From an uncultured Rickettsiales bacterium (GTDB lineage Bacteria > Pseudomonadota > Alphaproteobacteria > Rickettsiales > CAZNNM01), in contig CAZNNM010000002.1 of the NCBI GenBank assembly GCA_964574415.1, positions 311,141 to 375,140 of the forward strand: a stretch of DNA of 64,000 nt. The letters are read 5' to 3'. Under the pieces are notes generated by a model. The model was not told where the DNA came from. It ran no database searches and saw only the letters and a program-made list of their open reading frames with translations. Made by a program: the position numbers and the translations under genes. Below, piece by piece: positions 1 to 64,000 of the stretch. Each line of letters opens with the position of its first letter. The first letter of the stretch is position 1.

Positions 1-750
1 GATTCCATCCGCACAGAAGAAATTGGTGTAACTGGCTCGATGATGCGCGGCAGCACCAATGAAAGCTTAATGCTGACAGGCGATGAAAACATCGTGGATG
101 TGAAACTCGATATTCAGTGGAATATTAAAGACCCATATGCATTTTTGTTCCATGTGCGTAATAGCTATGGCGAAAATACTATTAAGAACGTAGCAGAAAG
201 CGCTGTGCGCAGTGTGGTAGGGAACTCCACTTATAATGCAGCTATCGGCGGCGAAGGCCGTGCGCAGATTGCAGAAAAAACCCATAAGCTCCTGCAATCG
301 ATTCTAGACTCCTATAATATGGGCGTGCAAGTTACCTCTATTCAAATTAAACCGATTGACCCACCAGCAGAAGTACTCAATGCCTTCCGTGACGTGCAAA
401 CCGCGCGTGCAGATAAAGAGCGGGAGATTAACCAGGCCGAAGCCTATCGCAACGATGTTCTTCCTCGTGCCAAAGGTGCGGCAGCAAAAATGGTGCAAGA
501 AGCACAAGCCTATCGCAGCGAAGCTGTCGCCCGTGCTGAAGGGGAGGCAAACCGTTTTGCAGCTGTCTATGAGCAATATAAATCCGCTAAGGACGTGACT
601 CGTCAGCGTATGTATATTGAGACGATGGAAGAGATTATGACCAATATCGATAAAATCATCATTGATAAAAGTGCTGGAAGCCAAGGAGTAGTACCCTATC
701 TACCGCTCTCTGAGCTGAATAAGAAAACAACAACAACCGAGGGGAGATAG
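1..750 (+). CDS. hflK: FtsH protease modulator HflK (5'-partial; frame open from window edge)
   Basis: SPFH/band-7 motifs (AFRDVQTARADKEREINQAEAY, AEGEANRF); directly upstream of hflC. Confidence 0.95.
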   Translation, partial: DSIRTEEIGVTGSMMRGSTNESLMLTGDENIVDVKLDIQWNIKDPYAFLFHVRNSYGENTIKNVAESAVRSVVGNSTYNAAIGGEGRAQIAEKTHKLLQSILDSYNMGVQVTSIQIKPIDPPAEVLNAFRDVQTARADKEREINQAEAYRNDVLPRAKGAAAKMVQEAQAYRSEAVARAEGEANRFAAVYEQYKSAKDVTRQRMYIETMEEIMTNIDKIIIDKSAGSQGVVPYLPLSELNKKTTTTEGR

Positions 751-752
751 TC

Positions 753-1604
753 ATGCAGAAGAAATGGATATTTATTGTTGCGGCTATCGTCGTTTTATTG
801 TTTAGCAGCCTCTATATCGTCAAAGAGCCTGATCTCGTCCTGGTACGTCGATTGGGAGAAGTGGTGGATGTGAAATCGACTCCAGGTTTGCGTGTCAAAG
901 TGCCGTTTATTGATACGGTGTTATTTTATGACAAACGTATTTTGGATATCAATCTTTCACCACAAGAAGTCATTGCGAAAGACCGTAAGCGGGTGATTAT
1001 TGATGCCTTTGCGAAATACCGTATTACGGATCCGCTCAAATTCTATCAATCTGTACAAAACGAGATGACACTCTATACACGTTTCGGCCCAGTGCTAGAA
1101 TCAAGCCTGCGCGAGGAGGTGGGACGTATTGATTTGGTAGATTTACTTTCGGAGAAGCGTTTTGATGTAATCAAAAACATCCGTACCCATGCCAATTTGG
1201 TGGCAAAAAACTACGGTATCGAAATTGTCGATGTGCGCCTGCGCCGTACTGATTTACCAGAAGAAAACAGTAATGCGATTTATGAGCGGATGAAAACCGA
1301 ACATGAAAAAGAAGCCCGCCAAACCCGCGCGGAAGGCGCAGAACAAGCAGCGCGTACGAAATCGGAAGCCGATAAAGAACGCCGTGTGATTCTGGCCGAA
1401 GCCGGCAAAGAAGCCAATATCACCCGAGGTGAAGGCGATGCGCAAGCCACCAAAATCTTCGCCCGCGCCTTCGGGCAAGATGCCGATTTCTTCGCATTCT
1501 ACCGCTCTATGCAAGCCTACCGCCAAACCTTCAATAGTGATCATACACGTATGGTATTATCACCAGACAGTGATTTCTTGAAGTATTTGGAGAAGAATAG
1601 GTAA
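753..1604 (+). CDS. hflC: FtsH protease modulator HflC
   Basis: N-terminal TM helix, DKRIL, YERMKTE..EA...RAEG motifs; follows hflK. Confidence 0.95.
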   Translation: MQKKWIFIVAAIVVLLFSSLYIVKEPDLVLVRRLGEVVDVKSTPGLRVKVPFIDTVLFYDKRILDINLSPQEVIAKDRKRVIIDAFAKYRITDPLKFYQSVQNEMTLYTRFGPVLESSLREEVGRIDLVDLLSEKRFDVIKNIRTHANLVAKNYGIEIVDVRLRRTDLPEENSNAIYERMKTEHEKEARQTRAEGAEQAARTKSEADKERRVILAEAGKEANITRGEGDAQATKIFARAFGQDADFFAFYRSMQAYRQTFNSDHTRMVLSPDSDFLKYLEKNR

Positions 1605-1613
1605 GTTTTTTTG

Positions 1614-1641
1614 AGAGGGGGTAATTACCCCCTCTTTTTTT
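1614..1641 (+). terminator. Intrinsic terminator after hflKC
   Basis: Palindrome AGAGGGGGTAATTACCCCCTCT followed by a T-tract. Confidence 0.8.
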
Positions 1642-1690
1642 ATTGTCACACGCTAAATTGCATAAATCTGGCAGATGCCAATATATACTC

Positions 1691-1845
1691 TGTCATTCTT
1701 GGGCTTGACCCAAGAATCCATCCGAAACAAATAGTATTATTCAAAACCGTATTCTTGTTATGTCGTCATCGCGAGGCTTAGCCGTGGCGATCTAGACCTA
1801 CCCTGCCCCTGGATTGCCACGTCGCTAACGCTCCTCGCAATGACG
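1691..1845. repeat. Palindromic repeat cluster: single family-A arm (1691-1722) and family-C pair (1764-1845)
   Basis: GTCAT-tcttggg-CTTGA-cccaaga-ATCCA; CGTCATCGCGAG...CTCGCAATGACG. Confidence 0.85.
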
Positions 1846-1981
1846 GAAAACCATGCTATAACGTTCAAGCTCAAGGGGGACCATACCCCAAACTATATCC
1901 CCCATTTGCCCACTAGGATCATACTAAAAAATATAGTATACTGGCCTTTCCATCACTCACTTGTTACGACAAAGGATAAGT

Positions 1982-3361
1982 ATGCTTCACCGGATATTGG
2001 TCATTCTGACACTGCTTGTTACCACCGCCCCCGCCTATGCCCGCGCAATGCCGGATAGTTTTGCTGATCTTGTGGAAGAACTCAGCCCTGCGGTGGTGAA
2101 TGTGTCAAGCGATCAAGTCGTCACCCCTCCCCCATCCGCCCCAGGCACACCGCCGAGCGATGATGACTCTGCCGATAAAACCACTTCACTGGGCTCAGGA
2201 TTCATCATTGATCCTAAAGGCTATATCGTTACCAATAATCACGTGCTCGGCGATGCAGAAGATGTGAGCATTCGCTTAAGTGATGACACTACACTAGAAG
2301 CCACCATCATCGGCCGTGATGCCAAAACCGATTTGGCCTTGCTCAAAGTCGAAAGTAAAAAACCCCTGCCTTATGTCTCTTTCGGTGATTCTGATGACAC
2401 ACGTGTAGGCGACTGGGTGATTGTGATTGGAAACCCGTTTGGGTTAGGCGGCTCGGTGAGTGCCGGTATTATCTCCGCCCGGGCGCGTGATATTCATGCA
2501 GGGCCGTTTGATGACTTTTTACAAACCGATGCCGCGATTAACCGTGGAAACTCCGGTGGGCCGATGTTTAATGCGCAAGGTAAAGTAGTTGGCATTAATA
2601 CGGCTATTTACTCTCCATCCGGCGGCAATATCGGCATCGGCTTTGCCGTTCCTTCCTCCCTTGCTATGCCCGTAATCAAGCAATTGCGTGATAAAGGCTA
2701 TGTAGAACGCGGCTGGCTGGGTGTTAAAATCCAAGAAGTCACACCGGATATTGCTGAAAGCATTGGCCTGAAAAATACCACAGGCGCCATGGTCGTAGGC
2801 GTTACGACGGGCAGCCCTGCGGATAAAAGCGGCCTGATCCCTGGCGATGTGATCACCGCCCTTAACGGCCAAACTATCCAGACCATGCGTAAGTTGCCGC
2901 CCATTGTTGCCGGTATGCCGATTAACAAAAAAATCACCTTGGATATTTTCCGCATGGGTGCAAAGAAGAACCTGGAGATCACCATTGGCACACTTGATGA
3001 ACGTAATGAGAAAAATGGTTCTAAACGTGCCATCTCACAAGAAGATACACCCACCAATGCCAAACAAATCCTCGGCATGACCTTGGTGCCATTGGATGAT
3101 AGCTTGAGACAACATTATGAAATCAATAATAATGTCGAAGGCCTGCTCATCCTGAGCGTCGAGAAATCAAGCCAAGCATCCCATAAAGGCTTGCAGGCCG
3201 GCGATGTGATTCTCAATGCCAACCAACAGGCTATCACCGATATCAACACCTTAGTCAACACCCTCACCGACGTCAAACGCCAAGGCCGCGCTTCTGTGCT
3301 GCTCCTGCTCAGCCAACGGGGGAATACGCGGTTTATTGGGTTGCCGATTGTGAATAAATAA
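1982..3361 (+). CDS. degP: Do/DegP (HtrA) serine endopeptidase with two PDZ domains
   Basis: Signal peptide, TNNHV, TDLALL, INRGNSGGP catalytic motifs, RGWLGV PDZ entry; ATG 1982 preferred over TTG 1961. Confidence 0.9.
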   Translation: MLHRILVILTLLVTTAPAYARAMPDSFADLVEELSPAVVNVSSDQVVTPPPSAPGTPPSDDDSADKTTSLGSGFIIDPKGYIVTNNHVLGDAEDVSIRLSDDTTLEATIIGRDAKTDLALLKVESKKPLPYVSFGDSDDTRVGDWVIVIGNPFGLGGSVSAGIISARARDIHAGPFDDFLQTDAAINRGNSGGPMFNAQGKVVGINTAIYSPSGGNIGIGFAVPSSLAMPVIKQLRDKGYVERGWLGVKIQEVTPDIAESIGLKNTTGAMVVGVTTGSPADKSGLIPGDVITALNGQTIQTMRKLPPIVAGMPINKKITLDIFRMGAKKNLEITIGTLDERNEKNGSKRAISQEDTPTNAKQILGMTLVPLDDSLRQHYEINNNVEGLLILSVEKSSQASHKGLQAGDVILNANQQAITDINTLVNTLTDVKRQGRASVLLLLSQRGNTRFIGLPIVNK

Positions 3362-3366
3362 GGGGG

Positions 3367-3471
3367 CAGGATTCGGGATTCAGGATTCAGAGGGATACAG
3401 AAAAAAAATGTTGACATCTATGCTAGCTATGCCACTTTCCCTGAATCCTGATTTCCGAATCCTGAATCCTG
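3367..3471. repeat. Family-D heptamer-based inverted repeat
   Basis: CAGGATTCGGGATTCAGGATTCAGAGG ... CTGAATCCTGATTTCCGAATCCTGAATCCTG. Confidence 0.85.
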
Positions 3472-3490
3472 ATTATTAGAAAGCCTCACC

Positions 3491-4147
3491 ATGTCTACTC
3501 CCGTTAAAATCGCTCCGTCTATTCTCTCCGCCGATTTTGCCCAGCTAGGCAAAGAAGTGGCTGCTATTACGCAAGCCGGTGCAGATTATATCCATGTGGA
3601 TGTGATGGATGGCCATTTTGTGCCGAATTTGACCATCGGGCCATTAGTGGTCAAAGCCATTCGTTCGCATAGCGAGCGCGTTTTTGATGTGCATTTAATG
3701 ATTGAGCCGGTAGACCCGTATATTGCTGAATTTGCAGCAGCAGGAGCAGATATTATCACCGTCCATGCTGAAGCTGTCACCCACTTAGACCGTACTATTC
3801 AACTGATCCAATCCCATGGCAAGAAAGCCGGCGTGTCGCTTGTGCCTTCTACATCACCGGATGTATTGGATTATGTGCTGGATAAGTTGGATTTGGTGTT
3901 GGTCATGTCCGTAAACCCTGGGTTTGGCGGGCAGCAATTCCTTTCATCCCAATTGCCAAAAATCGAACATATCCGCCAGAAAATCAACCGTCTAGGCAAA
4001 GATATTGACCTGGAAGTGGATGGCGGCATCAACCCAGAAACCGCCAAACAATGTATTGCAGCCGGCGCCAATGTTTTGGTCGCAGGTTCTGCGGTATTTA
4101 AAGGTGGTGAATCTGCCTATGCTAGTAATATCAAGGCATTACGATAA
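3491..4147 (+). CDS. rpe: Ribulose-phosphate 3-epimerase
   Basis: [37 protein letters not shown] motifs. Confidence 0.97.
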
Positions 4148-4297
4148 TATAAAATACGCCACACCCTCTAAAAAGTTAAGGCTTCCTTTACCCTCTTTGG
4201 CGTAAAATACAAGGAGATATTGTAATTACAAATTGCCAAATTGGCCAAAATGTAATACATTTCTTAGTATAATGCCTTTTAGAATTGTATAGTAGTA

Positions 4298-5761
4298 ATG
4301 ACATATACTATCCTCATTGTTGATGACGATCCGAATCAGCAACGTATTGCTGAGCATATCCTGCGCGATAAAATGGAATATAATACCATTGTCGTAGGCG
4401 GCGGTAAGGAAGCGATTGATATCCTTAGCTCTGAACGAGCCCATACTATTGATCTGGTGCTGCTTGATCTCTCTATGCCGCAAGTTAGCGGGATGGATGT
4501 GCTGCGTGCTGTCAAACCGCTCAAGCGCACTCCACCGATTATCGTGCGCACTGCACATGACGATGTGGATCTTGCGGTTGAAGCGATGAAAGCCGGTGCG
4601 GTGGATTTTGTGACCAAGCAAGATGGTATCCAAAAACTGCAAACCTCCATCCATAATGCACTACGCCTTTATGCTGTTAGCGATGAATTACTGCGTTTGA
4701 AACGTAGCATTGGTGCGCAAGTTACCTTCTCTAATATTATTGGCGAAAGTGCCATCATCAACGAAACCATTGCCCTGGGCCGAAAAGCGGGCCGCTCGAA
4801 TATCCCCGTCTGCATTCAAGGGGAAAGCGGTGTGGGTAAAGAATTACTCGCACAGGCCATTCATAGCGATAGTGACCGCGCGCACAAGCCATTTGTAGCC
4901 GTAAACTGTGGTGCCATTCCTGAAAACCTGGTAGAGAGCATTCTCTTCGGCCATGAAAAAGGAGCATTTACAGGGGCGATTGAAAAAAGCATCGGTAAAT
5001 TCCGCGAAGCGGAAGGCGGCACATTGTTCCTGGATGAGGTGGGAGAATTAAGCCCTAATATCCAAGTGAAACTCTTGCGTGCATTGCAAGAAGGCGAAGT
5101 AGAATCCGTTGGCGGCAAACAACCAGTCAAAGTGGATATCCGCGTCATCTCTGCGACCAATAAAGATTTAGCCGAACGTGTCAAACGTGCTGAATTCCGT
5201 GAGGATTTATATTACCGCCTGCATGTATTCCCTATCATGGTTCCACCACTGCGTGACCGTAAGGATGATATTCCATTAATGATCGACTACTTCTGCAAGC
5301 GCTTTGCCGCGGAAGAAGAAAAACCCATTATCGCTGTGACCGAACGCGCGCGGAACGTGCTGATCAATTACCAATGGCCTGGGAATATACGCGAGTTGAA
5401 GAATGTGATTTTCCGTGCTGTGGTATTAAGCGATAATGAGTATCTGGATGTTGCCGACTTCCCGCATATCGTCCATCAGCTAGAAGTCTCCCAACACCGC
5501 CAAACCGCACAGCAAATCGCGACCTATACACGCTCATCTGATACTGATGAAGCTGCGATTTCCACCGTGGATGCTTCTGGTCACTTTATGACACTGGGCA
5601 AAATGGAAGAGGAAGTGATTCGCTCTGCGATGAAGTTCTATAATGGCCGCATTTCTGAAGTAGCCCGCCGTCTAGGCATTGGCCGTTCAACGCTCTACCG
5701 AAAACTCACTGAGATGGGATTGCATGAATACCGTCCTGGTGAGGATGATAAAGATGAGTAG
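4298..5761 (+). CDS. Sigma-54-dependent response regulator (REC-AAA-HTH), possibly TacA-like
   Basis: REC domain (VDDD, DLSMP), GESGVGKE Walker A, GAFTGA, C-terminal ARRLGIGRSTLYRKL Fis-type HTH. Confidence 0.92.
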   Translation: MTYTILIVDDDPNQQRIAEHILRDKMEYNTIVVGGGKEAIDILSSERAHTIDLVLLDLSMPQVSGMDVLRAVKPLKRTPPIIVRTAHDDVDLAVEAMKAGAVDFVTKQDGIQKLQTSIHNALRLYAVSDELLRLKRSIGAQVTFSNIIGESAIINETIALGRKAGRSNIPVCIQGESGVGKELLAQAIHSDSDRAHKPFVAVNCGAIPENLVESILFGHEKGAFTGAIEKSIGKFREAEGGTLFLDEVGELSPNIQVKLLRALQEGEVESVGGKQPVKVDIRVISATNKDLAERVKRAEFREDLYYRLHVFPIMVPPLRDRKDDIPLMIDYFCKRFAAEEEKPIIAVTERARNVLINYQWPGNIRELKNVIFRAVVLSDNEYLDVADFPHIVHQLEVSQHRQTAQQIATYTRSSDTDEAAISTVDASGHFMTLGKMEEEVIRSAMKFYNGRISEVARRLGIGRSTLYRKLTEMGLHEYRPGEDDKDE

Positions 5762-6338
5762 CAAACATCCAAAGCGCTTGATCGTAGGCATTAGTGGCGC
5801 TTCCGGTGCTATCTATGGCATTGCTTTATTAGAAGCCTTACGCGCGCTTTCTATCGAATCGCATTTGGTGATGAGCAAATCAGCCCATCTGACTATTACT
5901 TCTGAAACCCCCTTCTCACTTGAAGATGTGCAGCGTAAGGCGGATGTTGTTTATCAAGTGGCTGATGTGGGCGCTACGATTGCGAGTGGCTCGTTTAAAA
6001 CCATGGGGATGGTGATTGCACCATGCTCTGTGCGCACCATGTCTGAAATTGCCACTGGCGTTACTTCCTCCTTGCTCACACGCGCCGCCGATGTGGTGTT
6101 AAAAGAACGCCGTAAACTCGTGCTGATGGTACGCGAAACACCGTTCCATACAGGGCATTTGCGCACGATGCTACAACTCTCCGAAATGGGCGCCATTATC
6201 GCTCCGCCATTGCCCGCTTTTTACATACGGCCAAAGAATGTAGATAGCTTAGTAAATCACTCTATCGGCCGGATTTTAGACCTTTTTGATATCGATAACG
6301 CGCTCGCCCATAGGTGGAAGGGGCTGCAATCGTCATAA
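5754..6338 (+). CDS. ubiX: UbiX flavin prenyltransferase
   Basis: GISGASGAIYG, APCS, RAADVVLKERR, RETP motifs; ATG 5754 overlaps upstream stop. Confidence 0.93.
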   Translation: MSSKHPKRLIVGISGASGAIYGIALLEALRALSIESHLVMSKSAHLTITSETPFSLEDVQRKADVVYQVADVGATIASGSFKTMGMVIAPCSVRTMSEIATGVTSSLLTRAADVVLKERRKLVLMVRETPFHTGHLRTMLQLSEMGAIIAPPLPAFYIRPKNVDSLVNHSIGRILDLFDIDNALAHRWKGLQSS

Positions 6339-6462
6339 TTTTTCTATACTATGCTTTTATTTGCGTGAAATTAACCAATGTTTACGCTATAATACCCTTT
6401 TTAGGTGCCATGTAGGCGCCTAATGGTATAACCTTTTATCTATCAGTGGATGTTTGCAATCT

Positions 6463-6663
6463 ATGGGCGAACAGGAAAAGTTGTTACGTGAACTGGACAT
6501 GCTCTTAAAAGAGCATAAAGAACTAGATGTCACGATCCAAGACCTCTCTCGAGAAACCGTTGTTGACCAACTGCGCATACAACGTCTTAAGAAGCGCAAG
6601 CTATGGCTTAAAGACCGTATTGCGCAAGTACAATCGCTTATCCATCCTGATATTATTGCGTAG
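6463..6663 (+). CDS. DUF465/YdcH-family small coiled-coil protein
   Basis: EHKELD..I..L......DQLRIQRLKKRKLWLKDRI pattern. Confidence 0.8.
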   Translation: MGEQEKLLRELDMLLKEHKELDVTIQDLSRETVVDQLRIQRLKKRKLWLKDRIAQVQSLIHPDIIA

Positions 6664-6666
6664 GCT

Positions 6667-7248
6667 ATGAATCCCTTCTCTAAACGCAATCTCATATTTT
6701 TTGGCATTGCTGCTGTGGTGATCATAGCAAGCTTTGCGTTGGATTCCCTGACGCCACGCCATGATACTGCTGCCTATTCAGGTAAGCTTGAAACTTTAGA
6801 ATTGCTGGAAGCTACTAAACTTCCTAATACCTTACGGGACTATCGCAAGAATGCGGATTTGACACTGGTATTCATGTATACTGGCTGGTGCCCCGTATGC
6901 GAGCGCGCCTTTCCACAAACCATGGCATTGGCAGAGCGTTATAAAAGCGCAGGGCTAGCTGTAATGGGACTTTCAGTGGATAGTGAACCAGGCCGCACTG
7001 AAGCATTCCTCAACCGTAAAGGCGAGATACCTTTTAACAATTATCAAATCGCCGAAGCAGCGCGTGGGGATTTTATGTCCACCCTTGAAACGCTCGGCAT
7101 CACTTACAATAACGGCGTTCCTTACGTCGTATTGCTTGATAAATCTGGCAAAATCATTGCGCAAGGCAATTATACAATTTCCTCTATGGAACGCTTAATT
7201 CAGCCTATGCTGCGCCATAAAGACGCTCTCAAGAAAGACGCTATATAA
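6667..7248 (+). CDS. TlpA-like thiol-disulfide oxidoreductase
   Basis: N-terminal TM anchor, WCPVC motif, [14 protein letters not shown] cis-Pro loop. Confidence 0.85.
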
Positions 7249-7733
7249 TGACCACAACCCCTCGTATCAGTATTATCATGGGCAGCCAATCCGATTGGGA
7301 GACCATGCAGGAAGCCGCTTTAGTGCTTGATCAATTAGGCGTGACCTACGAAAAACGCATCGTTTCCGCCCATCGCACACCAGAGCGCCTGTTTAGCTTC
7401 AGCAAAGAAGCTAAAAGTCGTGGCATACAAGTGATTATTGCTGGCGCTGGCGGGGCTGCGCATCTGCCCGGCATGGTAGCCTCACTCACCTCCCTGCCCG
7501 TTCTAGGCGTGCCTGTTGAAAGCAAAGCACTCAAAGGTATGGATAGCCTGCTATCCATCGTACAAATGCCTGGCGGCATTCCTGTAGGCACGGTTGCTAT
7601 TGGCAAGGCAGGGGCAAAGAATGCAGGGCTGCTAGCCTGTTCCATCCTCGCACTGAATGATAACGCACTAAGCCAGAAGCTTGAGCAATGGCGCAAAGCA
7701 CAGACAGAGAGTGTGGCTGAGATTCCGGTGTAG
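7248..7733 (+). CDS. purE: N5-CAIR mutase
   Basis: [34 protein letters not shown]. Confidence 0.97.
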
Positions 7734-7741
7734 TAAGAGGG

Positions 7742-7767
7742 CAGGATTCGAGATTCAGTATCCAGAG
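7742..7767. repeat. Degenerate single family-D arm after purE stop
   Basis: CAGGATTCGAGATTCAGTATCCAGAG. Confidence 0.6.
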
Positions 7768-7806
7768 AGTTGGGATTCGCTGGTTTAACTAGCTATGTTT
7801 AAACTC

Positions 7807-7834
7807 CTCAGCTTATCCATTGCTGAGATTTTTT
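7807..7834 (+). terminator. Possible intrinsic terminator after purE
   Basis: CTCAGC-N9-GCTGAG stem followed by ATTTTTT. Confidence 0.5.
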
Positions 7835-7840
7835 AGCACC

Positions 7841-8052
7841 GTCATCCTTGGACTTGATCCAAGGATCCATCCTAAACAGAGAGCAACAATACGGCTTTGA
7901 ATGATGCTATGTATTTCAGATGGATTCTTGGATCAAGTCCAAGAATGACAGAGGAACCATGCCACCATCATCGCGAGCGCAAGCGAAGCGATCCACCTAT
8001 CCTAGAACCATACTCATGGATTGCCGCGTTGCTAACGCTCCTCGCAATGACA
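7841..8052. repeat. Family-A pair (7841-7950) plus family-C pair (7966-8052)
   Basis: GTCATCCTTGGACTTGATCCAAGGATCCA...TGGATTCTTGGATCAAGTCCAAGAATGAC; ...GGATTGCCGCGTTGCTAACGCTCCTCGCAATGAC. Confidence 0.9.
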
Positions 8053-8087
8053 GAGACTTACGACAAGATACACATCTTGCCCAACAC

Positions 8088-9485
8088 CTAATCCCCAACC
8101 CGAATACGATCCACCAATTGCTTCACGGTTGGAATAAATCCATCTTTATAGAACGGATCTAACCCGAACTGATAGGCATTATGCCCAGCAAACATCAGGT
8201 TCTGCTCGGTATCACCACCATGGGCGATATTTTGCAGGGTTTTTTGGATGCAGAAGCTACGCGGATCGGCTTTTTTACCGGTGGTATATTCATCATGATC
8301 CATCCAGTTGCTAAACTTACAGAAGCTCAAACAGCCCATGCAATCCACCTGGTCTTTAAGCAATTCTGCTTCTTTCTCAGGCGCCACGAAAATCAATGTA
8401 GAATCCGGTGTCTTCATCGCTTGAGTAAAGCCTTGCGATACCCACATCTCCGCACGTGCTTTATCTTGCGGCTCCAGGTAAACCGGACGGCCGCGCGCGC
8501 CTACTCCAAAGGCTTCTGTCAACACGCCTTCTGGCTTGCTTACATACGGCACTTGGCGCTCAGAGCGCTCGTGTAATTCGCGCAAGAACGGGTTATGCAC
8601 CGCAGAGGAATAGAAGCCTGTTGGGCTAAAACGGTGCAGATACACATCACCGCTATGCACTTGCAGCAAGCGCTTCTTCCATGCATCGGAAATTGGACTT
8701 TCTTGCGTCAATAATGGACGCGTACCGAATTGGAAAGCCACGGGGCCGATTTCAGGATTATCCAGCCAATTCGCCCAATCACGTAAATACCACACACCAC
8801 CTGCCATAATAATCGGCACATGCTGCAAACCAAATTCATTCATGCAGGCACGAAGCTCTGCTACACGTGGATACGGATCTTCAGGGCGCAATGGGTCTTC
8901 ATTATTCGACAGGCCATTATGCCCGCCTGCACGCCACGGGTCTTCATATACGATACCACCCATTAATTGTGGCGCTTTATGGTAAGCACGCTTCCACAAC
9001 GCACGGAAGGCGCGCATGGAGGATACGATGGGGTAATAATATACATTATAATGCTGCGCAATTTCCGCCAAACGATATGGCATACCTGCACCACAGGTAA
9101 TCCCATGCACCAGGCCTTTAGCGCCTTCTAATACACCGTGCAAAATACGCTCTGCACCGCCCATTTCCCATAACACATTCATATGGATACGGCCTTCACC
9201 ATTGGACATTTCGTGGGCGATACGTGCCTGACGGATGCCACCAGTAATACCAAACTCTACAAGCTCATCATGACGTTGACGGCGGGTTGTGCCGTGATAG
9301 ATTTGCGGGAGAATAGAGCCATCTGCAGCATAATCATCCGCATTCACACCGGAGAAAGTTCCCACAGCACCAGCAGCGGCAAAAGCACCGGCTGTACGGC
9401 CGCTACTGACGGCGATACCTTTTCCCCCTTCAATAATAGGGTAGACTTCTTTTCCTGAGATGAGAACGGGCTTAAGATTAAACAC
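8088..9485 (-). CDS. Nitronate monooxygenase-family (NAD(P)H-dependent flavin) oxidoreductase
   Basis: IIEGGKGI, GAGMP, AGGHNG, AGG..., QFGTR, MFAGHNAY motifs of the 2-nitropropane dioxygenase family. Confidence 0.82.
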   Translation of the reverse strand: MFNLKPVLISGKEVYPIIEGGKGIAVSSGRTAGAFAAAGAVGTFSGVNADDYAADGSILPQIYHGTTRRQRHDELVEFGITGGIRQARIAHEMSNGEGRIHMNVLWEMGGAERILHGVLEGAKGLVHGITCGAGMPYRLAEIAQHYNVYYYPIVSSMRAFRALWKRAYHKAPQLMGGIVYEDPWRAGGHNGLSNNEDPLRPEDPYPRVAELRACMNEFGLQHVPIIMAGGVWYLRDWANWLDNPEIGPVAFQFGTRPLLTQESPISDAWKKRLLQVHSGDVYLHRFSPTGFYSSAVHNPFLRELHERSERQVPYVSKPEGVLTEAFGVGARGRPVYLEPQDKARAEMWVSQGFTQAMKTPDSTLIFVAPEKEAELLKDQVDCMGCLSFCKFSNWMDHDEYTTGKKADPRSFCIQKTLQNIAHGGDTEQNLMFAGHNAYQFGLDPFYKDGFIPTVKQLVDRIRVGD

Positions 9486-9561
9486 CTGGCAATACCTTTT
9501 TTATCAACAAATGAACTATGCGGGCTAACATATAGCCAAAACGCACAAGAAGGAAGTTTTT

Positions 9562-10632
9562 TTATTTGGACAGTGCTAATGTCGTCACATGCCCCATCTT
9601 TCGGCCTTCGCGCGCCGTTAGTTTTCCATAAAGATGCAGCTTTGCGTGTGGGTCTTGCAGATAATGCTGCCAGTTATCCACCTCATGGCCAATTAAGTTG
9701 ACCATTACGGCTGGCGCTAATATATCCACCGAACCCAATGGCAAGCCGCATACCGCACGTACCAACTGTTCAAACTGGCTGGTAACGCAAGCATCAATCG
9801 TCCAATGCCCGGAATTATGCGGACGCGGTGCGATTTCATTGACTAGCACTTCGCCATCACGGCGCACAAAGAACTCCACCGCCACCACACCACATAAATC
9901 CAACTCTTCAGCAATTTTGCACGCGATATCACGGGCTTTCTTAGCAATCACAGGATCAATCTCAGCCGGTGCAATGGTTTTGGCCAAAATACCGTTCTTA
10001 TGGATATTCTCCACCACAGGATAGGCAAGCACGGTTTTATCTAACCCACGCGCCACCACAACAGAGACTTCCTTCACATAATCTACAAACGCTTCTAAAA
10101 TTCCTGTTCCAATAGGGTTATCCCGCCACAGCGCCTCCACATCATCCCCTTCGCGGATGACAAACTGGCCCTTACCGTCATAACCCATCTCAACGGTTTT
10201 CAGGATGCACGGGTAGCCTAGCTCTTGTAAGCCTTGCTTGAGCTCTACAGCTGAGGTGACAGCCTTATAAGGCGTGGTCGCAATACCACGCTCGCGCATA
10301 AAGCCTTTCTCACGCAAACGGTGCTGGGCAATATGCAGCACATTAGCACCTGGGCGCACATCGCCTTGTGCTTCCAGCATTTTCAAGGTTTCATAAGGGA
10401 TGTTCTCAAACTCAAACGTCATCACATCCACATTCTGGGAAAAATGGCGCAATGCCTCGCGGTCATCATAAGGCGCAATCGTCACACGATGGGATACCTG
10501 CTCCGCAGGCCCTGCTTTTTCAGGGGTATAAATATGGGAGCGATAGCCTAAATTAGCCGCTGCAATCGCCGTCATACGACCTAATTGACCACCACCAACA
10601 ATACCAATTACCGAACCAGGTTTAATCACCAT
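9562..10632 (-). CDS. purK: N5-CAIR synthase
   Basis: GGGQLGRM, TFEFEN, GYDGKGQ, NEIAPRPHNSGH, RKMGH. Confidence 0.97.
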   Translation of the reverse strand: MVIKPGSVIGIVGGGQLGRMTAIAAANLGYRSHIYTPEKAGPAEQVSHRVTIAPYDDREALRHFSQNVDVMTFEFENIPYETLKMLEAQGDVRPGANVLHIAQHRLREKGFMRERGIATTPYKAVTSAVELKQGLQELGYPCILKTVEMGYDGKGQFVIREGDDVEALWRDNPIGTGILEAFVDYVKEVSVVVARGLDKTVLAYPVVENIHKNGILAKTIAPAEIDPVIAKKARDIACKIAEELDLCGVVAVEFFVRRDGEVLVNEIAPRPHNSGHWTIDACVTSQFEQLVRAVCGLPLGSVDILAPAVMVNLIGHEVDNWQHYLQDPHAKLHLYGKLTAREGRKMGHVTTLALSK

Positions 10633-10793
10633 CGCCTCATTTCATAAATAAAGAAACTCTGGAAATAGCAGACTCTTGGCTTTTAGGCAAGGAAATCTGA
10701 TGGGTAATACGCCCTCAACGTAAAAAAATACGAGAGGCTTTCCAACATGTTCTTGTCATTCGTAGCCTTGACCGATGTTATTGCACGACGCAC

Positions 10794-11219
10794 CGTCATT
10801 GCGAGGAGCGTTAGCGACGCGGCAATCCCGAGCCACTTAAAGAACAGAGAGCCATGCCACTGGATCAACTATGTTTTTTGTTCTGTCATTCACCGACTTG
10901 ATCGGTGAATCCATCGTGAAAATATAGCTTTATTGTTTAGATGGATACGCCGATCAAGTCGGCGTATGACAAAGGAAATTCGTCCTTCAAGAACAGAGAA
11001 AACCGCCACTGGATCGCGCTGACGCTCGCGATGACGGTGCTATATACTCCTGTCATCCCGGACATGGCGATTCGATGAAATCGAGAGCGGGATCCACCGT
11101 TATGGCAGCGTGATTTATAAGCATTGAATGTGGAAGCGCCAGTCCTGGTAGATTCCGGGTCAAGCCCGGAATGACAAAAGAGAGTCAGGCAAAAACCTCA
11201 ATCACGTTGGCGTATGACA
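10794..11219. repeat. Nested palindromic repeat cluster (family C enclosing a family-A variant, then another family-A pair and a half arm)
   Basis: C arms at 10794-10828 and about 11010-11036 flank an A-variant pair at 10884-10971; A pair 11051-11176; half arm to 11219. Confidence 0.85.
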
Positions 11220-11229
11220 AGGGAATACA

Positions 11230-12954
11230 CTACCCCGCCACAATCACCCGCGTATTAGGCATCCATACCTTCACCACCGTACCCTTATTCAACACACTCG
11301 AAAGCTCCAGCGCGCCGCCATGCAACTCTACAAACATCTTACACAATGGCAGGCCCAGGCCTGTGCCTTCGGAGTTAATATGGTTATGCACCTGGCCAAA
11401 GGCGGATAGCGCTTTTGGGATATCTTCTTCCGCAATACCAATACCATTATCACTGACATAGAAAATAAAATTCCCCTCTTTATCCAGCAGGGCTTTGACA
11501 TGAATAATCCCACCGCGCGGGGTGAATTTTACGGCATTGGAGAGCAAATTGAGCAATGTCTGGCGGATTTTACGCTCGTCAATCCGCAGCAATGGTAAAT
11601 CTTCTGGCACTTCATCAATAATGCTAATATCAGCCGTTTTCGCCCGCTGGCCAATAATACGTAGCACTTTGGTGACAATATCATGGAACTGGTATTCGCC
11701 TTCATATAATACCAGCTTCCCACCCTCACCTTTGGAAAATTCGAGGATATCGTTAATCAACTCCAAAAGATGATTCCCACAGAGATTAATATCATGAATC
11801 CGCTCACTTTGCTTATCATTGAGCATCCCAAAATAGCCTGAATCCATCATCTGCGAGAAACCGATAATGGCATTAAGCGGTGTGCGCAATTCATGGCTCA
11901 TCTTGGCCAAGAAATCTGATTTTGCCTGGCTCGCCAAAATCGCCGCCCGCTCTGATGCTTGTACCTGGCGGATTTGGCGGGACATCATGGTAATGAAAAT
12001 AGAGACAATCGCAATAAACCCAACAAACACCACCACAAACAGCAGATAATTCTCACGGTTAGTACGCGAAGAGGCAAAGACATCATCTTCGTGCAATACC
12101 ACCGTCGTAATCAGTGGGAAATTGGGCAATTCTTTAAGCGCATAAATCCGCATCGCCCCATCCACCGTGCGCTGCTCCACCGTTACATGGTTAGGCTTTT
12201 TGAGGTTCACATCGCCTAAAATAATATGATATAACCGCGTCAATGCCGCCTGCTCACCAGGATTAGAGACAATCAACGGCTTTTCATACAGGCTAATCAC
12301 CAGGCTGGTGCGCTTATGGTTACGGATAAAGCGGAAGAAATGCAGAATATCATCCGCATTAATCACCGCAATCATCATCCCGCCTGGGGTTCCATCCAGC
12401 TTGGTAATCCGTTTTGCCATCAAAATATTGCGTGAACCGGTAATATCTACCGGAAAAAAGGCATAAAGCACGGTTGCATTGGGAGAGCTATCCATAATAT
12501 TATAGGCATTGCCTGGCAAAGTCTGGCCTGGAGATACGGTCAGATTGACATTTTTCTTCTGGCTAATCGCCTGAATCACCCCTTGCTCATCCACCCACAT
12601 AAGCGCATCAATATTCGGCACATCACTCACCCAAAGCTGGAGATTATATTGCATATCTTCCCGCAATTTAGTGCCGAATAAATGATTAAAATACTGTCGG
12701 TCAACTGCCCGCTGCAAGGTCTGCTCTACGGTCAGCAGGTTCATGAGAATATGATCAGAAAAGCTACGCACCAGCTGCTCCGCCTGATAACGCCCCTGTT
12801 CTAAATCCGCCTCATGCTCCTTATGGCTTTGATGTAAAATCAGCCAAATCAATAAGGTAAGCAATAAAACCCCCAGCACAAATACTATATGTGCTAAGGT
12901 AAAACGCGAGCGGGTCTTAAAGGTCGTAAGCATAGGTGCATTTTTCATAGGCAT
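11230..12954 (-). CDS. Membrane sensor histidine kinase (periplasmic sensor, HisKA, HATPase)
   Basis: Two TM segments; FLAKMSHELRTPLNAIIGFS H-box; NLLSNAVKFT, DNGIGI, GTGLGL boxes. Confidence 0.93.
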   Translation of the reverse strand: MPMKNAPMLTTFKTRSRFTLAHIVFVLGVLLLTLLIWLILHQSHKEHEADLEQGRYQAEQLVRSFSDHILMNLLTVEQTLQRAVDRQYFNHLFGTKLREDMQYNLQLWVSDVPNIDALMWVDEQGVIQAISQKKNVNLTVSPGQTLPGNAYNIMDSSPNATVLYAFFPVDITGSRNILMAKRITKLDGTPGGMMIAVINADDILHFFRFIRNHKRTSLVISLYEKPLIVSNPGEQAALTRLYHIILGDVNLKKPNHVTVEQRTVDGAMRIYALKELPNFPLITTVVLHEDDVFASSRTNRENYLLFVVVFVGFIAIVSIFITMMSRQIRQVQASERAAILASQAKSDFLAKMSHELRTPLNAIIGFSQMMDSGYFGMLNDKQSERIHDINLCGNHLLELINDILEFSKGEGGKLVLYEGEYQFHDIVTKVLRIIGQRAKTADISIIDEVPEDLPLLRIDERKIRQTLLNLLSNAVKFTPRGGIIHVKALLDKEGNFIFYVSDNGIGIAEEDIPKALSAFGQVHNHINSEGTGLGLPLCKMFVELHGGALELSSVLNKGTVVKVWMPNTRVIVAG

Positions 12955-13057
12955 TACTATACGACCAGTTACAGGAAGAGCAAAGCTATTTATGACTTCT
13001 TGACATTATTAAATTATTAATTTAAAACACCTTAAATCCCAAAAAAAGAATAGCATC

Positions 13058-14857
13058 ATGAAACGTACCAGCGCCAAGCAATCTTCACAGCAAAACCCCT
13101 ATGGCATTGTAAATGACATCCTCACAGCTTTAGCAAAAAGTGAAGATAACGATTTCTATGATTTGCCTATCGCATTACGGCGCATTCTTATCGATCGTTG
13201 CCCTAATACTGATACTGATCTCCTTAGTAGTGCAACATACACCTTTGCCAGCAAGCTTGTGACCGAAAAGCTATGCAGTGGTTCACACGATCTATTTGAG
13301 ACCTATGTTCAAATATTTTATACGGATCCCACATTAATCTATAAGAAAATCTTCGCAGCAATCTTGGAAGACACACCCAGCCCATTTTCACCGTACCAAA
13401 TACAGAAGCTTATCACCCTCTGCCCTAATGGGCGTTTGCTACGATATGCTATTGCACATTTAGCAGAGCCTGTAGCGCAAAGCCTGGTGGTATATGCGGG
13501 CATATCCTTTAAAACATTAGCTTCCTTATACTATAACGATCCCGAATGCTTCTATACCCTAACCGCTCATGCTACCTATCATGATACTATGCACAATAGC
13601 GTAGCAGCCTATGATATCCGCCAACTCTTTAGTCAATATGGCTTTACACTGAAGCAATTCCGCAACGTATATAAATTGTTCACCGCTAATGCTCCTGCAT
13701 TCTCATCGGTAGAGAGTTTTGCAGCGCCGCATCTGGGTGAATTGATAAAGATATGTAACGTCTCTGCCTCATCCATTAGCACGCTTTCTACCGATGATAT
13801 TCGCGCCTGTTTTGCATCACAAGCAGCGCAAGAGGCTGTAAAGCACTATTCCTTTAGCCCATGGGAGGTGATTGTTCTTTCGCTAAAAGACAAAAAAATG
13901 GCACAAACCCTTTGTGAACACCACAACGCCATTGCACCCTTCCTCCTGCATCAAATCATACCCATTTACCATCTTAATCCAGGCATTGTGCAGACAATGC
14001 AATATAATCCGCGTATAGATAATGAAATAAGCTATGCATTACAATGCATCAGCCCTAAACAATGGGCAGAGATGCTCACCACCCCTGTGCAGCGCCTTAT
14101 CATAGAGCATCATATGCCGTTACTGCATGTGGCATTATGCTATAACGAAGATCCTGAAGCCCTCCAAGAACTTGCTCAACACATAGACAGCAATCCCTGC
14201 CAACATGCTGCACATATTTTAGGTTTCTATGAAATATGGGAGCCTGTCATAGCCACTCTGAAAAAGTATGTTCTTTTTCATAAGGAAAATACGGCTATTA
14301 TATCCGAACTTTTAGCACCTGCTACGCAGGCTATCATGCGACAATTTCAGGGACATATCTCTTTAACGGAATGGGTAGCTATTCGTACCAGTAAAACGCC
14401 ACAAGAATTCTCTGATTATATCACCAACCTCACATCTCCTACACATTCGCCTGCATCCTCCTCTGGATACCAAACCCCCGAAGATGATAGGGATATAAAC
14501 ACCCTTATAGATTTATGGGGCAATGAAGCAGGCGTTGCTTTTACTGGCAATCCTCCTATGATACAGGTCTTCTTGAAACCTGAGACACAAACTATTATAC
14601 AGCATTACCAGCAGGAAACGATGTCTGCCACTAAATGGCAGCAGTGGGTAGAAATTTATCATCGTGATGGACATGATATGTTCCAAACACATCTAGCAAA
14701 ATGCCAGGAGAAAATGCCTTTACTGGCATTCCCAAGCCCACGCAAAACAGAAGCTTCCAAAAGCTCTTCTAACGATCAACCGCCACCAGACTGGGAAATA
14801 AAACTGCTGAATTCACGCAGCTCATCCTCCTCTAAGCAAGCATACCATAACCAATAG
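13058..14857 (+). CDS. Hypothetical 599-aa protein, predicted helical with degenerate repeats
   Basis: Long uninterrupted ORF filling the gap, no competing ORF; no recognisable family. Confidence 0.75.
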   Translation: MKRTSAKQSSQQNPYGIVNDILTALAKSEDNDFYDLPIALRRILIDRCPNTDTDLLSSATYTFASKLVTEKLCSGSHDLFETYVQIFYTDPTLIYKKIFAAILEDTPSPFSPYQIQKLITLCPNGRLLRYAIAHLAEPVAQSLVVYAGISFKTLASLYYNDPECFYTLTAHATYHDTMHNSVAAYDIRQLFSQYGFTLKQFRNVYKLFTANAPAFSSVESFAAPHLGELIKICNVSASSISTLSTDDIRACFASQAAQEAVKHYSFSPWEVIVLSLKDKKMAQTLCEHHNAIAPFLLHQIIPIYHLNPGIVQTMQYNPRIDNEISYALQCISPKQWAEMLTTPVQRLIIEHHMPLLHVALCYNEDPEALQELAQHIDSNPCQHAAHILGFYEIWEPVIATLKKYVLFHKENTAIISELLAPATQAIMRQFQGHISLTEWVAIRTSKTPQEFSDYITNLTSPTHSPASSSGYQTPEDDRDINTLIDLWGNEAGVAFTGNPPMIQVFLKPETQTIIQHYQQETMSATKWQQWVEIYHRDGHDMFQTHLAKCQEKMPLLAFPSPRKTEASKSSSNDQPPPDWEIKLLNSRSSSSSKQAYHNQ

Positions 14858-14922
14858 TTGTCATTTTAGCACTTGCTTTACAACCGTTAAACACCGTATA
14901 CCCTCCATGAAAGGAGGGGGCG

Positions 14923-16431
14923 ATGGTTGCGCAGATTTATACGCTAGCATTTCAAGGAGTGGATGTAACGGATGTGGAAGTGCAAGTGCATGTTTCCTCC
15001 GGCCTACCAGCATTTACGATTGTAGGCCTGCCCGATAAAGCCGTTGGCGAATCACGCGAGCGGGTGCGTGCGGCATTGCATTCGATTGGACTTTCCTTAC
15101 CACCCAAACGCATCACCATCAACTTAGCACCTGCGGATTTACTCAAAGAAGGCAGCCATTTTGATTTGCCGATTATTGTCGGCTTGCTTGTCAGTATGGA
15201 AGTGATTCCAGCAGAAGATATCAGTGATTATTTAGTGATGGGCGAATTATCTTTGGATGGCCGCATTATGCCCGTCAATGGTACGCTACCTGCCGCCATG
15301 GGCGCTATTGCACGCAATAAAGGTATTATCTGTCCTGAAGGCAATGGCGGAGAAGCCGCCTGGGCAGGGCATATTTCGATCCTCGCACCTGGACATTTGC
15401 TTGCCTTAATCAATCATTTCAAAGGTATGCAAATCCTCCCCGCCCCTGTGCAGGAATATGCCAATACCCACTATCATTACCCCGATCTCAAAGACATTAA
15501 AGGCCAAGAAAGCGCCAAACGCGCACTGGAAATTGCAGCAGCAGGGGGGCATAACATGCTCATGTCTGGCCCGCCTGGTTCCGGCAAATCCATGCTAGCC
15601 TCACGCCTGCCTGGGCTTATTCCTGAATTGGATGTGGAGGAAATGCTCTATGTGAATATTATCGCAAGCATTGCCGGCAATATTGCCGATGGCAAATTAC
15701 AACGTATGCGCCCGTTTCGTGATCCACATCACTCGTGCTCCATGGCAGCCATGGTGGGTGGCGGGCGAATTGTGCAGCCTGGCGAAATCACCTTAGCGCA
15801 TCATGGTGTATTATTTTTAGATGAACTCCCCGAATTCTCCCGCAACGTGCTTGACGCACTACGCCAGCCCATTGAAACCGGCAAAGTGACGGTATCGCGC
15901 GTGAACTCGCATGTCACCTATCCTGCCCGTTTCCAATTAGTCGCAGCGATGAATCCGTGCCGTTGTGGCTATCTCTCTGATGCCGAACGCGCCTGTAATA
16001 AAGCGCCACGCTGTGGCGAAGATTACCAATCCCGCATCTCTGGCCCATTATTTGACCGGATGGATATTCATATCGAAGTACCCGCTGTCAATGTGTTAGA
16101 ACTAGAACGCATGACCGAAGGCGAATCCAGCGCCACCGTCCGCGAGCGCACATTGGCCGCACGCGATATCCAGAAAACCCGCTATAAAGGCACCGGCATC
16201 CGCACCAATGCCGAGGCCGATGGCGAATTATTACGCAATACCGCCGAGCTAGAACTCCCGGCCAAAGAACTCCTCCACCAAGCCGCCGAAAAAATGCGCC
16301 TCTCCATGCGCGGCTATAACCGCGTCTTACGTGTGGCACGTACGATTGGGGATTTAGAAGAAGTAACGATACTAGAGAAACGCCATATTGCAGAGGCGTT
16401 GACGTACCGGCAGATGTATCGGAGGAGTTGA
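14923..16431 (+). CDS. comM: YifB/ComM Mg-chelatase-like AAA+ ATPase
   Basis: VGLPDKAVGESRERV, KEGSHFDLP, GPPGSGKSM, RDPHHS, LFLDELPEF, AAMNPCRCG. Confidence 0.93.
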   Translation: MVAQIYTLAFQGVDVTDVEVQVHVSSGLPAFTIVGLPDKAVGESRERVRAALHSIGLSLPPKRITINLAPADLLKEGSHFDLPIIVGLLVSMEVIPAEDISDYLVMGELSLDGRIMPVNGTLPAAMGAIARNKGIICPEGNGGEAAWAGHISILAPGHLLALINHFKGMQILPAPVQEYANTHYHYPDLKDIKGQESAKRALEIAAAGGHNMLMSGPPGSGKSMLASRLPGLIPELDVEEMLYVNIIASIAGNIADGKLQRMRPFRDPHHSCSMAAMVGGGRIVQPGEITLAHHGVLFLDELPEFSRNVLDALRQPIETGKVTVSRVNSHVTYPARFQLVAAMNPCRCGYLSDAERACNKAPRCGEDYQSRISGPLFDRMDIHIEVPAVNVLELERMTEGESSATVRERTLAARDIQKTRYKGTGIRTNAEADGELLRNTAELELPAKELLHQAAEKMRLSMRGYNRVLRVARTIGDLEEVTILEKRHIAEALTYRQMYRRS

Positions 16432-16486
16432 GACTTCTCTGGAGAGAAAGCGCCGTTGCATATGAGGCTTGCCCTGTCATAATACT

Positions 16487-16593
16487 TGTCATCCCGGACC
16501 TGATCCGGGATCCACTGGTATGAGGGCGTGGTCTATAAGAATCTAGGTGGAAGCACCAGTCTTAATGGATTCCGGATCAGGTCCGGAATGACA
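16487..16593. repeat. Family-A palindromic pair between convergent comM and bioF
   Basis: GTCATCCCGGACCTGATCCGGGATCCA...TGGATTCCGGATCAGGTCCGGAATGAC. Confidence 0.9.
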
Positions 16594-16624
16594 AAGTCCG
16601 GAATAATGACATACCTGCCTACTA

Positions 16625-17725
16625 TCAACAATAAGCAACCACCCTCTCCACTTGCTCCCGTGTATGCAGCGACGAGAACGTAAACCGCAAGCGGGCCGTA
16701 CCGGGTGGCACTGTAGGAGGACGAATGGCGGAGACGAGAAAACCTGCGTCTTCTAACGCTTGCGATGCTGCAAGCGCTGCCGACTCTTCCCCCATTACCC
16801 AGGGTACGATTGTACTTTGCGCTTCAGGTAATTGGGCGAGCGAGGCAAAATAACGGGCATTGCTCAGCGCCGTTTCCACGCGCTCTGGCGTCAGCAATCC
16901 AAGCGCCGTATCAGCGGCTGCAATGGCTGCCGGCGGTAAACCTGTGCTAAAAATCACACTACGCGCTGTAGTCACCAGATAATCCTTCAACACCTGCGAT
17001 CCCGTCACATAACCACCATAGCTTCCTAACCCCTTAGAAAGCGTACCGATTTGCACATAATTTTCATGCGTAAGTGTTGGCACAACCCCCAAGCCATGCG
17101 CATCATCAGCAAGCAGCCATGCATCATAACACTCGGCCAATTGCAGCAATTCTGCTATTGGCGCACGATCACCGTCCATGCTAAACACCGTCTCCGTCAT
17201 AATCAGGCAGTGCTTATGCTGATGGCGGTGTTTTTGCAGCAAGGCTTCGCAACGTTCCAGATTATTATGTGCGAAGCGATGCAGCGTAGCACCCGAAAGC
17301 CTCGCCCCATCAATCATACAGGCATGGATAAGTTTATCAGCAATAATCAGATCACCCTCTCCCACCAAGGCAGGAATCACGCCAATATTGGCCAAATAAC
17401 CACTCCCCACTACCAGCGCCGCCTCTTGTTGCTTATGGCGGGCCAGATGGGATTCGAACTCCTCGTAGAGAGGATGATTGCCCGTCACTAAACGTGATGC
17501 TGCCGCCCCTGCGCCATAGCGCGCCGTTGCGTCTTGCGCAGCTTTTATGACATCCGGATGCTGGCTGAGCCCAAAATAATCATTACAACTAAAGGAAATC
17601 AGTTGCTTACTCCCGCGCACCACCGCTATACCTTCCTGGCGCTCGGTCGTTTTCAGCACCCGCAAGCGATTCGCTTCCTCAGCAATTACAATATGTTCCC
17701 TTGCAAATGATGTCAGCGATGGCAT
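16625..17725 (-). CDS. bioF: 8-amino-7-oxononanoate synthase
   Basis: FSCNDYFGLS, SGYLAN, HACMIDG, FSMDGD, GTLSKGLG (PLP lysine), AIRPPTVP; divergent from bioB. Confidence 0.93.
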   Translation of the reverse strand: MPSLTSFAREHIVIAEEANRLRVLKTTERQEGIAVVRGSKQLISFSCNDYFGLSQHPDVIKAAQDATARYGAGAAASRLVTGNHPLYEEFESHLARHKQQEAALVVGSGYLANIGVIPALVGEGDLIIADKLIHACMIDGARLSGATLHRFAHNNLERCEALLQKHRHQHKHCLIMTETVFSMDGDRAPIAELLQLAECYDAWLLADDAHGLGVVPTLTHENYVQIGTLSKGLGSYGGYVTGSQVLKDYLVTTARSVIFSTGLPPAAIAAADTALGLLTPERVETALSNARYFASLAQLPEAQSTIVPWVMGEESAALAASQALEDAGFLVSAIRPPTVPPGTARLRFTFSSLHTREQVERVVAYC

Positions 17726-17793
17726 TTTTATTTATCTTTTGACTGGTTTGGTGATATAAGCGACAATAGTGCATCACTATACAAGGAACCCTT

Positions 17794-18768
17794 ATGTCAG
17801 TACACCCTATTCGTCATGACTGGACAAGCGCAGAGATTCAAGCGCTGTTTGACCTTCCCTTTAATGACCTGCTCTTCCAAGCGCAAACCACCCATCGTGC
17901 GCATTTTGACCCGAACGCAGTGCAAGTCAGCACTTTGCTTAGCATCAAAACCGGCTCCTGCCCAGAAGATTGCAAATATTGCCCGCAATCGGCACATTAT
18001 AATACCGGCCTCAAAAAAGAGCCCTTGATGGAAGTGCAGCGTGTTATCACCGAAGCAAAAAAAGCCAAAGAGGCTGGCGCGTCCCGTTTCTGCATGGGTG
18101 CGGCATGGCGGAATTTGAATGACCGTGATATGCCAGCCGTAGCGTCTATGATCCATGAAGTGAAATCCATGGGGCTAGAAACCTGCATGACACTGGGTAT
18201 GCTTGAGCAGCATCAAGCTATCGCCCTCAAAGAAGCAGGTCTGGATTACTATAACCACAATCTCGACACTTCCGAAGATTACTACAAAGAAATCATCACC
18301 ACCCGCACCTATGCAGACCGCCTGCAAACTTTAGAACATGTGCGTAATGCTGGGATGAATGTATGCTGTGGTGGTATTGTCGGTATGGGCGAAAGCGAGT
18401 TGGATCGCGTAGAGCTACTCAAAACCCTAGCCAACCTGCCTCAACATCCAGAAAGCGTGCCTATTAACCAGCTCGTACAAGTCGAAGGCACACCACTCAC
18501 AGGCGCACAAGCAACCGATCCGTTTGATTTCATCCGCATGATCGCCGTTGCACGCATCATCATGCCACAATCCTATGTCCGCCTGTCAGCTGGCCGTGAA
18601 GCGATGAGTGATGAGATGCAAGCTTTGTGTTTCTTCGCGGGTGCGAATTCGATTTTCTATGGTGAGAAATTGCTGACGACGGCTAACCCAAGTGAGAATG
18701 AGGATAAGGCACTGTTTGCACGATTAGGGATTCATCAGGAAACAGCGCAGGTGAAGGCGGCAGCGTAA
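17794..18768 (+). CDS. bioB: Biotin synthase
   Basis: Radical [31 protein letters not shown]. Confidence 0.97.
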
Positions 18769-18777
18769 ATATAATAT

Positions 18778-18877
18778 CGTCACTGCGAGCGCTTTAGCGC
18801 GTGGCAGTCCAGGGCCAACGTTGACGACAGAGAAAACCGCCCTCGATTGCCGCATCGCTATGCTCCTCGCAATGACG
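18778..18877. repeat. Family-C palindromic pair between bioB and bioA
   Basis: CGTCACTGCGAG...GATTGCCGCATCGCTATGCTCCTCGCAATGACG. Confidence 0.85.
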
Positions 18878-18907
18878 GAATAGAAATAACGAGGGGATTT
18901 GTTGGGA

Positions 18908-20146
18908 ATGACCGATTGGTATAACGAAGGTGCATCACATATCTGGCATCCTTATACACAGATGAAGACAGCAGCGAATCCCCTGCCCGTGGTAGGGGCC
19001 GATGGTACACGGTTAAAGCTTGCCGATGGACGTGAATTGATTGACGGCATTGCTTCCTGGTGGAGCGCTTGTCATGGCCATAACCATCCGCATCTGCGCC
19101 AAGCGATCGAAACACAATTACACACCCTACCCCATATTATGTTTGGCGGCCTGGCGCATGAACCAGCCTATCGCTTGGCAACACGGCTTGCGAAGTTGAC
19201 TGGATTAGAACGCGTATTTTTTTCGGATTCTGGCTCTACCGCTGTCGAAGTAGCGATGAAAATGGGTATACAATACTGGCGCAACCAGGGCGATAAGAAC
19301 CGCCATAAATTTGTATGCTTCCGCCATAGTTACCATGGCGATACCATGGGCGCTATGTCACTTTCTGACCCGGATGAGGGTATGCACAAGCTCTTCTCTG
19401 GGCATATTCCGATGCAATATGTTATCGATCTGCCAACGGATGAATACAGTTTTGCTGAAATGGATGGGCTGTTTAAGGATGTATCGCGCTATGCAGCAGG
19501 CGTGGTCATAGAACCCTTAGTGCAGGCCGCCGGTGGCATGAAATTCCATTCGCCGGATGTACTGGCCGAAATTTACCGTCTCTCGAAAAAACACGGCCTC
19601 CTCTTCATTGCCGATGAAGTTGCCACCGGTTTTGGCCGCACAGGCTTAATGTTTGCCTGCCAGGAAGCAGGGATTGTGCCTGATATTATGTGTGTAGGCA
19701 AAGGCCTCACGGGCGGGATGATCGGCATGGCCGCCACGTTGGTGACTGATACGGTTTATGATACTTTCTATGCCGATGAACCCGATAAAGCGCTGATGCA
19801 CGGCCCAACCTTTATGGCAAATCCGCTAGCCTGCGCTGCTGCCAATGCCTCACTTGATCTTTTCGAGCGCGAACCACGTTTGCAGCAAGTTGAAGCCATT
19901 GAAGCCCAGCTACTCGAAGAACTCAAACCTTGCGCACGCCTGCCTGGCGTTGTGGATGTGCGGGTTAAAGGGGCGATTGGTGTAGTACAACTCGACCACG
20001 AAACCAGCCCTCTCAAACCTGCATTTATCGAGCAAGGCATCTGGCTACGCCCCTTTGGAGATGTGATTTATGTGATGCCGAGTTTTACCATTACGGCTGA
20101 GGAACTAAGCGCGATTACGGCAGCTATTTTGAAAGTGTGTGAATAG
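18908..20146 (+). CDS. bioA: Adenosylmethionine-8-amino-7-oxononanoate aminotransferase
   Basis: HIWHPYTQ, SWWSACHG, DSGSTAVEVA, SYHGDT, DEVATGFGRTG, GKGLTGG. Confidence 0.96.
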   Translation: MTDWYNEGASHIWHPYTQMKTAANPLPVVGADGTRLKLADGRELIDGIASWWSACHGHNHPHLRQAIETQLHTLPHIMFGGLAHEPAYRLATRLAKLTGLERVFFSDSGSTAVEVAMKMGIQYWRNQGDKNRHKFVCFRHSYHGDTMGAMSLSDPDEGMHKLFSGHIPMQYVIDLPTDEYSFAEMDGLFKDVSRYAAGVVIEPLVQAAGGMKFHSPDVLAEIYRLSKKHGLLFIADEVATGFGRTGLMFACQEAGIVPDIMCVGKGLTGGMIGMAATLVTDTVYDTFYADEPDKALMHGPTFMANPLACAAANASLDLFEREPRLQQVEAIEAQLLEELKPCARLPGVVDVRVKGAIGVVQLDHETSPLKPAFIEQGIWLRPFGDVIYVMPSFTITAEELSAITAAILKVCE

Positions 20147-20225
20147 AACTCTTCACATAAAAAATTACACTTATCATACGCCGATCAAGTTTATATTGTT
20201 GTCGGCTGTCTAACCTATTGATACT

Positions 20226-20332
20226 TGTCATCCCGGACGTGATCCGGGATCCACTTTTATGGCAGCGTCATTTATAAAAATTAAGCTCTTAGCGCCAGTC
20301 TTGGTGGATTCCGGGTCAAGCCCGGAATGACA
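20226..20332. repeat. Family-A palindromic pair
   Basis: GTCATCCCGGACGTGATCCGGGATCCA...TGGATTCCGGGTCAAGCCCGGAATGAC. Confidence 0.9.
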
Positions 20333-20368
20333 AGATAAAAACCCAGGCATCAATAGCGATGAAGCACC

Positions 20369-21502
20369 CTATACCGCCTGAAATGCCAGCACCGTCAAAT
20401 CATCCGCCAAATGCGCTTCGTATTCAGCATAGAAATACTGCATCACATCACTCACCAGCCCATTAGACGAAATATCGCGGCTGCTATGCACATTTTTGGT
20501 GAGGAAGGATAGCACATCATTGGCCCGTGTTTGCGATGCAGTGCGCACGAGTGCATCGCTATACAGCAATAACACATCCCCAGGCAATATCTGCACTTGT
20601 GAATTATGATACTCCGCCTCATTCACCGCCCCTATCGGGAAGCCTGTACTATCCAGTGACTCCAGCACCTGCTCACGCGCACGGATCACCAGCGGTGGCA
20701 TCGCCGCTGCACCGGAGAAGGACATTGTATGGGTTTTAGGCTCATATACCCCATAAAACATCGACGCAAACATCCCAAAAGGCAGAATATGTTTGAGTTT
20801 TTTATTAAGCACAGTAAGGTATTTTGCTGGATCATAGGCCTGAGATTTTTCTTCCATCATAATGCTATACAGCAAACTGATATTCAGCATCGTGCGTATG
20901 CCCTGGCCAGAGAAATCGTAAATAAACAACCCCATATGCTCCGAATCGAGCGGGATCATTCCCCAGAAATCGCCACCAAGAGTACTATACGGCCGGAATA
21001 CATAGCTGAGTTGGAAATGATAGGCCGCACTCAATTTCTCAATGGTTTCATGCTTCGGCACACAACTAAATTGCAAAGAACGTGCATAATTAAGTTCCGC
21101 CCGGGCTTGCGATTGCTGCGCCAGCAAATGCCGCATATGCACTTGCTGTTTTTTCCACATATGCAAATAGCTTAAAAGCTCTTCACTGCTTACCGGCGTA
21201 TGCAGTGTATTTTGTATACCTGCCATAAAGAGATTCGCACGGCTTTCGGAATTAGTATGTGCAGTGATCGTAATCATATGCACATCAACATCACGTAAAG
21301 CTTGGCCAATTTCCAGAGGATTAATCGCTAAAGAACTATCATCGATGATGACTAATTCCGGTTTTAACAGACGAACAGCATCCACCACCTCTTGACTTGA
21401 GGATGCAAAGGAAAGATTTTCATAATGCGCGGCTGCTAATGTCTGTAAGACAATTTTTTTATCTTGTGGACTCGCAATTGCCAATAAAATCAGATTATCC
21501 AT
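20369..21502 (-). CDS. REC-like domain + SpoIIE/PP2C (RsbU-type) phosphatase
   Basis: LGGDFW, YDFSGQG, LLLYSDAL, ADDLTVL PP2C motifs; degenerate N-terminal receiver. Confidence 0.85.
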   Translation of the reverse strand: MDNLILLAIASPQDKKIVLQTLAAAHYENLSFASSSQEVVDAVRLLKPELVIIDDSSLAINPLEIGQALRDVDVHMITITAHTNSESRANLFMAGIQNTLHTPVSSEELLSYLHMWKKQQVHMRHLLAQQSQARAELNYARSLQFSCVPKHETIEKLSAAYHFQLSYVFRPYSTLGGDFWGMIPLDSEHMGLFIYDFSGQGIRTMLNISLLYSIMMEEKSQAYDPAKYLTVLNKKLKHILPFGMFASMFYGVYEPKTHTMSFSGAAAMPPLVIRAREQVLESLDSTGFPIGAVNEAEYHNSQVQILPGDVLLLYSDALVRTASQTRANDVLSFLTKNVHSSRDISSNGLVSDVMQYFYAEYEAHLADDLTVLAFQAV

Positions 21503-21579
21503 CGGTCAGCTTGGTAACCTATCTTTAGCCTTTTTACAATAAGAAATTGATAGACTTCTGTATTATTACAACCTATAAG

Positions 21580-21594
21580 TTAAGGTAATATTAA
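21580..21594. promoter_or_regulatory. Putative CtrA-binding box
   Basis: Exact TTAA-N7-TTAA (TTAAGGTAATATTAA) in a divergent promoter region; AT-rich context makes a chance match possible. Confidence 0.5.
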
Positions 21595-21629
21595 TCAATC
21601 CTCTCTTATAGTAACAACTCGTATACATT

Positions 21630-22805
21630 GTGAACAAAGAAGATAATATGATTCCATCGCAGCTGTTGATTGAAGATATTTTCCAAAATCTCCCGACGCC
21701 GATAGCATTATGCACACCTGCGGCCGATATTGTGTACACCAATAAAGCCTTCGCCCAGATCGCTGCAACACAAGAAGTTCAGGATAATATACTTCACTAT
21801 TACCGCCAATTCATCACCCAAGAAGGCTGTGACGCATTGCAGGCTGCTTTGGATGACCGATCCAGTGCAGTGATTAAATGCCATAAAATAAAAAACGGCC
21901 ACGCACATCAACCCATGATGCTATGCGTGCATTTCTTCCATCATCAAGAAACGCATACCGATTATAATATCGTGATGGAAATCCCACTTAGTGAAGTGTT
22001 AGGCCATGCCAGTATGGGTCATCGCTCTTTTGCAGGGTATACCGTACTTCTCGTAGAAGATAACACCACCAACCAGCAAATTACCTCAGCAATGCTAGAA
22101 GAAATGGGGGTGACATGTATGGTAGTAGGCGATGGGGATGAGGCTGTGGTTACAGCAAAAGAACAGCATTTTGATCTCATTCTCATGGATATCAACATGC
22201 CCCATAAACGCGGCCAGGAAGCTGCGCGTGATATCCGCCGCTGGGAAGAACAAACCCAGCATGGCCCCGTCCCTATTATCGCACTGACAGGCTATGAAGA
22301 ATTCGTTCGCAATATGGCCTATCTGGAAGCTACGATCAATGACTACTTACGCAAACCTGTATCCTATGAAACACTCTATAACAAACTGGATATGTGGCTG
22401 CCACAAGCAGATGATAGCAATGGCCATGCTATAAAAGCAGATAAATTTGCCTCTGATACACCGTTGGTGAACGATAAAGTTCTCAGTGAAACACTGATGA
22501 TGGTTGGCGCACAAGCCCAGCGCTTTGTAGAGAGCTTCATCCATGATACCGAAAGCCATTTAGCGCAACTGGATCACTTCATCCAGAACCGTCACTACGA
22601 CCAATTACACGATTTCGCCCACTCGCTCAAATCCGCCGCGGGCTATCTAGGCTGCGATGCACTGGTAGTTATCGCCAGCGATATTGAACATAAAACCATG
22701 AACAAAATCTATTTCGGCATAGAACCCCTTATTGCTAATCTCCGTGAAGAGTTTGTGAAGACGAAGGAGTATTTGGTGGGGTATGTGGGGAGGATGAGAG
22801 GGTAG
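21630..22805 (+). CDS. PAS-like + REC + HPt phosphorelay protein with no kinase core
   Basis: VLLVEDN, LILMDINMP, KPVS receiver; AHSLKSAAGYLG HPt motif. Confidence 0.85.
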   Translation: MNKEDNMIPSQLLIEDIFQNLPTPIALCTPAADIVYTNKAFAQIAATQEVQDNILHYYRQFITQEGCDALQAALDDRSSAVIKCHKIKNGHAHQPMMLCVHFFHHQETHTDYNIVMEIPLSEVLGHASMGHRSFAGYTVLLVEDNTTNQQITSAMLEEMGVTCMVVGDGDEAVVTAKEQHFDLILMDINMPHKRGQEAARDIRRWEEQTQHGPVPIIALTGYEEFVRNMAYLEATINDYLRKPVSYETLYNKLDMWLPQADDSNGHAIKADKFASDTPLVNDKVLSETLMMVGAQAQRFVESFIHDTESHLAQLDHFIQNRHYDQLHDFAHSLKSAAGYLGCDALVVIASDIEHKTMNKIYFGIEPLIANLREEFVKTKEYLVGYVGRMRG

Positions 22806-22809
22806 GGAG

Positions 22810-22935
22810 CAGGATTCAGGAGAGGGTGGCACAACTAGAATAGTGGTCAACTATTTCTCTTATAATTCAGAAGTTTTCTGCGGCTTCTTAACACGAAAAA
22901 AACCTCTGAATCCTGAATCCCGAATCCTGGATCCT
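22810..22935. repeat. Family-D heptamer inverted repeat between convergent genes
   Basis: 22903-22929 is the exact reverse complement of the 27-mer at 3367 and 35906; short opposite arm at 22810. Confidence 0.8.
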
Positions 22936-22937
22936 AC

Positions 22938-23111
22938 TCAACAACACCTCTTCACCCCCTCCCATTTCCGTGCCTGGTATTGGCGGTAGAAGGCCTTACG
23001 GGTTAGGGGTGGTTGGTCAGGGTGATGTTCGTGATGATGTACAAGATAACGCTCATATGCATCATCCCCGGTGATACGGCGAAGCGCTTGCCAGATTTTA
23101 TTCCACAGCAT
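22938..23111 (-). CDS. YbdD/YjiX-family (DUF466) CstA-associated protein
   Basis: GDDAYERYL.H....HPD.P ... RCC terminus; overlaps cstA end. Confidence 0.88.
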   Translation of the reverse strand: MLWNKIWQALRRITGDDAYERYLVHHHEHHPDQPPLTRKAFYRQYQARKWEGVKRCC

Positions 23112-25131
23112 AGGCATAGGATGCCTTTCCAAGCGCAATATGCTTCATGCAGCTGCGTAGTGTCTCCACAATGATAATCCATAACACAGCCACAAATACC
23201 ACACTCAAAATCAACACCACATATTGGTTAAACATCAACTGCCCTGCAATGGCTGCTTTCTCAGGCGGCAATGCACCTGCTGCCATTTTAGCCGATAAAT
23301 CACGAATGCTTGCCAGCACGCCGATGCGTGTATCATCACTCGTTAAACGCTGCCAGGCAGCCGTTGTGGTGATCATTGCAAGCCAGGTAAGCGGTAGAAC
23401 GGTTACCCCTATATAACGTAGCTTATCCGTTTTCACTAAGAAACATGTTCCTACACAAAGCGCAATACCCGCTAGCACTTGGTTAGACAGGCCAAATAAT
23501 GGCCAGAGCATATTCACCCCGCCATTGGGATCAATCACCCCCACATAGAGGAAATATCCCCAGCCCGCCACCACCGCAGCGCTGGTGAGAATGACGGCAG
23601 GATACCAATGGGTACGACCGAGGGGAGCATAGATATTGCCAAGTAAATCTTGCAGCATGAAACGGCCTACGCGTGTGCCAGCATCCAATGTCGTGAGGAT
23701 GAAGACCGCTTCAAACATAATGGCAAAATGATACCAAATCGCCAGTAAATGATCCCCAAACGCATTGCCAAAAATACTCGCCATACCCACCGCCAAAGAC
23801 GGCGCGCCGCCAGTACGGCCGAACAGGGTGGATTCACCGATACGTGTGGCGAGATTATTCATATACTCCACAGTCACAGGAAAGCCCCAGCCATTAATCG
23901 TCGCCACCGCATCTGCCGGCAAGGCGCCCACAATGCCTGCTGGGCTGTTAATAGCAAAGAACACGCCTGGCTCTAAAATCGTAGCCGCAATCAACGCCAT
24001 CACCGCCACAAAAGATTCCACCGCCATACTGCCATAGCCAATCAGGCAGATGTCTCTTTCATTGGTAATCAATTTCGGCGTCGTGCCAGAGGCAATCAAT
24101 GCATGGAAGCCTGACACAGCACCACATGCAATGGTGATGAACATGAATGGGAATACTTTCCCAGCAAAAATCGGGCCAGTCCCATCAATAAATTGCGTGA
24201 GCGCTGGCATATGGATGGTCGGGCGCAGCACAATAATGGCAACAGCAAGCAACGTAATCGTCCCCAGTTTAAGGAAAGTGGAGAGATAATCGCGCGGAGC
24301 CAGCAATAACCACACCGGCATCACCGCCGCCAAGAAACCATAAGCAATAATGCCCCAAGCCAGCGTTAAACCATCATGATCAAATAACGGGCGTAGCACA
24401 TCATTTTCCTGCACCCATTGTCCACCCAGTACACAGCCTAGCATGAGCGCAAAACCAATCACCGAGGCTTCCAACACACGCCCTGGGCGTAAATGGCGCA
24501 AATAGATACCGATAAACATCGCCACCGGAATGGTTGCCGCTACGGTAAACGTCCCCCAGGCACTGTGTTTCATAGCATTTACGACCACCAGGCCTAAAAC
24601 GGAAATCAAGATGATCATAATCATCAGCGTGCCAAACAACGCCGCAACGCCGCCCATCATGCCCAAATGTTCTTTCGCCATCTGGCCCAGGGTTTTGCCT
24701 TTATTGCGTAATGAGAAGAACAGGATAACCATATCCTGCACGCAACCGCCTAATACCGCGCCTACCAGAATCCACAATATGCCAGGGAGATAGCCAAACT
24801 GTGCCGCAAGTGTTGGGCCAATCAGCGGGCCAGGGCCAGCGATTGCCGCGAAATGGTGGCCGAAGACGATCCATTTATTCGTCGGCACATAATCACGCCC
24901 ATCATTATAGGCCACTGCCGGTGTGATGCGGTTTTCATCGATGATGAGGAGTTTGACAGCAATCCAGGTGCTATAAAAGCGATAGGCAATGGCATACACA
25001 CAGACTGCCGCCACAATCAGCCATATACTATTGATTTCTTCACCACGATGCAGCGCTATCCCTCCTAATGCCAATGTTGCGATGATCACGATCGAAATCC
25101 ACAGCAAAGCAGGGAGAATGCGCTTAGTCAT
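23098..25131 (-). CDS. cstA: Carbon starvation protein CstA (peptide/pyruvate transporter)
   Basis: GHHFAAIAGPGPLIGP, APRDYLS, ITIACGAVSGFHA, LDAGTRVGRF, WPLFG. Confidence 0.95.
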   Translation of the reverse strand: MTKRILPALLWISIVIIATLALGGIALHRGEEINSIWLIVAAVCVYAIAYRFYSTWIAVKLLIIDENRITPAVAYNDGRDYVPTNKWIVFGHHFAAIAGPGPLIGPTLAAQFGYLPGILWILVGAVLGGCVQDMVILFFSLRNKGKTLGQMAKEHLGMMGGVAALFGTLMIMIILISVLGLVVVNAMKHSAWGTFTVAATIPVAMFIGIYLRHLRPGRVLEASVIGFALMLGCVLGGQWVQENDVLRPLFDHDGLTLAWGIIAYGFLAAVMPVWLLLAPRDYLSTFLKLGTITLLAVAIIVLRPTIHMPALTQFIDGTGPIFAGKVFPFMFITIACGAVSGFHALIASGTTPKLITNERDICLIGYGSMAVESFVAVMALIAATILEPGVFFAINSPAGIVGALPADAVATINGWGFPVTVEYMNNLATRIGESTLFGRTGGAPSLAVGMASIFGNAFGDHLLAIWYHFAIMFEAVFILTTLDAGTRVGRFMLQDLLGNIYAPLGRTHWYPAVILTSAAVVAGWGYFLYVGVIDPNGGVNMLWPLFGLSNQVLAGIALCVGTCFLVKTDKLRYIGVTVLPLTWLAMITTTAAWQRLTSDDTRIGVLASIRDLSAKMAAGALPPEKAAIAGQLMFNQYVVLILSVVFVAVLWIIIVETLRSCMKHIALGKASYAYAVE

Positions 25132-25142
25132 AGTCTATTATC

Positions 25143-26453
25143 CTATAGGCTGGTGCGAGGCAGTAGCTGAGGCGTTTGCCAGATGAGGCTATCAAATGCA
25201 TCGCATTGTTTGCAATTCACCGTCCAGACCAGCGCAGCGTCATAATGACACTCCCCGCATATCCAGGATGAATCCTTAGGCGCCGTTGCAGCACGGCTCA
25301 ACCATTCTTGAATAATATCTGGCGATGCATTTTCGCGCTTCTCAATCTCCGCCAATAAGCTATACGCCGTCATAGAAGGACGCAACGTAATCACCACTTT
25401 CAAATGGTTACGCGCCTTGCTATAGAAACCTGCCTCAATACATTGCTGCGCAATGGCCAAATGGCTATCAGGATGGTTTGGCTGTGTTTTGGTGAGCTGT
25501 TCAATACGCTGCACTTTCTTCTCTGCCGATTCGCTTAAATAGGCTGAAAGATAGACAGGCACCACAGTTGGATGCGGGTGGCGTTTCCAGATTTTGAGCA
25601 AGAGCTTCAGCGCCTTGCTGCGTCCACCGTCATTGAGTAGTAAATACGCATAAGCAACCGTCAACGGTACGAAGTCAGGGATATAGCGATAAGCGCTTTC
25701 CGCATAATGCAGCGCACCCGTGAAATCACCTGCTTCCTTCGCCTTCAAGCATTGCGCAAATTGCAGAATACCATATTGACGCTTCAGCGATTCACCCGCC
25801 CATTTCTGACGCTTCACCGTGCCACGCAGCGCATCAATCGCCAGTGACCATTGTTTATTCTGGATATAAAGCTTGGATAACACCGGAGTAACCCAATTCG
25901 CATGTGGATTCAAACGGTTCGCACGTTCCGCCAAAGTATAGGCCTCATCCACATCACCTTTTTTCTGCGCTTGCAATAACAAGCCTTTCAGGCCGATAAG
26001 TTCGGTGTCTTTATTATCCAGCAACATAGAAAGATAACGCTCTGTGCTTGTATCATCCCCTTCCAGTTGCGCCGCCTGCATGCGCAGCAGCAATGTCAGT
26101 GATGTTTCGCCTAGGCCTGCTTCTGCCTGACGAATAAGCTTTTTAGCATTGGCCACATCGCCAGAAGCAATACACGCAAACCCGCGTGTAAGCGCTACTA
26201 AACCACGGTCTTTTTTGAGCAAGCTATGGTAGTTACGGTAACGGCGCGGCGCCGTATAGAGCCAATAGACCGCCAACGTCAAAAACGTCGCAAGCCCTGT
26301 CAGCACTACGAAAGCAAGGATTGCAAAGGCAAGAGAGGTCTCGATATTATAACCGAGCCAGGTAATGGCCAGTGCGCCATTATGCTCCAATAACCAATTG
26401 CCCCCTAATGCACAGAGGAAGAGAAAGGTGATAAATAACAGAATACGGATCAT
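25143..26453 (-). CDS. hemY: HemY_N/TPR membrane protein (alphaproteobacterial hemY-like)
   Basis: Two N-terminal TMs, TPR-like helices, C-terminal WICGEC...C zinc motif; last gene of the hemC-hemD-COG4223 cluster. Confidence 0.8.
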   Translation of the reverse strand: MIRILLFITFLFLCALGGNWLLEHNGALAITWLGYNIETSLAFAILAFVVLTGLATFLTLAVYWLYTAPRRYRNYHSLLKKDRGLVALTRGFACIASGDVANAKKLIRQAEAGLGETSLTLLLRMQAAQLEGDDTSTERYLSMLLDNKDTELIGLKGLLLQAQKKGDVDEAYTLAERANRLNPHANWVTPVLSKLYIQNKQWSLAIDALRGTVKRQKWAGESLKRQYGILQFAQCLKAKEAGDFTGALHYAESAYRYIPDFVPLTVAYAYLLLNDGGRSKALKLLLKIWKRHPHPTVVPVYLSAYLSESAEKKVQRIEQLTKTQPNHPDSHLAIAQQCIEAGFYSKARNHLKVVITLRPSMTAYSLLAEIEKRENASPDIIQEWLSRAATAPKDSSWICGECHYDAALVWTVNCKQCDAFDSLIWQTPQLLPRTSL

Positions 26454-26470
26454 AAATTACGTATACAGGA

Positions 26471-27490
26471 TTATACCCCTGGCTCCTCTATATTGCTGCC
26501 TTTGAGGACATTGGTGTATAAAGTGTTCACGGCATTTTGCGCCACGAAATAGTTATTCGCTGCTTTGATCCAATCTGCTGCTTTTGCGGCGGATTCACCT
26601 TGCAGATTGCGCAATTCCTGCACAGCTGCAGATAAATCATTCTTACGCAGTTTTGCTTCCGCACGGGCAATAATATCTTCGGACGTTGTGCCTTTGGTAT
26701 CTTCACCTACTTTGCGCACCTTCACCACGCCAGACAGGGAGGTAATTAAGCTACCAATTGTGGTGGTTTTCTCTTCAGCATTGTCTGGTTTTGCATGATT
26801 CGCCAGTGGGATAATCTCACGGTTAAAACGTTCTTTTAACTGATCAATATTCTCCACACCACCTTCAGCAAATTTGCCCAGCACGCGTGCATTGGTTTTC
26901 ACAAACGGGTTGCTTTCACCCAGCACTTCTACCGATGCCAATTGCTCGCTAAACGGCTTGCCTTTATTAACATTCTCACGCAGGTCAGACACTGCTACTA
27001 CTAAGGAAGACAGATTACTACGACGGGTATTAGCCACCACTGCTTTATCCACAGAAGACACACGACCTTCCAGTTTTTCTACCTTGGCCTTCAACTCAGC
27101 AATCGTTGTGTTCTTATTGATTTCCTGACTAATCTGCTCCGCCCCTACAGGAGTAGCGCCCGCAACAGAAGCAATATTGGTATTCAGCGATGTCAATTGC
27201 GCCTCAAGCACATTCACACGCTCTACCAAGCTTTGTGTTGCCGCTGCTTGCTCACCTTCACCGGAGGAAGAAGAGGCTGGAGATGCAGTCAATTCAGAGA
27301 GTTGCGCTTGCAGCGCCTCATAGCGTTCCCATAAATAATTACCGCCATAAGCCACCACAGCCCAGGTTGCTACCAGCAAGAGGAATAAAAATCCCACACC
27401 CGCACCGGAACGTTTTACCGTCACTGTTTTCACTTCTACAGCAGATTCTTGCTCTGGTGTAGGAACTGTTTGATTTTGTGTATCAGTCAT
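26471..27490 (-). CDS. COG4223 / mitofilin-domain protein (alphaproteobacterial Mic60 homolog)
   Basis: N-terminal TM, long coiled coil, C-terminal IIARAEAKLRKNDLSAAVQEL...DWI..A signature; between hemD and hemY. Confidence 0.75.
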   Translation of the reverse strand: MTDTQNQTVPTPEQESAVEVKTVTVKRSGAGVGFLFLLLVATWAVVAYGGNYLWERYEALQAQLSELTASPASSSSGEGEQAAATQSLVERVNVLEAQLTSLNTNIASVAGATPVGAEQISQEINKNTTIAELKAKVEKLEGRVSSVDKAVVANTRRSNLSSLVVAVSDLRENVNKGKPFSEQLASVEVLGESNPFVKTNARVLGKFAEGGVENIDQLKERFNREIIPLANHAKPDNAEEKTTTIGSLITSLSGVVKVRKVGEDTKGTTSEDIIARAEAKLRKNDLSAAVQELRNLQGESAAKAADWIKAANNYFVAQNAVNTLYTNVLKGSNIEEPGV

Positions 27491-27550
27491 TTATCGTACC
27501 TTAATAAGTTTCGCTGCCCTGATTATAGCGCAATGCTCAAAATTATAAAC

Positions 27551-28207
27551 TCAAAAATTGCACAATATCGCAACTAATGTATCTGTAGTTGGCGCATCGG
27601 CTGCCACTATGGATTTCCACGGATACGCTTTGCAGCTTTCCGCAATCGCTTCGCTTAAGCAATAGGCCGTCATCTTGCTTATATCCCAGTCATATTTTTC
27701 CACCATCGCATGAAAGGTTTGTGCTGTACGGATGGAATACAAAATAACCCCATGCAAACTCTCACATCCCATTGCTTTTTCAAGCTCTGGAGAGGCATCC
27801 GTCACACTATGTGCCTTATAGGTAACGACACGCTCCACATGTGCTGGAAATTCGCGCGAAATATCCGCACCTGAGAGATATAAAAACCGCCCATTGGCAG
27901 GGATACGAGGCAAAAGCGTGGCAGCATCTTGGGCTATAACAGCAATATCCGTATAACCACAGTGCTCTGCATAGCTTGCCGTTTCCTCGCCTACGCAAAA
28001 TAGAGGCAGATGCTTCGGACATTCAGCATAACGCACAGCATTGCGGCTGGTCATAATCAATCCATCATATTGCCCAGCTATCACATGCGGCACAGCTTCA
28101 ATCCGTAACATCGGATGAATAAGGCTAGTGATACCACATTGCGCAAGACGTGCGGCCAGTAATTCTGCATCCGGCTGTGGACGGGTGATGAGGAGATGTA
28201 GGGTCAT
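27551..28207 (-). CDS. hemD: Uroporphyrinogen-III synthase
   Basis: LITRPQPD, TSRNAV, CVGEETA, YSIRTA; coupled to hemC. Confidence 0.9.
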   Translation of the reverse strand: MTLHLLITRPQPDAELLAARLAQCGITSLIHPMLRIEAVPHVIAGQYDGLIMTSRNAVRYAECPKHLPLFCVGEETASYAEHCGYTDIAVIAQDAATLLPRIPANGRFLYLSGADISREFPAHVERVVTYKAHSVTDASPELEKAMGCESLHGVILYSIRTAQTFHAMVEKYDWDISKMTAYCLSEAIAESCKAYPWKSIVAADAPTTDTLVAILCNF

Positions 28208-29115
28208 GATAATAACGCTTTAGCACCACGTGCTAATAACTCATCCGCCGCCTCACGACCCATCGCATAAGCATCTGAAATCGCACCATGTTTTTCAGTT
28301 TTATAGGTAACACCACCATCAGGCGCCATAATACTGGTACGCAGATACAGCCCCTCTCCTTCACGGATCGCAAACGCCGCAATCGGCGTGCGGCAAGAGC
28401 CTTCTAAGCGCTCTAAGAATGCACGTTCGGCGGTGACGCATATGCCTGTTTGCTTATCATGCAGCAGCGCCAATAACTCTGCTACGGCATCATCACCTTC
28501 ACAACGCTGTACCCCTATCGCCCCTTGCGCCACGGCAGGAAGCAGGAGGTTATCATCAATCACCGAGGTGATCACATCCGCCATTCCTAACCGGTTCAAG
28601 CCTGCTACCGCAAGAATCGTGGCATCCGCTACGCCCTCTTCCAATTTTTGCAAGCGCGTCAGCACATTGCCACGGAAAGGTACAATCATCAGATCAGGAC
28701 GGATGGTTTTGATAGCCGCTAAGCGGCGTGATGAGGATGTCCCCACCACCGCACCTGCTGGCATATCTTGCAAGGTCTTATATTTCTTTGAAATAAACGC
28801 ATCACGAGGATTTTCGCGCGGCAATAGACAATCAATCACCAACCCTTCCGGCGAAAGTGCTGGCACATCTTTCATCGAATGCACCGCAATATCCACATCA
28901 CCGCTCAGCAATGCCTCTTCGATTTCCTTGGTGAACAACCCTTTGCCACCAATTTCCGTCAAATTCTGATGCAGAATCGCATCACCTGTGGTTTTGATCG
29001 GTACAATCGTAATATCAAGCGCAGCGCGCACCGCCAGCAACCGCCTCTTCACCTCTTCTGCTTGCGCAAGCGCAAGCTTGCTGCCGCGTGTGCCAATACG
29101 TATAGACCGTGTCAT
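28204..29115 (-). CDS. hemC: Hydroxymethylbilane synthase
   Basis: IGTRGSKLALAQ, GKGLFTKE, AVHSMKD, GTSSSRR, RGNVLTRL, LEGSCRTPI. Confidence 0.97.
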   Translation of the reverse strand: MTRSIRIGTRGSKLALAQAEEVKRRLLAVRAALDITIVPIKTTGDAILHQNLTEIGGKGLFTKEIEEALLSGDVDIAVHSMKDVPALSPEGLVIDCLLPRENPRDAFISKKYKTLQDMPAGAVVGTSSSRRLAAIKTIRPDLMIVPFRGNVLTRLQKLEEGVADATILAVAGLNRLGMADVITSVIDDNLLLPAVAQGAIGVQRCEGDDAVAELLALLHDKQTGICVTAERAFLERLEGSCRTPIAAFAIREGEGLYLRTSIMAPDGGVTYKTEKHGAISDAYAMGREAADELLARGAKALLS

Positions 29116-30008
29116 AACCAGCTACTCACCAATTGCGGTTGCTCTCCCAAAGTGAGTGTAGACGGCATACCAAAAGGCAGCGGATCATTGCGTGTGCCAT
29201 GGCCGATATACGGCAAGCGTAACACTGGAATATCCATCGTCTCCGCAAAGCGGTGCAGCGCATAGACTACACCTGCATCCTCCTCCGTTGAATCCATCGA
29301 TTCCAAACAATCTCCGAGCAATACCGCCTTAGCTTTTGCAAACACGCCAGCCTGTTTGAGGTGATTGAGCATACGGTCAATCCGGTAGCCCTTCTCACCG
29401 ATTTCCTCCAGGAAAATAATCGTATCCGTACCATCAATCTGCCAATCTGTTGCCAGGCTGGTTTGTACGATAGAGAGATTTCCACCTGTAATCGGCGCAG
29501 TGACCGTGCCTTGCCGTTTTGCGGCTTCGTTAATAGGCGTGAGTGCAAACTGGCATTTATTGATGCGGTGTTCCAGCAATCCGAATAATGTCTCCACCGA
29601 ATGTGTCGCAATGCGGTTTAAGCCTAATTGATAGAGCACTGGCGCATGCAACGTCTTCCAACCCCAACGTTGGCGGGCGAATAAATGCAGCACGGTGATA
29701 TCGCTAAATCCAATCAAAGTTTTTTCGCGTGTAGGCTTTAGCGTCTCCAACATTGGCACTAACCGCGCACAGCCATAACCACCACGCAAACACCAAAGAA
29801 TATCCGAATCGGGCGCCAGCAATGCTTCCTTAAAATGCTCAAAACGCAGCGCATCTGTCTGTGCATGATAGAATTCTTTATTACGGAACAGCACTTCCGC
29901 AATACGCGGCGTATAGCCTTGCGCTTTCAAAAATGCCGAGGCAGCATACATCTCATCTGCGGTAGAACCGGATGCCGGTGCTACGATATCCACAATCTTA
30001 GATGTCAT
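29112..30008 (-). CDS. LD-carboxypeptidase (peptidase S66)
   Basis: RGGYG, GFSDIT nucleophile motif, GGNLS, FLEEIGE, IGHG. Confidence 0.9.
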   Translation of the reverse strand: MTSKIVDIVAPASGSTADEMYAASAFLKAQGYTPRIAEVLFRNKEFYHAQTDALRFEHFKEALLAPDSDILWCLRGGYGCARLVPMLETLKPTREKTLIGFSDITVLHLFARQRWGWKTLHAPVLYQLGLNRIATHSVETLFGLLEHRINKCQFALTPINEAAKRQGTVTAPITGGNLSIVQTSLATDWQIDGTDTIIFLEEIGEKGYRIDRMLNHLKQAGVFAKAKAVLLGDCLESMDSTEEDAGVVYALHRFAETMDIPVLRLPYIGHGTRNDPLPFGMPSTLTLGEQPQLVSSWL

Positions 30009-31135
30009 CTTCCACCTCCATCGGCTTTAAGCCTTCACCCGAAATCCGTGCAGCAAGCGCTGCGGTGATGAAATTATCCAAATCGCCATCCAGCACACCA
30101 GCTGTATTGGTATTCTCCACCCGTGTACGCAGGTCTTTCACCATTTGATAAGGCTGCAATACATAAGACCGGATCTGATGCCCCCAGCCATTATCGGTTT
30201 TACTGGCATTGGTAATCTCCGCCACCTCTTCACGCTTTTTAATCTCTAACTCATAAAGACGCGCTTTTAACATCAGCATGGCTTCTGCGCGGTTGCGGTG
30301 TTGGGAGCGGTCGTTTTGGCATTGCACGACAATGTTGGTAGGAATATGCGTAATACGCACGGCACTATCGGTAGTGTTCACATGCTGCCCACCTGCACCA
30401 GAGGAGCGGAATGTATCCACCCGCAGGTCTTTTTCGTTAATTTCGATAGTGATATTATCATCCACCACCGGATAGACCCACACACTCGCGAAACTCGTCT
30501 GCCGCTTGCCTGCCGAATTAAACGGAGACATCCGCACCAAACGATGCACCCCACTCTCCGTCTTTGCCCAGCCATAGGCGTTATGGCCGCTCACCTTAAT
30601 AGTAGTCGATTTGATTCCCGCCTCTTCACCAGGCAATTGATCAATCAATGTGATTTTGAAACGGTGGCGCTCTGCCCAGCGTGTATACATACGCAGCAAC
30701 ATCTCTGCCCAATCCTGGCTTTCGGTGCCGCCTGCGCCGGAATGGATTTCAAGGAAACAATCATTCCCATCCGCTTCACCGGAAAATAAACATTCGACTT
30801 CCAGTTCTTTAGCTTGTGCTGCGATATCCTGAATAGCCGATTCTGCCTCTTGCACCATCGCCGCATCGCCTTCGCTTTCAGCCATTTCGATGAGATCAAT
30901 ATTATCGGCAAGCGCCTGCATCAGCTTCTTGCAGCCCGTGACCGAACCATCCAGGTAATTACGTTCTTTTAAGATCACTTGCGCCTTAGCAGGATCATTC
31001 CATAATTCAGGATCTTCTGCGCGTTGATTGAGTTCGTCTAAACGTTTAAGGGCATTATCCCAGTCAAAGATACCTCCTTAGCAAAGCTAAGGATTGCTCG
31101 ATTTGATCAATACTATTTTGTGTTTCATTACGCAT
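29998..31135 (-). CDS. prfB: Peptide chain release factor 2, with programmed +1 frameshift after codon 23
   Basis: ATG 31135; codon 23 CTT then TGA-C; the +1 frame reads DWDNALKRLDEL... into the provided ORF, which has SPF and GGQ motifs. Confidence 0.97.
31063..31078 (-). promoter_or_regulatory. RF2 frameshift cassette
   Basis: Minus strand AGGAGG-TAT-CTT-TGA-C: internal SD plus slippery site. Confidence 0.95.
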
Positions 31136-31295
31136 AAGGATAAAGCTCACTCTAAATCAACTGATGGCGATTGTGCTGAGGAATGATAAAAAAAGCAAGG
31201 GGTTTGTATGGAATGGTTCTCGTAAACGCTTGCTGTGTCGTCTTTTACTCATATCTACATTGTTAAAAATGCCATCATCGTGTTGTCTTTACTAT

Positions 31296-31709
31296 TGTCA
31301 TCCTTGGACTTGATCGGCGTTGTTGCATGGATCACTAACCTATTGATAGTCGTCATCCCGGACTTGATCCGGGATCCACTTTTATGGGGGCGCAATGTAG
31401 AAGAATCTAGGTGAAAGCGCCAGTCTTGGTGGATTCCGGATCAAGTCCGGAATGACAAGAGCGGGATCCATCGCAAATAGAGAACAACAATACAGCGTAT
31501 AAGGCAGAATACGGCTATTGGTTTTAGATGGATTCTTGGATCAAGTCCAAGAATGACAGAGAAATATAGCACCGTCATCGCGAGCGTAAGCGCGGCGATC
31601 CAGAGCCTACATAAAGGACAGAGAAACTAACCCCTGGATTGCCACAGCCACTACGTGGCCGTGCAATGACGAAGAACCATGCAACAACCGGTTAAGTCCA
31701 AGAATGACA
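31296..31709. repeat. Large nested palindromic repeat cluster (families A and C, chimeric arms)
   Basis: Hybrid arm at 31296, complete cccgga-type pair, ccttgga-type right arm, family-C pair 31573-31671, terminal half arm. Confidence 0.9.
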
Positions 31710-31715
31710 GCATTA

Positions 31716-32432
31716 TTACCGCGCACCCGCCACTAATTCCGCCGTCGCCCGCTCAACCTGCTCTGTCAGCACACCCATAAAAGCTTTACGGTCTGTGCCG
31801 GCTGGAATTGGCGGAAGATAACGCAGTGTGATCACACCAGGTTTTTTCACAAATGCATTACGCCCCCACAACACACCGGAATTCACCGCCGCAGGAATCA
31901 CCGTTAAACCTGTATTATTATATAATGCCGCCACACCCGGATGATAGGTAGGCTCTGCCCCTACAGCACTGCGCGTCCCTTCGGGAAAAATCACAATCGG
32001 GCGGCCTTGCTGCATACGGTCTTGCGCTTGTTTAACCATATCTTTCAGCGCACTCGCCCCCGCATTACGATCCACCGCAATCATCCCCATGCGCGGCAAA
32101 TACCAGCCATAGAAGGGGAGTTTAAGCAGCTCTTTCTTCAACACATAGGCCGGCGCAGAAAGTGTGGCCAGAAATATAATCGTATCCCAGGCCGATTGGT
32201 GCTTGCAGGCAACAATATAAGACCCACTCGCAGGAAGATGCTCTTCCCCTTCAATGCGCGAGCTAATACCGCATAATAGCTTTAAAGCGCATAGCACACC
32301 TTTAGCCCAAATATGGCCGATACGAATCGCCCCTTTAGTATGCATAAACATCCAAGGCAACCCTAGAACAGCCACTCCGGCCGTCCATAGATAGAGGAAG
32401 AGATTAAACGAAAGAGAACGAATAAGAATCAT
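31716..32432 (-). CDS. plsC: 1-acyl-sn-glycerol-3-phosphate acyltransferase
   Basis: KHQSAWD (HxxxxD), KKEL, FPEGTR, PAAVNSG. Confidence 0.88.
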   Translation of the reverse strand: MILIRSLSFNLFLYLWTAGVAVLGLPWMFMHTKGAIRIGHIWAKGVLCALKLLCGISSRIEGEEHLPASGSYIVACKHQSAWDTIIFLATLSAPAYVLKKELLKLPFYGWYLPRMGMIAVDRNAGASALKDMVKQAQDRMQQGRPIVIFPEGTRSAVGAEPTYHPGVAALYNNTGLTVIPAAVNSGVLWGRNAFVKKPGVITLRYLPPIPAGTDRKAFMGVLTEQVERATAELVAGAR

Positions 32433-32437
32433 AAGTA

Positions 32438-33037
32438 TTACATATGTGAAAGGCTTTTATGGTAAATCCAACTGCCAATATATTTGGTATATTCTGAGAT
32501 AATAAGCAAGGCCGAACCTGGATACTGCCACCACTCCCGCACTTTCACCCGCTCTGGAAATACCGGATGCGGGATTAATGTGCGGTCTGGCATAGCATAA
32601 GAAAATTCTAACATAGAGCGCGGAATATGGTAATTCGCGGTCACCACCCGCAAACTCTTATAGCCTTCTAAATTTGCCCAAATAGCAGCCTCTTTGGCAT
32701 TGCCGCGGGTATTTGTCGCAAGATAGCCTAATACAATACGGTTTTTATACGGGCGCACTTGATCTTCCGTAATATCTTCCACATGCTCCAGATTATCAAT
32801 CGTCACTTCCTTACCCACACCCGAAATCAGCAACTTACCCTTATGATGCTGTTGCAAGAGATCAAGCGCTGTGCTTAAGCGGATGCTCCCGCCCGTCAAC
32901 ACTACAATCCCATCGGTGATACTATAATCATGTGAAGGCTCTTGAGGGATTTGCTTGATAAACCACACCAGCCCGATAAACCAGGTAATAGCGATATAAG
33001 TAATAACTAAGAGGCTAAAACGTATAATCATGATCAC
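32438..33037 (-). CDS. YdcF/DUF218-family protein
   Basis: GIVVLTGG, LISG, NTRGNA, VVTANYHIPRS. Confidence 0.88.
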   Translation of the reverse strand: MIMIIRFSLLVITYIAITWFIGLVWFIKQIPQEPSHDYSITDGIVVLTGGSIRLSTALDLLQQHHKGKLLISGVGKEVTIDNLEHVEDITEDQVRPYKNRIVLGYLATNTRGNAKEAAIWANLEGYKSLRVVTANYHIPRSMLEFSYAMPDRTLIPHPVFPERVKVREWWQYPGSALLIISEYTKYIGSWIYHKSLSHM

Positions 33038-33483
33038 TCAGAGCGATGGATACTATCGCCTATAGATATACCATATTTCTTCGCAATACCAGCATTAAGC
33101 TCAAGCACAGCAGAAACTGGCCCGGAGGAAGAGATACTTTTTAATGAACCTGGTGTATAGGCGGTATGGATTTTGATGATACGGTTGGTAGTATCGATAA
33201 ACAGCATATCAAGCGGTATCAGCGTATCCTTCATCCACATGGCAATCGATTGTGGCTCTTCAAATACAAATAACATACCTGCATCTTCCGCCAAATGATG
33301 ACGCCCTTGCAAGCCCTTCATACGCTGAAGCGGAGTATCTGCTATTTCCACCTGGAAATCATAGGTTTTTCCGCTCTTTGTGAGAATAAAAAACGATTCC
33401 CGAGGCATAGAACCAGCCCATGCTGGTGTATGTATCACCAGAGCCAAAAGAATCGCCCATGCGAAAATAATATGCTGCCTCAT
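33034..33483 (-). CDS. DUF192-family protein
   Basis: VEIADTP..R.KGL, GMLFVF, MWMKDTLIPLDMLF, VLELNAG; the longer listed start runs into a repeat. Confidence 0.88.
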   Translation of the reverse strand: MRQHIIFAWAILLALVIHTPAWAGSMPRESFFILTKSGKTYDFQVEIADTPLQRMKGLQGRHHLAEDAGMLFVFEEPQSIAMWMKDTLIPLDMLFIDTTNRIIKIHTAYTPGSLKSISSSGPVSAVLELNAGIAKKYGISIGDSIHRSE

Positions 33484-33521
33484 ACATAAATAGTATCGCA
33501 GCGCTAGAAGATTAGCAATGG

Positions 33522-33692
33522 GGTACTGACTCATTGTGAAATTCTTGTTTGTTTTCACACTTTGTTATCCCTGGACTTGCTTTTAGATGCTATTGATTTT
33601 CCCCTGTCATTCACCGACTTGATCGGTGAATCCATCTAAAAATACAGCTTTATTATTATGGATGGATACGCCGATCAAGTCCAAGGATAACA
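33522..33692. repeat. MITE-related left end plus family-A variant with chimeric right arm
   Basis: 33522-33579 matches 43452-43509 at 51 of 58 positions; right arm TGGAT-acgccga-TCAAG-tccaagg. Confidence 0.75.
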
Positions 33693-33904
33693 AAAACTAT
33701 TTCAACAAATACCCATTCTAAAAACACCTTATTATTTCACCAAATATCACAAAATACAAAAATATTTAGCACTATACATTACTATATCAATATCACATAA
33801 AGCACAAACAACGCTAAAAACCGCCCTTTTTATGCTCCCTCTTGACCAACTTCTTGAAGCAGGTTATGACTGATAACCATTGTTATTATCAGGAGATTAC
33901 CTAT

Positions 33905-34375
33905 ATGAGCTTATCAGTTGCTATTACCCAAACTGACACTTCAAAAGACCTACCGTTACCCTCTTATGCAACGGCGCAAAGTGCAGGTATGGATTTACTG
34001 GCAGCAGTAGAGCAAGATGTGGTGCTAAAAGCAGGTGAACGTATTTTAGTGCCAACTGGCATTAGCATTGCACTTCCCATCGGCTATGAAGCACAAGTGC
34101 GCCCACGTTCAGGTTTGGCGTTTAAAAATGGTGTGACAGTACTCAATACACCTGGCACTATCGATGCTGATTATCGTGGCGAAATCAAAGTGATATTGCA
34201 TAATGCATCCCAAGAAGATTTCACAATCACACGCAGTATGCGTATTGCACAAATGGTGATTGCGGCCCATGCTACAGTTAGCTGGCAGCCTGTGGCTAAT
34301 CTGGATGAAACCGCACGCGGTGCGGGTGGCTTTGGTTCTACCGGCGTTCAGGCAAAAGTAGCACAAACGGCATAG
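33905..34375 (+). CDS. dut: dUTP diphosphatase
   Basis: [36 protein letters not shown]. Confidence 0.97.
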
Positions 34376-34387
34376 TTATCGCAGTTT

Positions 34388-34837
34388 ATGTTCACATTAC
34401 CGAAAAAGTTTTTCTTTGCGTTAGAGGCAACCTTATATATTGCCTGCCATCTAGAGGCGCGGCCTATTAACGGCAAAGAGATTTGCAAATACCACGGCGT
34501 ATCAACACGTTACCTGGAGCCGATTTTGCAATATCTGGTGAAAGGCAAGATTCTACGCGGCGTACGCGGGCCAAAGGGAGGCTATGTACTCGCCAAAGAG
34601 CGCCGCAAAATAACGCTTGCTGATATATTCTTGCTGATGCAAGATATGGAAGCTAGCGAAACGGAGCTGTATACTTATACTGCTTTGGGCAAATCCATTA
34701 TCGTCCCGCTCTGGGTAGATATCCAGGACGAAACGATTGAACGCCTTCAACGTATCACCCTAGAGGATCTGTGGAAGCAAGTGGATGAAAAAGGCGTGGT
34801 GGAGATGTTAAAAACATCAGGCGATTTCGTGATCTAA
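34388..34837 (+). CDS. Rrf2-family transcriptional regulator
   Basis: YLEPILQYL...RGPKGGYVLA..ITL motif; upstream of cysK. Confidence 0.9.
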   Translation: MFTLPKKFFFALEATLYIACHLEARPINGKEICKYHGVSTRYLEPILQYLVKGKILRGVRGPKGGYVLAKERRKITLADIFLLMQDMEASETELYTYTALGKSIIVPLWVDIQDETIERLQRITLEDLWKQVDEKGVVEMLKTSGDFVI

Positions 34838-34894
34838 CCCGTCAACGGGACATATATATAATATTGTTTATCAACCATTATAAAGGGTAAGATA

Positions 34895-35896
34895 ATGACA
34901 GCTAAAGTAAATACTGTATCCAATACTGTGGGAAATTACACACCGCCAAGCACAGAAGGCCGCGGCAAAATCTATCCCAACATCGTCGAAACCATTGGCA
35001 ATACACCGCTGGTGCGTCTGTCTAAATTAGCAAAACAGCATAATTGCGTGGCAGATATCACAGCCAAACTCGAATTCTTCAACCCGCTCTCTTCCGTGAA
35101 AGACCGTTTGGCGCTTTCAATGATTGAAGCAGCAGAGGCTGAAGGCCGTTTGAAGGCTGATAGCCTGATTGTGGAGCCGACTTCCGGTAACACGGGGATC
35201 GCACTGGCATTTATCGCAGCCTCTAAAGGTTACCGTTTGGTGCTGACCATGCCTGAGAGCATGTCTATCGAACGTCGCAAAATGCTTAAAATACTTGGCG
35301 CTGACCTGGAATTAACACCGGCTGCAAAAGGTATGCGCGGTGCGATTGAGCGTGCAGAAGAGATCCTGCAAACCAATCCAAAAGCCATCATGCTGCAACA
35401 ATTCAAAAACCCCGCAAATCCAGCCATTCACCGCTCTACCACAGCCGAAGAAATCTGGCGTGATACAGCAGGTAAAGTGGATGTCGTGATTGCTGGTGTA
35501 GGTACCGGTGGTACAATCACAGGCTGCGCGCATGTGCTGAAACGTTATAACCCCAATGTAAAAATCATCGCTGTAGAGCCTGAAGATAGCCCAGTGCTGT
35601 CTGGCGGCAAACCTGGCCCGCATAAAATCCAAGGGATTGGTGCTGGCTTTATTCCTGATGTACTCGATCAAAGCGTGATTGATGAAGTGGTTACTATTGG
35701 TAACGAAACCTCTTTCACCATCGCGCGTCAAGTAGCGCGTATTGAAGGTGTACCAGCAGGTATTTCTTCTGGTGCAACCATTGCCGCTGCACTCGAAGTA
35801 GGCGCCCGCCCGGATATGAAAGGCAAGCTGATCGTAACCATCGTCGCTTCCTGCGCAGAGCGTTACCTGTCTACGGATCTGTTTGCGGATCTATAA
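34895..35896 (+). CDS. cysK: Cysteine synthase A
   Basis: [39 protein letters not shown]. Confidence 0.96.
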
Positions 35897-35905
35897 TATA
35901 GGGGA

Positions 35906-35989
35906 CAGGATTCGGGATTCAGGATTCAGAGGATTTATATAAAATTCGCTGACATTCTTCTGAATCCCGAATCCTGAATCCCGAATCCT
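35906..35989. repeat. Family-D heptamer inverted repeat
   Basis: CAGGATTCGGGATTCAGGATTCAGAGG...CTGAATCCCGAATCCTGAATCCCGAATCCT. Confidence 0.88.
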
Positions 35990-35992
35990 ATT

Positions 35993-36751
35993 ATGCATTT
36001 CACCGACACCCAACTCGAACGCTACTCTCGCCATATTATCTTAAAAGAAGTAGGGGCGGAGGGTCAGTATCATTTATTGCAGGCGAAAGTGCTGGTGATT
36101 GGTGCGGGTGGGCTTGGCTCTCCGGTGTTAATGTATCTGGCAGCGGCAGGTGTTGGAACATTGGGAATTGTTGATCATGATACGGTCGAACTTTCCAATC
36201 TACAGCGGCAGATTATGCATTCTGTAGAACGCATTGGCACACCAAAGGTAGCAAGTGCAGAGAAAACTCTGCATAACCTCAATCCTGATATCACCCTTCA
36301 CCTGCACCCTCTTCGACTATCTGCGGATAATGCAGCAGATATTATAGCGCCTTACGATATCGTACTAGACGGTAGCGATAATTTTGAGACGCGGTTTGTC
36401 ATCAATGATGCCTGCCTTGCTGCAAAGAAAACGCTGATCTCAGCGGCCATTCGCCAGTTTGAAGGCTATCTCTCCGTTTATAAACCCCATGCTGGCACCC
36501 ACTATCCTTGCTATCGCTGTTTGCATCCCGAAGCATTTGATGATGAATTAACATGCACACGTGGCGGCATATTAGGCTCCATCGCAGGGGTGATGGGTAC
36601 ATTACAAGCCACCGAAACCCTCAAAGAAATTCTGCAATTAGGTGAAAGCCTGGCAGGCACACTGCTCACCTATAACGCCCTCACCGCACAATTCCGCAAA
36701 ATCACTCTGCCACGCGATCCGGAATGTGTAAGCTGTCGTAATAAGGCTTAA
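35993..36751 (+). CDS. moeB: MoeB/ThiF-family adenylyltransferase
   Basis: RYSRHI, GAGGLG, SNLQRQ, CYRC and C-terminal CVSC zinc pairs; the exact pathway (moeB vs thiF) is uncertain. Confidence 0.85.
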   Translation: MHFTDTQLERYSRHIILKEVGAEGQYHLLQAKVLVIGAGGLGSPVLMYLAAAGVGTLGIVDHDTVELSNLQRQIMHSVERIGTPKVASAEKTLHNLNPDITLHLHPLRLSADNAADIIAPYDIVLDGSDNFETRFVINDACLAAKKTLISAAIRQFEGYLSVYKPHAGTHYPCYRCLHPEAFDDELTCTRGGILGSIAGVMGTLQATETLKEILQLGESLAGTLLTYNALTAQFRKITLPRDPECVSCRNKA

Positions 36752-37634
36752 GAATACCGCCCTGCACATAGAATGCCTGCGCTTCTTGCAGCGATGCTGG
36801 CAGTGGTGAAAGCTGATACATCGGCAAGGACGCATCCCCATAGATTTTAGGCAGGCTTGGCTGCAATTGATGCACAAGCCCATGATAGACACCCACCAAC
36901 ACCGCCGTAATTACATCATATGGATGCGCAGAAGCGGAGGAGACGCGGTGTTCGATATGGCGGGTATGCTCTAATACCCAACTACTGGCCGGTATGCGTA
37001 GCGCAACAGTGCGGTTATTACCGCCCCAGCTGATAGTAGTCGGCGCATCATGCTTAGCCACGAAGCGCTGATAACAATCTTCCGTAGGCGCAAAAAAGCA
37101 CATAGCCTCTTGCATACTGGCCAATAATCCTGCCATGGCATGAAGCATAATGGTGCTTTCCTGCCGCCCTTCCCCCTCACCTTCGCGCATCATCAACGGA
37201 TTGCCGTGCGGATCGCAGAGGCTGATATGGATATGCAAACTACTGCCTGGCTGATCCTCAAAGGGTTTAGCGGAAGAGTCAAAATGATAGCCCTGTTGCG
37301 CAGTAACATGCTGAAGTAAACTCGGCAGATGGGTAAGATGCTCCGCAATCGCCTCCACATCCGGGTGATGTGGCATTTGCACTTCAAATTGCCCTGCTCC
37401 ACGTTCTTTTTCGAGCGGGGCTAACGGCGTGCCAACCTGTTCGCAAGCAGCCAGTATAGCATCTGACAGCGTCGCAATAGCGGCATCATTCGCAGGAAAT
37501 GGCGACAAATAGAACTCCAACTCCGCACCAATCACTGGTACACAGTGCAATTCATTATGAAACTGAGAGAGAATGTGAGAGAGGCGGTGTTTTTGGGCCT
37601 CGGTAATTGTATGAAGGGGCGGTGCGTCAAACAC
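36702..37634 (-). CDS. Glutamine synthetase-like protein, catalytic domain only
   Basis: GAELEFY, EKERGAGQFE, GSSLHIHISL, WGGNNRT.ALRIP, IEHR; no N-terminal beta-grasp domain. Confidence 0.85.
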   Translation of the reverse strand: MFDAPPLHTITEAQKHRLSHILSQFHNELHCVPVIGAELEFYLSPFPANDAAIATLSDAILAACEQVGTPLAPLEKERGAGQFEVQMPHHPDVEAIAEHLTHLPSLLQHVTAQQGYHFDSSAKPFEDQPGSSLHIHISLCDPHGNPLMMREGEGEGRQESTIMLHAMAGLLASMQEAMCFFAPTEDCYQRFVAKHDAPTTISWGGNNRTVALRIPASSWVLEHTRHIEHRVSSASAHPYDVITAVLVGVYHGLVHQLQPSLPKIYGDASLPMYQLSPLPASLQEAQAFYVQGGILKPYYDSLHIPDRVAE

Positions 37635-37652
37635 GTTTAGCCCCTTCGTACA

Positions 37653-37976
37653 TTATGCAGCAATAATGGATTCAACCCACTCATACAGGCTGCTTTTCGG
37701 CATAGAGCCTACTTTGGTTGCGCTAGCCTGGCCGTTTTTGAAAATAATCAGCGTAGGAATACCGCGCACACCAAATTTCGCCGGTGTATCAGGGTTTTTA
37801 TCAATATTTACTTTGATAACTTTCAGCTTGCCTTCCATGTCATTTGCCAGCTCATCGATGATTGGCGAAAGTTGACGGCATGGCATGCACCATTCAGCCC
37901 AGAAATCCACTAAAACCGGCGTCGTCGCCTGTAAAACATCTGTCTGGAAATTGCTATCGGTTGTTTCTAAAGCCAT
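37653..37976 (-). CDS. trxA: Thioredoxin
   Basis: VDFWAEWCMPC, VRGIPTL. Confidence 0.93.
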   Translation of the reverse strand: MALETTDSNFQTDVLQATTPVLVDFWAEWCMPCRQLSPIIDELANDMEGKLKVIKVNIDKNPDTPAKFGVRGIPTLIIFKNGQASATKVGSMPKSSLYEWVESIIAA

Positions 37977-38032
37977 AAAATAGCTCCTTTCTATAGTACC
38001 ATCTATCTAATATGGAGATTAAAGCCAGGAAG

Positions 38033-38812
38033 TCAAGGCTTAAGGCTAAATTTCGCTTTTTTCAGCTCGCTATCCATGTATTTTTGCACCGCTTGCTGTG
38101 AAAGCTCATGGCGAATGCCAAAAGAGGCTGTTTCATAAGGCAAAATCTGAATATCACGCTTATCATAAAGCGTCAGCGTATGCCAGCCAAGGGATGTCTG
38201 GATAGGCTGGGAAATATCGCCAGGATTGAGCGAAAACAATATTTTCTCTACATTTGCTGGCAACATGCCTTCCTGCACATAGCCAATCTCAGTTTGATAG
38301 GTTTGGGGCGTTTTATCAATAATCGATTGAATTCGCTTACATTCCTTCAATCCCTCCCCAATATGCAAAGCACTCGGACGGCTAGGGCTTAGCACTTGGT
38401 GAAATAATGCCTCTTTCTTTCCCCTTACCTTGGATACCGACTCATTATATTGTTTTCTAACCGAATTATCCCCAATATTGCTGGATAAAGCGCGTTTGAG
38501 ATATTCGGTTTGGATATAGTCCTCTTTCATTTTCGCCAGCGCTTTTTGGGTGGCAGGTTCATCAGCAATGCCGGATTTGGCAATCGCTTCATCCAACAAA
38601 ATCTTGCCAGTCATACTGCGGATAAGTTGTTTTTGCTCTTTGACAGGATAATCTTCCAGTGAGGTTTTTTTGCCAAATACCTCCGTAAGCTTCGCTTCGA
38701 TTTGAGACGCTTTGATCTTGCGGCCATCAATAGTAGCCACCACATTATCTGCATGCGCCATAACAGGCAATACACAACCTAGAACACTAAAAACAATCAC
38801 CCAGAAACGCAT
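38033..38812 (-). CDS. Parvulin/PrsA-like exported peptidylprolyl isomerase or chaperone
   Basis: Signal peptide, VVATIDG, SQPIQTSLGWH motif; divergent from secA. Confidence 0.7.
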   Translation of the reverse strand: MRFWVIVFSVLGCVLPVMAHADNVVATIDGRKIKASQIEAKLTEVFGKKTSLEDYPVKEQKQLIRSMTGKILLDEAIAKSGIADEPATQKALAKMKEDYIQTEYLKRALSSNIGDNSVRKQYNESVSKVRGKKEALFHQVLSPSRPSALHIGEGLKECKRIQSIIDKTPQTYQTEIGYVQEGMLPANVEKILFSLNPGDISQPIQTSLGWHTLTLYDKRDIQILPYETASFGIRHELSQQAVQKYMDSELKKAKFSLKP

Positions 38813-38937
38813 ATTACTATTCCTTCTCTAAAGACCCTTGAAATTCCTGTATCACATCTTACGTAATAGGGGTAGTTTTTATTCTGCGAATAGGCTATAA
38901 GCAACCTCTAGGGTTTATTATATAAGGATTCTAAAGC

Positions 38938-41652
38938 ATGTTTGGATCATTGGCGCGTAAGATTTTTGGGTCTTCAAGTGAGCGTATTATTAAGTCATTT
39001 TATAGTGTAGTTACGGCAGTTAATGCCTTAGAACCGAGCCTAGAGAAACTCTCTGATGATGAGCTACGCAGCCGCACCCAATGGTTCCGCGATCGTTTAA
39101 AAGAAGGTGAAACCTTAGAAGATATCCTCCCAGAAGCTTTTGCCACCGTGCGTGAAGCATCACGCCGCACCTTAGGTTTGCGCCATTTTGACGTGCAGTT
39201 GATTGGTGGTTTAGCATTGCATCGCGGTATGATTTCTGAAATGCGTACCGGTGAAGGTAAAACACTGGTAGCAACCCTTCCTGCCTATTTAAATGCCTTA
39301 GAAGGCAAAGGTGTGCATGTAGTGACCGTCAATGATTACCTGGCTAAGCGTGACGCTGAAACCTTGAGCAAGCTGTATAATTTCTTAGGTTTAAGCGTTG
39401 GCGTGATTGTGCATGGCCTGTATGATATCGAACGTAAAGAGGCCTATGCAGCCGATATTACCTACGGTACGAATAATGAATATGGCTTTGACTATCTGCG
39501 CGATAATATGAAATTCATGGCAGAACAACTGGTGCAACGCCCCTTCAATTTCGCATTGGTGGATGAGGTAGATTCGATTTTGATCGATGAGGCACGTACT
39601 CCACTTATTATTTCCGGCCCAACCGAAGATAATTCCGATCTCTATATTAAAATCGATAAACTCATCCCGCTTCTTGCCAAAGAAGATTACGAAATCGATG
39701 AAAAAGCACGTACCGTTGTGCTAACCGATGAAGGAACCGAACACGTAGAGCAAATTCTCAAGGAAAAAGGCCTGTTATCGGCAGAGCATAGTCTTTACGA
39801 TATCGAGTCGATTTCTCTCGTCCATCACGTCAACCAAGCCCTGCGCGCGCATAAGTTATTTGCGTGTGATACGGATTATATCGTCAAAGACGGTAAAGTC
39901 GTGATTATTGATGAATTCACTGGCCGTATGATGGATGGCCGTCGTTATTCTGAAGGCCTGCATCAAGCACTGGAAGCAAAAGAAAACGTGCAAATCCAGA
40001 ATGAAAACCAAACTTTGGCATCGATCACTTTCCAAAACTATTTCCGCCTGTATCCAAAACTGGCAGGGATGACAGGTACAGCAAAGACCGAAGAACAAGA
40101 ATTCCGCGATATTTATAATCTGGGTGTATTGGATATCCCAACCCATATGCCAGTGCGTCGTGAAGATGAAGAAGACGCGATTTACCGTTCTGCGGCTGAG
40201 AAATATGATGCTATTATTGCAGAAATCGAAGAGCGCCATAAAGCAAACCAGCCAATTCTGGTGGGTACAGCCAGTATTGAAAAATCAGAATTCCTCTCCA
40301 ATCTGCTGAAGAAAAAGAAAATCCAGCATAATGTATTGAACGCCCGTCATCACGAGCGTGAAGCGCATATTATTGCACAAGCCGGCCGCCCAGGCGCAAT
40401 TACCATTGCGACCAACATGGCGGGCCGTGGTACGGATATTATGCTCGGCGGTAATGCCGAGATGCGGATTCTGGATGAACTTGGCGAAAACCCAGACCAA
40501 ACACAAGCACAAGCCATCCGCGATGAAGTATTGCGCGATAAGGAAAAAGTACTGGCAGCAGGCGGCCTCTATGTCATTGGTAGCGAACGCCATGAAAGCC
40601 GCCGTATTGATAACCAGCTCCGTGGCCGTTCCGGCCGTCAGGGTGACCCAGGACGCACGAAATTTTTCTTATCCTTAGAAGACGACCTGATGCGCATTTT
40701 CGGCTCAGACCGCCTGAAAGGCATCTTCAGCAAAAGCCTGGAAGAAGGCGAAGCCATCCGCCATCCATGGATTTCCCGTGCGCTTGAAAAAGCGCAGGAA
40801 AAAGTGGAGGCACGCAACTACGATATTCGTAAGAACCTGCTGAAATTTGATAATGTGATGAATGATCAGCGTAAAGTGATCTACGAACAACGCCTGGAAC
40901 TGATGCAGGATGATGATATTTCTGACATGGTGGCGGCGATGTATGAAGAGCTGAATGAAGCCGTCGTTGACACCCATATCCCAGCGCGCAGCTTTGTGGA
41001 GCAATGGGATGTGGAATCCATGCAGAAGGAATTCTTCCGCATTTACGGCATTTCCCTGCCGATTGAACAATGGGCAAAAGAAGAACTTATAGATAGTGCT
41101 TTGATGCTGGAACGCATTCAAGACGCAGTATCAAACCACTTCAAAAACAAAGAAGCCAGCTATGGCGCAGAACTCATCCGCCTCGCAGAGAAGCGCATTG
41201 TGCTGATCACACTGGATCAACTCTGGAAAGATCACTTGCTTTCGCTTGACCATTTACGCCAAGGCATCAACCTACGCGCCTATGGCCAGAAAGACCCGCT
41301 CAATGAATATAAGCATGAAGCTTTTGCCATGTTTGAGAATATGTTGGGTGAGCTGAAGCAAATCGTGGTGAGCCGTTTAGCGCATCTGGAAATCAACAAT
41401 AATCCAGAAGATGGCCCAGGCTTAAGCTTCCCTGAGCCAAAACAAACCATGTTTGAAAGCCGCCAAGACCCTGCACTTCTCCCAGAAGAAGAGCAAGAAC
41501 CACAAGGCATGATTATCAATACAGTCCGCAGCAACATAGCCCCCGAAGACCGCGACCCACGCGACCCCAATAGCTGGGGTAAAGTAGGCCGCAATGATGA
41601 TTGCCCATGTGGTTCTGGGAAAAAATATAAGCATTGCCATGGGCAAATTTAG
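38938..41652 (+). CDS. secA: Preprotein translocase ATPase SecA
   Basis: [36 protein letters not shown] motif [14 protein letters not shown]. Confidence 0.98.
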
Positions 41653-41673
41653 TTGGCAGCTTATAAGAAATTG

Positions 41674-41907
41674 TGTCATTCACCGGTTTGACCGGTGAAT
41701 CCATTTCAAAATATAGTGTTATTATGGATGGATACGCCGATCACGTTGGCGTATGACAAAGCATTGTTGATGATACGTTAATCAAGAATTTCAAGCTATG
41801 TCATCCTTGGACTTGATCCAAGGATCCATCCTAATATTAAGGCAAAAATATGGCTTAGAAGGGCTGTATGTTTTAGATGGATTCTTGGATCAAGTCCAAG
41901 AATGACA
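41674..41907. repeat. Two tandem family-A pairs (41674-41758, 41799-41907)
   Basis: GTCAT-tcaccgg-TTTGA-ccggtga-ATCCA; GTCAT-ccttgga-CTTGA-tccaagg-ATCCA, each with an inverted partner. Confidence 0.9.
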
Positions 41908-41985
41908 GAATTTATTTCTAAATAAGTCAGCACCAAATCTGCTGCCCCCTTGCCAATCCCCCCCACAAAGTATACAACTAAACAC

Positions 41986-43245
41986 ATGGCCTCACTTTCT
42001 ATCACCGTTCTGCGATTACGCGATTTTCGGTTCTTGCTTTGCACCCGTGTATTTGGGATTATGGCATTGCAGGCACAGGCAGTTATTGTCGGCTGGCAGG
42101 TCTATTCTATTACCAAAGACCCTTTCATGCTCGGCCTCACCGGCCTAACAGAAGCGATTCCTGCGATCATCTGCGCTCTTTTTGCAGGGCATATTGTGGA
42201 TATCAGTAGACCACACAGAGTATATCTCACCTGTATTAGCGTACTTGCGCTCAACACAACGTTATTCTATCTCCTAGCCGGAGGTATTATTGATGCACCA
42301 GGTGGCACTATATTACCGTGGATTTATGGTGGGATTTTTGTCTCAGGCGTAGCGCGGAGTTTTATTATTCCAGCCTCATTCTCACTCCTGCCACAAATCG
42401 TCCCACGCGCAGAACTGCCTGCTGCTTCTGCATGGCTCAGTAGCGGCTTCCAGCTTGCCGCCATCACTGGCCCTGCCATTGCGGGTATTATCTATGGTGG
42501 CTATGGCCCGCATGGTGCGTGGATATTACCGATGTTATTGATGATTACTGCGGCCATCATGATCTTCAGCATCAGCCACGGCCCACGTCATTACCGCAGC
42601 AATACAGGTCCACGCGAACCCGCTGCAAAAAGCATTAAAGCAGGTTGGGTGTTTATTCTGAATAATCCCGTGCTGCTTTCCGTGATGGCGCTTGATATGT
42701 TTGCCGTATTATTCGGCGGCGCAGTTGCTATGCTGCCGGCTTATGCGGATCAAGTATTGCATGTAGGCTCCGAAGGCCTGGGAGCATTACGTGCAGCACC
42801 TGCATTAGGCGCTATTATCACCGCCCTCACCCTTGCCTTACGCCCGCTTAAAATTGTGCGGGCAACGACGATGTTATGGGTTGTGGCTGGATTTGGGGTC
42901 TGTATGATTGGCTTTGGCTTAAGCCATACCTTCTGGCTATCGATGATTTTGCTTGCGATGAGTGGAGCATTTGATAGCGTCAGCATGGTGATCCGCTCGA
43001 CGCTGATGCAACTTCTCGTGCCCGATAACATGCGCGGACGCGTCTCTTCCGTTAACAGTATGTTTGTGATTTCATCCAATGAAATTGGCGCTTTTGAATC
43101 CGGCCTGGCGGCACGTTTCTTAGGGCTGGTGCCTTCTGTGGTATTTGGCGGTGTGGCAACACTCATTGTTGTTGCCACCACCACTTTGCTTTCCCCTAAA
43201 CTACGCCGCACCGTTGTGCGCGCCGATCAGGGGCAACAGGATTAA
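41986..43245 (+). CDS. MFS transporter (DHA3/macrolide-efflux-like)
   Basis: About 12 hydrophobic segments, GHIVD...HR motif A-like, MRGRVSS. Confidence 0.88.
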   Translation: MASLSITVLRLRDFRFLLCTRVFGIMALQAQAVIVGWQVYSITKDPFMLGLTGLTEAIPAIICALFAGHIVDISRPHRVYLTCISVLALNTTLFYLLAGGIIDAPGGTILPWIYGGIFVSGVARSFIIPASFSLLPQIVPRAELPAASAWLSSGFQLAAITGPAIAGIIYGGYGPHGAWILPMLLMITAAIMIFSISHGPRHYRSNTGPREPAAKSIKAGWVFILNNPVLLSVMALDMFAVLFGGAVAMLPAYADQVLHVGSEGLGALRAAPALGAIITALTLALRPLKIVRATTMLWVVAGFGVCMIGFGLSHTFWLSMILLAMSGAFDSVSMVIRSTLMQLLVPDNMRGRVSSVNSMFVISSNEIGAFESGLAARFLGLVPSVVFGGVATLIVVATTTLLSPKLRRTVVRADQGQQD

Positions 43246-43377
43246 TTATCTATCCGCTGCATTCTCGAGTTTTTGCCCGCCACGCTTAATATCCTGGCCC
43301 AGGCCTTGCATAGTATTACATGCACTCACACATAATGCGAGCATCACAACAGCAGAAATAGTAGCAATCACACGCAT
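43246..43377 (-). CDS. Entericidin A/B-family lipoprotein
   Basis: Lipobox VSAC then NTMQGLGQDIKRGGQKLENAA. Confidence 0.85.
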   Translation of the reverse strand: MRVIATISAVVMLALCVSACNTMQGLGQDIKRGGQKLENAADR

Positions 43378-43451
43378 AAATACCCTCCGTTTTGCGTTAT
43401 ATTCTAGGTGTAACATAGGCACAGGGGGTTTGTCTATATAGGCATAAAATA

Positions 43452-43550
43452 GGTACTGCCTCATTTTGAAATTTTTGCTTGTTTTCACGCTTTGTCATCC
43501 TTGGACTTGATCCAAGAATGACAACAATTATTGCAAAATGAGTCAGTACC
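43452..43550. mobile_element. 99-bp MITE-like element with 17-bp terminal inverted repeats and an 8-bp target-site duplication
   Basis: GGTACTGCCTCATTTTG...CAAAATGAGTCAGTACC (1 mismatch); ATAAAATA at 43444-43451 and 43551-43558. Confidence 0.8.
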
Positions 43551-43626
43551 ATAAAATACCATGCGATGAGAGAAGTTCCGTGATAAAGTGCCGGCCTATA
43601 TCCACCTGCTGATAGGAGAAATTTTT

Positions 43627-44367
43627 ATGCCCTGGTACCGCACTATCATCCCTAAGAATGAGCTAAAAACCCTTGCAAAGCGCCAGCAGCTTGACTATGC
43701 CGACATGCATAAACAGCAGCCTTATTGCTCACATCAACAACCTTCGCACTTTACAGAGCTATCGGCTTTCCACTACATCACAAAAGGCGTAAAACAACGA
43801 TTGTTTACAAGCTATGATAGTGACGAAAATATTGGCATCATCCTCCGCCCCTATACACAACCACGCAATGTATATTGGCGTGATAGCAACCGGTGCGCAT
43901 TATCAAACGCTACATTTAAAGTAAAGCATACCCCAGATTCCTTTCAAACCAGCCTTACTGATAATCAATTTATCCTCACGACCGAAGATAAAGCAGCAGA
44001 ATCCGTACGCACACGATATCGCCGTTTTGTAAAACAATACCAACAAGAAGACCTCGATCCTCAAGAAGCCTCTGTACCATGGACAGAAGGTTTATTCCGT
44101 TATCAACGGGATGAAATTGACGGCATTGTTGTGAATCCTAAAAACACACAAAGCTGCCTCCAAGCCTATGCTTTTGCAAAGACCCTAGAAGCCCATACCA
44201 AACAACGCTACACATTCTATGCCTGTGACGGCAATACGTCAGCACTTACCGAAGTTGATAGAGACACTGTAAAGGGTAAAATCTACTCCTCATCAAAACA
44301 ATTAACGGAATTGCTGAAAGAATACCATCGATGCCACAGCACCACCCAAGAAAAACATTATGGTTGA
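43627..44367 (+). CDS. Hypothetical protein
   Basis: AGGAGA SD upstream of ATG 43627; overlaps the start of the RluA gene; no family recognised. Confidence 0.7.
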   Translation: MPWYRTIIPKNELKTLAKRQQLDYADMHKQQPYCSHQQPSHFTELSAFHYITKGVKQRLFTSYDSDENIGIILRPYTQPRNVYWRDSNRCALSNATFKVKHTPDSFQTSLTDNQFILTTEDKAAESVRTRYRRFVKQYQQEDLDPQEASVPWTEGLFRYQRDEIDGIVVNPKNTQSCLQAYAFAKTLEAHTKQRYTFYACDGNTSALTEVDRDTVKGKIYSSSKQLTELLKEYHRCHSTTQEKHYG

Positions 44368-45046
44368 TCACTCCCACATACTCTACGAGGATGACACCCT
44401 CCTCATCCTCAACAAACCTGCCGGCCTGCCTGTACATCCTGGTTCAGGTGGCGGAGAGAATCTGGAAATATATCTGAGCACACTCTCTTCCACACCACTT
44501 GCACTGGCGCACCGCCTCGATAAAGATACCAGCGGCTGCCTTATCCTAGGCAAAACACCGGAGGCCTTACGCCATCTCGGCCGCCTCTTCTCACAAGGGC
44601 GCATAACCAAAACCTACTGGGCCATCGTCCACGGCAATGTAACACCTGCCGAAGGGCATATCGATATCCCTTTGCGTAAACAATCCCCTCTCAAACACCG
44701 CTGGTGGATGATGCCCCATCCCGATGGGCAACCTTCGCTCACCGATTATAAAGTGCTAGGAAGCACACCCCACACCACCTGGCTAGAACTCCACCCTCGC
44801 ACAGGCCGCACCCATCAACTACGCGTCCATTGCCAGGCAATTGGAACACCAATTGTGGGAGATAAGGTGTATGGAATAGAAGGCGATAATCCCAATCGCC
44901 CCCTCATGCATCTCCACGCTAGAGCGATGACGATTCCACGCCATTCACAAACCCCCATTACCGTGACAGCACCACCCCCAGAACATATGTTGGAACGGCT
45001 ACAGGCATGTAGCTATAACATAACAAGTGATGAAGCATATGACTGA
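44360..45046 (+). CDS. RluA-family pseudouridine synthase
   Basis: NKPAGL, HRLDKDTSG, TGRTHQLRVH, PIVGD..YG, LHA. Confidence 0.93.
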   Translation: MVDHSHILYEDDTLLILNKPAGLPVHPGSGGGENLEIYLSTLSSTPLALAHRLDKDTSGCLILGKTPEALRHLGRLFSQGRITKTYWAIVHGNVTPAEGHIDIPLRKQSPLKHRWWMMPHPDGQPSLTDYKVLGSTPHTTWLELHPRTGRTHQLRVHCQAIGTPIVGDKVYGIEGDNPNRPLMHLHARAMTIPRHSQTPITVTAPPPEHMLERLQACSYNITSDEAYD

Positions 45047-45455
45047 ATTAGCACTATTATTTTCGTCTGCATTTCTAGCCGCAACCCTATTCCCCGCCCA
45101 ATCTGAACTGGTACTTATCAGCCTCCATGCAACAGGACGTTATTCTCCTGCAACATTATTGATAGTAGCAAGCCTTGGCAATATACTGGGCTCAGTTATG
45201 AATTGGCTACTAGGCCGTTACCTGCTCCATTTTAGCGATAGAAAATGGTTCCCCATTAAAAAGCCCACACTGGATAAAGCCACCACACTCTACCAAAAAT
45301 ACGGCATATGGACACTACTCTTCGCATGGCTGCCCTTTATAGGCGACCCACTTACCCTCGTTGCCGGCATGCTGAGAACACATATCCTATTATTCATCCT
45401 CTTAGTGACAATTGGCAAAGTAGGCCGCTATACGCTTTTACTGGCTGCTTTATAA
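45039..45455 (+). CDS. YqaA-family (DedA/VTT) membrane protein
   Basis: FLAATLFPAQSE, GNILGS, KYGIWTLLFAWLPFIGDPLT. Confidence 0.88.
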   Translation: MTELALLFSSAFLAATLFPAQSELVLISLHATGRYSPATLLIVASLGNILGSVMNWLLGRYLLHFSDRKWFPIKKPTLDKATTLYQKYGIWTLLFAWLPFIGDPLTLVAGMLRTHILLFILLVTIGKVGRYTLLLAAL

Positions 45456-45576
45456 TGTGTGTTTAGGTGAATATAAGCGGATAAGGACACATGATTTTGC
45501 ATCACACCCACCACCCAGCCCTCCTCTCACTTCAAAGCGTAGAAAAGCAAAAACTATCTTAATACTATAGATGGTC

Positions 45577-45598
45577 TGGTTGCGGGGGCAGGATTTGA
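45577..45598 (-). repeat. att-site copy: terminal 22 nt of tRNA-fMet
   Basis: TGGTTGCGGGGGCAGGATTTGA, identical to 53101-53122. Confidence 0.92.
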
Positions 45599-45762
45599 TT
45601 TTAATGAATAAGTATTTGAAATATAATAATCTAATTTAGTTCAATTTATTTTTATACCCTGAAATATACCCTAAAGATTTTGGGTCTATCCGCTCACAAC
45701 AGAAGTGACCAGCAATGTGCATAATACACCACTATAGCCAACGCACAAGTGGGTATACGCTA

Positions 45763-48069
45763 TTAATACACAGCAACATTTACGGCCTTTGCTTGAGGAT
45801 TGCCAGATTGGCTATCCACAACGGACTTCATCCCATTAAAATGTGATTTATCCGTTTTCTGGATAAGGTAAATTAAGCTATCTATGATTTTCCCCATTTC
45901 CTCTACCGATGAGGGAGGAAATTCTGTGATACGGTCTGGCGCATCAGCATGCGATGAAACGTCTAAGAATCGTGTTAAACAGTTGCGTTCGTCGTCTTTA
46001 AGCTCACCAAGGTGCCGCAGTTGTTCTTCCGCTGTTTGTGTTTGTGGTACTTTGAAGGCCAGAAATGTCTCCAATACTTTTCTCGCCATAGTTGCCAATG
46101 GGTACATGTGTTCCAAAGTCATCACATCTTTTTTTGAGTGCCACTCGTAAATTTTGGAAAATAGAAAATGGTATTCCGAGTCGTATTTCTTCAATAGTGG
46201 GTCAATGTTTCCTAACCTAGCTTCTCTCTGAGATTTACCGCTTGGGGTGAGGCAATCCAGCATATAAAGGGCAAGGTCATCTTTCTTAAATCCTTTTCGT
46301 CGGTTCCATTTCTTGACTTCCTTCAGGCAGTAGAAGTTATGCGTGAACAAAAACACCTGCTTCGCGGAGGCGATGTTATCTTTGATGTAGCTTAGAGCAA
46401 AATGCGTGGATTGGCTGTCCAAGCTCGAAATTGGGTCATCAATAACGATGATTTTTTCTTCAATAGGCTTACCTTCACGGATTTTGGAAAAGAAATATAT
46501 CAGGGCAATTCCTGTTTTTTCGCCCTCGCTAAGGTTCTTGGCTTTTTTGTCGTTACGTGTAATGGTGTACCCATCTTGCTCGTACTGAAGTTTGATGTCA
46601 TCTCTACCAAGGAAGCGGCTTAAATCTTTGTTGACATTGCTCTCACCGATTTTAGGCTGAATAACCTTTGCTTCTGTTTCCTCGACTTCTTTGGTCAGGT
46701 CAGCAATGATTTTTCCTCGTACTTCTGCTTGCTTTTTTAATGCTTTGATGTTCTTTCCTAGGATGCGGTATTCTTCCAAAAGCTTTACTACGATAGAATT
46801 TTCAATATCCTGTTTTGCTTTAACAATATGGCTGTTCAAATTCTTGGCCTTAAGGTTATGCTTCTCTACCAATGCGTTCACCAACAATAGCTTAGACTGA
46901 ATGTCTGTCTCAAGCTGCGCTATACCATCGGCAAAACTTTCTTCTAACACATCGAAGGGATTTTCTCGCTTTTGCCGAAGAATTGCCAAGAGGTCATCAA
47001 TCCTTTGCTGCCATAGGCCTTTTGCATTGTAGAATGCATCTTGAGGCGCTTTGTATTCCTCCTGAAACTCTTTATAGAAGTCTGCTGAATGCACAAGAGT
47101 AATTCCGGCATATTTATCGCGGCAGGTTTTTACCGCCACTCCTACTCGATCAACTTCAGCAATAAAGTTTTTGTATTCCTCGCTGAAGTGCTTTTCCAAC
47201 TCATTCATACGCATATGAGGAAGAGATTGTAGACAAAACTGACAAGTAGGTTCTTTCCGCTCGGTGTGAATGTCATAACCTTTTTTTACCCATGCATTTA
47301 AGTCAGCATCTTTTTTCAGTACCTCTATAAAGGAAGATCCGGGAGATTTTTGCAGGATTTCTTTGGCTTCATTTAATAACTTAACGTCAATTGCTTGGGG
47401 AAACGAAACAGAGGGTAATTCTGGCATAGCATTCTGCTGAATTTCAGCATTCAATATTTGTTCTTTATCCGAATCCAGTGTATGCGCTGAGGTATCCTGA
47501 TTCTCTAATGTGGAAAGGCTATTCTGCAGCGAGTTACGGTTATAATTCTGATACTTGTCTTGAACATTGGTAGTAAGACGTTTCTTTATTTCACTGGCGC
47601 GTTTCGTTAGAAATGTGTCCCATGCGCCCTCTGCTTTTTTAAGAGATTCGCCCTCCTTTGCATTCTCATCTTTATTTTCTTGGAGTTTTGCACGGGCAGC
47701 GGAAAGTTTATCGGCCAATTCGTGGGTTACTTTGCCGATTAACAGTTTCTTGGTTCTTCCTTCGCCCCACTTGATATTATCTTCAACAAAATCCACATTA
47801 AACACGCATATAGAGCCAGAGAGAAAGTCGGGATTGCTGTGTTCTACATACCCTGTGCCGGTTTTAATTTTAAACTCTGGTTGCCAATCTTCTGGCAGAA
47901 ATTTGTTGTCCTCCAGATAGCGTAATAGCCTCGATAATGTGGTTTTACCGCTACCATTCCAACCATAGACCAGATTGAAAACCTTGAAATGTTCCAAATC
48001 ATTTGGCCAGACGAAGTTAGGAAAGACTCCAATGTCCTTTACTTTTTCTAAAGAGGTAATGCTTCCCAT
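45763..48069 (-). CDS. RloC-like AAA_13 SMC-type ATPase with C-terminal HEPN (putative anticodon nuclease)
   Basis: GWNGSGKT Walker A, coiled coil with CQFC zinc hook, LSEGEK signature, IDDPISSLD Walker B, FTHN, then ARKVLETFL and R-x6-H (RFLDVSSH). Confidence 0.8.
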   Translation of the reverse strand: MGSITSLEKVKDIGVFPNFVWPNDLEHFKVFNLVYGWNGSGKTTLSRLLRYLEDNKFLPEDWQPEFKIKTGTGYVEHSNPDFLSGSICVFNVDFVEDNIKWGEGRTKKLLIGKVTHELADKLSAARAKLQENKDENAKEGESLKKAEGAWDTFLTKRASEIKKRLTTNVQDKYQNYNRNSLQNSLSTLENQDTSAHTLDSDKEQILNAEIQQNAMPELPSVSFPQAIDVKLLNEAKEILQKSPGSSFIEVLKKDADLNAWVKKGYDIHTERKEPTCQFCLQSLPHMRMNELEKHFSEEYKNFIAEVDRVGVAVKTCRDKYAGITLVHSADFYKEFQEEYKAPQDAFYNAKGLWQQRIDDLLAILRQKRENPFDVLEESFADGIAQLETDIQSKLLLVNALVEKHNLKAKNLNSHIVKAKQDIENSIVVKLLEEYRILGKNIKALKKQAEVRGKIIADLTKEVEETEAKVIQPKIGESNVNKDLSRFLGRDDIKLQYEQDGYTITRNDKKAKNLSEGEKTGIALIYFFSKIREGKPIEEKIIVIDDPISSLDSQSTHFALSYIKDNIASAKQVFLFTHNFYCLKEVKKWNRRKGFKKDDLALYMLDCLTPSGKSQREARLGNIDPLLKKYDSEYHFLFSKIYEWHSKKDVMTLEHMYPLATMARKVLETFLAFKVPQTQTAEEQLRHLGELKDDERNCLTRFLDVSSHADAPDRITEFPPSSVEEMGKIIDSLIYLIQKTDKSHFNGMKSVVDSQSGNPQAKAVNVAVY

Positions 48070-48396
48070 GTGTATCTCCGTTCTGCAATTTTCTCTGATT
48101 TAGCATCGTAAAAGAGCTCCACTATCGAGCCACTCTAATTTTATCTGCAGTCTCGTCAATCTTGATTGTACGCAATGCATCATCCTTATTAAAGGTACTT
48201 TATTTTGATTTTTATTGTATTTTCCCTTTCACATCCAGACAAATTGTTCGAAGGCGCTATGAGGAGGTATCTATTTCCATCTCCAACTAAGGTAATCAAT
48301 AACAGTCACTGGAGTAGAGTAGGCTATCCTCTCACATCTCCATAATACTTATCCTTCCACTCTTCCTTTGTGACGTTACCGATAGGTGGATTGTTT

Positions 48397-48510
48397 TTAC
48401 AAAATGGCCTCATTATTGCCAACAAGGATGTTTGCGCCCTTATTAAGATTTAAGGAGAATTTAACTTTGTAGCATTTAAAATTTTCAATATTAACTTTAG
48501 ATATATACAT
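48397..48510 (-). pseudogene. 37-codon N-terminal remnant of an OLD-family/AAA_15 ATP-dependent nuclease
   Basis: Manual translation MYISKVNIENFKCYKVKFSLNLNKGANILVGNNEAIL*; breaks off inside the expected Walker A. Confidence 0.65.
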
Positions 48511-48660
48511 CCCTAAACTTCCAACTTAAAACTTGTATGTCTTTGTATCACATAGCCATACCCGTGAAGTAAAAATAACATGCTTCTAATGCTATGTTTA
48601 TTGATCGATTCCACTATAAGTTTTATAAAGGATGCGTACAACAATTTATAAAGATGAATT

Positions 48661-51369
48661 ATGCCTCTAAGCTGGAACGAGATACGCAAACGTGCAATTG
48701 AATTTGCACAAGAATATGTGGATGCGACGCGAGAAAATGCGGAAACGCAATCATTCTACAACGAATTTTTCAACGTATTCGGTATTTCACGTCGTCGCGT
48801 AGCCGCGTTTGAAGAACCTGTTAGAAAATTAGGCGATAAACGTGGACGCATTGACTTATTCTGGAAAGGCGTATTGCTGATTGAACAAAAATCAAGCGGC
48901 CGTGATTTAGATGCAGCCTATACGCAAGCACTCGATTATTTCCCGAACCTGAAAGAGGAAGAGTTACCAAAATATATCCTCGTATCTGATTTTCAACGGT
49001 TCGAGCTATACGACCTTGAGACAAAAGCAGTAAACAAGTTCATGCTTGCTGAATTGCATAAAAACGTTGAACTCTTTGGTTTTATCGCGGGCTACCAGAA
49101 ACGTGAGTTCAAAGACCAAGACCCCGTAAATATCGAAGCATCCGAGCGCATGGGCAAGCTGCACGATATGCTCAAAGATGCAGGATATACAGGTCACGAA
49201 CTTGAACTTTTTCTAGTGCGACTGCTTTTCTGTCTATTCGCGGAAGACACCACTATTTTTGAAAAAGGTGCGTTTCAGTATTACATTGAAACCAAAACCA
49301 AGGAAGATGGCAGCGATTTAGGAATGCATCTTTCTGCACTATTTCAAGCGCTAAACACACCACATGAGAAACGTCAAAAAAATCTTGATGAAGCACTTAA
49401 CTCCTTTACCTATATCAACGGCAACTTATTTGCAGCCACGCTTCCTATTCCTGCTTTTGATAGCACCATGCGCAATTCGTTAATTAGTGCATGTTATTTC
49501 GATTGGAGTCGTATTTCTCCTGCTATTTTTGGCTCGCTGTTTCAATCGGTAATGGATAAAGACAAACGGCGCGGGGTAGGTGCTCACTACACTACCGAAA
49601 AGAATATCATGAAAATCTTGAAGCCACTGTTTCTGGATGCACTTCATGAGGAGTTTGAGAAGGCCAAAAAGGATAAAAAGAAACTGCATGCCTTTCATGA
49701 CAAGCTCGCTAAACTTACATTCTTTGACCCAGCTTGCGGCTGTGGCAACTTCTTGATTCTAGCCTACCGAGAACTGCGTGAGCTTGAAATTAAGTTACTT
49801 AGAGCCCTACACGACGATAAACAGCAGGTGTTAGATGTTAGCCAGTTATCACGCGTCGACGTAGATGCATTTTACGGTATTGAGATAGAAGAATTCCCTG
49901 CAAAAATAGCAGAAGTTGCGCTGTGGCTCATGGATCATCAAATGAATATCCGCCTCTCAGAAATGTTCGGGGTGTATTATGTACGATTGCCGTTAAGAAA
50001 ATCTGCACATATTCATCATGATAATGCGTTAAGGCTAGACTGGAAAGAAGTCATAGCTCCGGAGAAATTGAGCTACATTCTCGGAAATCCACCATTTATA
50101 GCCAAGCACTTAATGACCGACGAACAAGGCACAGAAATTGATACGCTGTTTCACGGGGTAAATGGCGCAGGGGTTCTTGATTATGTTACAGCGTGGTATT
50201 TGAAAGCCGCTCAGTATATTCAAGGCACTCATATCAGATGTGCTTTTGTTTCCACAAATTCCATTACACAAGGCGAGCAAGTAGCGGTGTTATGGCAGGA
50301 ATTATTTAGCCGTTACCATGTTAAGATTCATTTCGCGCATCGTACCTTTGCATGGAGCAGTGAAGCCAGAGGCAAAGCGGCTGTTTATTGTGTTATTATT
50401 GGCTTTTCTGCTTATGACAGCGATGACAAATTGCTTTATGATTATGATACACCAAAGGCAGAAGCGCATGAAATGCAGGTGCGTAATATCGCACCATATC
50501 TGGTTGAGGGGGACGATTTTGTAATCCCAAAGCGCAGCAAGCCGTTATGCAATTCACCAGAAATGATTTTTGGTAATAAACCTGTGGATAATGGAAATTT
50601 CTTTTTCACAGACAAAGAAAAGGGTGATTTTCTTGCTATCGAGCCACGCGCCGAAAAATTTATCCGCCCTTTCCTTAGTGCCAGAGAATATCTACATGGG
50701 GATAATCGTTGGTGTCTGTGGCTAAAAGATGCAGCCCCCGCTGAGTTATACAATCTGCCGAAGGTTATGGAACGTATTGAAGCGATAAAAAAATTTCGTT
50801 TAGCTAGTAAGAAAGCGCCTACACGCGAAACAGCAAATACACCGACACTATTCTCAGAGATTCGTCAACCAACCGGTAGTTACATTCTTATACCTCGCCA
50901 TACATCCGAGAATCGTAATTACGTCCCATTTGGTTTTTTTGATTCAGCTAGCATAGTTGCTGATAGCTGTAATTGTATTCCTGATGCCACTCTTTACCAC
51001 TTCGGCATTATTACTTCCGCCATGCACATGACATGGATGCGCTATGTGTGCGGTAGAATTAAAAGTGATTTTCGTTATTCTAATACGCTAGTTTACAACA
51101 CTTTCCCGTGGCCTACACCTACCGCGGCTCAAACAAAAGATATTGAGGCCAAAGCGCAAACAGTGTTGGATAGCTGTTCAGCATTCAGGCGGTCATGCTC
51201 GTTTACTGCTTTTTTGTATGCGGTTAGCGCATCTTCTATTTTCGATACGCTGGCTTCCCCATGTTTTATCAGCTTACCGGCCTTATCTTTTTTGCCAAAA
51301 TGTAGCCGAGCCGCATGTATTGCCTCTTTTCTTATGGCTCTCCATTTTGGATGCTTGGAATTGTGCTGA
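48661..51369 (+). CDS. MmeI-like Type IIL restriction-modification enzyme; C-terminus apparently replaced (probable pseudogene)
   Basis: RIDLFWKGVLLIEQKS nuclease motif, FFDPACGCGNF, GNPPF, TRD; after AQTVLD the frame reads antisense of the convergent ORF. Confidence 0.85.
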   Translation: MPLSWNEIRKRAIEFAQEYVDATRENAETQSFYNEFFNVFGISRRRVAAFEEPVRKLGDKRGRIDLFWKGVLLIEQKSSGRDLDAAYTQALDYFPNLKEEELPKYILVSDFQRFELYDLETKAVNKFMLAELHKNVELFGFIAGYQKREFKDQDPVNIEASERMGKLHDMLKDAGYTGHELELFLVRLLFCLFAEDTTIFEKGAFQYYIETKTKEDGSDLGMHLSALFQALNTPHEKRQKNLDEALNSFTYINGNLFAATLPIPAFDSTMRNSLISACYFDWSRISPAIFGSLFQSVMDKDKRRGVGAHYTTEKNIMKILKPLFLDALHEEFEKAKKDKKKLHAFHDKLAKLTFFDPACGCGNFLILAYRELRELEIKLLRALHDDKQQVLDVSQLSRVDVDAFYGIEIEEFPAKIAEVALWLMDHQMNIRLSEMFGVYYVRLPLRKSAHIHHDNALRLDWKEVIAPEKLSYILGNPPFIAKHLMTDEQGTEIDTLFHGVNGAGVLDYVTAWYLKAAQYIQGTHIRCAFVSTNSITQGEQVAVLWQELFSRYHVKIHFAHRTFAWSSEARGKAAVYCVIIGFSAYDSDDKLLYDYDTPKAEAHEMQVRNIAPYLVEGDDFVIPKRSKPLCNSPEMIFGNKPVDNGNFFFTDKEKGDFLAIEPRAEKFIRPFLSAREYLHGDNRWCLWLKDAAPAELYNLPKVMERIEAIKKFRLASKKAPTRETANTPTLFSEIRQPTGSYILIPRHTSENRNYVPFGFFDSASIVADSCNCIPDATLYHFGIITSAMHMTWMRYVCGRIKSDFRYSNTLVYNTFPWPTPTAAQTKDIEAKAQTVLDSCSAFRRSCSFTAFLYAVSASSIFDTLASPCFISLPALSFLPKCSRAACIASFLMALHFGCLELC

Positions 51370-51746
51370 TATTCTTCCTTCTTATCTGCGATGAAATTCT
51401 CTACAAACTCCGCGATTTCTATACTTTCAAAAATTCCGCGATAAGCTGGGCCAGACGTACGTTTCACCAGCCTCTCAATTTTATAGCCCCCCTCTCTATT
51501 TTTATCGAACAACCCCGCAATCCAGTCTAAAATTCTAGGGTGTAGGGGGTGGGGACTAAGCAGTGCCTCCGCAACAAGCGTAAGGTTGGGTTCAGCGTCT
51601 TTGGGTACTGGCTTCGCGCACCATTGCAGCTTTCCTTCGTGCATAATGCATGATGCTTCATATTGGAGGCCAAGCACTGTATGCACGAACACATCTTCAA
51701 TGTGGCAAATATCATCGGTCTTATGCGGCTTCACGCTTTTCCTCAT
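51129..51746 (-). CDS. Hypothetical protein downstream of integrase, probably 3'-truncated
   Basis: ATG 51746 overlaps the integrase end; last about 15 codons lie within MmeI-like coding sequence; start uncertain. Confidence 0.55.
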   Translation of the reverse strand: MRKSVKPHKTDDICHIEDVFVHTVLGLQYEASCIMHEGKLQWCAKPVPKDAEPNLTLVAEALLSPHPLHPRILDWIAGLFDKNREGGYKIERLVKRTSGPAYRGIFESIEIAEFVENFIADKKEEYQHNSKHPKWRAIRKEAIHAARLHFGKKDKAGKLIKHGEASVSKIEDALTAYKKAVNEHDRLNAEQLSNTVCALASISFV

Positions 51747-52935
51747 TGAGTTTTGTATCAAGGAAATCCGCCCACCACTGCATGAGCTTCTTGCGGTCTT
51801 CGAGGTAGATTGCCTTATTGTAGGTACCGCGTACCTTGGATTTTTCCACATGAGCAAGTTGCATTTCGATATGGTCAGGGTTGAAGCCCTTTTCATTCAA
51901 TATGGTGCTGGCAGTATGACGGAAACCATGAGGCGTTGCTTTAGAGGCGGTGAGCTTCTTGACCACTTTGATAAGCCCTACATCGGAAACAGGCTTTTTC
52001 GCACGTGTTCTGCCGGGAAAGAGCAAATCACCATCGCCGGTAATTTTTCGTATTTCCGCAATGGTGGCAAGTGCCTGCTGTGATAATGGTACCATATGCT
52101 CACGCTCGATTTTCATACGCGAAGCAGGAATTACCCACAATTTCTCTTTCTCATTGATTTCAGACCATGTTGCGCCACGTAATTCACCGGGACGCACAAA
52201 GGTCAGCGCAAGGAGCTTCACTGCAAGCTGCATTAGGGAATAATTTTCTGGGTCTTCGATACGTTGTAGGAATTCGGTCAATTCGTCTTCACGCAGATGG
52301 TCACGATTTTTGACCTTATTGCCTTGTATATATTTTGAACGGCCAAGCGCCGGGTTCATATCGCATAACCCTTGCACAATAGCGTGTTCAAAAATAGCCG
52401 TACAATACTGATTGATACGCTTTGCCACATCAGGAGCTTTGCGCTCCTCAATGCGTTTGAGAACACTCATAATATCCGGCACTTTCACTTCAGCGATAGG
52501 CTTCCAGCCGATAACGCTGAACACATCTTTCTCTAACCGGCTTAGAATATTCTTGGCATGCTTTGGTGCCCACACTTGTTTCTTATACCAATCGCGAGCA
52601 ACTACTTCAAAAGTGTTAGCGCTCTCTGTGACTTTCTGCTGATGGTCACTTTTCTTTTTGATATTCGGGTCTACACCCTTTTTGAGAAGCGCTTTTGCCT
52701 CATCCTTTAAGCGCCGTGCATCTGTGAGGCTAATTTTGCCTTCTGTGTTGCCGTATTGGCCAATAGTGAGAATGTTATACTTGCCATTAAATTTGTAGGG
52801 ATACTGCCAGACTTTAGTACCACTTGGTCGTACCAGTAATACCAAACCACCTTCATCATAGAGCTTATAAGGCGTATCCTTAGGTTTAGCGCCACGAATA
52901 GCGGTTTCAGGAAGCTTAGGATTTATCTTTGGCAT
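51721..52935 (-). CDS. P4-like tyrosine integrase with N-terminal arm-binding domain
   Basis: KPKDTPYKLYDEGGL arm domain; RPGE, HGFRH, LAH, YNKAIY catalytic residues. Confidence 0.95.
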   Translation of the reverse strand: MPKINPKLPETAIRGAKPKDTPYKLYDEGGLVLLVRPSGTKVWQYPYKFNGKYNILTIGQYGNTEGKISLTDARRLKDEAKALLKKGVDPNIKKKSDHQQKVTESANTFEVVARDWYKKQVWAPKHAKNILSRLEKDVFSVIGWKPIAEVKVPDIMSVLKRIEERKAPDVAKRINQYCTAIFEHAIVQGLCDMNPALGRSKYIQGNKVKNRDHLREDELTEFLQRIEDPENYSLMQLAVKLLALTFVRPGELRGATWSEINEKEKLWVIPASRMKIEREHMVPLSQQALATIAEIRKITGDGDLLFPGRTRAKKPVSDVGLIKVVKKLTASKATPHGFRHTASTILNEKGFNPDHIEMQLAHVEKSKVRGTYNKAIYLEDRKKLMQWWADFLDTKLNEEKREAA

Positions 52936-53100
52936 AGCGGGCACTTCTATAGGGTATATTCATACCCCATACCCTATCATATACCCTAAAAAATGCAAGA
53001 TGCGGACGTGTCCACATGTATCCACACGGACTAAAAGCCACTTTAATATGCTGTTTTTTCTTGATTTAAAATCTTATTTGGAAGTACTTGGAAGTAAGTT

Positions 53101-53145
53101 TGGTTGCGGGGGCAGGATTTGAACCTGCGGCCTTCAGGTTATGAG
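53101..53145 (-). pseudogene. Partial tRNA-fMet(CAT): 3' 45 nt att-site duplication, not an intact tRNA
   Basis: Minus strand CTCATAACCTGAAGGCCGCAGGTTCAAATCCTGCCCCCGCAACCA; the 5' half (D arm, acceptor 5' strand) is absent. Confidence 0.9.
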
Positions 53146-53343
53146 TGGTGCTTGGGGCATTTCTCCCCGCTTACTTTGTTTTCTTTGTGTTTCTGCAAAG
53201 CGTTGTTTTTACTGGATAAATGGCAGTTATCATGCGCTTAGTGTTTCTACCGGCTGCGCCGTGATTTTCTGCCTCTTGCTTCCATAGTGCTTCCACGGAA
53301 GCAGGCAACCGCAGCCCATAATTGAAACGAAAAGAGGTTGCCA

Positions 53344-54513
53344 ATGCCAAAACTGACCAAGCGGTTTATAGATGCCGCAGAAATACAATGCAAAGACTAT
53401 TTCATCTTTGATTCCGAGCTGCCCTGCTTTGGGGTGCGGGTCATGCCATCGGGCCGTAAGTCCTACGTGATTCAATATCGGGCCGAGCGAAAAAAGATTC
53501 GGCGCAAGAGCCTTGGTATGCATGGAGTGGTTCCGCTGGAGGAAGCTCGGAAGAAAGCCTTCAAAATTCTGGCGGCTGTGCAATCGGGCGATGATCCTGT
53601 CGGAGAGGAACGCGCCAAGCAATATGCACTGACCGTCAACGACCTTGCGGAGCGATTCATAGAGGAACACGTGGATGTGCATTTGAAACCGCGCACTGCT
53701 GATGGCTACAAACGCAACCTTAAGAAATTCATCCTGCCTCAGATTGGCCATCTGAAGATTACGGATGTGACGCGAGCCGATATATCGGCATTTCACCATA
53801 CGCGTCGCAAATCGCCTTACGAGGCGAACCGGTGTTTGGAGATCATATCCAAAATGTTTAATCTGGCTGAGATGTGGGGGCTGCGTCCGGATGGCACCAA
53901 TCCTCGTCGCCATATCAAGAAATACCCTGAAAAGAAGCGCGAACGGTTTTTGACCCCGGACGAAACCAAGCGCTTGGGTGCCACGCTGAAACAGATGCAT
54001 GCAGAAGGCGTGGAATCGCACTCCGCAGTCAACTGCATCAAACTGTTGTTGCTGACCGGGTGTCGCCTGAGCGAAATACAAACCCTGCAATGGAAATTCA
54101 TCGACTGGGCTGACTCTACGATCAAATTGCCTGATTCTAAAACCGGCGCGAGAGTCATTTATGCTGGTGAGCATGTGTTGGACGTGCTGCGGGCTATCAA
54201 AGCGCACCCTGACACACCTGCCGACAATCCTTATGTGATTTACGGAACGCTTGAGGGGGCGTACCTCACTGATATGCAAAAGCCGTGGCGGCGCATCCGC
54301 AAGCGTGCCGGTCTGGAAGATGTGCGCATCCATGACCTGCGTCATAGTTTTGCCTCCTATGCAGTTAGCCAAGGCATGAGCCTGCCTATGATAGGAAAGC
54401 TGCTCGGCCACACACAGGTGCAAACCACGGCACGCTATGCCCATCTTATGTCCGACCCGATCAAACAAGCCGCCGGTCAGGTGTCTGGTAATATTGCTGG
54501 GCTGGTATCGTGA
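53344..54513 (+). CDS. Tyrosine integrase (alphaproteobacterial type with arm-binding domain)
   Basis: FDSELPCFGVRVMPSGRKSY arm domain; TGCRLSE, HDLRH, LGH, TARY. Confidence 0.95.
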   Translation: MPKLTKRFIDAAEIQCKDYFIFDSELPCFGVRVMPSGRKSYVIQYRAERKKIRRKSLGMHGVVPLEEARKKAFKILAAVQSGDDPVGEERAKQYALTVNDLAERFIEEHVDVHLKPRTADGYKRNLKKFILPQIGHLKITDVTRADISAFHHTRRKSPYEANRCLEIISKMFNLAEMWGLRPDGTNPRRHIKKYPEKKRERFLTPDETKRLGATLKQMHAEGVESHSAVNCIKLLLLTGCRLSEIQTLQWKFIDWADSTIKLPDSKTGARVIYAGEHVLDVLRAIKAHPDTPADNPYVIYGTLEGAYLTDMQKPWRRIRKRAGLEDVRIHDLRHSFASYAVSQGMSLPMIGKLLGHTQVQTTARYAHLMSDPIKQAAGQVSGNIAGLVS

Positions 54514-54612
54514 ATTCAGGTTTTATTCTATCCCGGTGGATAGACTCAAATACAACTGAACCACCTCGACACCACAATACCCGCAAAGCCCTGTCCTGAC
54601 TAGAGGAAGTTG

Positions 54613-54636
54613 CCCGCGCTACCGGAGCGCGGGTTT
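54613..54636 (+). terminator. Possible terminator hairpin between convergent integrase and HTH genes
   Basis: CCCGCGCT-accgg-AGCGCGGG-TTT. Confidence 0.5.
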
Positions 54637-54674
54637 CCCATGAAGATGATAGACTCGTTTTTGGATGAATTCAG

Positions 54675-55265
54675 CTATGTAACAGTGTAAAATCCGTTCT
54701 TCCGCGCCCCGTTGTAGCAGATAGCGTTATGCTCCAACATGCTGGCGATGTCACGTTTGGCGGTCTTATGGCTCACCCACCACTGCGTGGCAATATCATC
54801 GGCTTTTAGTTTCTTTCCTCTCTGTAATTCACCGATGAACCATAGCTGACGATGGTTCAATTTGATAGCCACATCCAGATTGACCATCACATTTATAGGG
54901 ACATATTTGTCCCTATAAACTGGGTTTTCCGGTCTGCTAAGTGCCGTTTTAGGGTGCATTTTTTCGGGTATGTTTTCGGCTAAACAAACCTCCCACACAT
55001 CCGCACGACCGATCATCTCCAGCAGTCCTTTAAGCACCTGCGGATACACTCCGGCCAGCATGATTAAATGCGCGGATTTCGGCGCATTGATTGCCTGACA
55101 CCACTTATTGATTGTGTGCAAATTAGCGCCTGTAATGCGCCCAATTTCTTTCACCACGGAAGTGTCATCCTGATGCTCGTGACGCAGGGCGTTGGCCACC
55201 ATGGTTGCCACTGATTGGTCATCAATAGACGATAGTAAAACTTGGCTAAAATTCTGAAAAGACAT
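54675..55265 (-). CDS. Putative DNA-binding protein with XRE-like N-terminal and winged-HTH C-terminal domains
   Basis: KEIGRITGANLHTINKW; ADDIATQWWVSHKTAKRDIASM...GARKNGFY. Confidence 0.65.
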   Translation of the reverse strand: MSFQNFSQVLLSSIDDQSVATMVANALRHEHQDDTSVVKEIGRITGANLHTINKWCQAINAPKSAHLIMLAGVYPQVLKGLLEMIGRADVWEVCLAENIPEKMHPKTALSRPENPVYRDKYVPINVMVNLDVAIKLNHRQLWFIGELQRGKKLKADDIATQWWVSHKTAKRDIASMLEHNAICYNGARKNGFYTVT

Positions 55266-55359
55266 GTAATCGCTCCTTTTGTTAAAATGATGGAAAGGAG
55301 CATTTTCGCTGGCGTTTCAGTGAATGCCGAAGAATTGCATATAAAACAGGATCATTCAG

Positions 55360-56928
55360 TTGAGAGATTTATTTGGCTTGGCAAACGGAGATACGAAAAC
55401 CCCGTCGATCAACATGGCGGCGATGTATGTGCGCATGTCCACTGACCACCAGAAATACTCAACGGAAAATCAGGCCGAAGCGATCAAGGAATATGCCAAA
55501 CGCAAAAAGCTGGATATCGTTAAGACCTATGCCGATGAAGGCAAAAGTGGATTGAATCTGGCGGGGCGTGATGCGCTCAAAAGCCTGATTGATGATGTGC
55601 AGAATAATCGTGCCGAGTTCAAAGTGATTTTAGTGCTGGATGTCACGCGCTGGGGACGGTTTCAGGATGCGGATGAAAGCGCCTATTATGAGTATATCTG
55701 CCGCCGCGCTGGCATTGACGTGCAGTATGTGGCCGAGCAGTTTGAAAATGACGGCAGCCCAGTATCCAACATTGTAAAAAGCGTGAAGCGCTCAATGGCT
55801 GGCGAGTATAGCCGTGAGCTATCCAACAAGGTGTTCGCTGGTCAATGCCGCCTAATCGAGAAAGGCTTCCGGCAAGGTGGTCCCGCTGGCTTCGGCCTGC
55901 GCCGCTTGTTGATTGATGAGCATGGCAATCCCAAAGCGGAGTTGAAACAAGGTGAGCATAAAAGCCTGCAAACGGATCGAGTGGTCCTGATCCCCGGTCC
56001 TGATGAGGAAATCAATATCGTGCGCTGGATTTACCATGCCTTCATTCATGACGGCATGAAAGAAACAGAGATCGCCCATTCCCTGAATCAGCGGGGCATT
56101 CTCACGGATTTGGACAGGCCGTGGACACGCGGCACAGTGCATCAGGTGCTCACCAATGAAAAATATATTGGCAACAACGTCTTTAACCGCACATCGCATA
56201 AGCTGAAAAAGCGCCGAGTGGAAAACTCACCGGATATGTGGGTGCGTGCCGATGGCGTGTTCGACGCGATTGTCGATCCCAGCGACTTTTACACAGTGCA
56301 AGGCATTTTACGCGAGCGCAGCCGCAGGTTCTCCGATGACGAGATGTTGGAAAAATTGCGTTATTTGCATGAGCGTCAAGGCTGGCTCTCTGGCATTATC
56401 ATTGACGAGCAAGAGGATATGCCATCCAGCAGTGCATACCAGCATCGTTTCGGAAGTTTGCTTCGAGCTTACAAGCTGATCGGCTATACCCCTGACCGGG
56501 ATTATCGCTATATCGAGATCAACCGCCGTCTGCGCACACTTTACGCAGAAACGGTCGAGGACACCATTCGCAAGATACGCGATCTGGGCGCATCCATCCA
56601 CCGGGAGGTGGGTTCGGACTTGCTCTATCTCAATAATGAGCTGACCGTTTCCATTATCATTTGCCGCTGCATACAGACACCCACCGGAGCCTATCGCTGG
56701 AAGATACGGTTAGATAGCGGGCTGGAGCCAGACATCACCGTGGCCATACGCATGGATGCCTGCAACGAAAATCCACTGGATTATTACCTATTGCCATCAT
56801 TGGACATTGAGAATCCGAAGATTCGGCTGTCAGAAAACAACGGTTTGGCGCTTGATGCCTATCGCTTTGATGATCTCGAATACTTCCTGATGCTGGCTGA
56901 ACGCACACCAATCAGGGAGGCCGCATGA
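55360..56928 (+). CDS. Large serine recombinase-family protein
   Basis: YVRMST catalytic Ser, YADEGKSG, DVTRWGRFQ, GFRQGG..GFG, TVHQVLTNEKYIG; start may be ATG 55414. Confidence 0.92.
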   Translation: MRDLFGLANGDTKTPSINMAAMYVRMSTDHQKYSTENQAEAIKEYAKRKKLDIVKTYADEGKSGLNLAGRDALKSLIDDVQNNRAEFKVILVLDVTRWGRFQDADESAYYEYICRRAGIDVQYVAEQFENDGSPVSNIVKSVKRSMAGEYSRELSNKVFAGQCRLIEKGFRQGGPAGFGLRRLLIDEHGNPKAELKQGEHKSLQTDRVVLIPGPDEEINIVRWIYHAFIHDGMKETEIAHSLNQRGILTDLDRPWTRGTVHQVLTNEKYIGNNVFNRTSHKLKKRRVENSPDMWVRADGVFDAIVDPSDFYTVQGILRERSRRFSDDEMLEKLRYLHERQGWLSGIIIDEQEDMPSSSAYQHRFGSLLRAYKLIGYTPDRDYRYIEINRRLRTLYAETVEDTIRKIRDLGASIHREVGSDLLYLNNELTVSIIICRCIQTPTGAYRWKIRLDSGLEPDITVAIRMDACNENPLDYYLLPSLDIENPKIRLSENNGLALDAYRFDDLEYFLMLAERTPIREAA

Positions 56929-57821
56929 AACAAAAAGACCGCAAAGCTAAAATTAAGATGATCCCCATTGAACGGATCAACGTGTTGAATCCGCGTGTAC
57001 GGAGTCAGAAAATCTTTGTCGATATGGCAGAGAATATCACCAAGGTGGGATTGAAACGCCCGATCACCGTAACACCCACCGGCTCTGCTGGTGAAGGAAA
57101 AGAATATGATCTGGTGTGTGGCCAAGGAAGGATCGAGGCATTTCAGGCTTGTGGGCAAACGCACATCCCGGCAATCGTGATTGATGCTTCAGAGGAAGAA
57201 GCGCTCATCATGAGTCTTGTGGAGAATCTGGCTCGCAGGCAGCATCGCTCGCTTGATCTGCTGCATGGCATCGAGGTGTTACAGCAAAAAGGCTATGATG
57301 CGAAAACCATCGCCAAGAAAACTGGCCTCACTGAAAACTATGCCAAAGCGGTGCTGGATTTATTGGAGCTGGGGGAAGAACGGCTTTTGTCTGCGGTGGA
57401 AGCTGGTCACATGCCGGTCAGCGTGGCTGTTACCATTGCCAATTCGCCCAATGACGAGCAGAAAGCGTTGCAGGAAGCCTATGAAAATAACGAGCTGCGC
57501 GGCGGCAAGCTGAAAATGGCGAAGCGCCTACTGGAAACCCGCAAGCAGCGCGGCAAAGGGATTCGCCATCAATCTGGCAAAGGTGGCCGCAGCCGCAAGG
57601 CCGGTGCCATCTCTTCGCAGGATGTCCTCAAAATCTATCAGAAGGAAGTGGATCGCAAGCGATTGCTCACGCGCAAAGCGGATGCCGTCAGCAGCCGGAT
57701 GCTGTTCATCACCGAGGCGTTGCGCCGTCTTTACAGGGAAGATCATTTCACCACGCTGCTGAAAGCTGAGGGGCTGACAACCATGCCGAAGCAACTCTCC
57801 GCATTATTGGAGGCCAAATGA
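56925..57821 (+). CDS. ParB/Srx N-terminal domain protein with RepB-type C-terminus (copy 1)
   Basis: VGLKRPITV, LVCGQGRIEAF, SLVENLARR; ATGA overlap with the recombinase. Confidence 0.85.
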   Translation: MKQKDRKAKIKMIPIERINVLNPRVRSQKIFVDMAENITKVGLKRPITVTPTGSAGEGKEYDLVCGQGRIEAFQACGQTHIPAIVIDASEEEALIMSLVENLARRQHRSLDLLHGIEVLQQKGYDAKTIAKKTGLTENYAKAVLDLLELGEERLLSAVEAGHMPVSVAVTIANSPNDEQKALQEAYENNELRGGKLKMAKRLLETRKQRGKGIRHQSGKGGRSRKAGAISSQDVLKIYQKEVDRKRLLTRKADAVSSRMLFITEALRRLYREDHFTTLLKAEGLTTMPKQLSALLEAK

Positions 57822-58744
57822 CCAAAGACAAACAGATCAACGCATTACCGGATGGAGGCATTGCCATCGGTTTTGATAGTGACATGGTTACGCTCCGCAT
57901 CGACCAGATCGTGCCGATCAAGGTGGTGGCCAACACGCTGCAAAAAAGCTCTAAATATAAGCAGATTCTGTCCTCCATCCGTGAAGTGGGCGTGATCGAA
58001 CCGCCCGTTGTGGTACCGGAAGGAAAATCCAAGGAACGCTTCATTCTGCTTGATGGCCACATGCGTATCGAGGCGCTGAAGGAGCTGGGCAGCGATGAAG
58101 TAGTCTGTCTGATTTCCTCTGACGATGAAGCCTTCACCTATAACAAGCACGTCAACCGCATTTCTCCCATTCAGGAGCACCGTATGATCCGGCGTGCCGT
58201 TGAGCGTGGTGTGCCGGAGGAGAAGATCGCTAAGGCACTCTGTCTTGATGTGAAAAGCATTGTGATGAAGCGCAAATTACTGGACGGCATTTGCCCAGAA
58301 GCCTCTGAGATGCTGAAAGACAAGATGGTGGCCAACGGCGTGTTCCCGATTCTCAAACGCATGAAAGCCTACCGTCAGATTGATGCCATCACCCTGATGA
58401 ACGATACCGGCACTTATTCCGTGTCATACGCCAAGGCATTACTCGCGGCTACGCCCAAAGATCAGCTAGTAGAGCCAGATAAACCAAAGCGGATTAAGGG
58501 GCTGGACGCGGAACAGATGGCACGCATGGAGAGCGAAATGGCCAGTCTCCAGCGTGAATACAGATTGATCGAAGAAAACTACGGAACAGATGTGCTGAAT
58601 CTGACGCTTGCCAAAGGTTATCTTGGGTCGTTGCTCGGTAATGCGCGTGTGGTGCGTTACCTTGCCCAGCATCATCCGGAAATGCTCTCCGAGTTTCAAA
58701 AGATCACCGAGATTACGTCGCTGGATGGTGGCAAGGCGGCGTAG
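57818..58744 (+). CDS. ParB/Srx N-terminal domain protein with RepB-type C-terminus (copy 2)
   Basis: VGVIEPPVV, LLDGHMRIEAL, TYNKHVNRI; ATGA overlap. Confidence 0.85.
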   Translation: MTKDKQINALPDGGIAIGFDSDMVTLRIDQIVPIKVVANTLQKSSKYKQILSSIREVGVIEPPVVVPEGKSKERFILLDGHMRIEALKELGSDEVVCLISSDDEAFTYNKHVNRISPIQEHRMIRRAVERGVPEEKIAKALCLDVKSIVMKRKLLDGICPEASEMLKDKMVANGVFPILKRMKAYRQIDAITLMNDTGTYSVSYAKALLAATPKDQLVEPDKPKRIKGLDAEQMARMESEMASLQREYRLIEENYGTDVLNLTLAKGYLGSLLGNARVVRYLAQHHPEMLSEFQKITEITSLDGGKAA

Positions 58745-58839
58745 CTGAAGCAGGAATGTGTGGGCGGGCTGGACGCTGGAATCACATTTAACGGGGACCG
58801 GGACCCATAAGCGCCGGGACCGCAGGAGAAGCCGTTCGG

Positions 58840-58942
58840 GGATGTGCTCCGGTCATGGAGCGAGTGCGGTGGTGGGAATGACGGCGAACCCGTTCACAGC
58901 CCACTAGGTCGGCTTGAGTTTTCGCTGACCGTTTACGCATCC
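58840..58942 (+). ncRNA. Candidate structured RNA (multi-stem junction)
   Basis: Hand-folded stems: 58840-45/58937-42, 58846-50/58857-61, 58870-76/58900-06 with inner 58880-84/58890-94, and 58907-13/58924-30; strand and expression unproven. Confidence 0.4.
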
Positions 58943-58992
58943 ACACCGGCATGATTGGTAGCTTCAGGCCATGATGCCGGTGTGCTTAATTT
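58942..58992 (+). terminator. Long hairpin at the GC-rich/AT-rich boundary
   Basis: CACACCGGCAT / ATGCCGGTGTG 11-bp stem, then CTTAATTTT. Confidence 0.55.
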
Positions 58993-59074
58993 TAAGCTTA
59001 TAAGAAGTGTATACAAAACAACTTAGGTCACTATAATCAGCACTTTAACATGGAACAATTTGCTGGATATAAAA

Positions 59075-60244
59075 ATGAGCCTTGAAGAATTGCTCAAGCG
59101 TAGCCTTGAGGAAGAAGAAGTTTCTACAGTTAGCAATGCATTTGGAGGCGCAAAAGCGTCTGGGAACACCAAAAGCTATTCTGTCGCAAGAATACGTGAC
59201 TTACTAATCTATAACGCCCAAGATCATAATTGTGAATTTGCTGAAATTATAAAAAGATGCCAGGCTATTTTGCCAGCAAAGCTTTTCAGAAGCTCCATAG
59301 GAAATTTGATACGGTTTTCTTTTCTTATTGAACTGACCAACTTAACGGTAGGGTCTACAAAAATGAAAACCAGATGGCTACCCGGACTTATCTTGATGCC
59401 TCAGGATGGATCATTTGAACCAATCCAAGGCTCATTTGAGCCAGGTAACGATCCTAGGTCCTCTTCCTTTGAAGACTGTTTAGCGGTTTTTGTAAACTGC
59501 ATAAGAATATTATTGGAAAAAGTTTCTTCTGATCAATCACTTGTGACAAAGCTTGAGCAATTATCCGCTACTACGAGTTTTCCCTATGAGTTTGTATTTG
59601 ATTATGTCGACACAGCTTTATTTCCTATTCATGTAAAATCAAACGTATCCTGGGTGTTTAATGAAGACATAGAGTGGCTTCTATCGGCACGACCAATTAT
59701 CTGGCCTTGCTTAACAAAGCAACAAAAAGACAAAATTCAGACAAAAACTTACAAAACTGATAGGGCCTTAACTGGCAAAGACAAAACTAATCGTGCCAAA
59801 AGGTGGGAAGTATTATCAGCAGACTTCCAGCACGCTTCATTGACCCAGTGCTGGAGTGTTGAAAGAAAGCTTCTTGGTGAATTAGTTGGATTTGAAGGCT
59901 TTCCACAAGATACAAAGCAGCTATTAATTCAGAATGGCGTGCAAACTGAATTTGCAATAAGCCGATGTCCGGTTACCTTAGAGCCACTACAATTCTCTGT
60001 GCTCCTAAATCCTGCTGTTCACGGGAGATCTGATTATCAAGTCGGCCACTTACACCCGCTGAAAAAAGGTGGAAGGCATGATGGTGAAAATGTTTGTTGG
60101 CAATCTTGCGATGGAAACCGTATTCAAGGAGACTTGATGATAGAAGAGATAGTCGAACTCTTAGATAAGATTATGCAACGAAAGATAGAGCTTGGAGGCT
60201 CTCATATTGCCATTGTTAATCAAGAAGTGGCAAAAGACGGCTGA
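59075..60244 (+). CDS. Putative HNH (beta-beta-alpha-Me) restriction endonuclease
   Basis: C-terminal CPVT...GHLHPLKKGGRHDGENVCWQSCDGN; directly upstream of an N6 methyltransferase. Confidence 0.7.
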   Translation: MSLEELLKRSLEEEEVSTVSNAFGGAKASGNTKSYSVARIRDLLIYNAQDHNCEFAEIIKRCQAILPAKLFRSSIGNLIRFSFLIELTNLTVGSTKMKTRWLPGLILMPQDGSFEPIQGSFEPGNDPRSSSFEDCLAVFVNCIRILLEKVSSDQSLVTKLEQLSATTSFPYEFVFDYVDTALFPIHVKSNVSWVFNEDIEWLLSARPIIWPCLTKQQKDKIQTKTYKTDRALTGKDKTNRAKRWEVLSADFQHASLTQCWSVERKLLGELVGFEGFPQDTKQLLIQNGVQTEFAISRCPVTLEPLQFSVLLNPAVHGRSDYQVGHLHPLKKGGRHDGENVCWQSCDGNRIQGDLMIEEIVELLDKIMQRKIELGGSHIAIVNQEVAKDG

Positions 60245-60360
60245 AATTTTGTTATCAATCTTAAAAAGACAAACTTCTGCTGGAATCTTCTAAAAAAACA
60301 GTTTATGTTTTTGATGAAATGAAAAACATAAACTGAAATTTGCAAATCGAGAGGCATGCT

Positions 60361-62313
60361 ATGAAAGGGGTTCAGCTAGATTTATCCACAGATGTTGAAA
60401 TGCATGAGGTTTACCGAAGAATAAGAAATTATCTTGCAGGTAGAGTTATTGGCATAACTAGAGATAAAGCGTTGCTCCATGAAGTAGTCAAATGCCTTTT
60501 CTGCAAAATAGAATTATCGGAAAACTTCGCACAAGGACTCTCGGGAAGCGATGAAGAGAACGCAAAAACTTATCGCAAATCATTTTCTAATCTTAAAGAA
60601 AGACTTCCTCATATCTTCGGTGAAGACGAAGAAATTTTACTAGATCCTATTTCTATTAGCTACGTTGATAGAGAGTTATCGTTACTAAATCTTTCTGACC
60701 CGCAAAAAGACCCTCTCGGTGAACTGTACCAGGCATTTATTGGTTCTGATATGCGTATGGCGGAAGGTCAGTTTTTTACCCCCCATCCAGCTATAGCATG
60801 GCTTGTTGAAGCAATAGATTTAAAGCCCGGTGAGAAAGTAATAGACCCTGCTTGCGGACCAGGAGGTTTTCTCAGCTATGCAGCAAGATTTTTATTACGT
60901 AGCGGTGTTGATAGAAAAAGTGTTAGCGCAAATTTATTTGGCATTGAAAAAGATGAGTATCTTTCGCAACTAGCTAATGCTCACATAGCGATGGCTACCT
61001 TAGAAAAGGCGAATATTTTTTGTGCCGATTCAATAGAGAAAAAAGATAATAAAGGAAATCGCCTCAGTTTAGATATGGAGGGGCAATTTGATGTTGTGTT
61101 GGCAAATCCGCCTTTTGGAGCGAAAATAAAAACGGGTTCCGAGGAGGTTAGAAAAACTTTTGACCTGGCTTATAAATGGAAATTAGATAAGAAAACAGGT
61201 AGAATTCTCAAGACTGATATTTTGCAAACAAATACACCACCTCAAATTTTATTTATTGAACTCTGCCTTAAGCTTCTCAAGCCAGGTGGCAGAATGGGAA
61301 TCGTTGTTCCCGAAAGCATGATATCAAACTCTTCAACCAGTTATGTAGTTCAGTATATTCGTGATAATGCTCAAATATCAGCTGTATGCGGCATGCCAGA
61401 GTCCTTATTCAAAACAAGTGGCAAAGGTGGAACTCATACTAAAACATGCCTATTGATTGCAACTAAATCATCCAAAAAGAAAGGCACAAATAATTCCGTA
61501 TTTATGGCTGAAGCTCAGTGGTGTGGGCATGATAGTAGAGGAAATAAAATCCCCAATAATGATTTGCCGATTACGTTGAAAAATTACAAGCAGCGCAAAG
61601 AAAGTGATAAGTCATACAGCCATACAGGTTATATGGTCGCACAGGATGATATTCGAGAGAATATTTTAGCCCCAAGATATTATAATCCAGAGCCAATCGA
61701 GAATATGCGCTTATTGTCAGAAACACATGATATTATCTCTATTGAAGAATTAGTACGAGATGGCGTTATCTCTTTTTCAACAGGTGATGAAGTGGGTAAA
61801 TTGGCCTACGGAACGGGGCCAATTCCTTTTGTAAGGACTTCGGATATTTCTAATTGGGAGGTAAAGCTAGACCCAAAACATGGAGTTTCCGAGGAAATCT
61901 ACTCGTCCTTATCGAAAAGACAGGATGTTCGGGAAGGTGACTTGCTAATGGTTCGTGATGGAACCTATTTAATAGGCGCTTGTGCATATATATCAAAGTA
62001 TGATGAGAAAATGGTATATCAGAGCCATCTTTATAAAATTCGTATACACAAAAAAGAGGTTCTTTCTCCATTTCTACTACTAGCCCTTTTGTCATGTGAG
62101 CCAGTTTTAATGCAAATTAAGGCGAAGCGATTTACTCAAGACATTATTGATACACTCGGGAAACGAGTTAATGAGTTGCTTTTACCTATCCCCAAATCAT
62201 CAACACATAAGAAACAAATTGAAGATATGGTAAAAACCTCCGTAGAGGACAGAATAGAGGCTCGTGAATTGGCTCGTTCTGCAAAGACTTTGATTCTATC
62301 AAAGGCTGCTTAG
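60361..62313 (+). CDS. N6-adenine DNA methyltransferase (HsdM-like) fused to a single HsdS-like target-recognition domain
   Basis: GQFFTP, IDPACGPGGFL, NPPFG, then IPFVRTSDI...GDLLMVRDG...LLLPIP TRD pattern. Confidence 0.88.
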   Translation: MKGVQLDLSTDVEMHEVYRRIRNYLAGRVIGITRDKALLHEVVKCLFCKIELSENFAQGLSGSDEENAKTYRKSFSNLKERLPHIFGEDEEILLDPISISYVDRELSLLNLSDPQKDPLGELYQAFIGSDMRMAEGQFFTPHPAIAWLVEAIDLKPGEKVIDPACGPGGFLSYAARFLLRSGVDRKSVSANLFGIEKDEYLSQLANAHIAMATLEKANIFCADSIEKKDNKGNRLSLDMEGQFDVVLANPPFGAKIKTGSEEVRKTFDLAYKWKLDKKTGRILKTDILQTNTPPQILFIELCLKLLKPGGRMGIVVPESMISNSSTSYVVQYIRDNAQISAVCGMPESLFKTSGKGGTHTKTCLLIATKSSKKKGTNNSVFMAEAQWCGHDSRGNKIPNNDLPITLKNYKQRKESDKSYSHTGYMVAQDDIRENILAPRYYNPEPIENMRLLSETHDIISIEELVRDGVISFSTGDEVGKLAYGTGPIPFVRTSDISNWEVKLDPKHGVSEEIYSSLSKRQDVREGDLLMVRDGTYLIGACAYISKYDEKMVYQSHLYKIRIHKKEVLSPFLLLALLSCEPVLMQIKAKRFTQDIIDTLGKRVNELLLPIPKSSTHKKQIEDMVKTSVEDRIEARELARSAKTLILSKAA

Positions 62314-62756
62314 TTGGTTAAATCATAGATTTTAGCCTCAGCCTCTCGCCGCTGCACCAACCCTCGCAGCTTCCGGCCACCGGCCCAGACCCAGCGCATG
62401 AACTCGGCTGGGACTTCCTCATGCTCCTCTCGATTGACCTTGCGGCGCAGGGTTGATCGCTGCAGTGCGCCGGAGCCGAGATTGAAGGTGAATGACACCA
62501 ACGCATCAAACTGGCCGTCTGTGAGTGGCACTTTGATCAGTCGCAGGACAGCATGCTCTGCGATGCCAACGTCTTTGATCAGCAACGCCTCGCCAGCCGC
62601 CTCGGAAATGCCGCCTGCGAACATCTCGGCCTCGCCCGGACGCAGCAAGTGGCCATATCCAATGGTGGGCAGTCCGGCGGCATCCAGATAGATTTCCGGC
62701 TCAAAGCCTTCAAACCGCTTGATGAGATCAATGCCTTGTTTGGTGATCTGGCGCAT
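62310..62756 (-). CDS. Phage lysozyme (GH24 endolysin)
   Basis: FEG...YLDAAGLPTIGYGH, QFDALVSFTFNLG, GLVQRREAE. Confidence 0.93.
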   Translation of the reverse strand: MRQITKQGIDLIKRFEGFEPEIYLDAAGLPTIGYGHLLRPGEAEMFAGGISEAAGEALLIKDVGIAEHAVLRLIKVPLTDGQFDALVSFTFNLGSGALQRSTLRRKVNREEHEEVPAEFMRWVWAGGRKLRGLVQRREAEAKIYDLTN

Positions 62757-62757
62757 G

Positions 62758-63183
62758 TCATCGCCCCTGACGCAGTTTGCTCATGGCGCGTTGGCCAAAA
62801 TAGAAGGAGATAATGCCTGCAAAGATCGCCTGATCTTCTGCTGTCCAGAGCAGCCAAGGCAGATCGGCAGAAAACTGCATTATCTTTACCACGGCATAAA
62901 GAATGAAAAAGCTGTAGGCGATGACAGGGCGCACAGTGCCGATCAGTGCGTCCACCCATTTGATGCCGGTGTGATAAGTTTTGTAGAGTGCTCGGCTTTC
63001 GGCAATATCGGCCTGCACGTTAATTTCTTCGAGGCGGTTCGTGTGACCTTGGCGTTGTTGTTCCATCTGCATTTGCAGGATCGCCAGCTCATGCTTCCGG
63101 TCAGCCGCATCGCGCCATATTTTCAGCAGATCTGGAAACGCCGAGCTGATAAACCCCAGTAATGCTCCAATTAATGTGATCAT
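62758..63183 (-). CDS. Phage membrane protein, holin-like
   Basis: Hydrophobic N-terminus plus two C-terminal TMs (VRPVIAY..., ISFYFGQR); directly upstream of the lysozyme. Confidence 0.6.
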   Translation of the reverse strand: MITLIGALLGFISSAFPDLLKIWRDAADRKHELAILQMQMEQQRQGHTNRLEEINVQADIAESRALYKTYHTGIKWVDALIGTVRPVIAYSFFILYAVVKIMQFSADLPWLLWTAEDQAIFAGIISFYFGQRAMSKLRQGR

Positions 63184-63184
63184 A

Positions 63185-63433
63185 TCAGCCTCCCTGCATG
63201 ATGGTTTTTATGCCCTGCCACAGCGCCACCAGCGCTCCGGTAAGCGCGGCGGTAATGGCTGAGCGTTTAATCCACTTGATGACTTCATCCGACCCGGTGC
63301 GGGATTTGCGCAGGTAGATCATGTCGGCCTGCATGGCATTGGGATCGTTGGTATCCACGCCGTATTTGGTCAAAGCATCCTCGATGCCCTCACGCACTGC
63401 TGTGCGGATCGCTTTTTTAAGTTCTTCATCCAT
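63185..63433 (-). CDS. Small phage membrane protein with C-terminal TM
   Basis: 82 aa, hydrophobic AITAALTGALVALW; tightly packed in the lysis region. Confidence 0.6.
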   Translation of the reverse strand: MDEELKKAIRTAVREGIEDALTKYGVDTNDPNAMQADMIYLRKSRTGSDEVIKWIKRSAITAALTGALVALWQGIKTIMQGG

Positions 63434-63440
63434 GACAACC

Positions 63441-64000
63441 TCACCAATTCCATGGGCCGTGTGGCTTGAGATACTGGACGTTCAGGCGCACCACGCCGGT
63501 GCTGAAAGAACCACTGTCCGGTGTGAGGAGCAGTGGCGTGTCGCTGTAATAGGTCACCGGGTGGTAGCTCATACCGATATTGGTGGAATCCTGAGCCTTA
63601 CCGATACCGTTGCCGTAGCGGGAGGTGTCACCCGATACGCCCACACCGAACGTGGTCACGGTGCCGGTGATGGCGGTGATCACCCGCGTATTGACGGCAA
63701 TCACGCTGGAACGGTCAGGAATATTGGTGGTCGTGCTGGTGTCGGTGCTTAAATCGACATCCTCCTGCCAGCTCTGCACACGCAGATACTCGCCGCTATC
63801 CTTCATGATCAGGCCAAACGGCACCCAAGCAGAGCCGTCATAGGCCATGCGGGTTCCAAGTGCCTCGACCACTGCATCCATCCATTTGAACGGCGCGTAA
63901 AAAACCCAGCCGCCGGCGAGGTATTGCGCTAGCTCATTCGCATGGCTTGTAAAATCACCGGTGGGACTGGTGCCAACGATATAGATATCTCCCAAGGTCG
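63441..64000 (-). CDS. DUF2793-like phage tail-associated protein (5'-partial)
   Basis: GDIYIVGTSPTGDF...GGWVFYAP pattern; frame open to the window edge. Confidence 0.7.
   Translation of the reverse strand, partial: TLGDIYIVGTSPTGDFTSHANELAQYLAGGWVFYAPFKWMDAVVEALGTRMAYDGSAWVPFGLIMKDSGEYLRVQSWQEDVDLSTDTSTTTNIPDRSSVIAVNTRVITAITGTVTTFGVGVSGDTSRYGNGIGKAQDSTNIGMSYHPVTYYSDTPLLLTPDSGSFSTGVVRLNVQYLKPHGPWNW

What the first reader, a model, noticed from the sequence alone, without database searches (positions are those of the whole stretch)
55360..58744. Coupled serine recombinase-ParB-ParB operon of unknown function
Three genes are chained by ATGA overlaps, implying a stoichiometric complex. The recombinase has the catalytic YxRxS and recombinase domains, but the usual zinc-ribbon/coiled-coil is replaced by a different alpha/beta C-terminal domain (ELTVSIIICRC...PDITVAIRMD...LDYYLLP). 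Both ParB-like proteins keep the GxxR motif (GQGR, GHMR) used for CTP binding in ParB clamps (established), yet there is no ParA and the element already has a tyrosine integrase with its own att. Hypothesis: a heteromeric CTP-dependent sliding clamp licenses or orients the recombinase, or the trio is a self-contained mobile or resolution unit that shuffles adjacent defence cargo. I recall this trio as recurrent in proteobacterial islands but know of no functional characterisation.
Basis: partly seen in the sequence, partly recalled or inferred. Interest (0 to 1): 0.75.

Follow-up and report, generated by a model that had tools for sequence, protein, structure and literature searches.

The report
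Recombinase–two ParB module with new RNA
The three coupled genes are real and belong to a widespread, uncharacterised portable module of four genes, usually followed by a conserved structured RNA that no database lists, which probably moves itself between plasmids, prophages and defence islands.

Summary
A serine recombinase (55414-56928), ParB-A (56925-57821) and ParB-B (57818-58744) are chained by ATGA overlaps. In 77 related loci the order never varies and no ParA is present.

The unit is larger than reported:
- A divergent 196-aa DeoR-like regulator (54675-55265) travels with the trio in 66 of 77 loci.
- A structured RNA of about 140-200 nt follows the ParB-B stop (58790-58933, extending to about 58984). 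It occurs in about two thirds of loci, has seven helices including a pseudoknot, and 22 of 32 pairs show compensatory changes. It has no Rfam match.

Everything beyond these parts is unrelated between genomes. Neighbours on both sides are rich in defence, toxin-antitoxin and integrase genes.

In Agrobacterium plasmids, a 3.9-kb RNA-less version sits at 97% identity in two unrelated contexts. About 30-bp imperfect direct repeats bound it each time.

My best reading (about 0.4) is a self-contained site-specific recombination element. The recombinase would act as integrase, the ParB pair as an accessory DNA-binding complex, and the regulator as repressor. The RNA's role is unknown.

The rivals are a defence system and a stabilisation module. 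I found no literature on the trio. Canonical CTP-binding motifs are only partly kept, so the CTP-clamp idea is untested.

The parts
54675..55265 (-). Divergent 196-aa gene with a C-terminal DeoR-like winged helix-turn-helix. Probable repressor of the operon.
   Evidence: Clusters with an upstream divergent gene of about 200 aa in 66 of 77 loci. HTH_DeoR reaches E 7.5e-6 in the Sphingobium homologue and is weak in the window copy. Annotated as a DeoR regulator in L001.
55272..55301 (.). Palindrome GCTCCTTT-N14-AAAGGAGC beside the start of the 196-aa gene. Candidate operator or ParB loading site.
   Evidence: Read from the sequence. Equivalent, more perfect palindromes sit at the same place in L012, L017, L019, L031 and L041. 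Function is inferred.
55414..56928 (+). Serine recombinase: catalytic domain, recombinase domain, HNH-repeat-like unit and a novel alpha/beta C-terminal domain, with no zinc ribbon.
   Evidence: Pfam. YVRMSTDHQ and D76/R79/R82 are invariant in 32 homologues. Foldseek's top hits are the Bxb1 and PhiC31 integrases. C-terminus.
56925..57821 (+). ParB-A: ParB N-terminal domain plus RepB-type HTH/C-terminal region. C-G-Q-G-R and E-N-L-A-R are invariant.
   Evidence: ATGA overlap with the recombinase.
57818..58744 (+). ParB-B: a diverged ParB N-terminal domain plus RepB region. D-G-H-x-R and T-Y-N are invariant, and the catalytic E of box III is lost.
   Evidence: ATGA overlap with ParB-A.
58745..58984 (+). 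Conserved structured RNA, probably the 3' UTR of the operon. The core is 58790-58933 (helices P1-P6 plus a pseudoknot). It extends to a 3' hairpin at 58942-58984, whose loop GCUUCAG (58961-58967) is complementary to CUGAAGC at 58745-58751.
   Evidence: nhmmer and alignment. RNAalifold gives 19 of 28 pairs compensatory. Pair counts: 97.3% paired, 22 of 32 pairs compensatory, slid controls 31-47%. The covariance model scores 125.8 bits in the window. No Rfam hit. Extension.
59060..62313 (+). Variable cargo slot. Here it holds a 394-aa protein with an HNH-like motif and a 657-aa N6-adenine methyltransferase fused to a specificity domain (restriction-modification-like).
   Evidence: Pfam, PADLOC and PHROGs. 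The close relatives L006, L007 and L010 carry different genes between the RNA and the phage lysozyme gene.

Best explanation
The locus is the core of a small, self-contained site-specific recombination element. It comprises a divergent DeoR-like repressor, a zinc-ribbon-less large-serine-type recombinase, two paralogous ParB-like proteins and, in most copies, a structured RNA at the 3' end.

Shown:
- The parts are inherited as one unit.
- The unit has sharp ends.
- It sits in unrelated places on plasmids, chromosomes and prophages.
- In one clade it is bounded by att-like repeats.

Inferred:
- The recombinase cuts and rejoins the element's ends to excise and integrate it.
- ParB-A and ParB-B form an asymmetric heterodimer that binds DNA in or near the element. 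It would then either control synapsis or direction, or hold the excised circle.
- The 196-aa protein represses the operon at the palindrome.
- The RNA, transcribed as the operon's 3' UTR, is a protein-binding or regulatory partner rather than a programmable guide.
- Defence genes accumulate next to the RNA end because it is a recombination-prone junction.
For: - Unit: SR is present in 77 of 77 loci, ParB-B in 77, ParB-A in 75 and the upstream regulator in 66. The next commonest neighbour occurs in only 8 loci, and gene order is fixed.
- Sharp ends: homology between genomes runs only from the stop of the upstream gene to the ParB-B stop or the end of the RNA.
- Agrobacterium: L004 7448-11351 equals L091 4001-7904 at 96.9% in unrelated contexts. 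Each end carries CGCCTTGA-N7-YGAACC-NTT-GGCCC. Single copies lie at junctions in plasmids without the module, L092 and L090.
- Catalytic residues of the recombinase are invariant, and the fold matches integrases.
- Breakpoints fall inside or at the RNA. L071 and L072 are identical for 4.4 kb and then diverge within the RNA. Three relatives carry different cargo right after the RNA hairpin. L084 has two RNA copies flanking 4.9 kb of cargo.
- The module occurs alone between ordinary genes in L009.
Against: - No excised circle and no clean empty site was seen. L092 and L090 are not true empty sites of the same locus.
- The att-like repeat was found in only one clade (L004/L091, with one inverted copy in L003). 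No terminal repeats were found in RNA-bearing copies.
- In the window's own clade the tyrosine integrase stop nearly abuts the regulator gene's stop, leaving no room for a separate left att site.
- Copies are usually single per genome, and the two copies found in one genome are divergent. It therefore does not behave like a multiplying insertion sequence.
- Self-contained operons in variable island contexts are equally typical of defence systems.
- About one third of copies lack the RNA, so the RNA is not needed for the genes to persist.
Confidence: 0.4

Rival explanations
1. The module is an anti-phage or anti-plasmid (inter-element competition) system. The ParB pair would load on incoming or competing DNA. 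The recombinase would then break or rearrange that DNA, or switch on a neighbouring effector. The RNA would be a sensor or regulator.
For: It is a self-contained operon with a patchy distribution and fully variable flanks. Neighbours on both sides are rich in defence and toxin-antitoxin genes: DISARM-like SNF2 helicases, SoFic, MmeI and other methylases, GmrSD, HipA, AbiE and DarT. In the window it lies between MmeI/AAA_13 and a restriction-modification cargo inside a prophage.
Against: No PADLOC model matches the recombinase or ParB-A, and ParB-B gives only weak domain-level hits. I know of no defence system built on a serine recombinase. Mobile elements also collect in defence islands, so association alone does not decide. 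The att-like repeats at the ends are not expected of a defence operon.
Confidence: 0.22
2. The module is a maintenance cassette recruited by larger mobile elements. The recombinase would resolve multimers or control excision. The ParB pair would bind a centromere-like palindrome to stabilise or silence the element without a dedicated ParA.
For: Both ParB proteins carry RepB-type partition domains. The module is found on many large plasmids, including conjugative ones. It sits directly beside tyrosine integrases at island ends in 8 of about 62 loci and beside the prophage integrase here. A conserved palindrome lies in the regulatory region.
Against: No ParA was found in any of 77 loci. The module occurs alone between ordinary chromosomal genes in L009. 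Host plasmids have their own rep/par systems. The recombinase is of the large (integrase/transposase) type, not a small resolvase. NCBIfam partition_RepB scores 21.8 against a cut-off of 201.5.
Confidence: 0.18
3. The conserved downstream element acts as folded single-stranded DNA rather than as RNA. It might be a single-strand initiation site, or a promoter used when a plasmid or island enters a cell as a single strand.
For: Covariation cannot tell RNA from single-stranded DNA, since G-T pairs are tolerated in both. The Sphingobium copy lies among typical conjugative leading-region genes: ArdC-like zincin, SSB and a ParB-like protein.
Against: The element always lies on the coding strand, 0-75 nt after the ParB-B stop, and ends in terminator-like hairpins. 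That is the layout of a 3' UTR. It also occurs in prophages and chromosomes with no conjugation genes nearby.
Confidence: 0.07

Closest known systems
Large serine recombinases (phage integrases such as Bxb1 and PhiC31; transposases TnpX/TndX; SCCmec CcrA/B)
   Same: N-terminal resolvase catalytic domain with the Ser nucleophile, followed by the 'Recombinase' domain. The best structural matches are Bxb1 and PhiC31. The weak best NCBIfam match is CcrB. Like these, it is associated with a discrete mobile DNA segment.
   Different: There is no zinc-ribbon/coiled-coil domain, which in the known enzymes holds the att-site and directionality logic. In its place are an HNH-repeat-like unit and an unmatched alpha/beta domain. 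It is always coupled to two ParB-like genes, with no known recombination directionality factor. The att sites are not defined.
ParB/Noc/KorB-type CTP-dependent DNA clamps and RepB of repABC plasmids
   Same: ParB N-terminal fold plus a central HTH and a RepB-type C-terminal region. Sequence alignment runs to Spo0J and Noc across boxes I-III and the HTH. ParB-A keeps ENLxR and the last Arg of box II.
   Different: The two paralogues are always together with no ParA. GERR is replaced by an invariant GQGR (ParB-A) and GHxR (ParB-B). ParB-B has YN instead of EN. All scores are far below the NCBIfam cut-offs for RepB, Noc or ParB equivalogs. CTP binding is untested.
IS607-family elements (serine recombinase TnpA plus TnpB with its omega RNA at the element's 3' end)
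   Same: The layout is similar: serine recombinase first, accessory protein gene(s) next, and a structured non-coding RNA at the 3' boundary of the mobile unit.
   Different: The recombinase is of the large type, not the small MerR-HTH IS607 type (IS607 model 38.8 bits against a cut-off of 110). The accessory proteins are ParB-like, not RuvC nucleases. The RNA shows no variable guide-like segment and no excess complementarity to flanking DNA.
TIGR-TasA loci operonised with a ParB-like gene (tasParB; PMC12045711)
   Same: This is the only precedent I found for a ParB homologue conserved in an operon with an RNA-dependent DNA-targeting system.
   Different: There is no Tas/Nop-domain protein and no tandem guide array here. 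The RNA is a single structured unit and a recombinase is present.
Integrons and prophage or satellite defence hotspots
   Same: A conserved recombinase-bearing platform is followed by a junction after which unrelated, often defence-related, genes are found.
   Different: There is no tyrosine IntI and no attC-like sites around the cargo. Cargo exchange could equally come from homologous recombination in the conserved flanks.

Membership tests
Large serine recombinase | Resolvase-type catalytic domain with the conserved Ser nucleophile and Arg residues | tested here: met
   PF00239 at E 1.5e-22. Y5-V-R-M-S9-T-D-H-Q and D76/R79/R82 are invariant in 32 sequences.
Large serine recombinase | 'Recombinase' domain (PF07508) after the long helix | tested here: met
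   PF07508 at E 2.9e-23, residues 216-320. Foldseek hits Bxb1 and PhiC31 at E 4e-9 to 7e-9.
Large serine recombinase | Zinc-ribbon domain with an embedded coiled-coil | tested here: not met
   No PF13408 hit at E<=0.01, nor at E<=0.5 on the C-terminal 209 aa. There are no Cys4 clusters. The model shows helices plus a beta-sheet.
Large serine recombinase | Defined attP/attB sites with a central dinucleotide, and demonstrated integration or excision | tested here: inconclusive
   About 30-bp imperfect direct repeats lie at both ends in the Agrobacterium clade. No repeats were found in RNA-bearing copies. Activity is not testable here.
ParB CTPase clamp | ParB N-terminal (ParB/Srx) domain | tested here: met
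   ParB-A scores 42.6 bits on PF02195, above the 26.3 cut-off. ParB-B scores 20.6 bits, below it, but aligns to Spo0J and Noc.
ParB CTPase clamp | Box II GERRxR arginine patch that binds the CTP phosphates | tested here: not met
   ParB-A has GQGR and ParB-B has GH(L/M)R. Both are invariant across 75-77 homologues, and only the last Arg is kept.
ParB CTPase clamp | Box III ENLxR (catalytic Glu/Asn) | tested here: inconclusive
   ParB-A has an invariant E100-N101-x-A-R104. ParB-B has an invariant T-Y-N in its place, so Glu is lost. This would fit an asymmetric dimer, but that is inference.
ParABS partition system | Partner ParA ATPase and a parS centromere | tested here: not met
   No ParA-like gene recurs among the neighbours in 77 loci, and none is in the window. 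Only a candidate palindrome exists.
repABC RepB | Equivalog-level similarity to RepB (TIGR03454), next to repA and repC | tested here: not met
   ParB-B scores 21.8 bits against a cut-off of 201.5. No repA or repC lies adjacent.
IS607 family | Small serine recombinase with an N-terminal MerR-like HTH (NF033518) | tested here: not met
   38.8 bits against a cut-off of 110, and the match covers the catalytic domain only.
Known RNA families (Rfam 15) | A covariance-model match for the downstream RNA | tested here: not met
   No match at E<=1 over 54400-59200 on either strand.
Known defence systems (PADLOC-DB 2.0) | An HMM match of the component proteins to a catalogued system | tested here: not met
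   No hit for the recombinase or ParB-A. ParB-B hits only ParB-like N-terminal regions of a methyltransferase model and PD-Lambda-5_A, at E 2e-5 to 4e-3.

The most novel reading that the evidence does not exclude
The recombinase, the ParB-A/ParB-B heterodimer and the structured RNA form one ribonucleoprotein machine. That would be a new class of RNA-dependent serine-recombinase system, in which the RNA scaffolds or licenses DNA capture and recombination. Such a machine might insert or exchange cargo, often defence genes, at the RNA-proximal junction.

The evidence leaves this open:
- The RNA is almost exclusively linked to ParB-B (20 of 22 evaluable hits from an RNA-only search).
- It has highly conserved unpaired nucleotides and a pseudoknot.
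- Recombination breakpoints cluster in and just after it.
Probability: 0.15. Interest if true: 0.95.

Novelty: new variant of a known kind. Interest (0 to 1): 0.78.

Why it matters
If the best reading is right, this is an unrecognised family of small mobile elements that is common in Alphaproteobacteria and their plasmids and prophages. There are 423 relatives in species-representative genomes and thousands of protein clusters.

Its integrase lacks the domain that sets site choice and direction in all studied large serine recombinases. It relies instead on two ParB-like partners. That would give a new way of controlling serine recombination and a new job for ParB-fold proteins outside partition.

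Independently of the mechanism, the downstream RNA is a well-supported new structured RNA class with a pseudoknot and no database entry. The element's RNA-side junction marks a place where defence genes are exchanged.

Serine recombinases are genome-engineering tools, so a variant governed by accessory proteins or an RNA would be of practical interest.

Tried and rejected
- RNA as a guide to flanking DNA: the longest shared or complementary words between each RNA and its own flanks were no longer than with other loci's flanks. Rejected in that simple form.
- A partial RNA copy at the left end (att duplication): an HMM of the RNA's 3' half found nothing significant there.
- Terminal inverted or direct repeats in the window: none above chance.
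- tRNA genes as a common target: not consistently adjacent.
- Empty-site search around the Tritonibacter copy: uninformative. The Agrobacterium comparison gave related junctions but no true empty site.
- E. coli genomes: no match.
- Fold of the recombinase C-terminal domain: Foldseek gave only non-significant, PD-(D/E)xK-like resemblances.
- Similarity between the Agrobacterium end motif (YGAACC-TTCGG-CCC) and the RNA's P5/P4 segment (CGAACCCGTTCGGAGCCC): noted but not statistically tested, and left unexplained.
- Literature: seven searches found nothing on this trio or RNA.
Full report
**1. The observation.**
- The recombinase reads from TTG 55360 or, more plausibly, ATG 55414 to 56928. Conservation among homologues starts at '..AAMYVRMS'.
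- ParB-A is 56925-57821 and ParB-B is 57818-58744. Both junctions are ATGA.
- Pfam gives Resolvase plus Recombinase for the first protein, with no zinc-ribbon domain. Both of the others get ParB_N plus RepB, though ParB-B's ParB_N score is below the curated cut-off.
- NCBIfam places none of them in a named equivalog. PADLOC has no model for the recombinase or ParB-A.

**2. The unit is bigger than a trio.** A divergent gene of about 196 aa (54675-55265, minus strand) with a C-terminal DeoR-like helix-turn-helix accompanies the trio.

I fetched 80 loci from species-representative genomes; 423 relatives were found in all. I added plasmid and metagenome loci and clustered all flanking ORFs. The results:
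- Recombinase and ParB-B: 77 loci each.
- ParB-A: 75 loci.
- Upstream gene: 66 loci.
- Next commonest neighbour, a tyrosine integrase: only 8 loci.

Gene order is invariant. The recombinase is the most conserved part (64-85% identity to the window's protein across distant lineages). The ParB proteins are less so (about 48-87%), and the regulator is least conserved.

**3. A new structured RNA.** Aligning the DNA after ParB-B showed a conserved non-coding block.
- RNAalifold predicts 28 pairs, 19 of them with compensatory changes.
- I specified a seven-helix structure, including a pseudoknot between the P1 loop and a downstream CCGG. On 46 sequences it is 97.3% paired, and 22 of 32 pairs have double changes. 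Versions slid by 1-3 columns pair at only 31-47%.
- Both variable pseudoknot pairs covary (G-C to C-G in 12 sequences, G-C to A-U in 6).
- Frequent G-U pairs place the functional strand on the operon's strand.
- A covariance model finds the element in 52 searched loci. It always starts -2 to 75 nt (median 43) after the ParB-B stop, so it is most likely the operon's 3' UTR.
- In the window the core is 58790-58933 (125.8 bits).
- In the window's sub-clade, a further hairpin (58942-58984) carries a loop GCUUCAG complementary to CUGAAGC right after the stop codon. L010 keeps the loop on a different stem.
- Rfam 15 has no match at E<=1.

A protein-independent pattern scan of viral contigs, followed by the model, gave 25 RNAs. 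Twenty of the 22 with enough upstream sequence have ParB-B directly upstream. Two related 'orphans' lie between a host gene and a phage tailspike-like gene, and one of them is truncated at its 5' end.

About a third of modules lack the RNA, in scattered clades. These include L009, a close relative of the window, and L082, a close relative of the RNA-bearing L080.

**4. Boundaries and mobility.** Pairwise comparisons show that related modules share DNA only from the stop of the upstream gene to the ParB-B stop or the RNA's end. Flanks are unrelated.

The clearest case is in Agrobacterium:
- A 3.9-kb RNA-less module in pAtC58 (L004 7448-11351) recurs at 96.9% identity in pAtEML4 (L091), between different genes.
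- In both plasmids each end carries an imperfect direct repeat of about 30 bp, CGCCTTGA-N7-YGAACC-NTT-GGCCC.
- Single copies lie exactly at the points where two other plasmids (L092, L090) diverge from pAtC58.

This is the signature of site-specific insertion. But L092 and L090 are not true empty sites, and I found no such repeats in RNA-bearing clades.

Other breakpoints fall in or at the RNA:
- L071 and L072 are identical for 4.4 kb, then diverge from the P3 loop onward with compensated differences in P4.
- The window, L006, L007 and L010 carry four different cargos after the RNA.
- L084 has two full RNA copies around a helicase-plus-PIN cargo.

**5. Context.** In the window, host genes (SecA, an MFS transporter, a pseudouridine synthase) end near 45 kb. 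The following then appear in order:
- an AAA_13 ATPase and an MmeI-type enzyme;
- two tyrosine integrases;
- a 3' fragment of a tRNA-Met gene (53101-53148), the att remnant of the second integrase;
- the module and its RNA;
- a restriction-modification-like cargo;
- phage lysis and tail genes.

In the relative L010, a tRNA-Gly gene lies about 360 nt upstream of the integrase, so here the module rides inside a prophage-like element. Across about 60 non-redundant loci, the two nearest genes on either side are enriched for defence, toxin-antitoxin and integrase families.

**6. The proteins.**
- The recombinase's catalytic residues are invariant. Its model (mean pLDDT 64) matches Bxb1 and PhiC31 integrases over the first two domains.
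- Residues about 300-362 resemble a 'homing endonuclease associated repeat': Pfam E 0.013, and multi-copy matches in other proteins.
- Residues about 365-460 form an alpha/beta domain with no significant structural neighbour.
- ParB-A aligns with Spo0J and Noc through boxes I-III and the HTH. GERR is GQGR and ENLxR is kept.
- In ParB-B, GERR is GH(L/M)R and the box III Glu is Tyr.

These variant motifs are invariant in 75-77 homologues. That argues for a functional but non-canonical and asymmetric pair of nucleotide-site-like pockets. CTP binding is therefore possible but untested.

A palindrome beside the regulator gene's start (55272-55301, better preserved in other loci) is a candidate operator or loading site.

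**7. Interpretation.** The best-supported reading (confidence about 0.4) is a self-contained site-specific recombination element whose integrase is the serine recombinase.
- Shown: the co-inheritance, the sharp ends, the unrelated contexts and the att-like repeats in one clade.
- Inferred: the roles of the ParB pair, the regulator and the RNA.

Rivals:
- A defence or inter-element competition system (0.22).
- A maintenance cassette for larger elements (0.18).
- For the downstream element only, a single-stranded-DNA function (0.07).

The RNA does not look like a programmable guide. It has no long variable single-stranded segment and no excess match to its flanks. Its conserved unpaired nucleotides suggest protein binding or tertiary structure.

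**8. Novelty.** Seven literature searches found no description of this gene set or RNA. The nearest precedent for ParB homologues in an RNA-dependent system is tasParB in TIGR-Tas loci (PMC12045711). The components belong to known superfamilies, but two defining features failed here: the zinc ribbon of large serine recombinases and the GERR box of ParB CTPases. I therefore file it as a new variant of a known kind (a serine-recombinase element) carrying a new RNA class. There is a minority chance (about 0.15) that it is a categorically new ribonucleoprotein recombination system.

Noticed in passing
window 53101-53148 (- strand): This is the 3' part of a tRNA-Met(CAT)-like gene, from the anticodon loop to CCA, next to tyrosine integrase 53338-54513. 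It is the att remnant of the integrase-borne element. Only one copy is in the window, so the partner must lie beyond 64000.
   Followed up: partly
window 51721-52944 (-) and 53338-54513 (+): Two tyrosine integrases sit back to back. The first adjoins an MmeI-type enzyme and an AAA_13 ATPase, which suggests two islands inserted in tandem. Homology to L007 begins inside the N-terminus of the first integrase, at 52745.
   Followed up: no
window 48661-51369: The MmeI-family type IIL enzyme ORF lacks an MmeI_C match. It ends in a Cys/Phe/Leu-rich tail that overlaps an antisense ORF (51129-51896). The 3' end may be disrupted or replaced.
   Followed up: no
window 54514-54674: The spacer between the integrase and the 196-aa gene is about 160 nt longer than in the close relatives L006 and L010, where the two stop codons nearly abut. 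It contains a GC-rich hairpin (54613-54635).
   Followed up: partly
window 59060-62313: The cargo looks like a two-gene restriction-modification system. One gene encodes a 394-aa protein with a C-terminal HNH-like motif and no Pfam family. The other encodes a methyltransferase fused to a specificity domain (MAD2/HsdM-like).
   Followed up: partly
L101 3787-3917 and L169 1541-1672 (IMG/VR contigs): These are orphan copies of the RNA with no recombinase or ParB genes. Both lie just before a pectate-lyase-like (tailspike) gene at a prophage edge. L169's copy lacks the 5' hairpin.
   Followed up: partly
L084 (Ruegeria conchae TW15) 13336-13468 and 18370-18501: Two complete RNA copies in direct orientation bracket a 1162-aa helicase-like gene and a PIN-domain gene. 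The second copy is slightly degenerate.
   Followed up: partly
L004 7449-7478 and 11331-11360; window RNA 58907-58930: The end motif of the Agrobacterium modules (YGAACC-TTCGG-CCC) resembles the RNA's P5/P4 segment (CGAACCCGTTCGGAGCCC). Both resemble the antisense of a tRNA T-arm. It is unexplained, and I did not test it against chance.
   Followed up: no
L038 (Candidatus Liberibacter ctenarytainae MAG): This reduced-genome plant-pathogen relative carries the trio and RNA at 88% DNA identity to free-living alphaproteobacterial copies. Its upstream regulator gene has been replaced.
   Followed up: no

Follow-up and report, generated by a model that had tools for sequence, protein, structure and literature searches.

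The window, by which we mean the whole 64,000-nucleotide stretch of DNA analyzed here, contains an island of mosaic composition. Genes for an AAA_13 protein, an MmeI-type enzyme, and two tyrosine integrases are followed by a recombinase-ParB-ParB module, after which come a restriction-modification cassette and, beyond it, genes for phage lysozyme and DUF2793. The module is built around a three-gene operon encoding a large serine recombinase and two ParB/RepB proteins, ParB1 and ParB2 (Table 1), and this gene order is repeated in approximately 150 loci. Both ParB1 and ParB2 gave sequence matches to Spo0J/Noc chains in the PDB. Pfam detected no zinc-ribbon domain in the recombinase, whose C-terminus shows at most a weak HNH_repeat match. 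Because a divergent 196-aa open reading frame accompanies the recombinase in 59 related loci, as determined by tblastn, we consider it part of the conserved module as well. PADLOC and NCBIfam returned no specific family for the recombinase, ParB1 or ParB2. Modules of this kind are common on alphaproteobacterial plasmids, islands and prophage-like elements, and to our knowledge nobody has stated what they do.

The operon is separated from the AT-rich cassette by a gap of 315 nt, measured from the ParB2 stop codon, and it is within this gap that the RNA element lies. As judged from the comparisons below, positions 58745-58999 of the forward strand are one structured RNA domain of ∼240 nt with a predicted pseudoknot, spanning from the ParB2 stop codon to a long hairpin at the start of the AT-rich cargo. 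A sequence-only reading of the same DNA had described a GC-rich, RNA-like element that extends up to the restriction cassette, and GC content does fall at ∼59000, from 0.57 at 58600-58999 to 0.38 at 59000-59399. That reading placed the end of the element correctly, where the cargo begins; its start, however, is at the stop codon (58745) and not at 58790.

Table 1. Features of the recombinase-ParB-ParB module and its 3' RNA element in the window.
Feature	Positions	Strand	Remarks
196-aa ORF, divergent from operon	54675-55265	-	Pfam HTH matches weak
Recombinase-ParB1-ParB2 operon ending in the RNA	55360-58744	+	
Large serine recombinase	55360-56928	+	Pfam Resolvase+Recombinase
ParB1 (ParB/RepB protein)	56925-57821	+	Pfam ParB_N+RepB
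ParB2 (ParB/RepB protein)	57818-58744	+	Pfam ParB_N+RepB; stop codon 58742-58744
Leader motif CUGAAGC	58745-58751	+	directly 3' of ParB2 stop codon; complements P6 apical loop
P0, variable 5' hairpin	58755-58788 (58755-60 / 58783-88, AATGTG/CACATT)	+	predicted, low confidence
54-aa ORF, candidate small protein gene	58788-58952	-	
H-type pseudoknot (H1 + PK)	58792-58817	+	
H1 hairpin	58793-95 / 58804-06	+	pair 11-20: GC in 89 copies, AU in 10
PK, H1 loop with downstream bases	58798-801 / 58814-17	+	covariation
P2, long-range helix around P2a	58820-24 / 58865-69	+	double changes in 4/5 pairs
P2a, variable hairpin	58832-41 / 58847-58	+	covariation; window-specific extension
P3	58871-76 / 58900-05	+	double changes in 5/6 pairs; 98% of cells pair
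P3b (inner P3), invariant loop CGAAC	58879-84 / 58890-96	+	98.6% of cells pair
P4 hairpin, variable sequence	58907-12 / 58925-30	+	double changes in 5/6 pairs
P6, long terminal hairpin	58942-59 / 58968-84	+	inverted repeat; terminator-like
P6 apical loop, conserved	58960-67	+	AGCUUCAG
U-rich tail 3' of P6	58985-58999	+	

A sensitive DNA search aligned a conserved core of 140 nt (58786-58936) at 74% DNA identity between the Rickettsiales MAG and two Paracoccaceae plasmids (from Paracoccus and Marinibacterium), on one of which the core lies directly 3' of the same three genes. Related loci were collected through ParB2 homology (80 loci) and through a 22-nt DNA pattern from the element (120 loci), and an nhmmer profile detected the element in 163 of 202 related loci, with one copy per locus. 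Wherever the flank was available, nhmmer and tblastn placed it 20–100 nt 3' of ParB2 and on the same strand. The carriers are overwhelmingly Alphaproteobacteria, and the nearest genome is a Rickettsiales MAG. Cultured candidates among the carriers include Paracoccus thiocyanatus ATCC 700171, P. aminovorans HPD-2, Thalassovita litoralis DSM 29506, Novosphingobium arvoryzae KCTC 32422 and Marinibacterium anthonyi La 6. The element was also present on 14 IMG/VR viral contigs and followed ParB2 in all 14 with enough sequence; in three of four whole viral contigs the module sits at the contig end with the RNA facing the interior. A covariance model built from the alignment scored the window copy at 127 bits and found no second copy in the 64 kb. 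There was no DNA match to the element in E. coli genomes and a phage collection. A ParB2 protein search of phages gave one match, to an unannotated 7.5-kb record.

The element appears to be previously undescribed. Neither window positions 54000-64000 nor the element in eight related loci matched any of the 4227 models of Rfam 15 at E values up to 1, and the literature searched for combinations of serine recombinase, ParB and non-coding RNA held no description of it. We therefore file it as a new family among the structured non-coding RNA motifs tied to mobile-element genes. HEARO and int-alpA are orphan structured RNA motifs of this type, found near mobile-element genes by comparative genomics; like them, our element is recognized only by conservation, covariation and gene association, and unlike them it matches no Rfam model. 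The ctRNA of repABC replicons is an antisense RNA of ∼50–60 nt that lies between repB and repC and controls repC. The two have in common that a small regulatory RNA would stand beside a RepB/ParB-type gene on alphaproteobacterial replicons. However, the element is 240 nt long, is read from the sense strand, has no repC downstream, and does not match the Rfam ctRNA. With an entry for it in RNA family databases, such loci would no longer be labeled as empty or given spurious small ORFs.

The folding energy of the sequence is only mildly unusual (z = −2.1 for the forward strand and −1.3 for the reverse), and it is conservation, rather than this weak energetic evidence, that places the element beyond chance. 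We aligned 107 non-redundant copies, each less than 95% identical to the others. RNAalifold predicted 29 pairs, 20 of which showed compensatory changes. The model that we tested was completed by hand and includes the pseudoknot, giving 35 pairs and 3707 cells. Of these cells 95.9% pair, compared with 26–48% in controls in which the partners were slid by 1–3 columns, and double changes occur in 23 of the 35 pairs (276 cells among the 107 copies). On four of five measures none of 500 shuffles matched the observed value, in a shuffle control that ignores phylogeny. The stems thus covary strongly and the element is conserved in homologous loci, as would be expected of the structured RNA-like component of the module that had been proposed from the sequence.

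The same alignment identified the folded strand. Of the cells, 8.4% are G-U and 1.7% are A-C, and because G-U is tolerated so far above A-C, it is the sense strand of the operon that folds. The lengths of the core are spread evenly modulo 3 (36, 30 and 41 copies), which excludes a coding constraint. In the junctions, nucleotide conservation is 90% or more among orders of Alphaproteobacteria, and ∼60 nucleotides in junctions and loops are near-invariant; conservation of the junctions to this degree exceeds the needs of a plain stabilizer.

Individual helices vary to different extents (Table 1). At the position of P0, relatives carry a different hairpin (GCTC-GGCC...GGCC-TT-GAGC). In the pseudoknot, PK pair 16-45 is CG in 71 copies and GC in 34, whereas at pair 17-44 98 copies have GC and 7 have AU, and one locus (L100) has another 4-bp stem in place of H1 and has kept the complementarity of the loop. 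P2a pair 66-96 occurs as CG (51 copies), GC (27), UA (13) and UG (10), and the P2 region (58820-58869) contains the conserved junctions GGAGAAG and (A/G)GCGAG. P3b includes many G-U pairs, and at P4 pair 185-209 50 copies have CG and 40 have UA.

The comparison supports several of the helices drawn in the sequence-only reading: TGGTGGG/CCCACTA corresponds to P3, GACGG/CCGTT to its inner part P3b, and GGTCGGC/GCTGACC to P4, while the 11-bp terminator-like hairpin (58942-52 / 58974-84) proved to be a portion of the longer P6. Other pairings have to be given up. The closing helix GGATGT/GCATCC has one arm in the window-specific extension of P2a and the other in the non-conserved linker, and GCTCC/GGAGC clashes with the covarying hairpin P2a. 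A switch was also suggested, in which GTGCG would pair alternatively with CGCAT; GTGCG is the 3' strand of the covarying P2, and CGCAT is not conserved. The H1/PK pseudoknot, the start at the stop codon, and the complementarity described next (58745-51 / 58961-67) are additions to that reading.

The leader immediately 3' of the stop codon is complementary to the P6 apical loop (CUGAAGC / GCUUCAG). In ViennaRNA folds of 16 members of the window's subfamily, GCUUCAG always occupied the apical loop of a 12–20 bp stem, and the P6 stem sequences were otherwise unrelated among the 16. Across this subfamily the leader motif lies 0–12 nt 3' of the stop codon. CTGAAGC in the leader and GCTTCAG in the loop occur together in 16 of 147 distinct copies, with the loop alone in one and the leader alone in five. 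In a single lineage (L037) a double compensatory change has produced TTGAGGC/GCCTCAA. Over 4.2 kb, the module at a MAG locus (L003) shares 93% identity with that of the window. The linker and the P6 stem of L003 are wholly different from the window's, and the hairpin and its loop are kept. A kissing contact between leader and loop that would close the whole domain (58745-58984) is likely, although not proven, because the compensatory support comes from this one lineage, L037. A generic search of all families for complementarity between the leader and the 3' region was not significant per sequence; the one conspicuous case, because of its consistency, is the leader-loop motif of the window's subfamily.

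The periphery is different in other families, which have an extra hairpin, P5, and conserved P6 arms (GGGCGUGCCGG / CCGGCACGCCC) separated by a spacer of variable length. The P6 arms are sequence-conserved in most families (GGGCGTGCCGG / CCGGCACGCCC). In the window the long P6 is followed by CUUAAUUUUAAGCUU. A scan for consensus terminators missed the window P6 because its loop exceeds 8 nt. Six consecutive U occur at one locus (L034); the mean number of T in the 10 nt after P6 is 2.75 across loci, compared with 2.25 expected. Because a U-tract 3' of P6 is not general, we can only infer that transcripts terminate there. As a separate observation, the 3' arm of P6 lies in a 22-nt direct repeat whose second copy is 4 kb downstream (58972-93 and 62961-82). 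The repeat is probably due to chance; the second copy is within an ORF, at a distance from the GC step.

The 3' hairpin also marks the limit of the module. Copies in unrelated contexts share just a unit of ∼3.6–4.4 kb, which starts at a conserved motif 110–160 nt upstream of the recombinase (GGAAAGAACTTGCCCTTTTTCGGAAACGACATTCC in many loci) and ends directly after P6. Homology between module copies stops at this hairpin, in agreement with the proposal that the element ends where the cassette begins. The right flank is different in each of three near-identical modules, which are those of the window, of L003 and of a variant strain found in sludge metagenomes. The end of the unit after P6 and the differing right flanks together make the RNA the inner border of an integration/maintenance module, and on this sequence evidence the RNA adjoins a cargo hot spot. 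The next downstream gene is on the forward strand in 67 loci and on the reverse strand in 56; this random orientation indicates that the RNA is not a leader for the cargo, and the idea of a cis-regulator of downstream cargo, one of those offered at the outset, is disfavored. No terminal inverted repeats or target duplications were seen at the ends of the conserved unit. Metagenome contigs contained no excision or circular junctions, and we interpret the contig breaks as branch points of the assembly graph that arise from other copies of the conserved core.

Not every operon of this type carries the RNA. A profile HMM and the covariance model found the element absent from 24 of 80 ParB2 loci (∼30%), and the operons of A. 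fabrum pAt and S. meliloti pSymA are without it. One locus whose ParB2 is 82% identical (L004) retains CTGAAGC and the start of P0 and then diverges, indicating that at least some of the losses are secondary. The operon was intact in 44 of 46 RNA-positive loci compared with 16 of 21 RNA-negative loci (p = 0.027); that is, it was broken in 2 of 46 loci with the RNA and in 5 of 21 without, so that loss of the RNA accompanies decay of the operon. Nevertheless, because 16 of 21 RNA-less operons look intact, and because well-known carriers lack it, the RNA is dispensable. Approximately 13–18 orphan copies were found, usually beside transposases, integrases or restriction genes, and several of these were truncated, degenerate or had broken helices.

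The element is present in RNA libraries. The data consist of assembled contigs of public runs that are unstranded, of low depth, and may contain DNA. In three RNA-labelled runs (two sludge metatranscriptomes and one compost), exact-match contigs of a P. thiocyanatus-type copy start at the 5' edge of the core and extend downstream, not into ParB2. A fourth run contained a 135-nt insert with both adapters, reaching from 2 nt after the stop codon to P4. Other RNA-labelled runs yielded low-depth contigs across the 3' end of ParB2 and the element, and seawater metatranscriptomes showed flat, uninformative coverage across the locus. The ends of the element's fragments differ among libraries. These data suggest, without proving it, that the element is co-transcribed with the operon and perhaps exists as a discrete stable species.

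We believe these observations are best explained, with a probability of roughly 45%, by an operon-terminal regulatory RNA of the integration module, probably protein-binding, that would set the 3' end and the lifetime of the message. The RNA would be the 3'-terminal domain of the recombinase-ParB1-ParB2 transcript, made together with the operon message and consisting, in order, of the leader, P0, the H-type pseudoknot, P2 around P2a, the two-part P3 with its CGAAC loop, P4 and P6. The transcript would end at P6, and a discrete 3'-UTR-derived RNA may persist. In the window's subfamily, pairing of the P6 loop GCUUCAG with CUGAAGC at the stop codon would close the domain. Because a ribosome engaged in termination at the ParB2 stop codon would sit over CUGAAGC, translation could oppose closure of the fold, and closure could report translation. 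The conserved junctions and loops would most likely be recognized by a protein of the module, either ParB-like or the atypical recombinase, or alternatively by a host RNase, a chaperone or another RNA-binding factor. ParB proteins are DNA binders, which is a point against a ParB as the RNA partner. Binding may then affect the stability and 3' end of the operon message, as feedback or retroregulation, and the element may also insulate the integration module from neighboring cargo.

A constrained RNA tied to this module provides a handle on the module's role, and it marks the 3' border at which defense genes and other cargo vary. The pseudoknot and the putative kissing pair of leader and loop are clear targets for mutation. 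Should a module protein prove to bind the RNA, the control of serine-recombinase elements would gain an RNA-based level.

Two known systems would come closest to the logic of such a regulatory RNA, namely retroregulation by lambda sib and the small RNAs derived from 3' UTRs. In lambda, sib is a simple RNase III hairpin that integration separates from int. The resemblance lies in a structured 3' RNA of an integrase transcript at the edge of an integration module, from which the stability of the message could be set. In contrast to sib, the element is a 240-nt pseudoknotted domain, follows two ParB genes instead of int, and is still attached to its operon when integrated. Small RNAs that derive from a 3' UTR and share the terminator of the mRNA tend to be short and to expose a seed region through which they base-pair. 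As in these RNAs, the element starts near a stop codon and ends at a terminal hairpin, is probably co-transcribed with the mRNA, and yields short fragments in RNA libraries. It differs from them in its compact fold of several helices and in its conserved junctions, features suggesting that its shape is what is recognized.

While a regulatory, protein-binding RNA is our preferred reading, the simplest competing account is that the element is a passive 3' cap, which provides termination and a block to 3'-to-5' exonucleases and so stabilizes or insulates the mRNA with no specific partner. Such a cap would be placed as the element is, at the 3' end of the operon and finishing in a strong hairpin, at the point where the homology of module copies stops, and the element is dispensable in ∼30% of loci. 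However, a stabilizer has no need of ∼60 near-invariant junction and loop nucleotides, of a pseudoknot, or of an apical loop paired with the leader, and the U-tract after P6 is weak in most copies. We consider this account unlikely, at about one chance in five.

We rate lower still, as improbable, a trans-acting RNA that serves the recombinase or the ParBs as a scaffold or guide-like cofactor when they choose or assemble on DNA. The logic would be that of the IS110 bridge RNA and IS1111 seekRNA (PMC11187229) or the TnpB/IscB omega RNA (PMC10278001), structured non-coding RNAs that likewise lie at the end of a mobile module, adjoin a recombinase or nuclease, and have some sharply variable segments; the setting of the element is similar to that of the RNAs of IS110, IS1111 and IS605 elements. 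Consistent with such a role, the element is strictly associated with one set of proteins at the edge of a mobile module, the recombinase is without the usual zinc-ribbon DNA-recognition domain, and short RNA-library fragments begin just after the stop codon. In addition, sharp variation is seen in P0, P2a, P4, the linker and the P6 stem, even at 93% module identity, but these variable parts are mostly paired stems and not open loops. The partners here are a serine recombinase and ParBs, unlike those of bridge, seek and omega RNAs, and the RNA is missing from ∼30% of otherwise intact operons, which stay intact without it. We could not define att sites, and we found no programmable loops complementary to flanks or ends: when the RNA (plus 130 nt) was compared with the 700 nt upstream of the recombinase, the longest complementarities equaled those of shuffled controls. 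The non-coding RNA cofactor first suggested for this element is possible but improbable, with guide-like complementarity at the level of chance.

The strongest form of this proposal, in which the RNA would be the obligatory scaffold or specificity partner in a recombination machine composed of two ParB-type proteins and a large serine recombinase devoid of a zinc ribbon, we hold to be equally improbable. If true, the RNA would contribute to site choice or directionality, and this would be the first RNA-dependent serine recombinase. If the RNA were needed for recombination, RNA-assisted DNA rearrangement would reach a new enzyme class, with obvious potential for tools.

A ligand-sensing, riboswitch-like aptamer or a self-cleaving ribozyme acting on the operon transcript is an even more doubtful candidate. 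In favor of either are the pseudoknot, the several helices, the highly conserved junctions and the terminator-like hairpin that comes next, together with the RNA-library fragment that begins 2 nt after the stop codon; yet the ends of library fragments are inconsistent. The element lies downstream, not upstream, of the genes to which it is linked, the orientation of the next gene is random, and no Rfam riboswitch or ribozyme family was matched even at E values up to 1.

A site acting as DNA, either as a folded single strand (attC-like, or an origin) or as a duplex (att or parS), seems to us highly improbable, and the early suggestion of a parS-like or recombination site is correspondingly disfavored. 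The position of the element on the edge of the conserved module, at which the flanks differ, the sequence-conserved P6 arms of most families, and the DNA binding of ParB proteins would all fit such a site. However, the tolerance of G-T far above A-C concerns one strand only, a pseudoknot and multi-helix junction would be untypical, and RNA libraries contain the element. The substrate of serine recombinases is duplex DNA. The P6 arms are ∼4 to 20 nt apart, a variation in spacer length incompatible with a dimeric duplex site. In the window's subfamily, moreover, the letters of the P6 stem are free and those of the loop are fixed.

Finally, that there is no element at all, and that we are looking at chance folding of GC-rich DNA or at a small protein gene, can be dismissed as having a negligible probability: although the z-score is just −2.1 and open frames are so common in such GC-rich DNA that open-frame counts on the core are uninformative, the 54-aa reverse-strand ORF fails as a gene, with indels that are not multiples of three and helix variation that is compensatory, and chance folding is in effect refuted by the alignment and covariation of the 107 copies, the element having hundreds of copies in all and retaining 74% DNA identity from a Rickettsiales MAG to plasmids of Paracoccaceae.

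Conserved approximately 110-160 nt 5' of the start of the large serine recombinase gene in the related loci L061-L192 and others is the motif GGAAAGAACTTGCCCTTTTTCGGAAACGACATTCC, which delimits the shared unit on the left; its counterpart in the window is weaker. Many of the loci have a covarying hairpin in the 5' UTR after this motif (e.g., CCTCCCTCG...CGAGGGGG). This left-edge sequence could be a promoter or operator, the site of recombination on the left side, or another RNA structure. The recombinase itself contains catalytic and 'Recombinase' domains, and neither a zinc-ribbon nor a coiled-coil domain was detected in it. Its C-terminal ~200 residues gave only a weak match to a homing-endonuclease-associated repeat (E = 0.013).

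Window coordinates of the features at and around the shared unit
Feature	Position	Strand	Remark
Tyrosine integrase gene	51721-52944	minus	back-to-back with integrase 53338-54513
Junction segment	53100-53145		between both tyrosine integrase genes
Tyrosine integrase gene	53338-54513	plus	back-to-back with integrase 51721-52944
Counterpart of left-edge motif	55296-55332
Serine recombinase	55360-56928
Direct repeat, first copy	58972-58993		3' arm and tail of P6
Promoter-like site	59010-59037		TATACA-16-TATAAT, 5' of AT-rich cassette
Inverted repeat	60299-60335		between 394-aa ORF and methyltransferase gene of AT-rich cassette
Direct repeat, second copy	62961-62982		within an ORF

At the other end of the unit, the long terminal hairpin of the RNA (P6) varies among relatives. 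On the minus strand of locus L109, below position ~1290 and just 3' of its element, P6 is broken off within the loop, and the N-terminus of a further serine recombinase gene starts ~30 nt past the cut hairpin (…RCAIHTRKSSEEGLEQEF…). This arrangement looks like either two tandem elements or a recombination event within P6. Divergence likewise begins within the P6 loop in L156. The closest relative after the MAG locus L003, L005, is without the GCUUCAG apical loop. In this locus, 3' of hairpin P4 (~5090-5140), the 5' arm of the 3' hairpin repeats the leader (CAGUGAAGCAGG vs GCUGAAGCAGG) and pairs with CUUCGCUG, which hints at alternative pairings in this variant. Two further features lie approximately 1.2 kb 5' of the L005 recombinase, at 79-151 and 237-322: a tRNA gene and a match to the integron-associated family sRNA-Xcc1 that falls below threshold (37.7 bits vs a gathering score of 53).

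The 3' arm of P6 with its tail recurs in the window as a direct repeat, with 13 nt exact and 19 of 22 identical overall; the ~4 kb between the copies holds the restriction-modification cassette and a lysozyme gene. Because the second copy sits within an ORF, distant from the GC step at ~62300, we consider that the repeat probably arose by chance; less likely, it is an old att duplication. The AT-rich cassette also contains an inverted repeat of 17 nt whose arms, separated by a 3-nt loop, match almost perfectly (CAGTTTATGTTTTTGAT / ATGAAAAACATAAACTG).

In the source metagenomes, depth over the junction segment between the tyrosine integrase genes was 5-10x that of its surroundings, and both of its sides were joined by many differing sequences. 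The segment resembles either a shared att site or part of a tRNA gene, although an ARAGORN scan of the window detected no tRNA.

In several MAGs, the module or the RNA is present twice, on separate contigs (L049/L053, L044/L056, L021/L042, L091/L133, and L139/L147), which fits an element multiplying inside genomes. Among loci that lack the RNA, the first 200 nt past ParB2 often lead into a Fic-family gene, identified by the record's annotation in L203 (A. fabrum pAt) and putatively, from the N-terminal sequence as read by eye, in L011, L013, L012, and L015. On the 5' side of this gene, short AT-rich sequences resembling CCTTAATAAGG or AAAGAAAG are repeated in arrays.

What the first reader, a model, noticed from the sequence alone, without database searches (positions are those of the whole stretch)
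59075..62313. HNH nuclease plus fused HsdM-HsdS methyltransferase: a Type I/II hybrid-like restriction system
The methyltransferase has Type I HsdM-like motifs and one C-terminal TRD, but there is no HsdR motor and no nuclease domain at its N-terminus, unlike Type IIG. A dimer with a single TRD would read a symmetric interrupted site, as in AhdI-type systems intermediate between Types I and II (established concept; assignment is inference). The partner is a 389-aa protein with an unrecognised N-terminal region and a C-terminal HNH motif lacking canonical CxxC pairs. R precedes M and no controller gene is visible. This could be a new specificity or a non-RM defence system.
Basis: partly seen in the sequence, partly recalled or inferred. 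Interest (0 to 1): 0.62.

Follow-up and report, generated by a model that had tools for sequence, protein, structure and literature searches.

The report
Unannotated DraIII-like restriction-modification pair in prophage
Two adjacent genes in an AT-rich cassette inside a prophage encode an ordinary two-gene restriction-modification system: a DNA-cutting enzyme distantly related to DraIII, from a family that public records call hypothetical, and its protective adenine methyltransferase.

Summary
Window 59075-60244 encodes a 389-aa protein (R). Window 60361-62313 encodes a 650-aa gamma-class N6-adenine methyltransferase with one fused C-terminal target-recognition domain (M). Both lie in a 38.6% GC cassette between a recombinase-ParB-ParB module and the prophage lysis genes.

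R has no match in Pfam, NCBIfam or PADLOC. Its residues about 238-371 are a DraIII-like beta-beta-alpha-metal (HNH) domain. Foldseek gives DraIII (4L0K) as the only confident hit, and hhalign gives 94% probability. The general base H325 and metal ligand N348 are invariant, but three of the four DraIII zinc ligands are replaced. The N-terminal part of about 220-240 residues matches no solved or viral structure.

In all 20 relatives' loci examined, across several phyla, R lies next to an M homologue, in three gene orders. Nine of these loci have a C-protein gene upstream of R. The TRD of M is always better conserved than its catalytic half.

A genuine DraIII homologue on a Phaeobacter plasmid pairs with a homologous M (34% identity; TRD 43%) and a homologous C gene.

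Verdict: a Type II, probably IIP, system related to DraIII, probably reading a gapped palindrome. It is a new member of a known kind; specificity and activity are untested.

The parts
59010..59037 (+). Promoter-like site (TATACA-16 nt-TATAAT) inside the AT-rich cassette, 38 bp upstream of the R start. It is a candidate promoter for the cassette.
   Evidence: Consensus scan, 10 of 12 matches. This is a pattern match only. The total number of such sites in the region is no higher than in shuffled sequence.
59075..60244 (+). R gene: 389-aa putative Type II restriction endonuclease from an unannotated family.
   Evidence: ORF. No hit in Pfam, NCBIfam, PADLOC or PDB by sequence. 316 homologues at E <= 1e-3, the best 120 at 48-74% identity, almost all unnamed or 'hypothetical'. 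AF2 model pLDDT 84.5, pTM 0.85.
59075..59785 (+). N-terminal region of R (aa 1-237): helices plus a four-stranded sheet (aa 84-121, motif RFSFLIELTNL.VGSTKMKTRW), followed by the start of an invariant basic stretch KTYKTDRALTGKDKTNRAKRWEVL (aa 224-247). Presumed DNA-recognition part.
   Evidence: Conservation. Secondary structure, with low confidence at 229-242. No structural match in PDB or BFVD. The recognition function is inferred.
59786..60187 (+). DraIII-like beta-beta-alpha-metal (HNH) nuclease and dimerisation domain of R (aa 238-371). H325 (nt 60047) is the presumed general base, N339 the structural Asn, and N348 (nt 60116) the presumed Mg ligand.
   Evidence: Foldseek top hit DraIII 4L0K, probability 1.00, E 1.4e-3. 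Family profile against PDB aligns H325 to DraIII H183 and N348 to N202. Pfam DraIII PF21586 is hit by 5 of 31 relatives, best E 6.5e-5. hhalign probability 93.9%, E 1.6e-7. DraIII catalytic residues are from PMC3996161.
60299..60335 (+). 17-nt inverted repeat (hairpin) in the R-M spacer, 25 bp upstream of the M start. Possible attenuator or operator that sets the R:M ratio.
   Evidence: Hairpins of different sequence lie at the same position in Acinetobacter and Ectothiorhodospira relatives. The function is inferred.
60361..62313 (+). M gene: 650-aa gamma-class N6-adenine DNA methyltransferase with one fused TRD.
60703..61662 (+). N6_Mtase catalytic domain, with AdoMet motif DPACGPGGF (nt 60844-60870) and catalytic motif NPPFG (nt 61105-61119).
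   Evidence: Pfam PF02384, E 2.9e-37. Motif positions. PDB relatives are Type I HsdM proteins and BsaXI.
61780..62262 (+). Single HsdS-like target-recognition domain followed by C-terminal helices.
   Evidence: PADLOC Specificity_I, E 5.6e-12. NCBIfam MAD5 S-subunit model, E 1.7e-11. In every relative this part is better conserved than the catalytic part.

Best explanation
This is a complete two-gene Type II restriction-modification system, most likely Type IIP. It is carried as an AT-rich accessory ('moron') cassette in a prophage.

M is a gamma-class methyltransferase with one fused TRD. I infer that it acts as a homodimer and puts N6-methyl groups on an adenine in each half of a palindromic, probably gapped, site.

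[quoted passage not shown] It is extended by an N-terminal region of about 220-240 residues of unknown fold, which presumably reads the bases. I infer that R dimerises through the DraIII-like core and cuts both strands of unmethylated sites with one Mg2+ per active site (H325 as general base, N348 as ligand). By analogy with DraIII this would probably leave 3' overhangs.

In a lysogen the system would protect the host and prophage against superinfecting DNA, and would make loss of the prophage costly.

Shown here: gene integrity, domain identities, homology to the DraIII system, and strict R-M linkage. Inferred: dimer state, site type, cleavage geometry and anti-phage effect.
For: 1. M is a bona fide gamma N6A methyltransferase with a fused TRD.
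2. The C-terminal core of R is DraIII-like by four independent routes. These are the Foldseek top hit 4L0K (probability 1.0), the family profile against PDB, the Pfam DraIII model hit by 5 of 31 relatives, and hhalign at 93.9% probability, E 1.6e-7. The residues aligned with DraIII H183 and N202, which are essential by mutagenesis (PMC3996161), are invariant in 31 diverse family members.
3. Linkage is complete. In 20 of 20 distinct relatives' loci an M homologue lies next to R: 16 genome or metagenome loci, 2 Acinetobacter plasmids and 2 distant homologues. Three gene orders occur (R>M>, M>R>, R> <M). The hosts span Pseudomonadota, Planctomycetota, Chloroflexota and Latescibacterota, and nothing else in the neighbourhood is conserved.
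4. Nine of these loci have a small HTH controller-type gene directly upstream of R, the classic C-R-M layout.
5. The TRD of M is always better conserved than its catalytic half (for example 57% against 46%). This holds even where R has diverged to about 30% identity, as expected for a conserved specificity.
6. A full-length DraIII homologue on Phaeobacter plasmid pP129_f has the same layout. Its 630-aa methyltransferase is 34% identical to this M over 596 residues (E 2e-107), with the TRD at 43% and the catalytic part at 33%. Its C protein is 47-48% identical to those of this family. The two systems are therefore homologous as wholes.
7. The carriers are mobile elements: prophages, small plasmids, an integrase island beside smpB, and a position next to GmrSD.
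Against: There is no experimental datum for any member: no methylome, no cleavage assay and no REBASE comparison.

The window's R itself does not reach any Pfam model. Its similarity to DraIII is remote (21-26% identity over about 120-130 residues).

Three of the four ligands of the essential C-terminal zinc site of DraIII are replaced (C160 by T301, H198 by S344, C201 by G347), and the N-terminal zinc site has no counterpart. The fold must therefore be stabilised differently.

This copy has no controller gene. How R is held back on entry into a new host is not explained.

A single-TRD gamma methyltransferase can also work as a monomer on a continuous site, as M.TaqI does (own knowledge; the review lists M.TaqI on a continuous site). 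The gapped-palindrome prediction therefore rests on homology alone.

The AF2 model of M was too poor to use.
Confidence: 0.85

Rival explanations
1. R has no sequence specificity of its own and works only in a complex with M. The TRD of M would supply recognition to both activities, as in a motor-less Type I or Type IIB-like enzyme, or a methyltransferase-tethered nuclease. The large N-terminal region of R would then be a docking domain for M, not a DNA reader.
For: The N-terminal region of R has no recognisable DNA-binding fold. R and M never occur apart in the loci examined. The TRD stays at 57% identity while R drifts to about 30%. M scores best against MAD2 and Type I-like models.
Against: The closest characterised relative, DraIII, is a self-sufficient Type IIP homodimer. 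It is expressed separately from its methyltransferase (PMC3996161). The genes are often convergent, with separate promoters and a C protein that controls R, which is the layout of independent Type II enzymes. No docking tail or extra domain is visible on M.
Confidence: 0.09
2. The pair is a non-RM defence or addiction module, for example a reduced MADS- or BREX-like system, or a toxin-antitoxin pair. In this reading M signals or neutralises R by some means other than protecting sites.
For: M gives its best NCBIfam hit to the MADS methyltransferase MAD2 (E 2.2e-66) and its TRD hits MAD5. R is unannotated everywhere.
Against: The MAD2 score is 224 bits against a cut-off of 720, and the PglX scores are far below cut-off. 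No other MADS or BREX gene is nearby. Only the two genes, sometimes with a C gene, are conserved across loci. The whole system is homologous to a DraIII-type R-M locus.
Confidence: 0.03
3. The window's copy is inactive or decaying: an orphan methyltransferase with a dead nuclease, kept only as prophage baggage.
For: There is no controller gene. No RNA data exist; only DNA runs from bioreactor metagenomes hold the sequence.
Against: Both ORFs are full length. The window's R keeps every one of the 86 invariant columns of the family alignment, and the window's M keeps every invariant column of its four-sequence alignment. The catalytic motifs of both proteins are intact. Other prophage-borne copies also lack the C gene yet keep both genes intact.
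Confidence: 0.03

Closest known systems
DraIII restriction-modification system (R.DraIII, Type IIP, CACNNN^GTG; PDB 4L0K; Pfam PF21586) and its uncharacterised homologue on Phaeobacter gallaeciensis plasmid pP129_f
   Same: The catalytic and dimerisation core is a beta-beta-alpha-metal fold, with the general-base His and the metal-binding Asn conserved. The partner is a gamma N6A methyltransferase of about 630-650 aa with one fused TRD. It is homologous to this M (34% overall, TRD 43%), and the C protein is homologous too.
   Different: R is 389 aa against 227-231 aa. Its first 220-240 residues or so have no counterpart. DraIII's N-terminal zinc site is absent, and three of the four ligands of the C-terminal zinc site are replaced. 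The window protein does not reach the Pfam DraIII model. Specificity is unknown. This copy has no C gene.
AhdI ('Type IIH', GACNNN^NNGTC) and other Type II systems with Type I-like gamma methyltransferases (M.DrdI, M.XcmI, M.TaqI)
   Same: An HsdM-like methyltransferase core is combined with an HsdS-like TRD, next to a separate, motor-less endonuclease (review PMC4081073).
   Different: In AhdI, M and S are separate subunits that form an M2S2 complex; here they are one chain. No sequence comparison with R.AhdI was possible here.
Other HNH Type II endonucleases (KpnI, PacI, Hpy99I, SphI, NlaIII, MnlI, Eco31I)
   Same: The beta-beta-alpha-metal active site.
   Different: No detectable sequence similarity, and none of the PADLOC nuclease models match. 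Most of these enzymes carry CxxC/CxxC zinc sites, which are absent here.
Type I (EcoKI, StySJI) and Type IIG/IIB (MmeI-like, BsaXI) enzymes
   Same: The methyltransferase core and TRD are of the same lineage (PDB hits 2okc, 8w0p, 2y7c).
   Different: There is no HsdR motor, no second TRD, and no nuclease fused to the methyltransferase.

Membership tests
Type II restriction-modification system (orthodox, separate R and M) | Adjacent, separate genes for a DNA methyltransferase and an endonuclease that travel together | tested here: met
   20 of 20 relatives' loci have both genes side by side, in three gene orders.
Type II restriction-modification system (orthodox, separate R and M) | The methyltransferase has intact AdoMet-binding and catalytic motifs | tested here: met
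   DPACGPGGF and NPPFG are present; Pfam N6_Mtase E 2.9e-37.
Type II restriction-modification system (orthodox, separate R and M) | The endonuclease has a recognised nuclease active site | tested here: met
   A beta-beta-alpha-metal domain with invariant H325, N339 and N348.
Type II restriction-modification system (orthodox, separate R and M) | Mg2+-dependent cleavage at a fixed position in or near a defined site, blocked by the cognate methylation | not testable with these tools
   Needs biochemistry and a methylome.
DraIII family (Pfam PF21586) | Match to the family model at its curated threshold | tested here: not met
   The window protein has no Pfam hit at E <= 0.01. Only 5 of 31 relatives hit the model, with best E 6.5e-5. 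Homology is seen only at profile or fold level.
DraIII family (Pfam PF21586) | Catalytic His (H183) and Asn (N202) of the HNH motif | tested here: met
   H325 and N348 align with them and are invariant.
DraIII family (Pfam PF21586) | Two structural zinc sites (C4/C22/H28/C32 and C157/C160/H198/C201), all essential in DraIII | tested here: not met
   Only C298 (equivalent to C157) is kept. T301, S344 and G347 replace the other ligands of site 2, and the N-terminal site has no counterpart.
Type I restriction-modification system | HsdR motor/nuclease subunit and a separate two-TRD HsdS subunit | tested here: not met
   No helicase- or HsdR-like ORF is in the cassette or its flanks. There is a single TRD, fused to M.
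Type IIG / IIC single-chain enzymes | A nuclease domain fused to the methyltransferase-TRD chain | tested here: not met
   The N-terminal 120 residues of M are helical and HsdM_N-like, with no nuclease match.
Type IIH (AhdI-like) | Separate M and S subunits forming M2S2, beside a Type IIP-like endonuclease | tested here: not met
   The M and TRD functions lie in one 650-aa chain. The definition is from PMC4081073.
MADS (methylation-associated defence system) | MAD2 methyltransferase at equivalog score, plus the other mad genes | tested here: not met
   MAD2 scores 224 bits against a cut-off of 720. No other mad genes are present.

The most novel reading that the evidence does not exclude
The N-terminal region of R (about 220-240 residues) would be a DNA-recognition module of a fold not yet seen. 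It comprises a four-stranded sheet with the RFSFLIELTNL.VGSTKMKTRW motif and an invariant basic loop, KTYKTDRALTGKDKTNRAKRWEVL, that AF2 leaves disordered. Grafted onto a zinc-poor DraIII core, it would give a cleavage specificity not available among characterised enzymes. In the controller-less prophage copies, the R:M balance would be set by the hairpin in the R-M spacer instead of by a C protein.
Probability: 0.3. Interest if true: 0.45.

Novelty: new member of a known kind. Interest (0 to 1): 0.3.

Why it matters
The endonuclease family is widespread: 181 representative clusters at 50% identity, from Proteobacteria to Chloroflexota, plus one archaeal MAG. It is carried on prophages and on small Acinetobacter plasmids. 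Even so, it is labelled 'hypothetical' in the public records seen here, and no model in Pfam, NCBIfam or PADLOC matched it. Defence-system annotators would therefore see only an orphan methyltransferase.

Recognising the family as the R half of a DraIII-related system has three uses:
- It corrects those annotations.
- It gives a distant relative for studying how HNH restriction enzymes acquire recognition domains and lose zinc sites.
- It offers a candidate for a new or improved cutter of gapped palindromes.

It does not change any concept, because the system is of a well-known kind.

Tried and rejected
- Nucleotide searches of the cassette against E. coli genomes and phage records gave no match. 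A protein search of R against phage records also gave no match.
- Sequence searches of R against Pfam, NCBIfam, PADLOC and PDB found nothing. PHROGs gave only a weak match to an unnamed family over the HNH motif.
- The BFVD fold search found only generic HNH domains.
- The TRD alone against PDB sequences found nothing usable for predicting specificity.
- The AF2 model of M, built from a four-sequence alignment, failed (pLDDT 48). No fold search of M was therefore made. This was a poor use of the second structure job.
- Full-text searches for peptide motifs of R, for the Acinetobacter protein accessions, and for CACNNNGTG methylomes gave nothing relevant. A paper on the Acinetobacter plasmid mentions only 'an N6-DNA methylase'.
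- No RNA runs hold the sequence, so expression could not be checked.
Site-avoidance analysis and host identification were therefore not possible.
- No direct repeats mark the cassette ends.
- A PD-(D/E)XK reading of the N-terminal sheet was considered. Nothing supports it: there is no fold hit.
- REBASE is not available here, so identity with a named but unpublished enzyme cannot be excluded.
Full report
**Observation**

- R runs 59075-60244 on the + strand (389 aa, ATG start; relatives also begin MSL.../MxF...).
- M ends at 62313. Its most likely start is the ATG at 60361 (650 aa). That start is preceded by GAGAGG, and relatives align from there.
- The pair occupies a 38.6% GC cassette, from about 58990 to 62313, set in 52-56% GC DNA.

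The flanks are prophage DNA.
- On the left lie a tyrosine integrase, a large serine recombinase and two ParB/RepB genes, followed by a GC-rich hairpin at 58942-58984.
- On the right lie the phage lysozyme, whose stop codon overlaps the stop of M, then two small proteins of phage families (PHROGs) of unknown function and a tail-fibre gene.
- The cassette has a promoter-like site of its own at 59010-59037.

**The methyltransferase**

- M matches Pfam N6_Mtase at residues 122-441 (E 2.9e-37) and Eco57I-type methylase models. It also matches many PADLOC Type I and Type II methyltransferase models.
- Its C-terminal 170-220 residues match HsdS-type specificity models: PADLOC Specificity_I (E 5.6e-12) and the NCBIfam MAD5 S-subunit model (E 1.7e-11).
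- The motif order is that of the gamma class: DPACGPGGF, then NPPFG, then the TRD.
- The closest solved relatives by sequence are Type I HsdM proteins and BsaXI.
- M has no N-terminal nuclease domain, and there is no HsdR gene.
- The MADS and BREX models are hit far below their cut-offs, and no other genes of those systems are present.

**The nuclease**

- R has no hit in Pfam, NCBIfam, PADLOC or PDB by sequence.
- It belongs to a well-populated family. There are 316 word-indexed homologues, the best 120 at 48-74% identity and nearly all 375-400 aa. An exhaustive search found 181 representative clusters.
- Where the sources give a name it is almost always 'hypothetical protein'.
- Conservation is unusually strong: 86 invariant columns in 31 diverse sequences.
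- An AF2 model built on this alignment is confident (pLDDT 84.5, pTM 0.85).

Four lines of evidence tie the C-terminal part of R to DraIII.
1. In a Foldseek search of PDB, the four chains of DraIII (4L0K) take the top four places, at probability 1.00. Further down come weaker hits to Cas9 and Gme HNH domains, scattered among spurious low-probability matches.
2. A profile of the family finds DraIII as the only PDB sequence hit.
3. Five family members hit the Pfam DraIII model.
4. A profile-profile comparison with DraIII plus a full-length homologue gives 93.9% probability, E 1.6e-7, over R residues 238-371.

The alignment places invariant H325 on DraIII H183 (general base) and invariant N348 on N202 (Mg ligand). 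Both are essential in DraIII (PMC3996161). Of DraIII's C-terminal zinc ligands only C157 is kept, as C298. T301, S344 and G347 stand in place of C160, H198 and C201, and all three are themselves invariant.

Residues 1 to about 237 have no structural relative in PDB or BFVD. They contain a four-stranded sheet and an invariant basic stretch (aa 224-247) that the model leaves disordered.

**Linkage**

I examined 20 distinct loci of relatives, spread over several phyla:
- 16 loci from genomes and metagenomes;
- two Acinetobacter plasmids;
- two distant homologues at 34-38% identity.

In every one, a homologue of M lies next to R. Three arrangements occur: R>M>, M>R> and convergent. Nothing else in the neighbourhood is conserved.

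Nine loci carry a small HTH gene directly upstream of R, often coupled to it. This is the classic controller-R-M layout of Type II systems. The window and the other prophage-borne copies (Chitinibacter, Thiobacillus, Pseudomonas and a Pseudomonadota MAG) lack it.

In every comparison the TRD part of M is better conserved than the catalytic part. This includes a locus where R has drifted to about 30% identity. That pattern fits one conserved specificity across the family.

**Relation to the DraIII system as a whole**

A tblastn search with the C-terminal half of DraIII found a full-length homologue (231 aa) on Phaeobacter gallaeciensis plasmid pP129_f. Both zinc sites appear to be kept in that homologue.

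That locus has the order HTH - R, convergent with a 630-aa 'N-6 DNA methylase'. The methylase is 34% identical to the window's M over 596 residues (E 2e-107). The TRD is again the best-conserved part, at 43% against 33%. Its C protein is 47-48% identical to C proteins of the present family.

The C, R-core and M components are therefore all homologous between the two systems. The present family looks like a DraIII-type system whose nuclease acquired a large N-terminal region and lost most zinc ligands.

**Mechanism**

The best-supported reading is an orthodox Type II, probably Type IIP, system.
- M, probably as a dimer with one TRD per half-site, methylates an adenine in each half of a palindromic site. 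The site is probably gapped, as in DraIII's CAC-N3-GTG.
- R dimerises through the DraIII-like core and cuts both strands of unmethylated sites, probably leaving 3' overhangs.

Domain identities, residue conservation and linkage are shown. Oligomeric state, site and cut geometry are inferred. A single-TRD gamma methyltransferase can also act as a monomer on a continuous site, as M.TaqI does (own knowledge; the review lists M.TaqI on a continuous site). I put the gapped-palindrome subclaim at about 0.5, against 0.85 for 'Type II R-M with R as the endonuclease'.

The main rival is that R depends on M for specificity (0.09). DraIII's autonomy and the convergent, C-controlled gene layouts argue against it, but nothing excludes it.

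**Comparison and novelty**

The 'Type I/II hybrid' flavour is real but ordinary. The 2014 review (PMC4081073) states that gamma-class adenine methyltransferases accompany many Type II enzymes with continuous or bipartite sites, and that the Type IIH label is rarely used.

What is new is modest. This is an unannotated endonuclease family with a novel N-terminal region and a zinc-poor DraIII core. I rate it a new member of a known kind, interest 0.3.

I saw that note only after my own fold and profile results, and I do not count it as independent evidence.

**Limits**

- REBASE could not be queried, so identity with a named enzyme is not excluded.
- The genome tools were shut.
- The window's DNA occurs only in DNA runs from bioreactor metagenomes, so there is no expression evidence.
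- The AF2 model of M failed.

Noticed in passing
window 60299-60335; L018 about 4270-4320; L021 about 4765-4810; L019 about 7130-7175: In several R>M tandem loci, a strong hairpin lies in the R-M spacer just upstream of the M start. The sequences differ but the position is the same (17-nt arms in the window). It may attenuate read-through or act as an operator that sets the R:M ratio.
   Followed up: partly
L005 8001-9137 and 9485-10633 (Chitinibacter sp. GC72): Two tandem paralogues of R, 78% identical and both apparently intact, lie next to a single M. This could be a recent duplication or a heterodimeric enzyme.
   Followed up: partly
window 55360-58744; L005 13057-16396; L010 9709-13069: The serine recombinase-ParB-ParB module directly abuts this R-M family in three unrelated hosts (the window, Chitinibacter and a Pseudomonas MAG). 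The recombinases are 57-61% identical. The R-M pair may be recurrent cargo beside that module.
   Followed up: partly
window 52000-64000, and loci L005, L007, L008, L010 against L001, L011, L012, L014, L017-L019, L021-L023: The prophage-borne copies of the system, which sit next to a lysozyme gene and/or the ParB module, all lack the controller (C) gene that nine other copies carry.
   Followed up: partly
window 58942-58984: A GC-rich 14-bp-stem hairpin lies at the end of the region after the second ParB gene, immediately before the composition drops to AT-rich.
   Followed up: no
L021 3359-6726 (A. baumannii pA1296_2) and L022 4727-8094 (A. towneri p3SAAt401): Small Acinetobacter plasmids, one of which carries tet(39), hold a complete C-R-M operon of this family. 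Its R gene is annotated 'hypothetical protein', and a published plasmid map labels only the methylase.
   Followed up: partly
L023 1190-3115: A distant member of the family sits next to a GmrSD-type Type IV restriction gene, so the locus lies in a defence island.
   Followed up: no
window 59744-59815 (R aa 224-247): The stretch KTYKTDRALTGKDKTNRAKRWEVL is almost invariant across phyla, yet AF2 predicts it to be disordered (pLDDT below 50 at 229-242). Its NR..RW part aligns with PNRIDRW in the DraIII homologue. It is a likely DNA-contact loop.
   Followed up: partly
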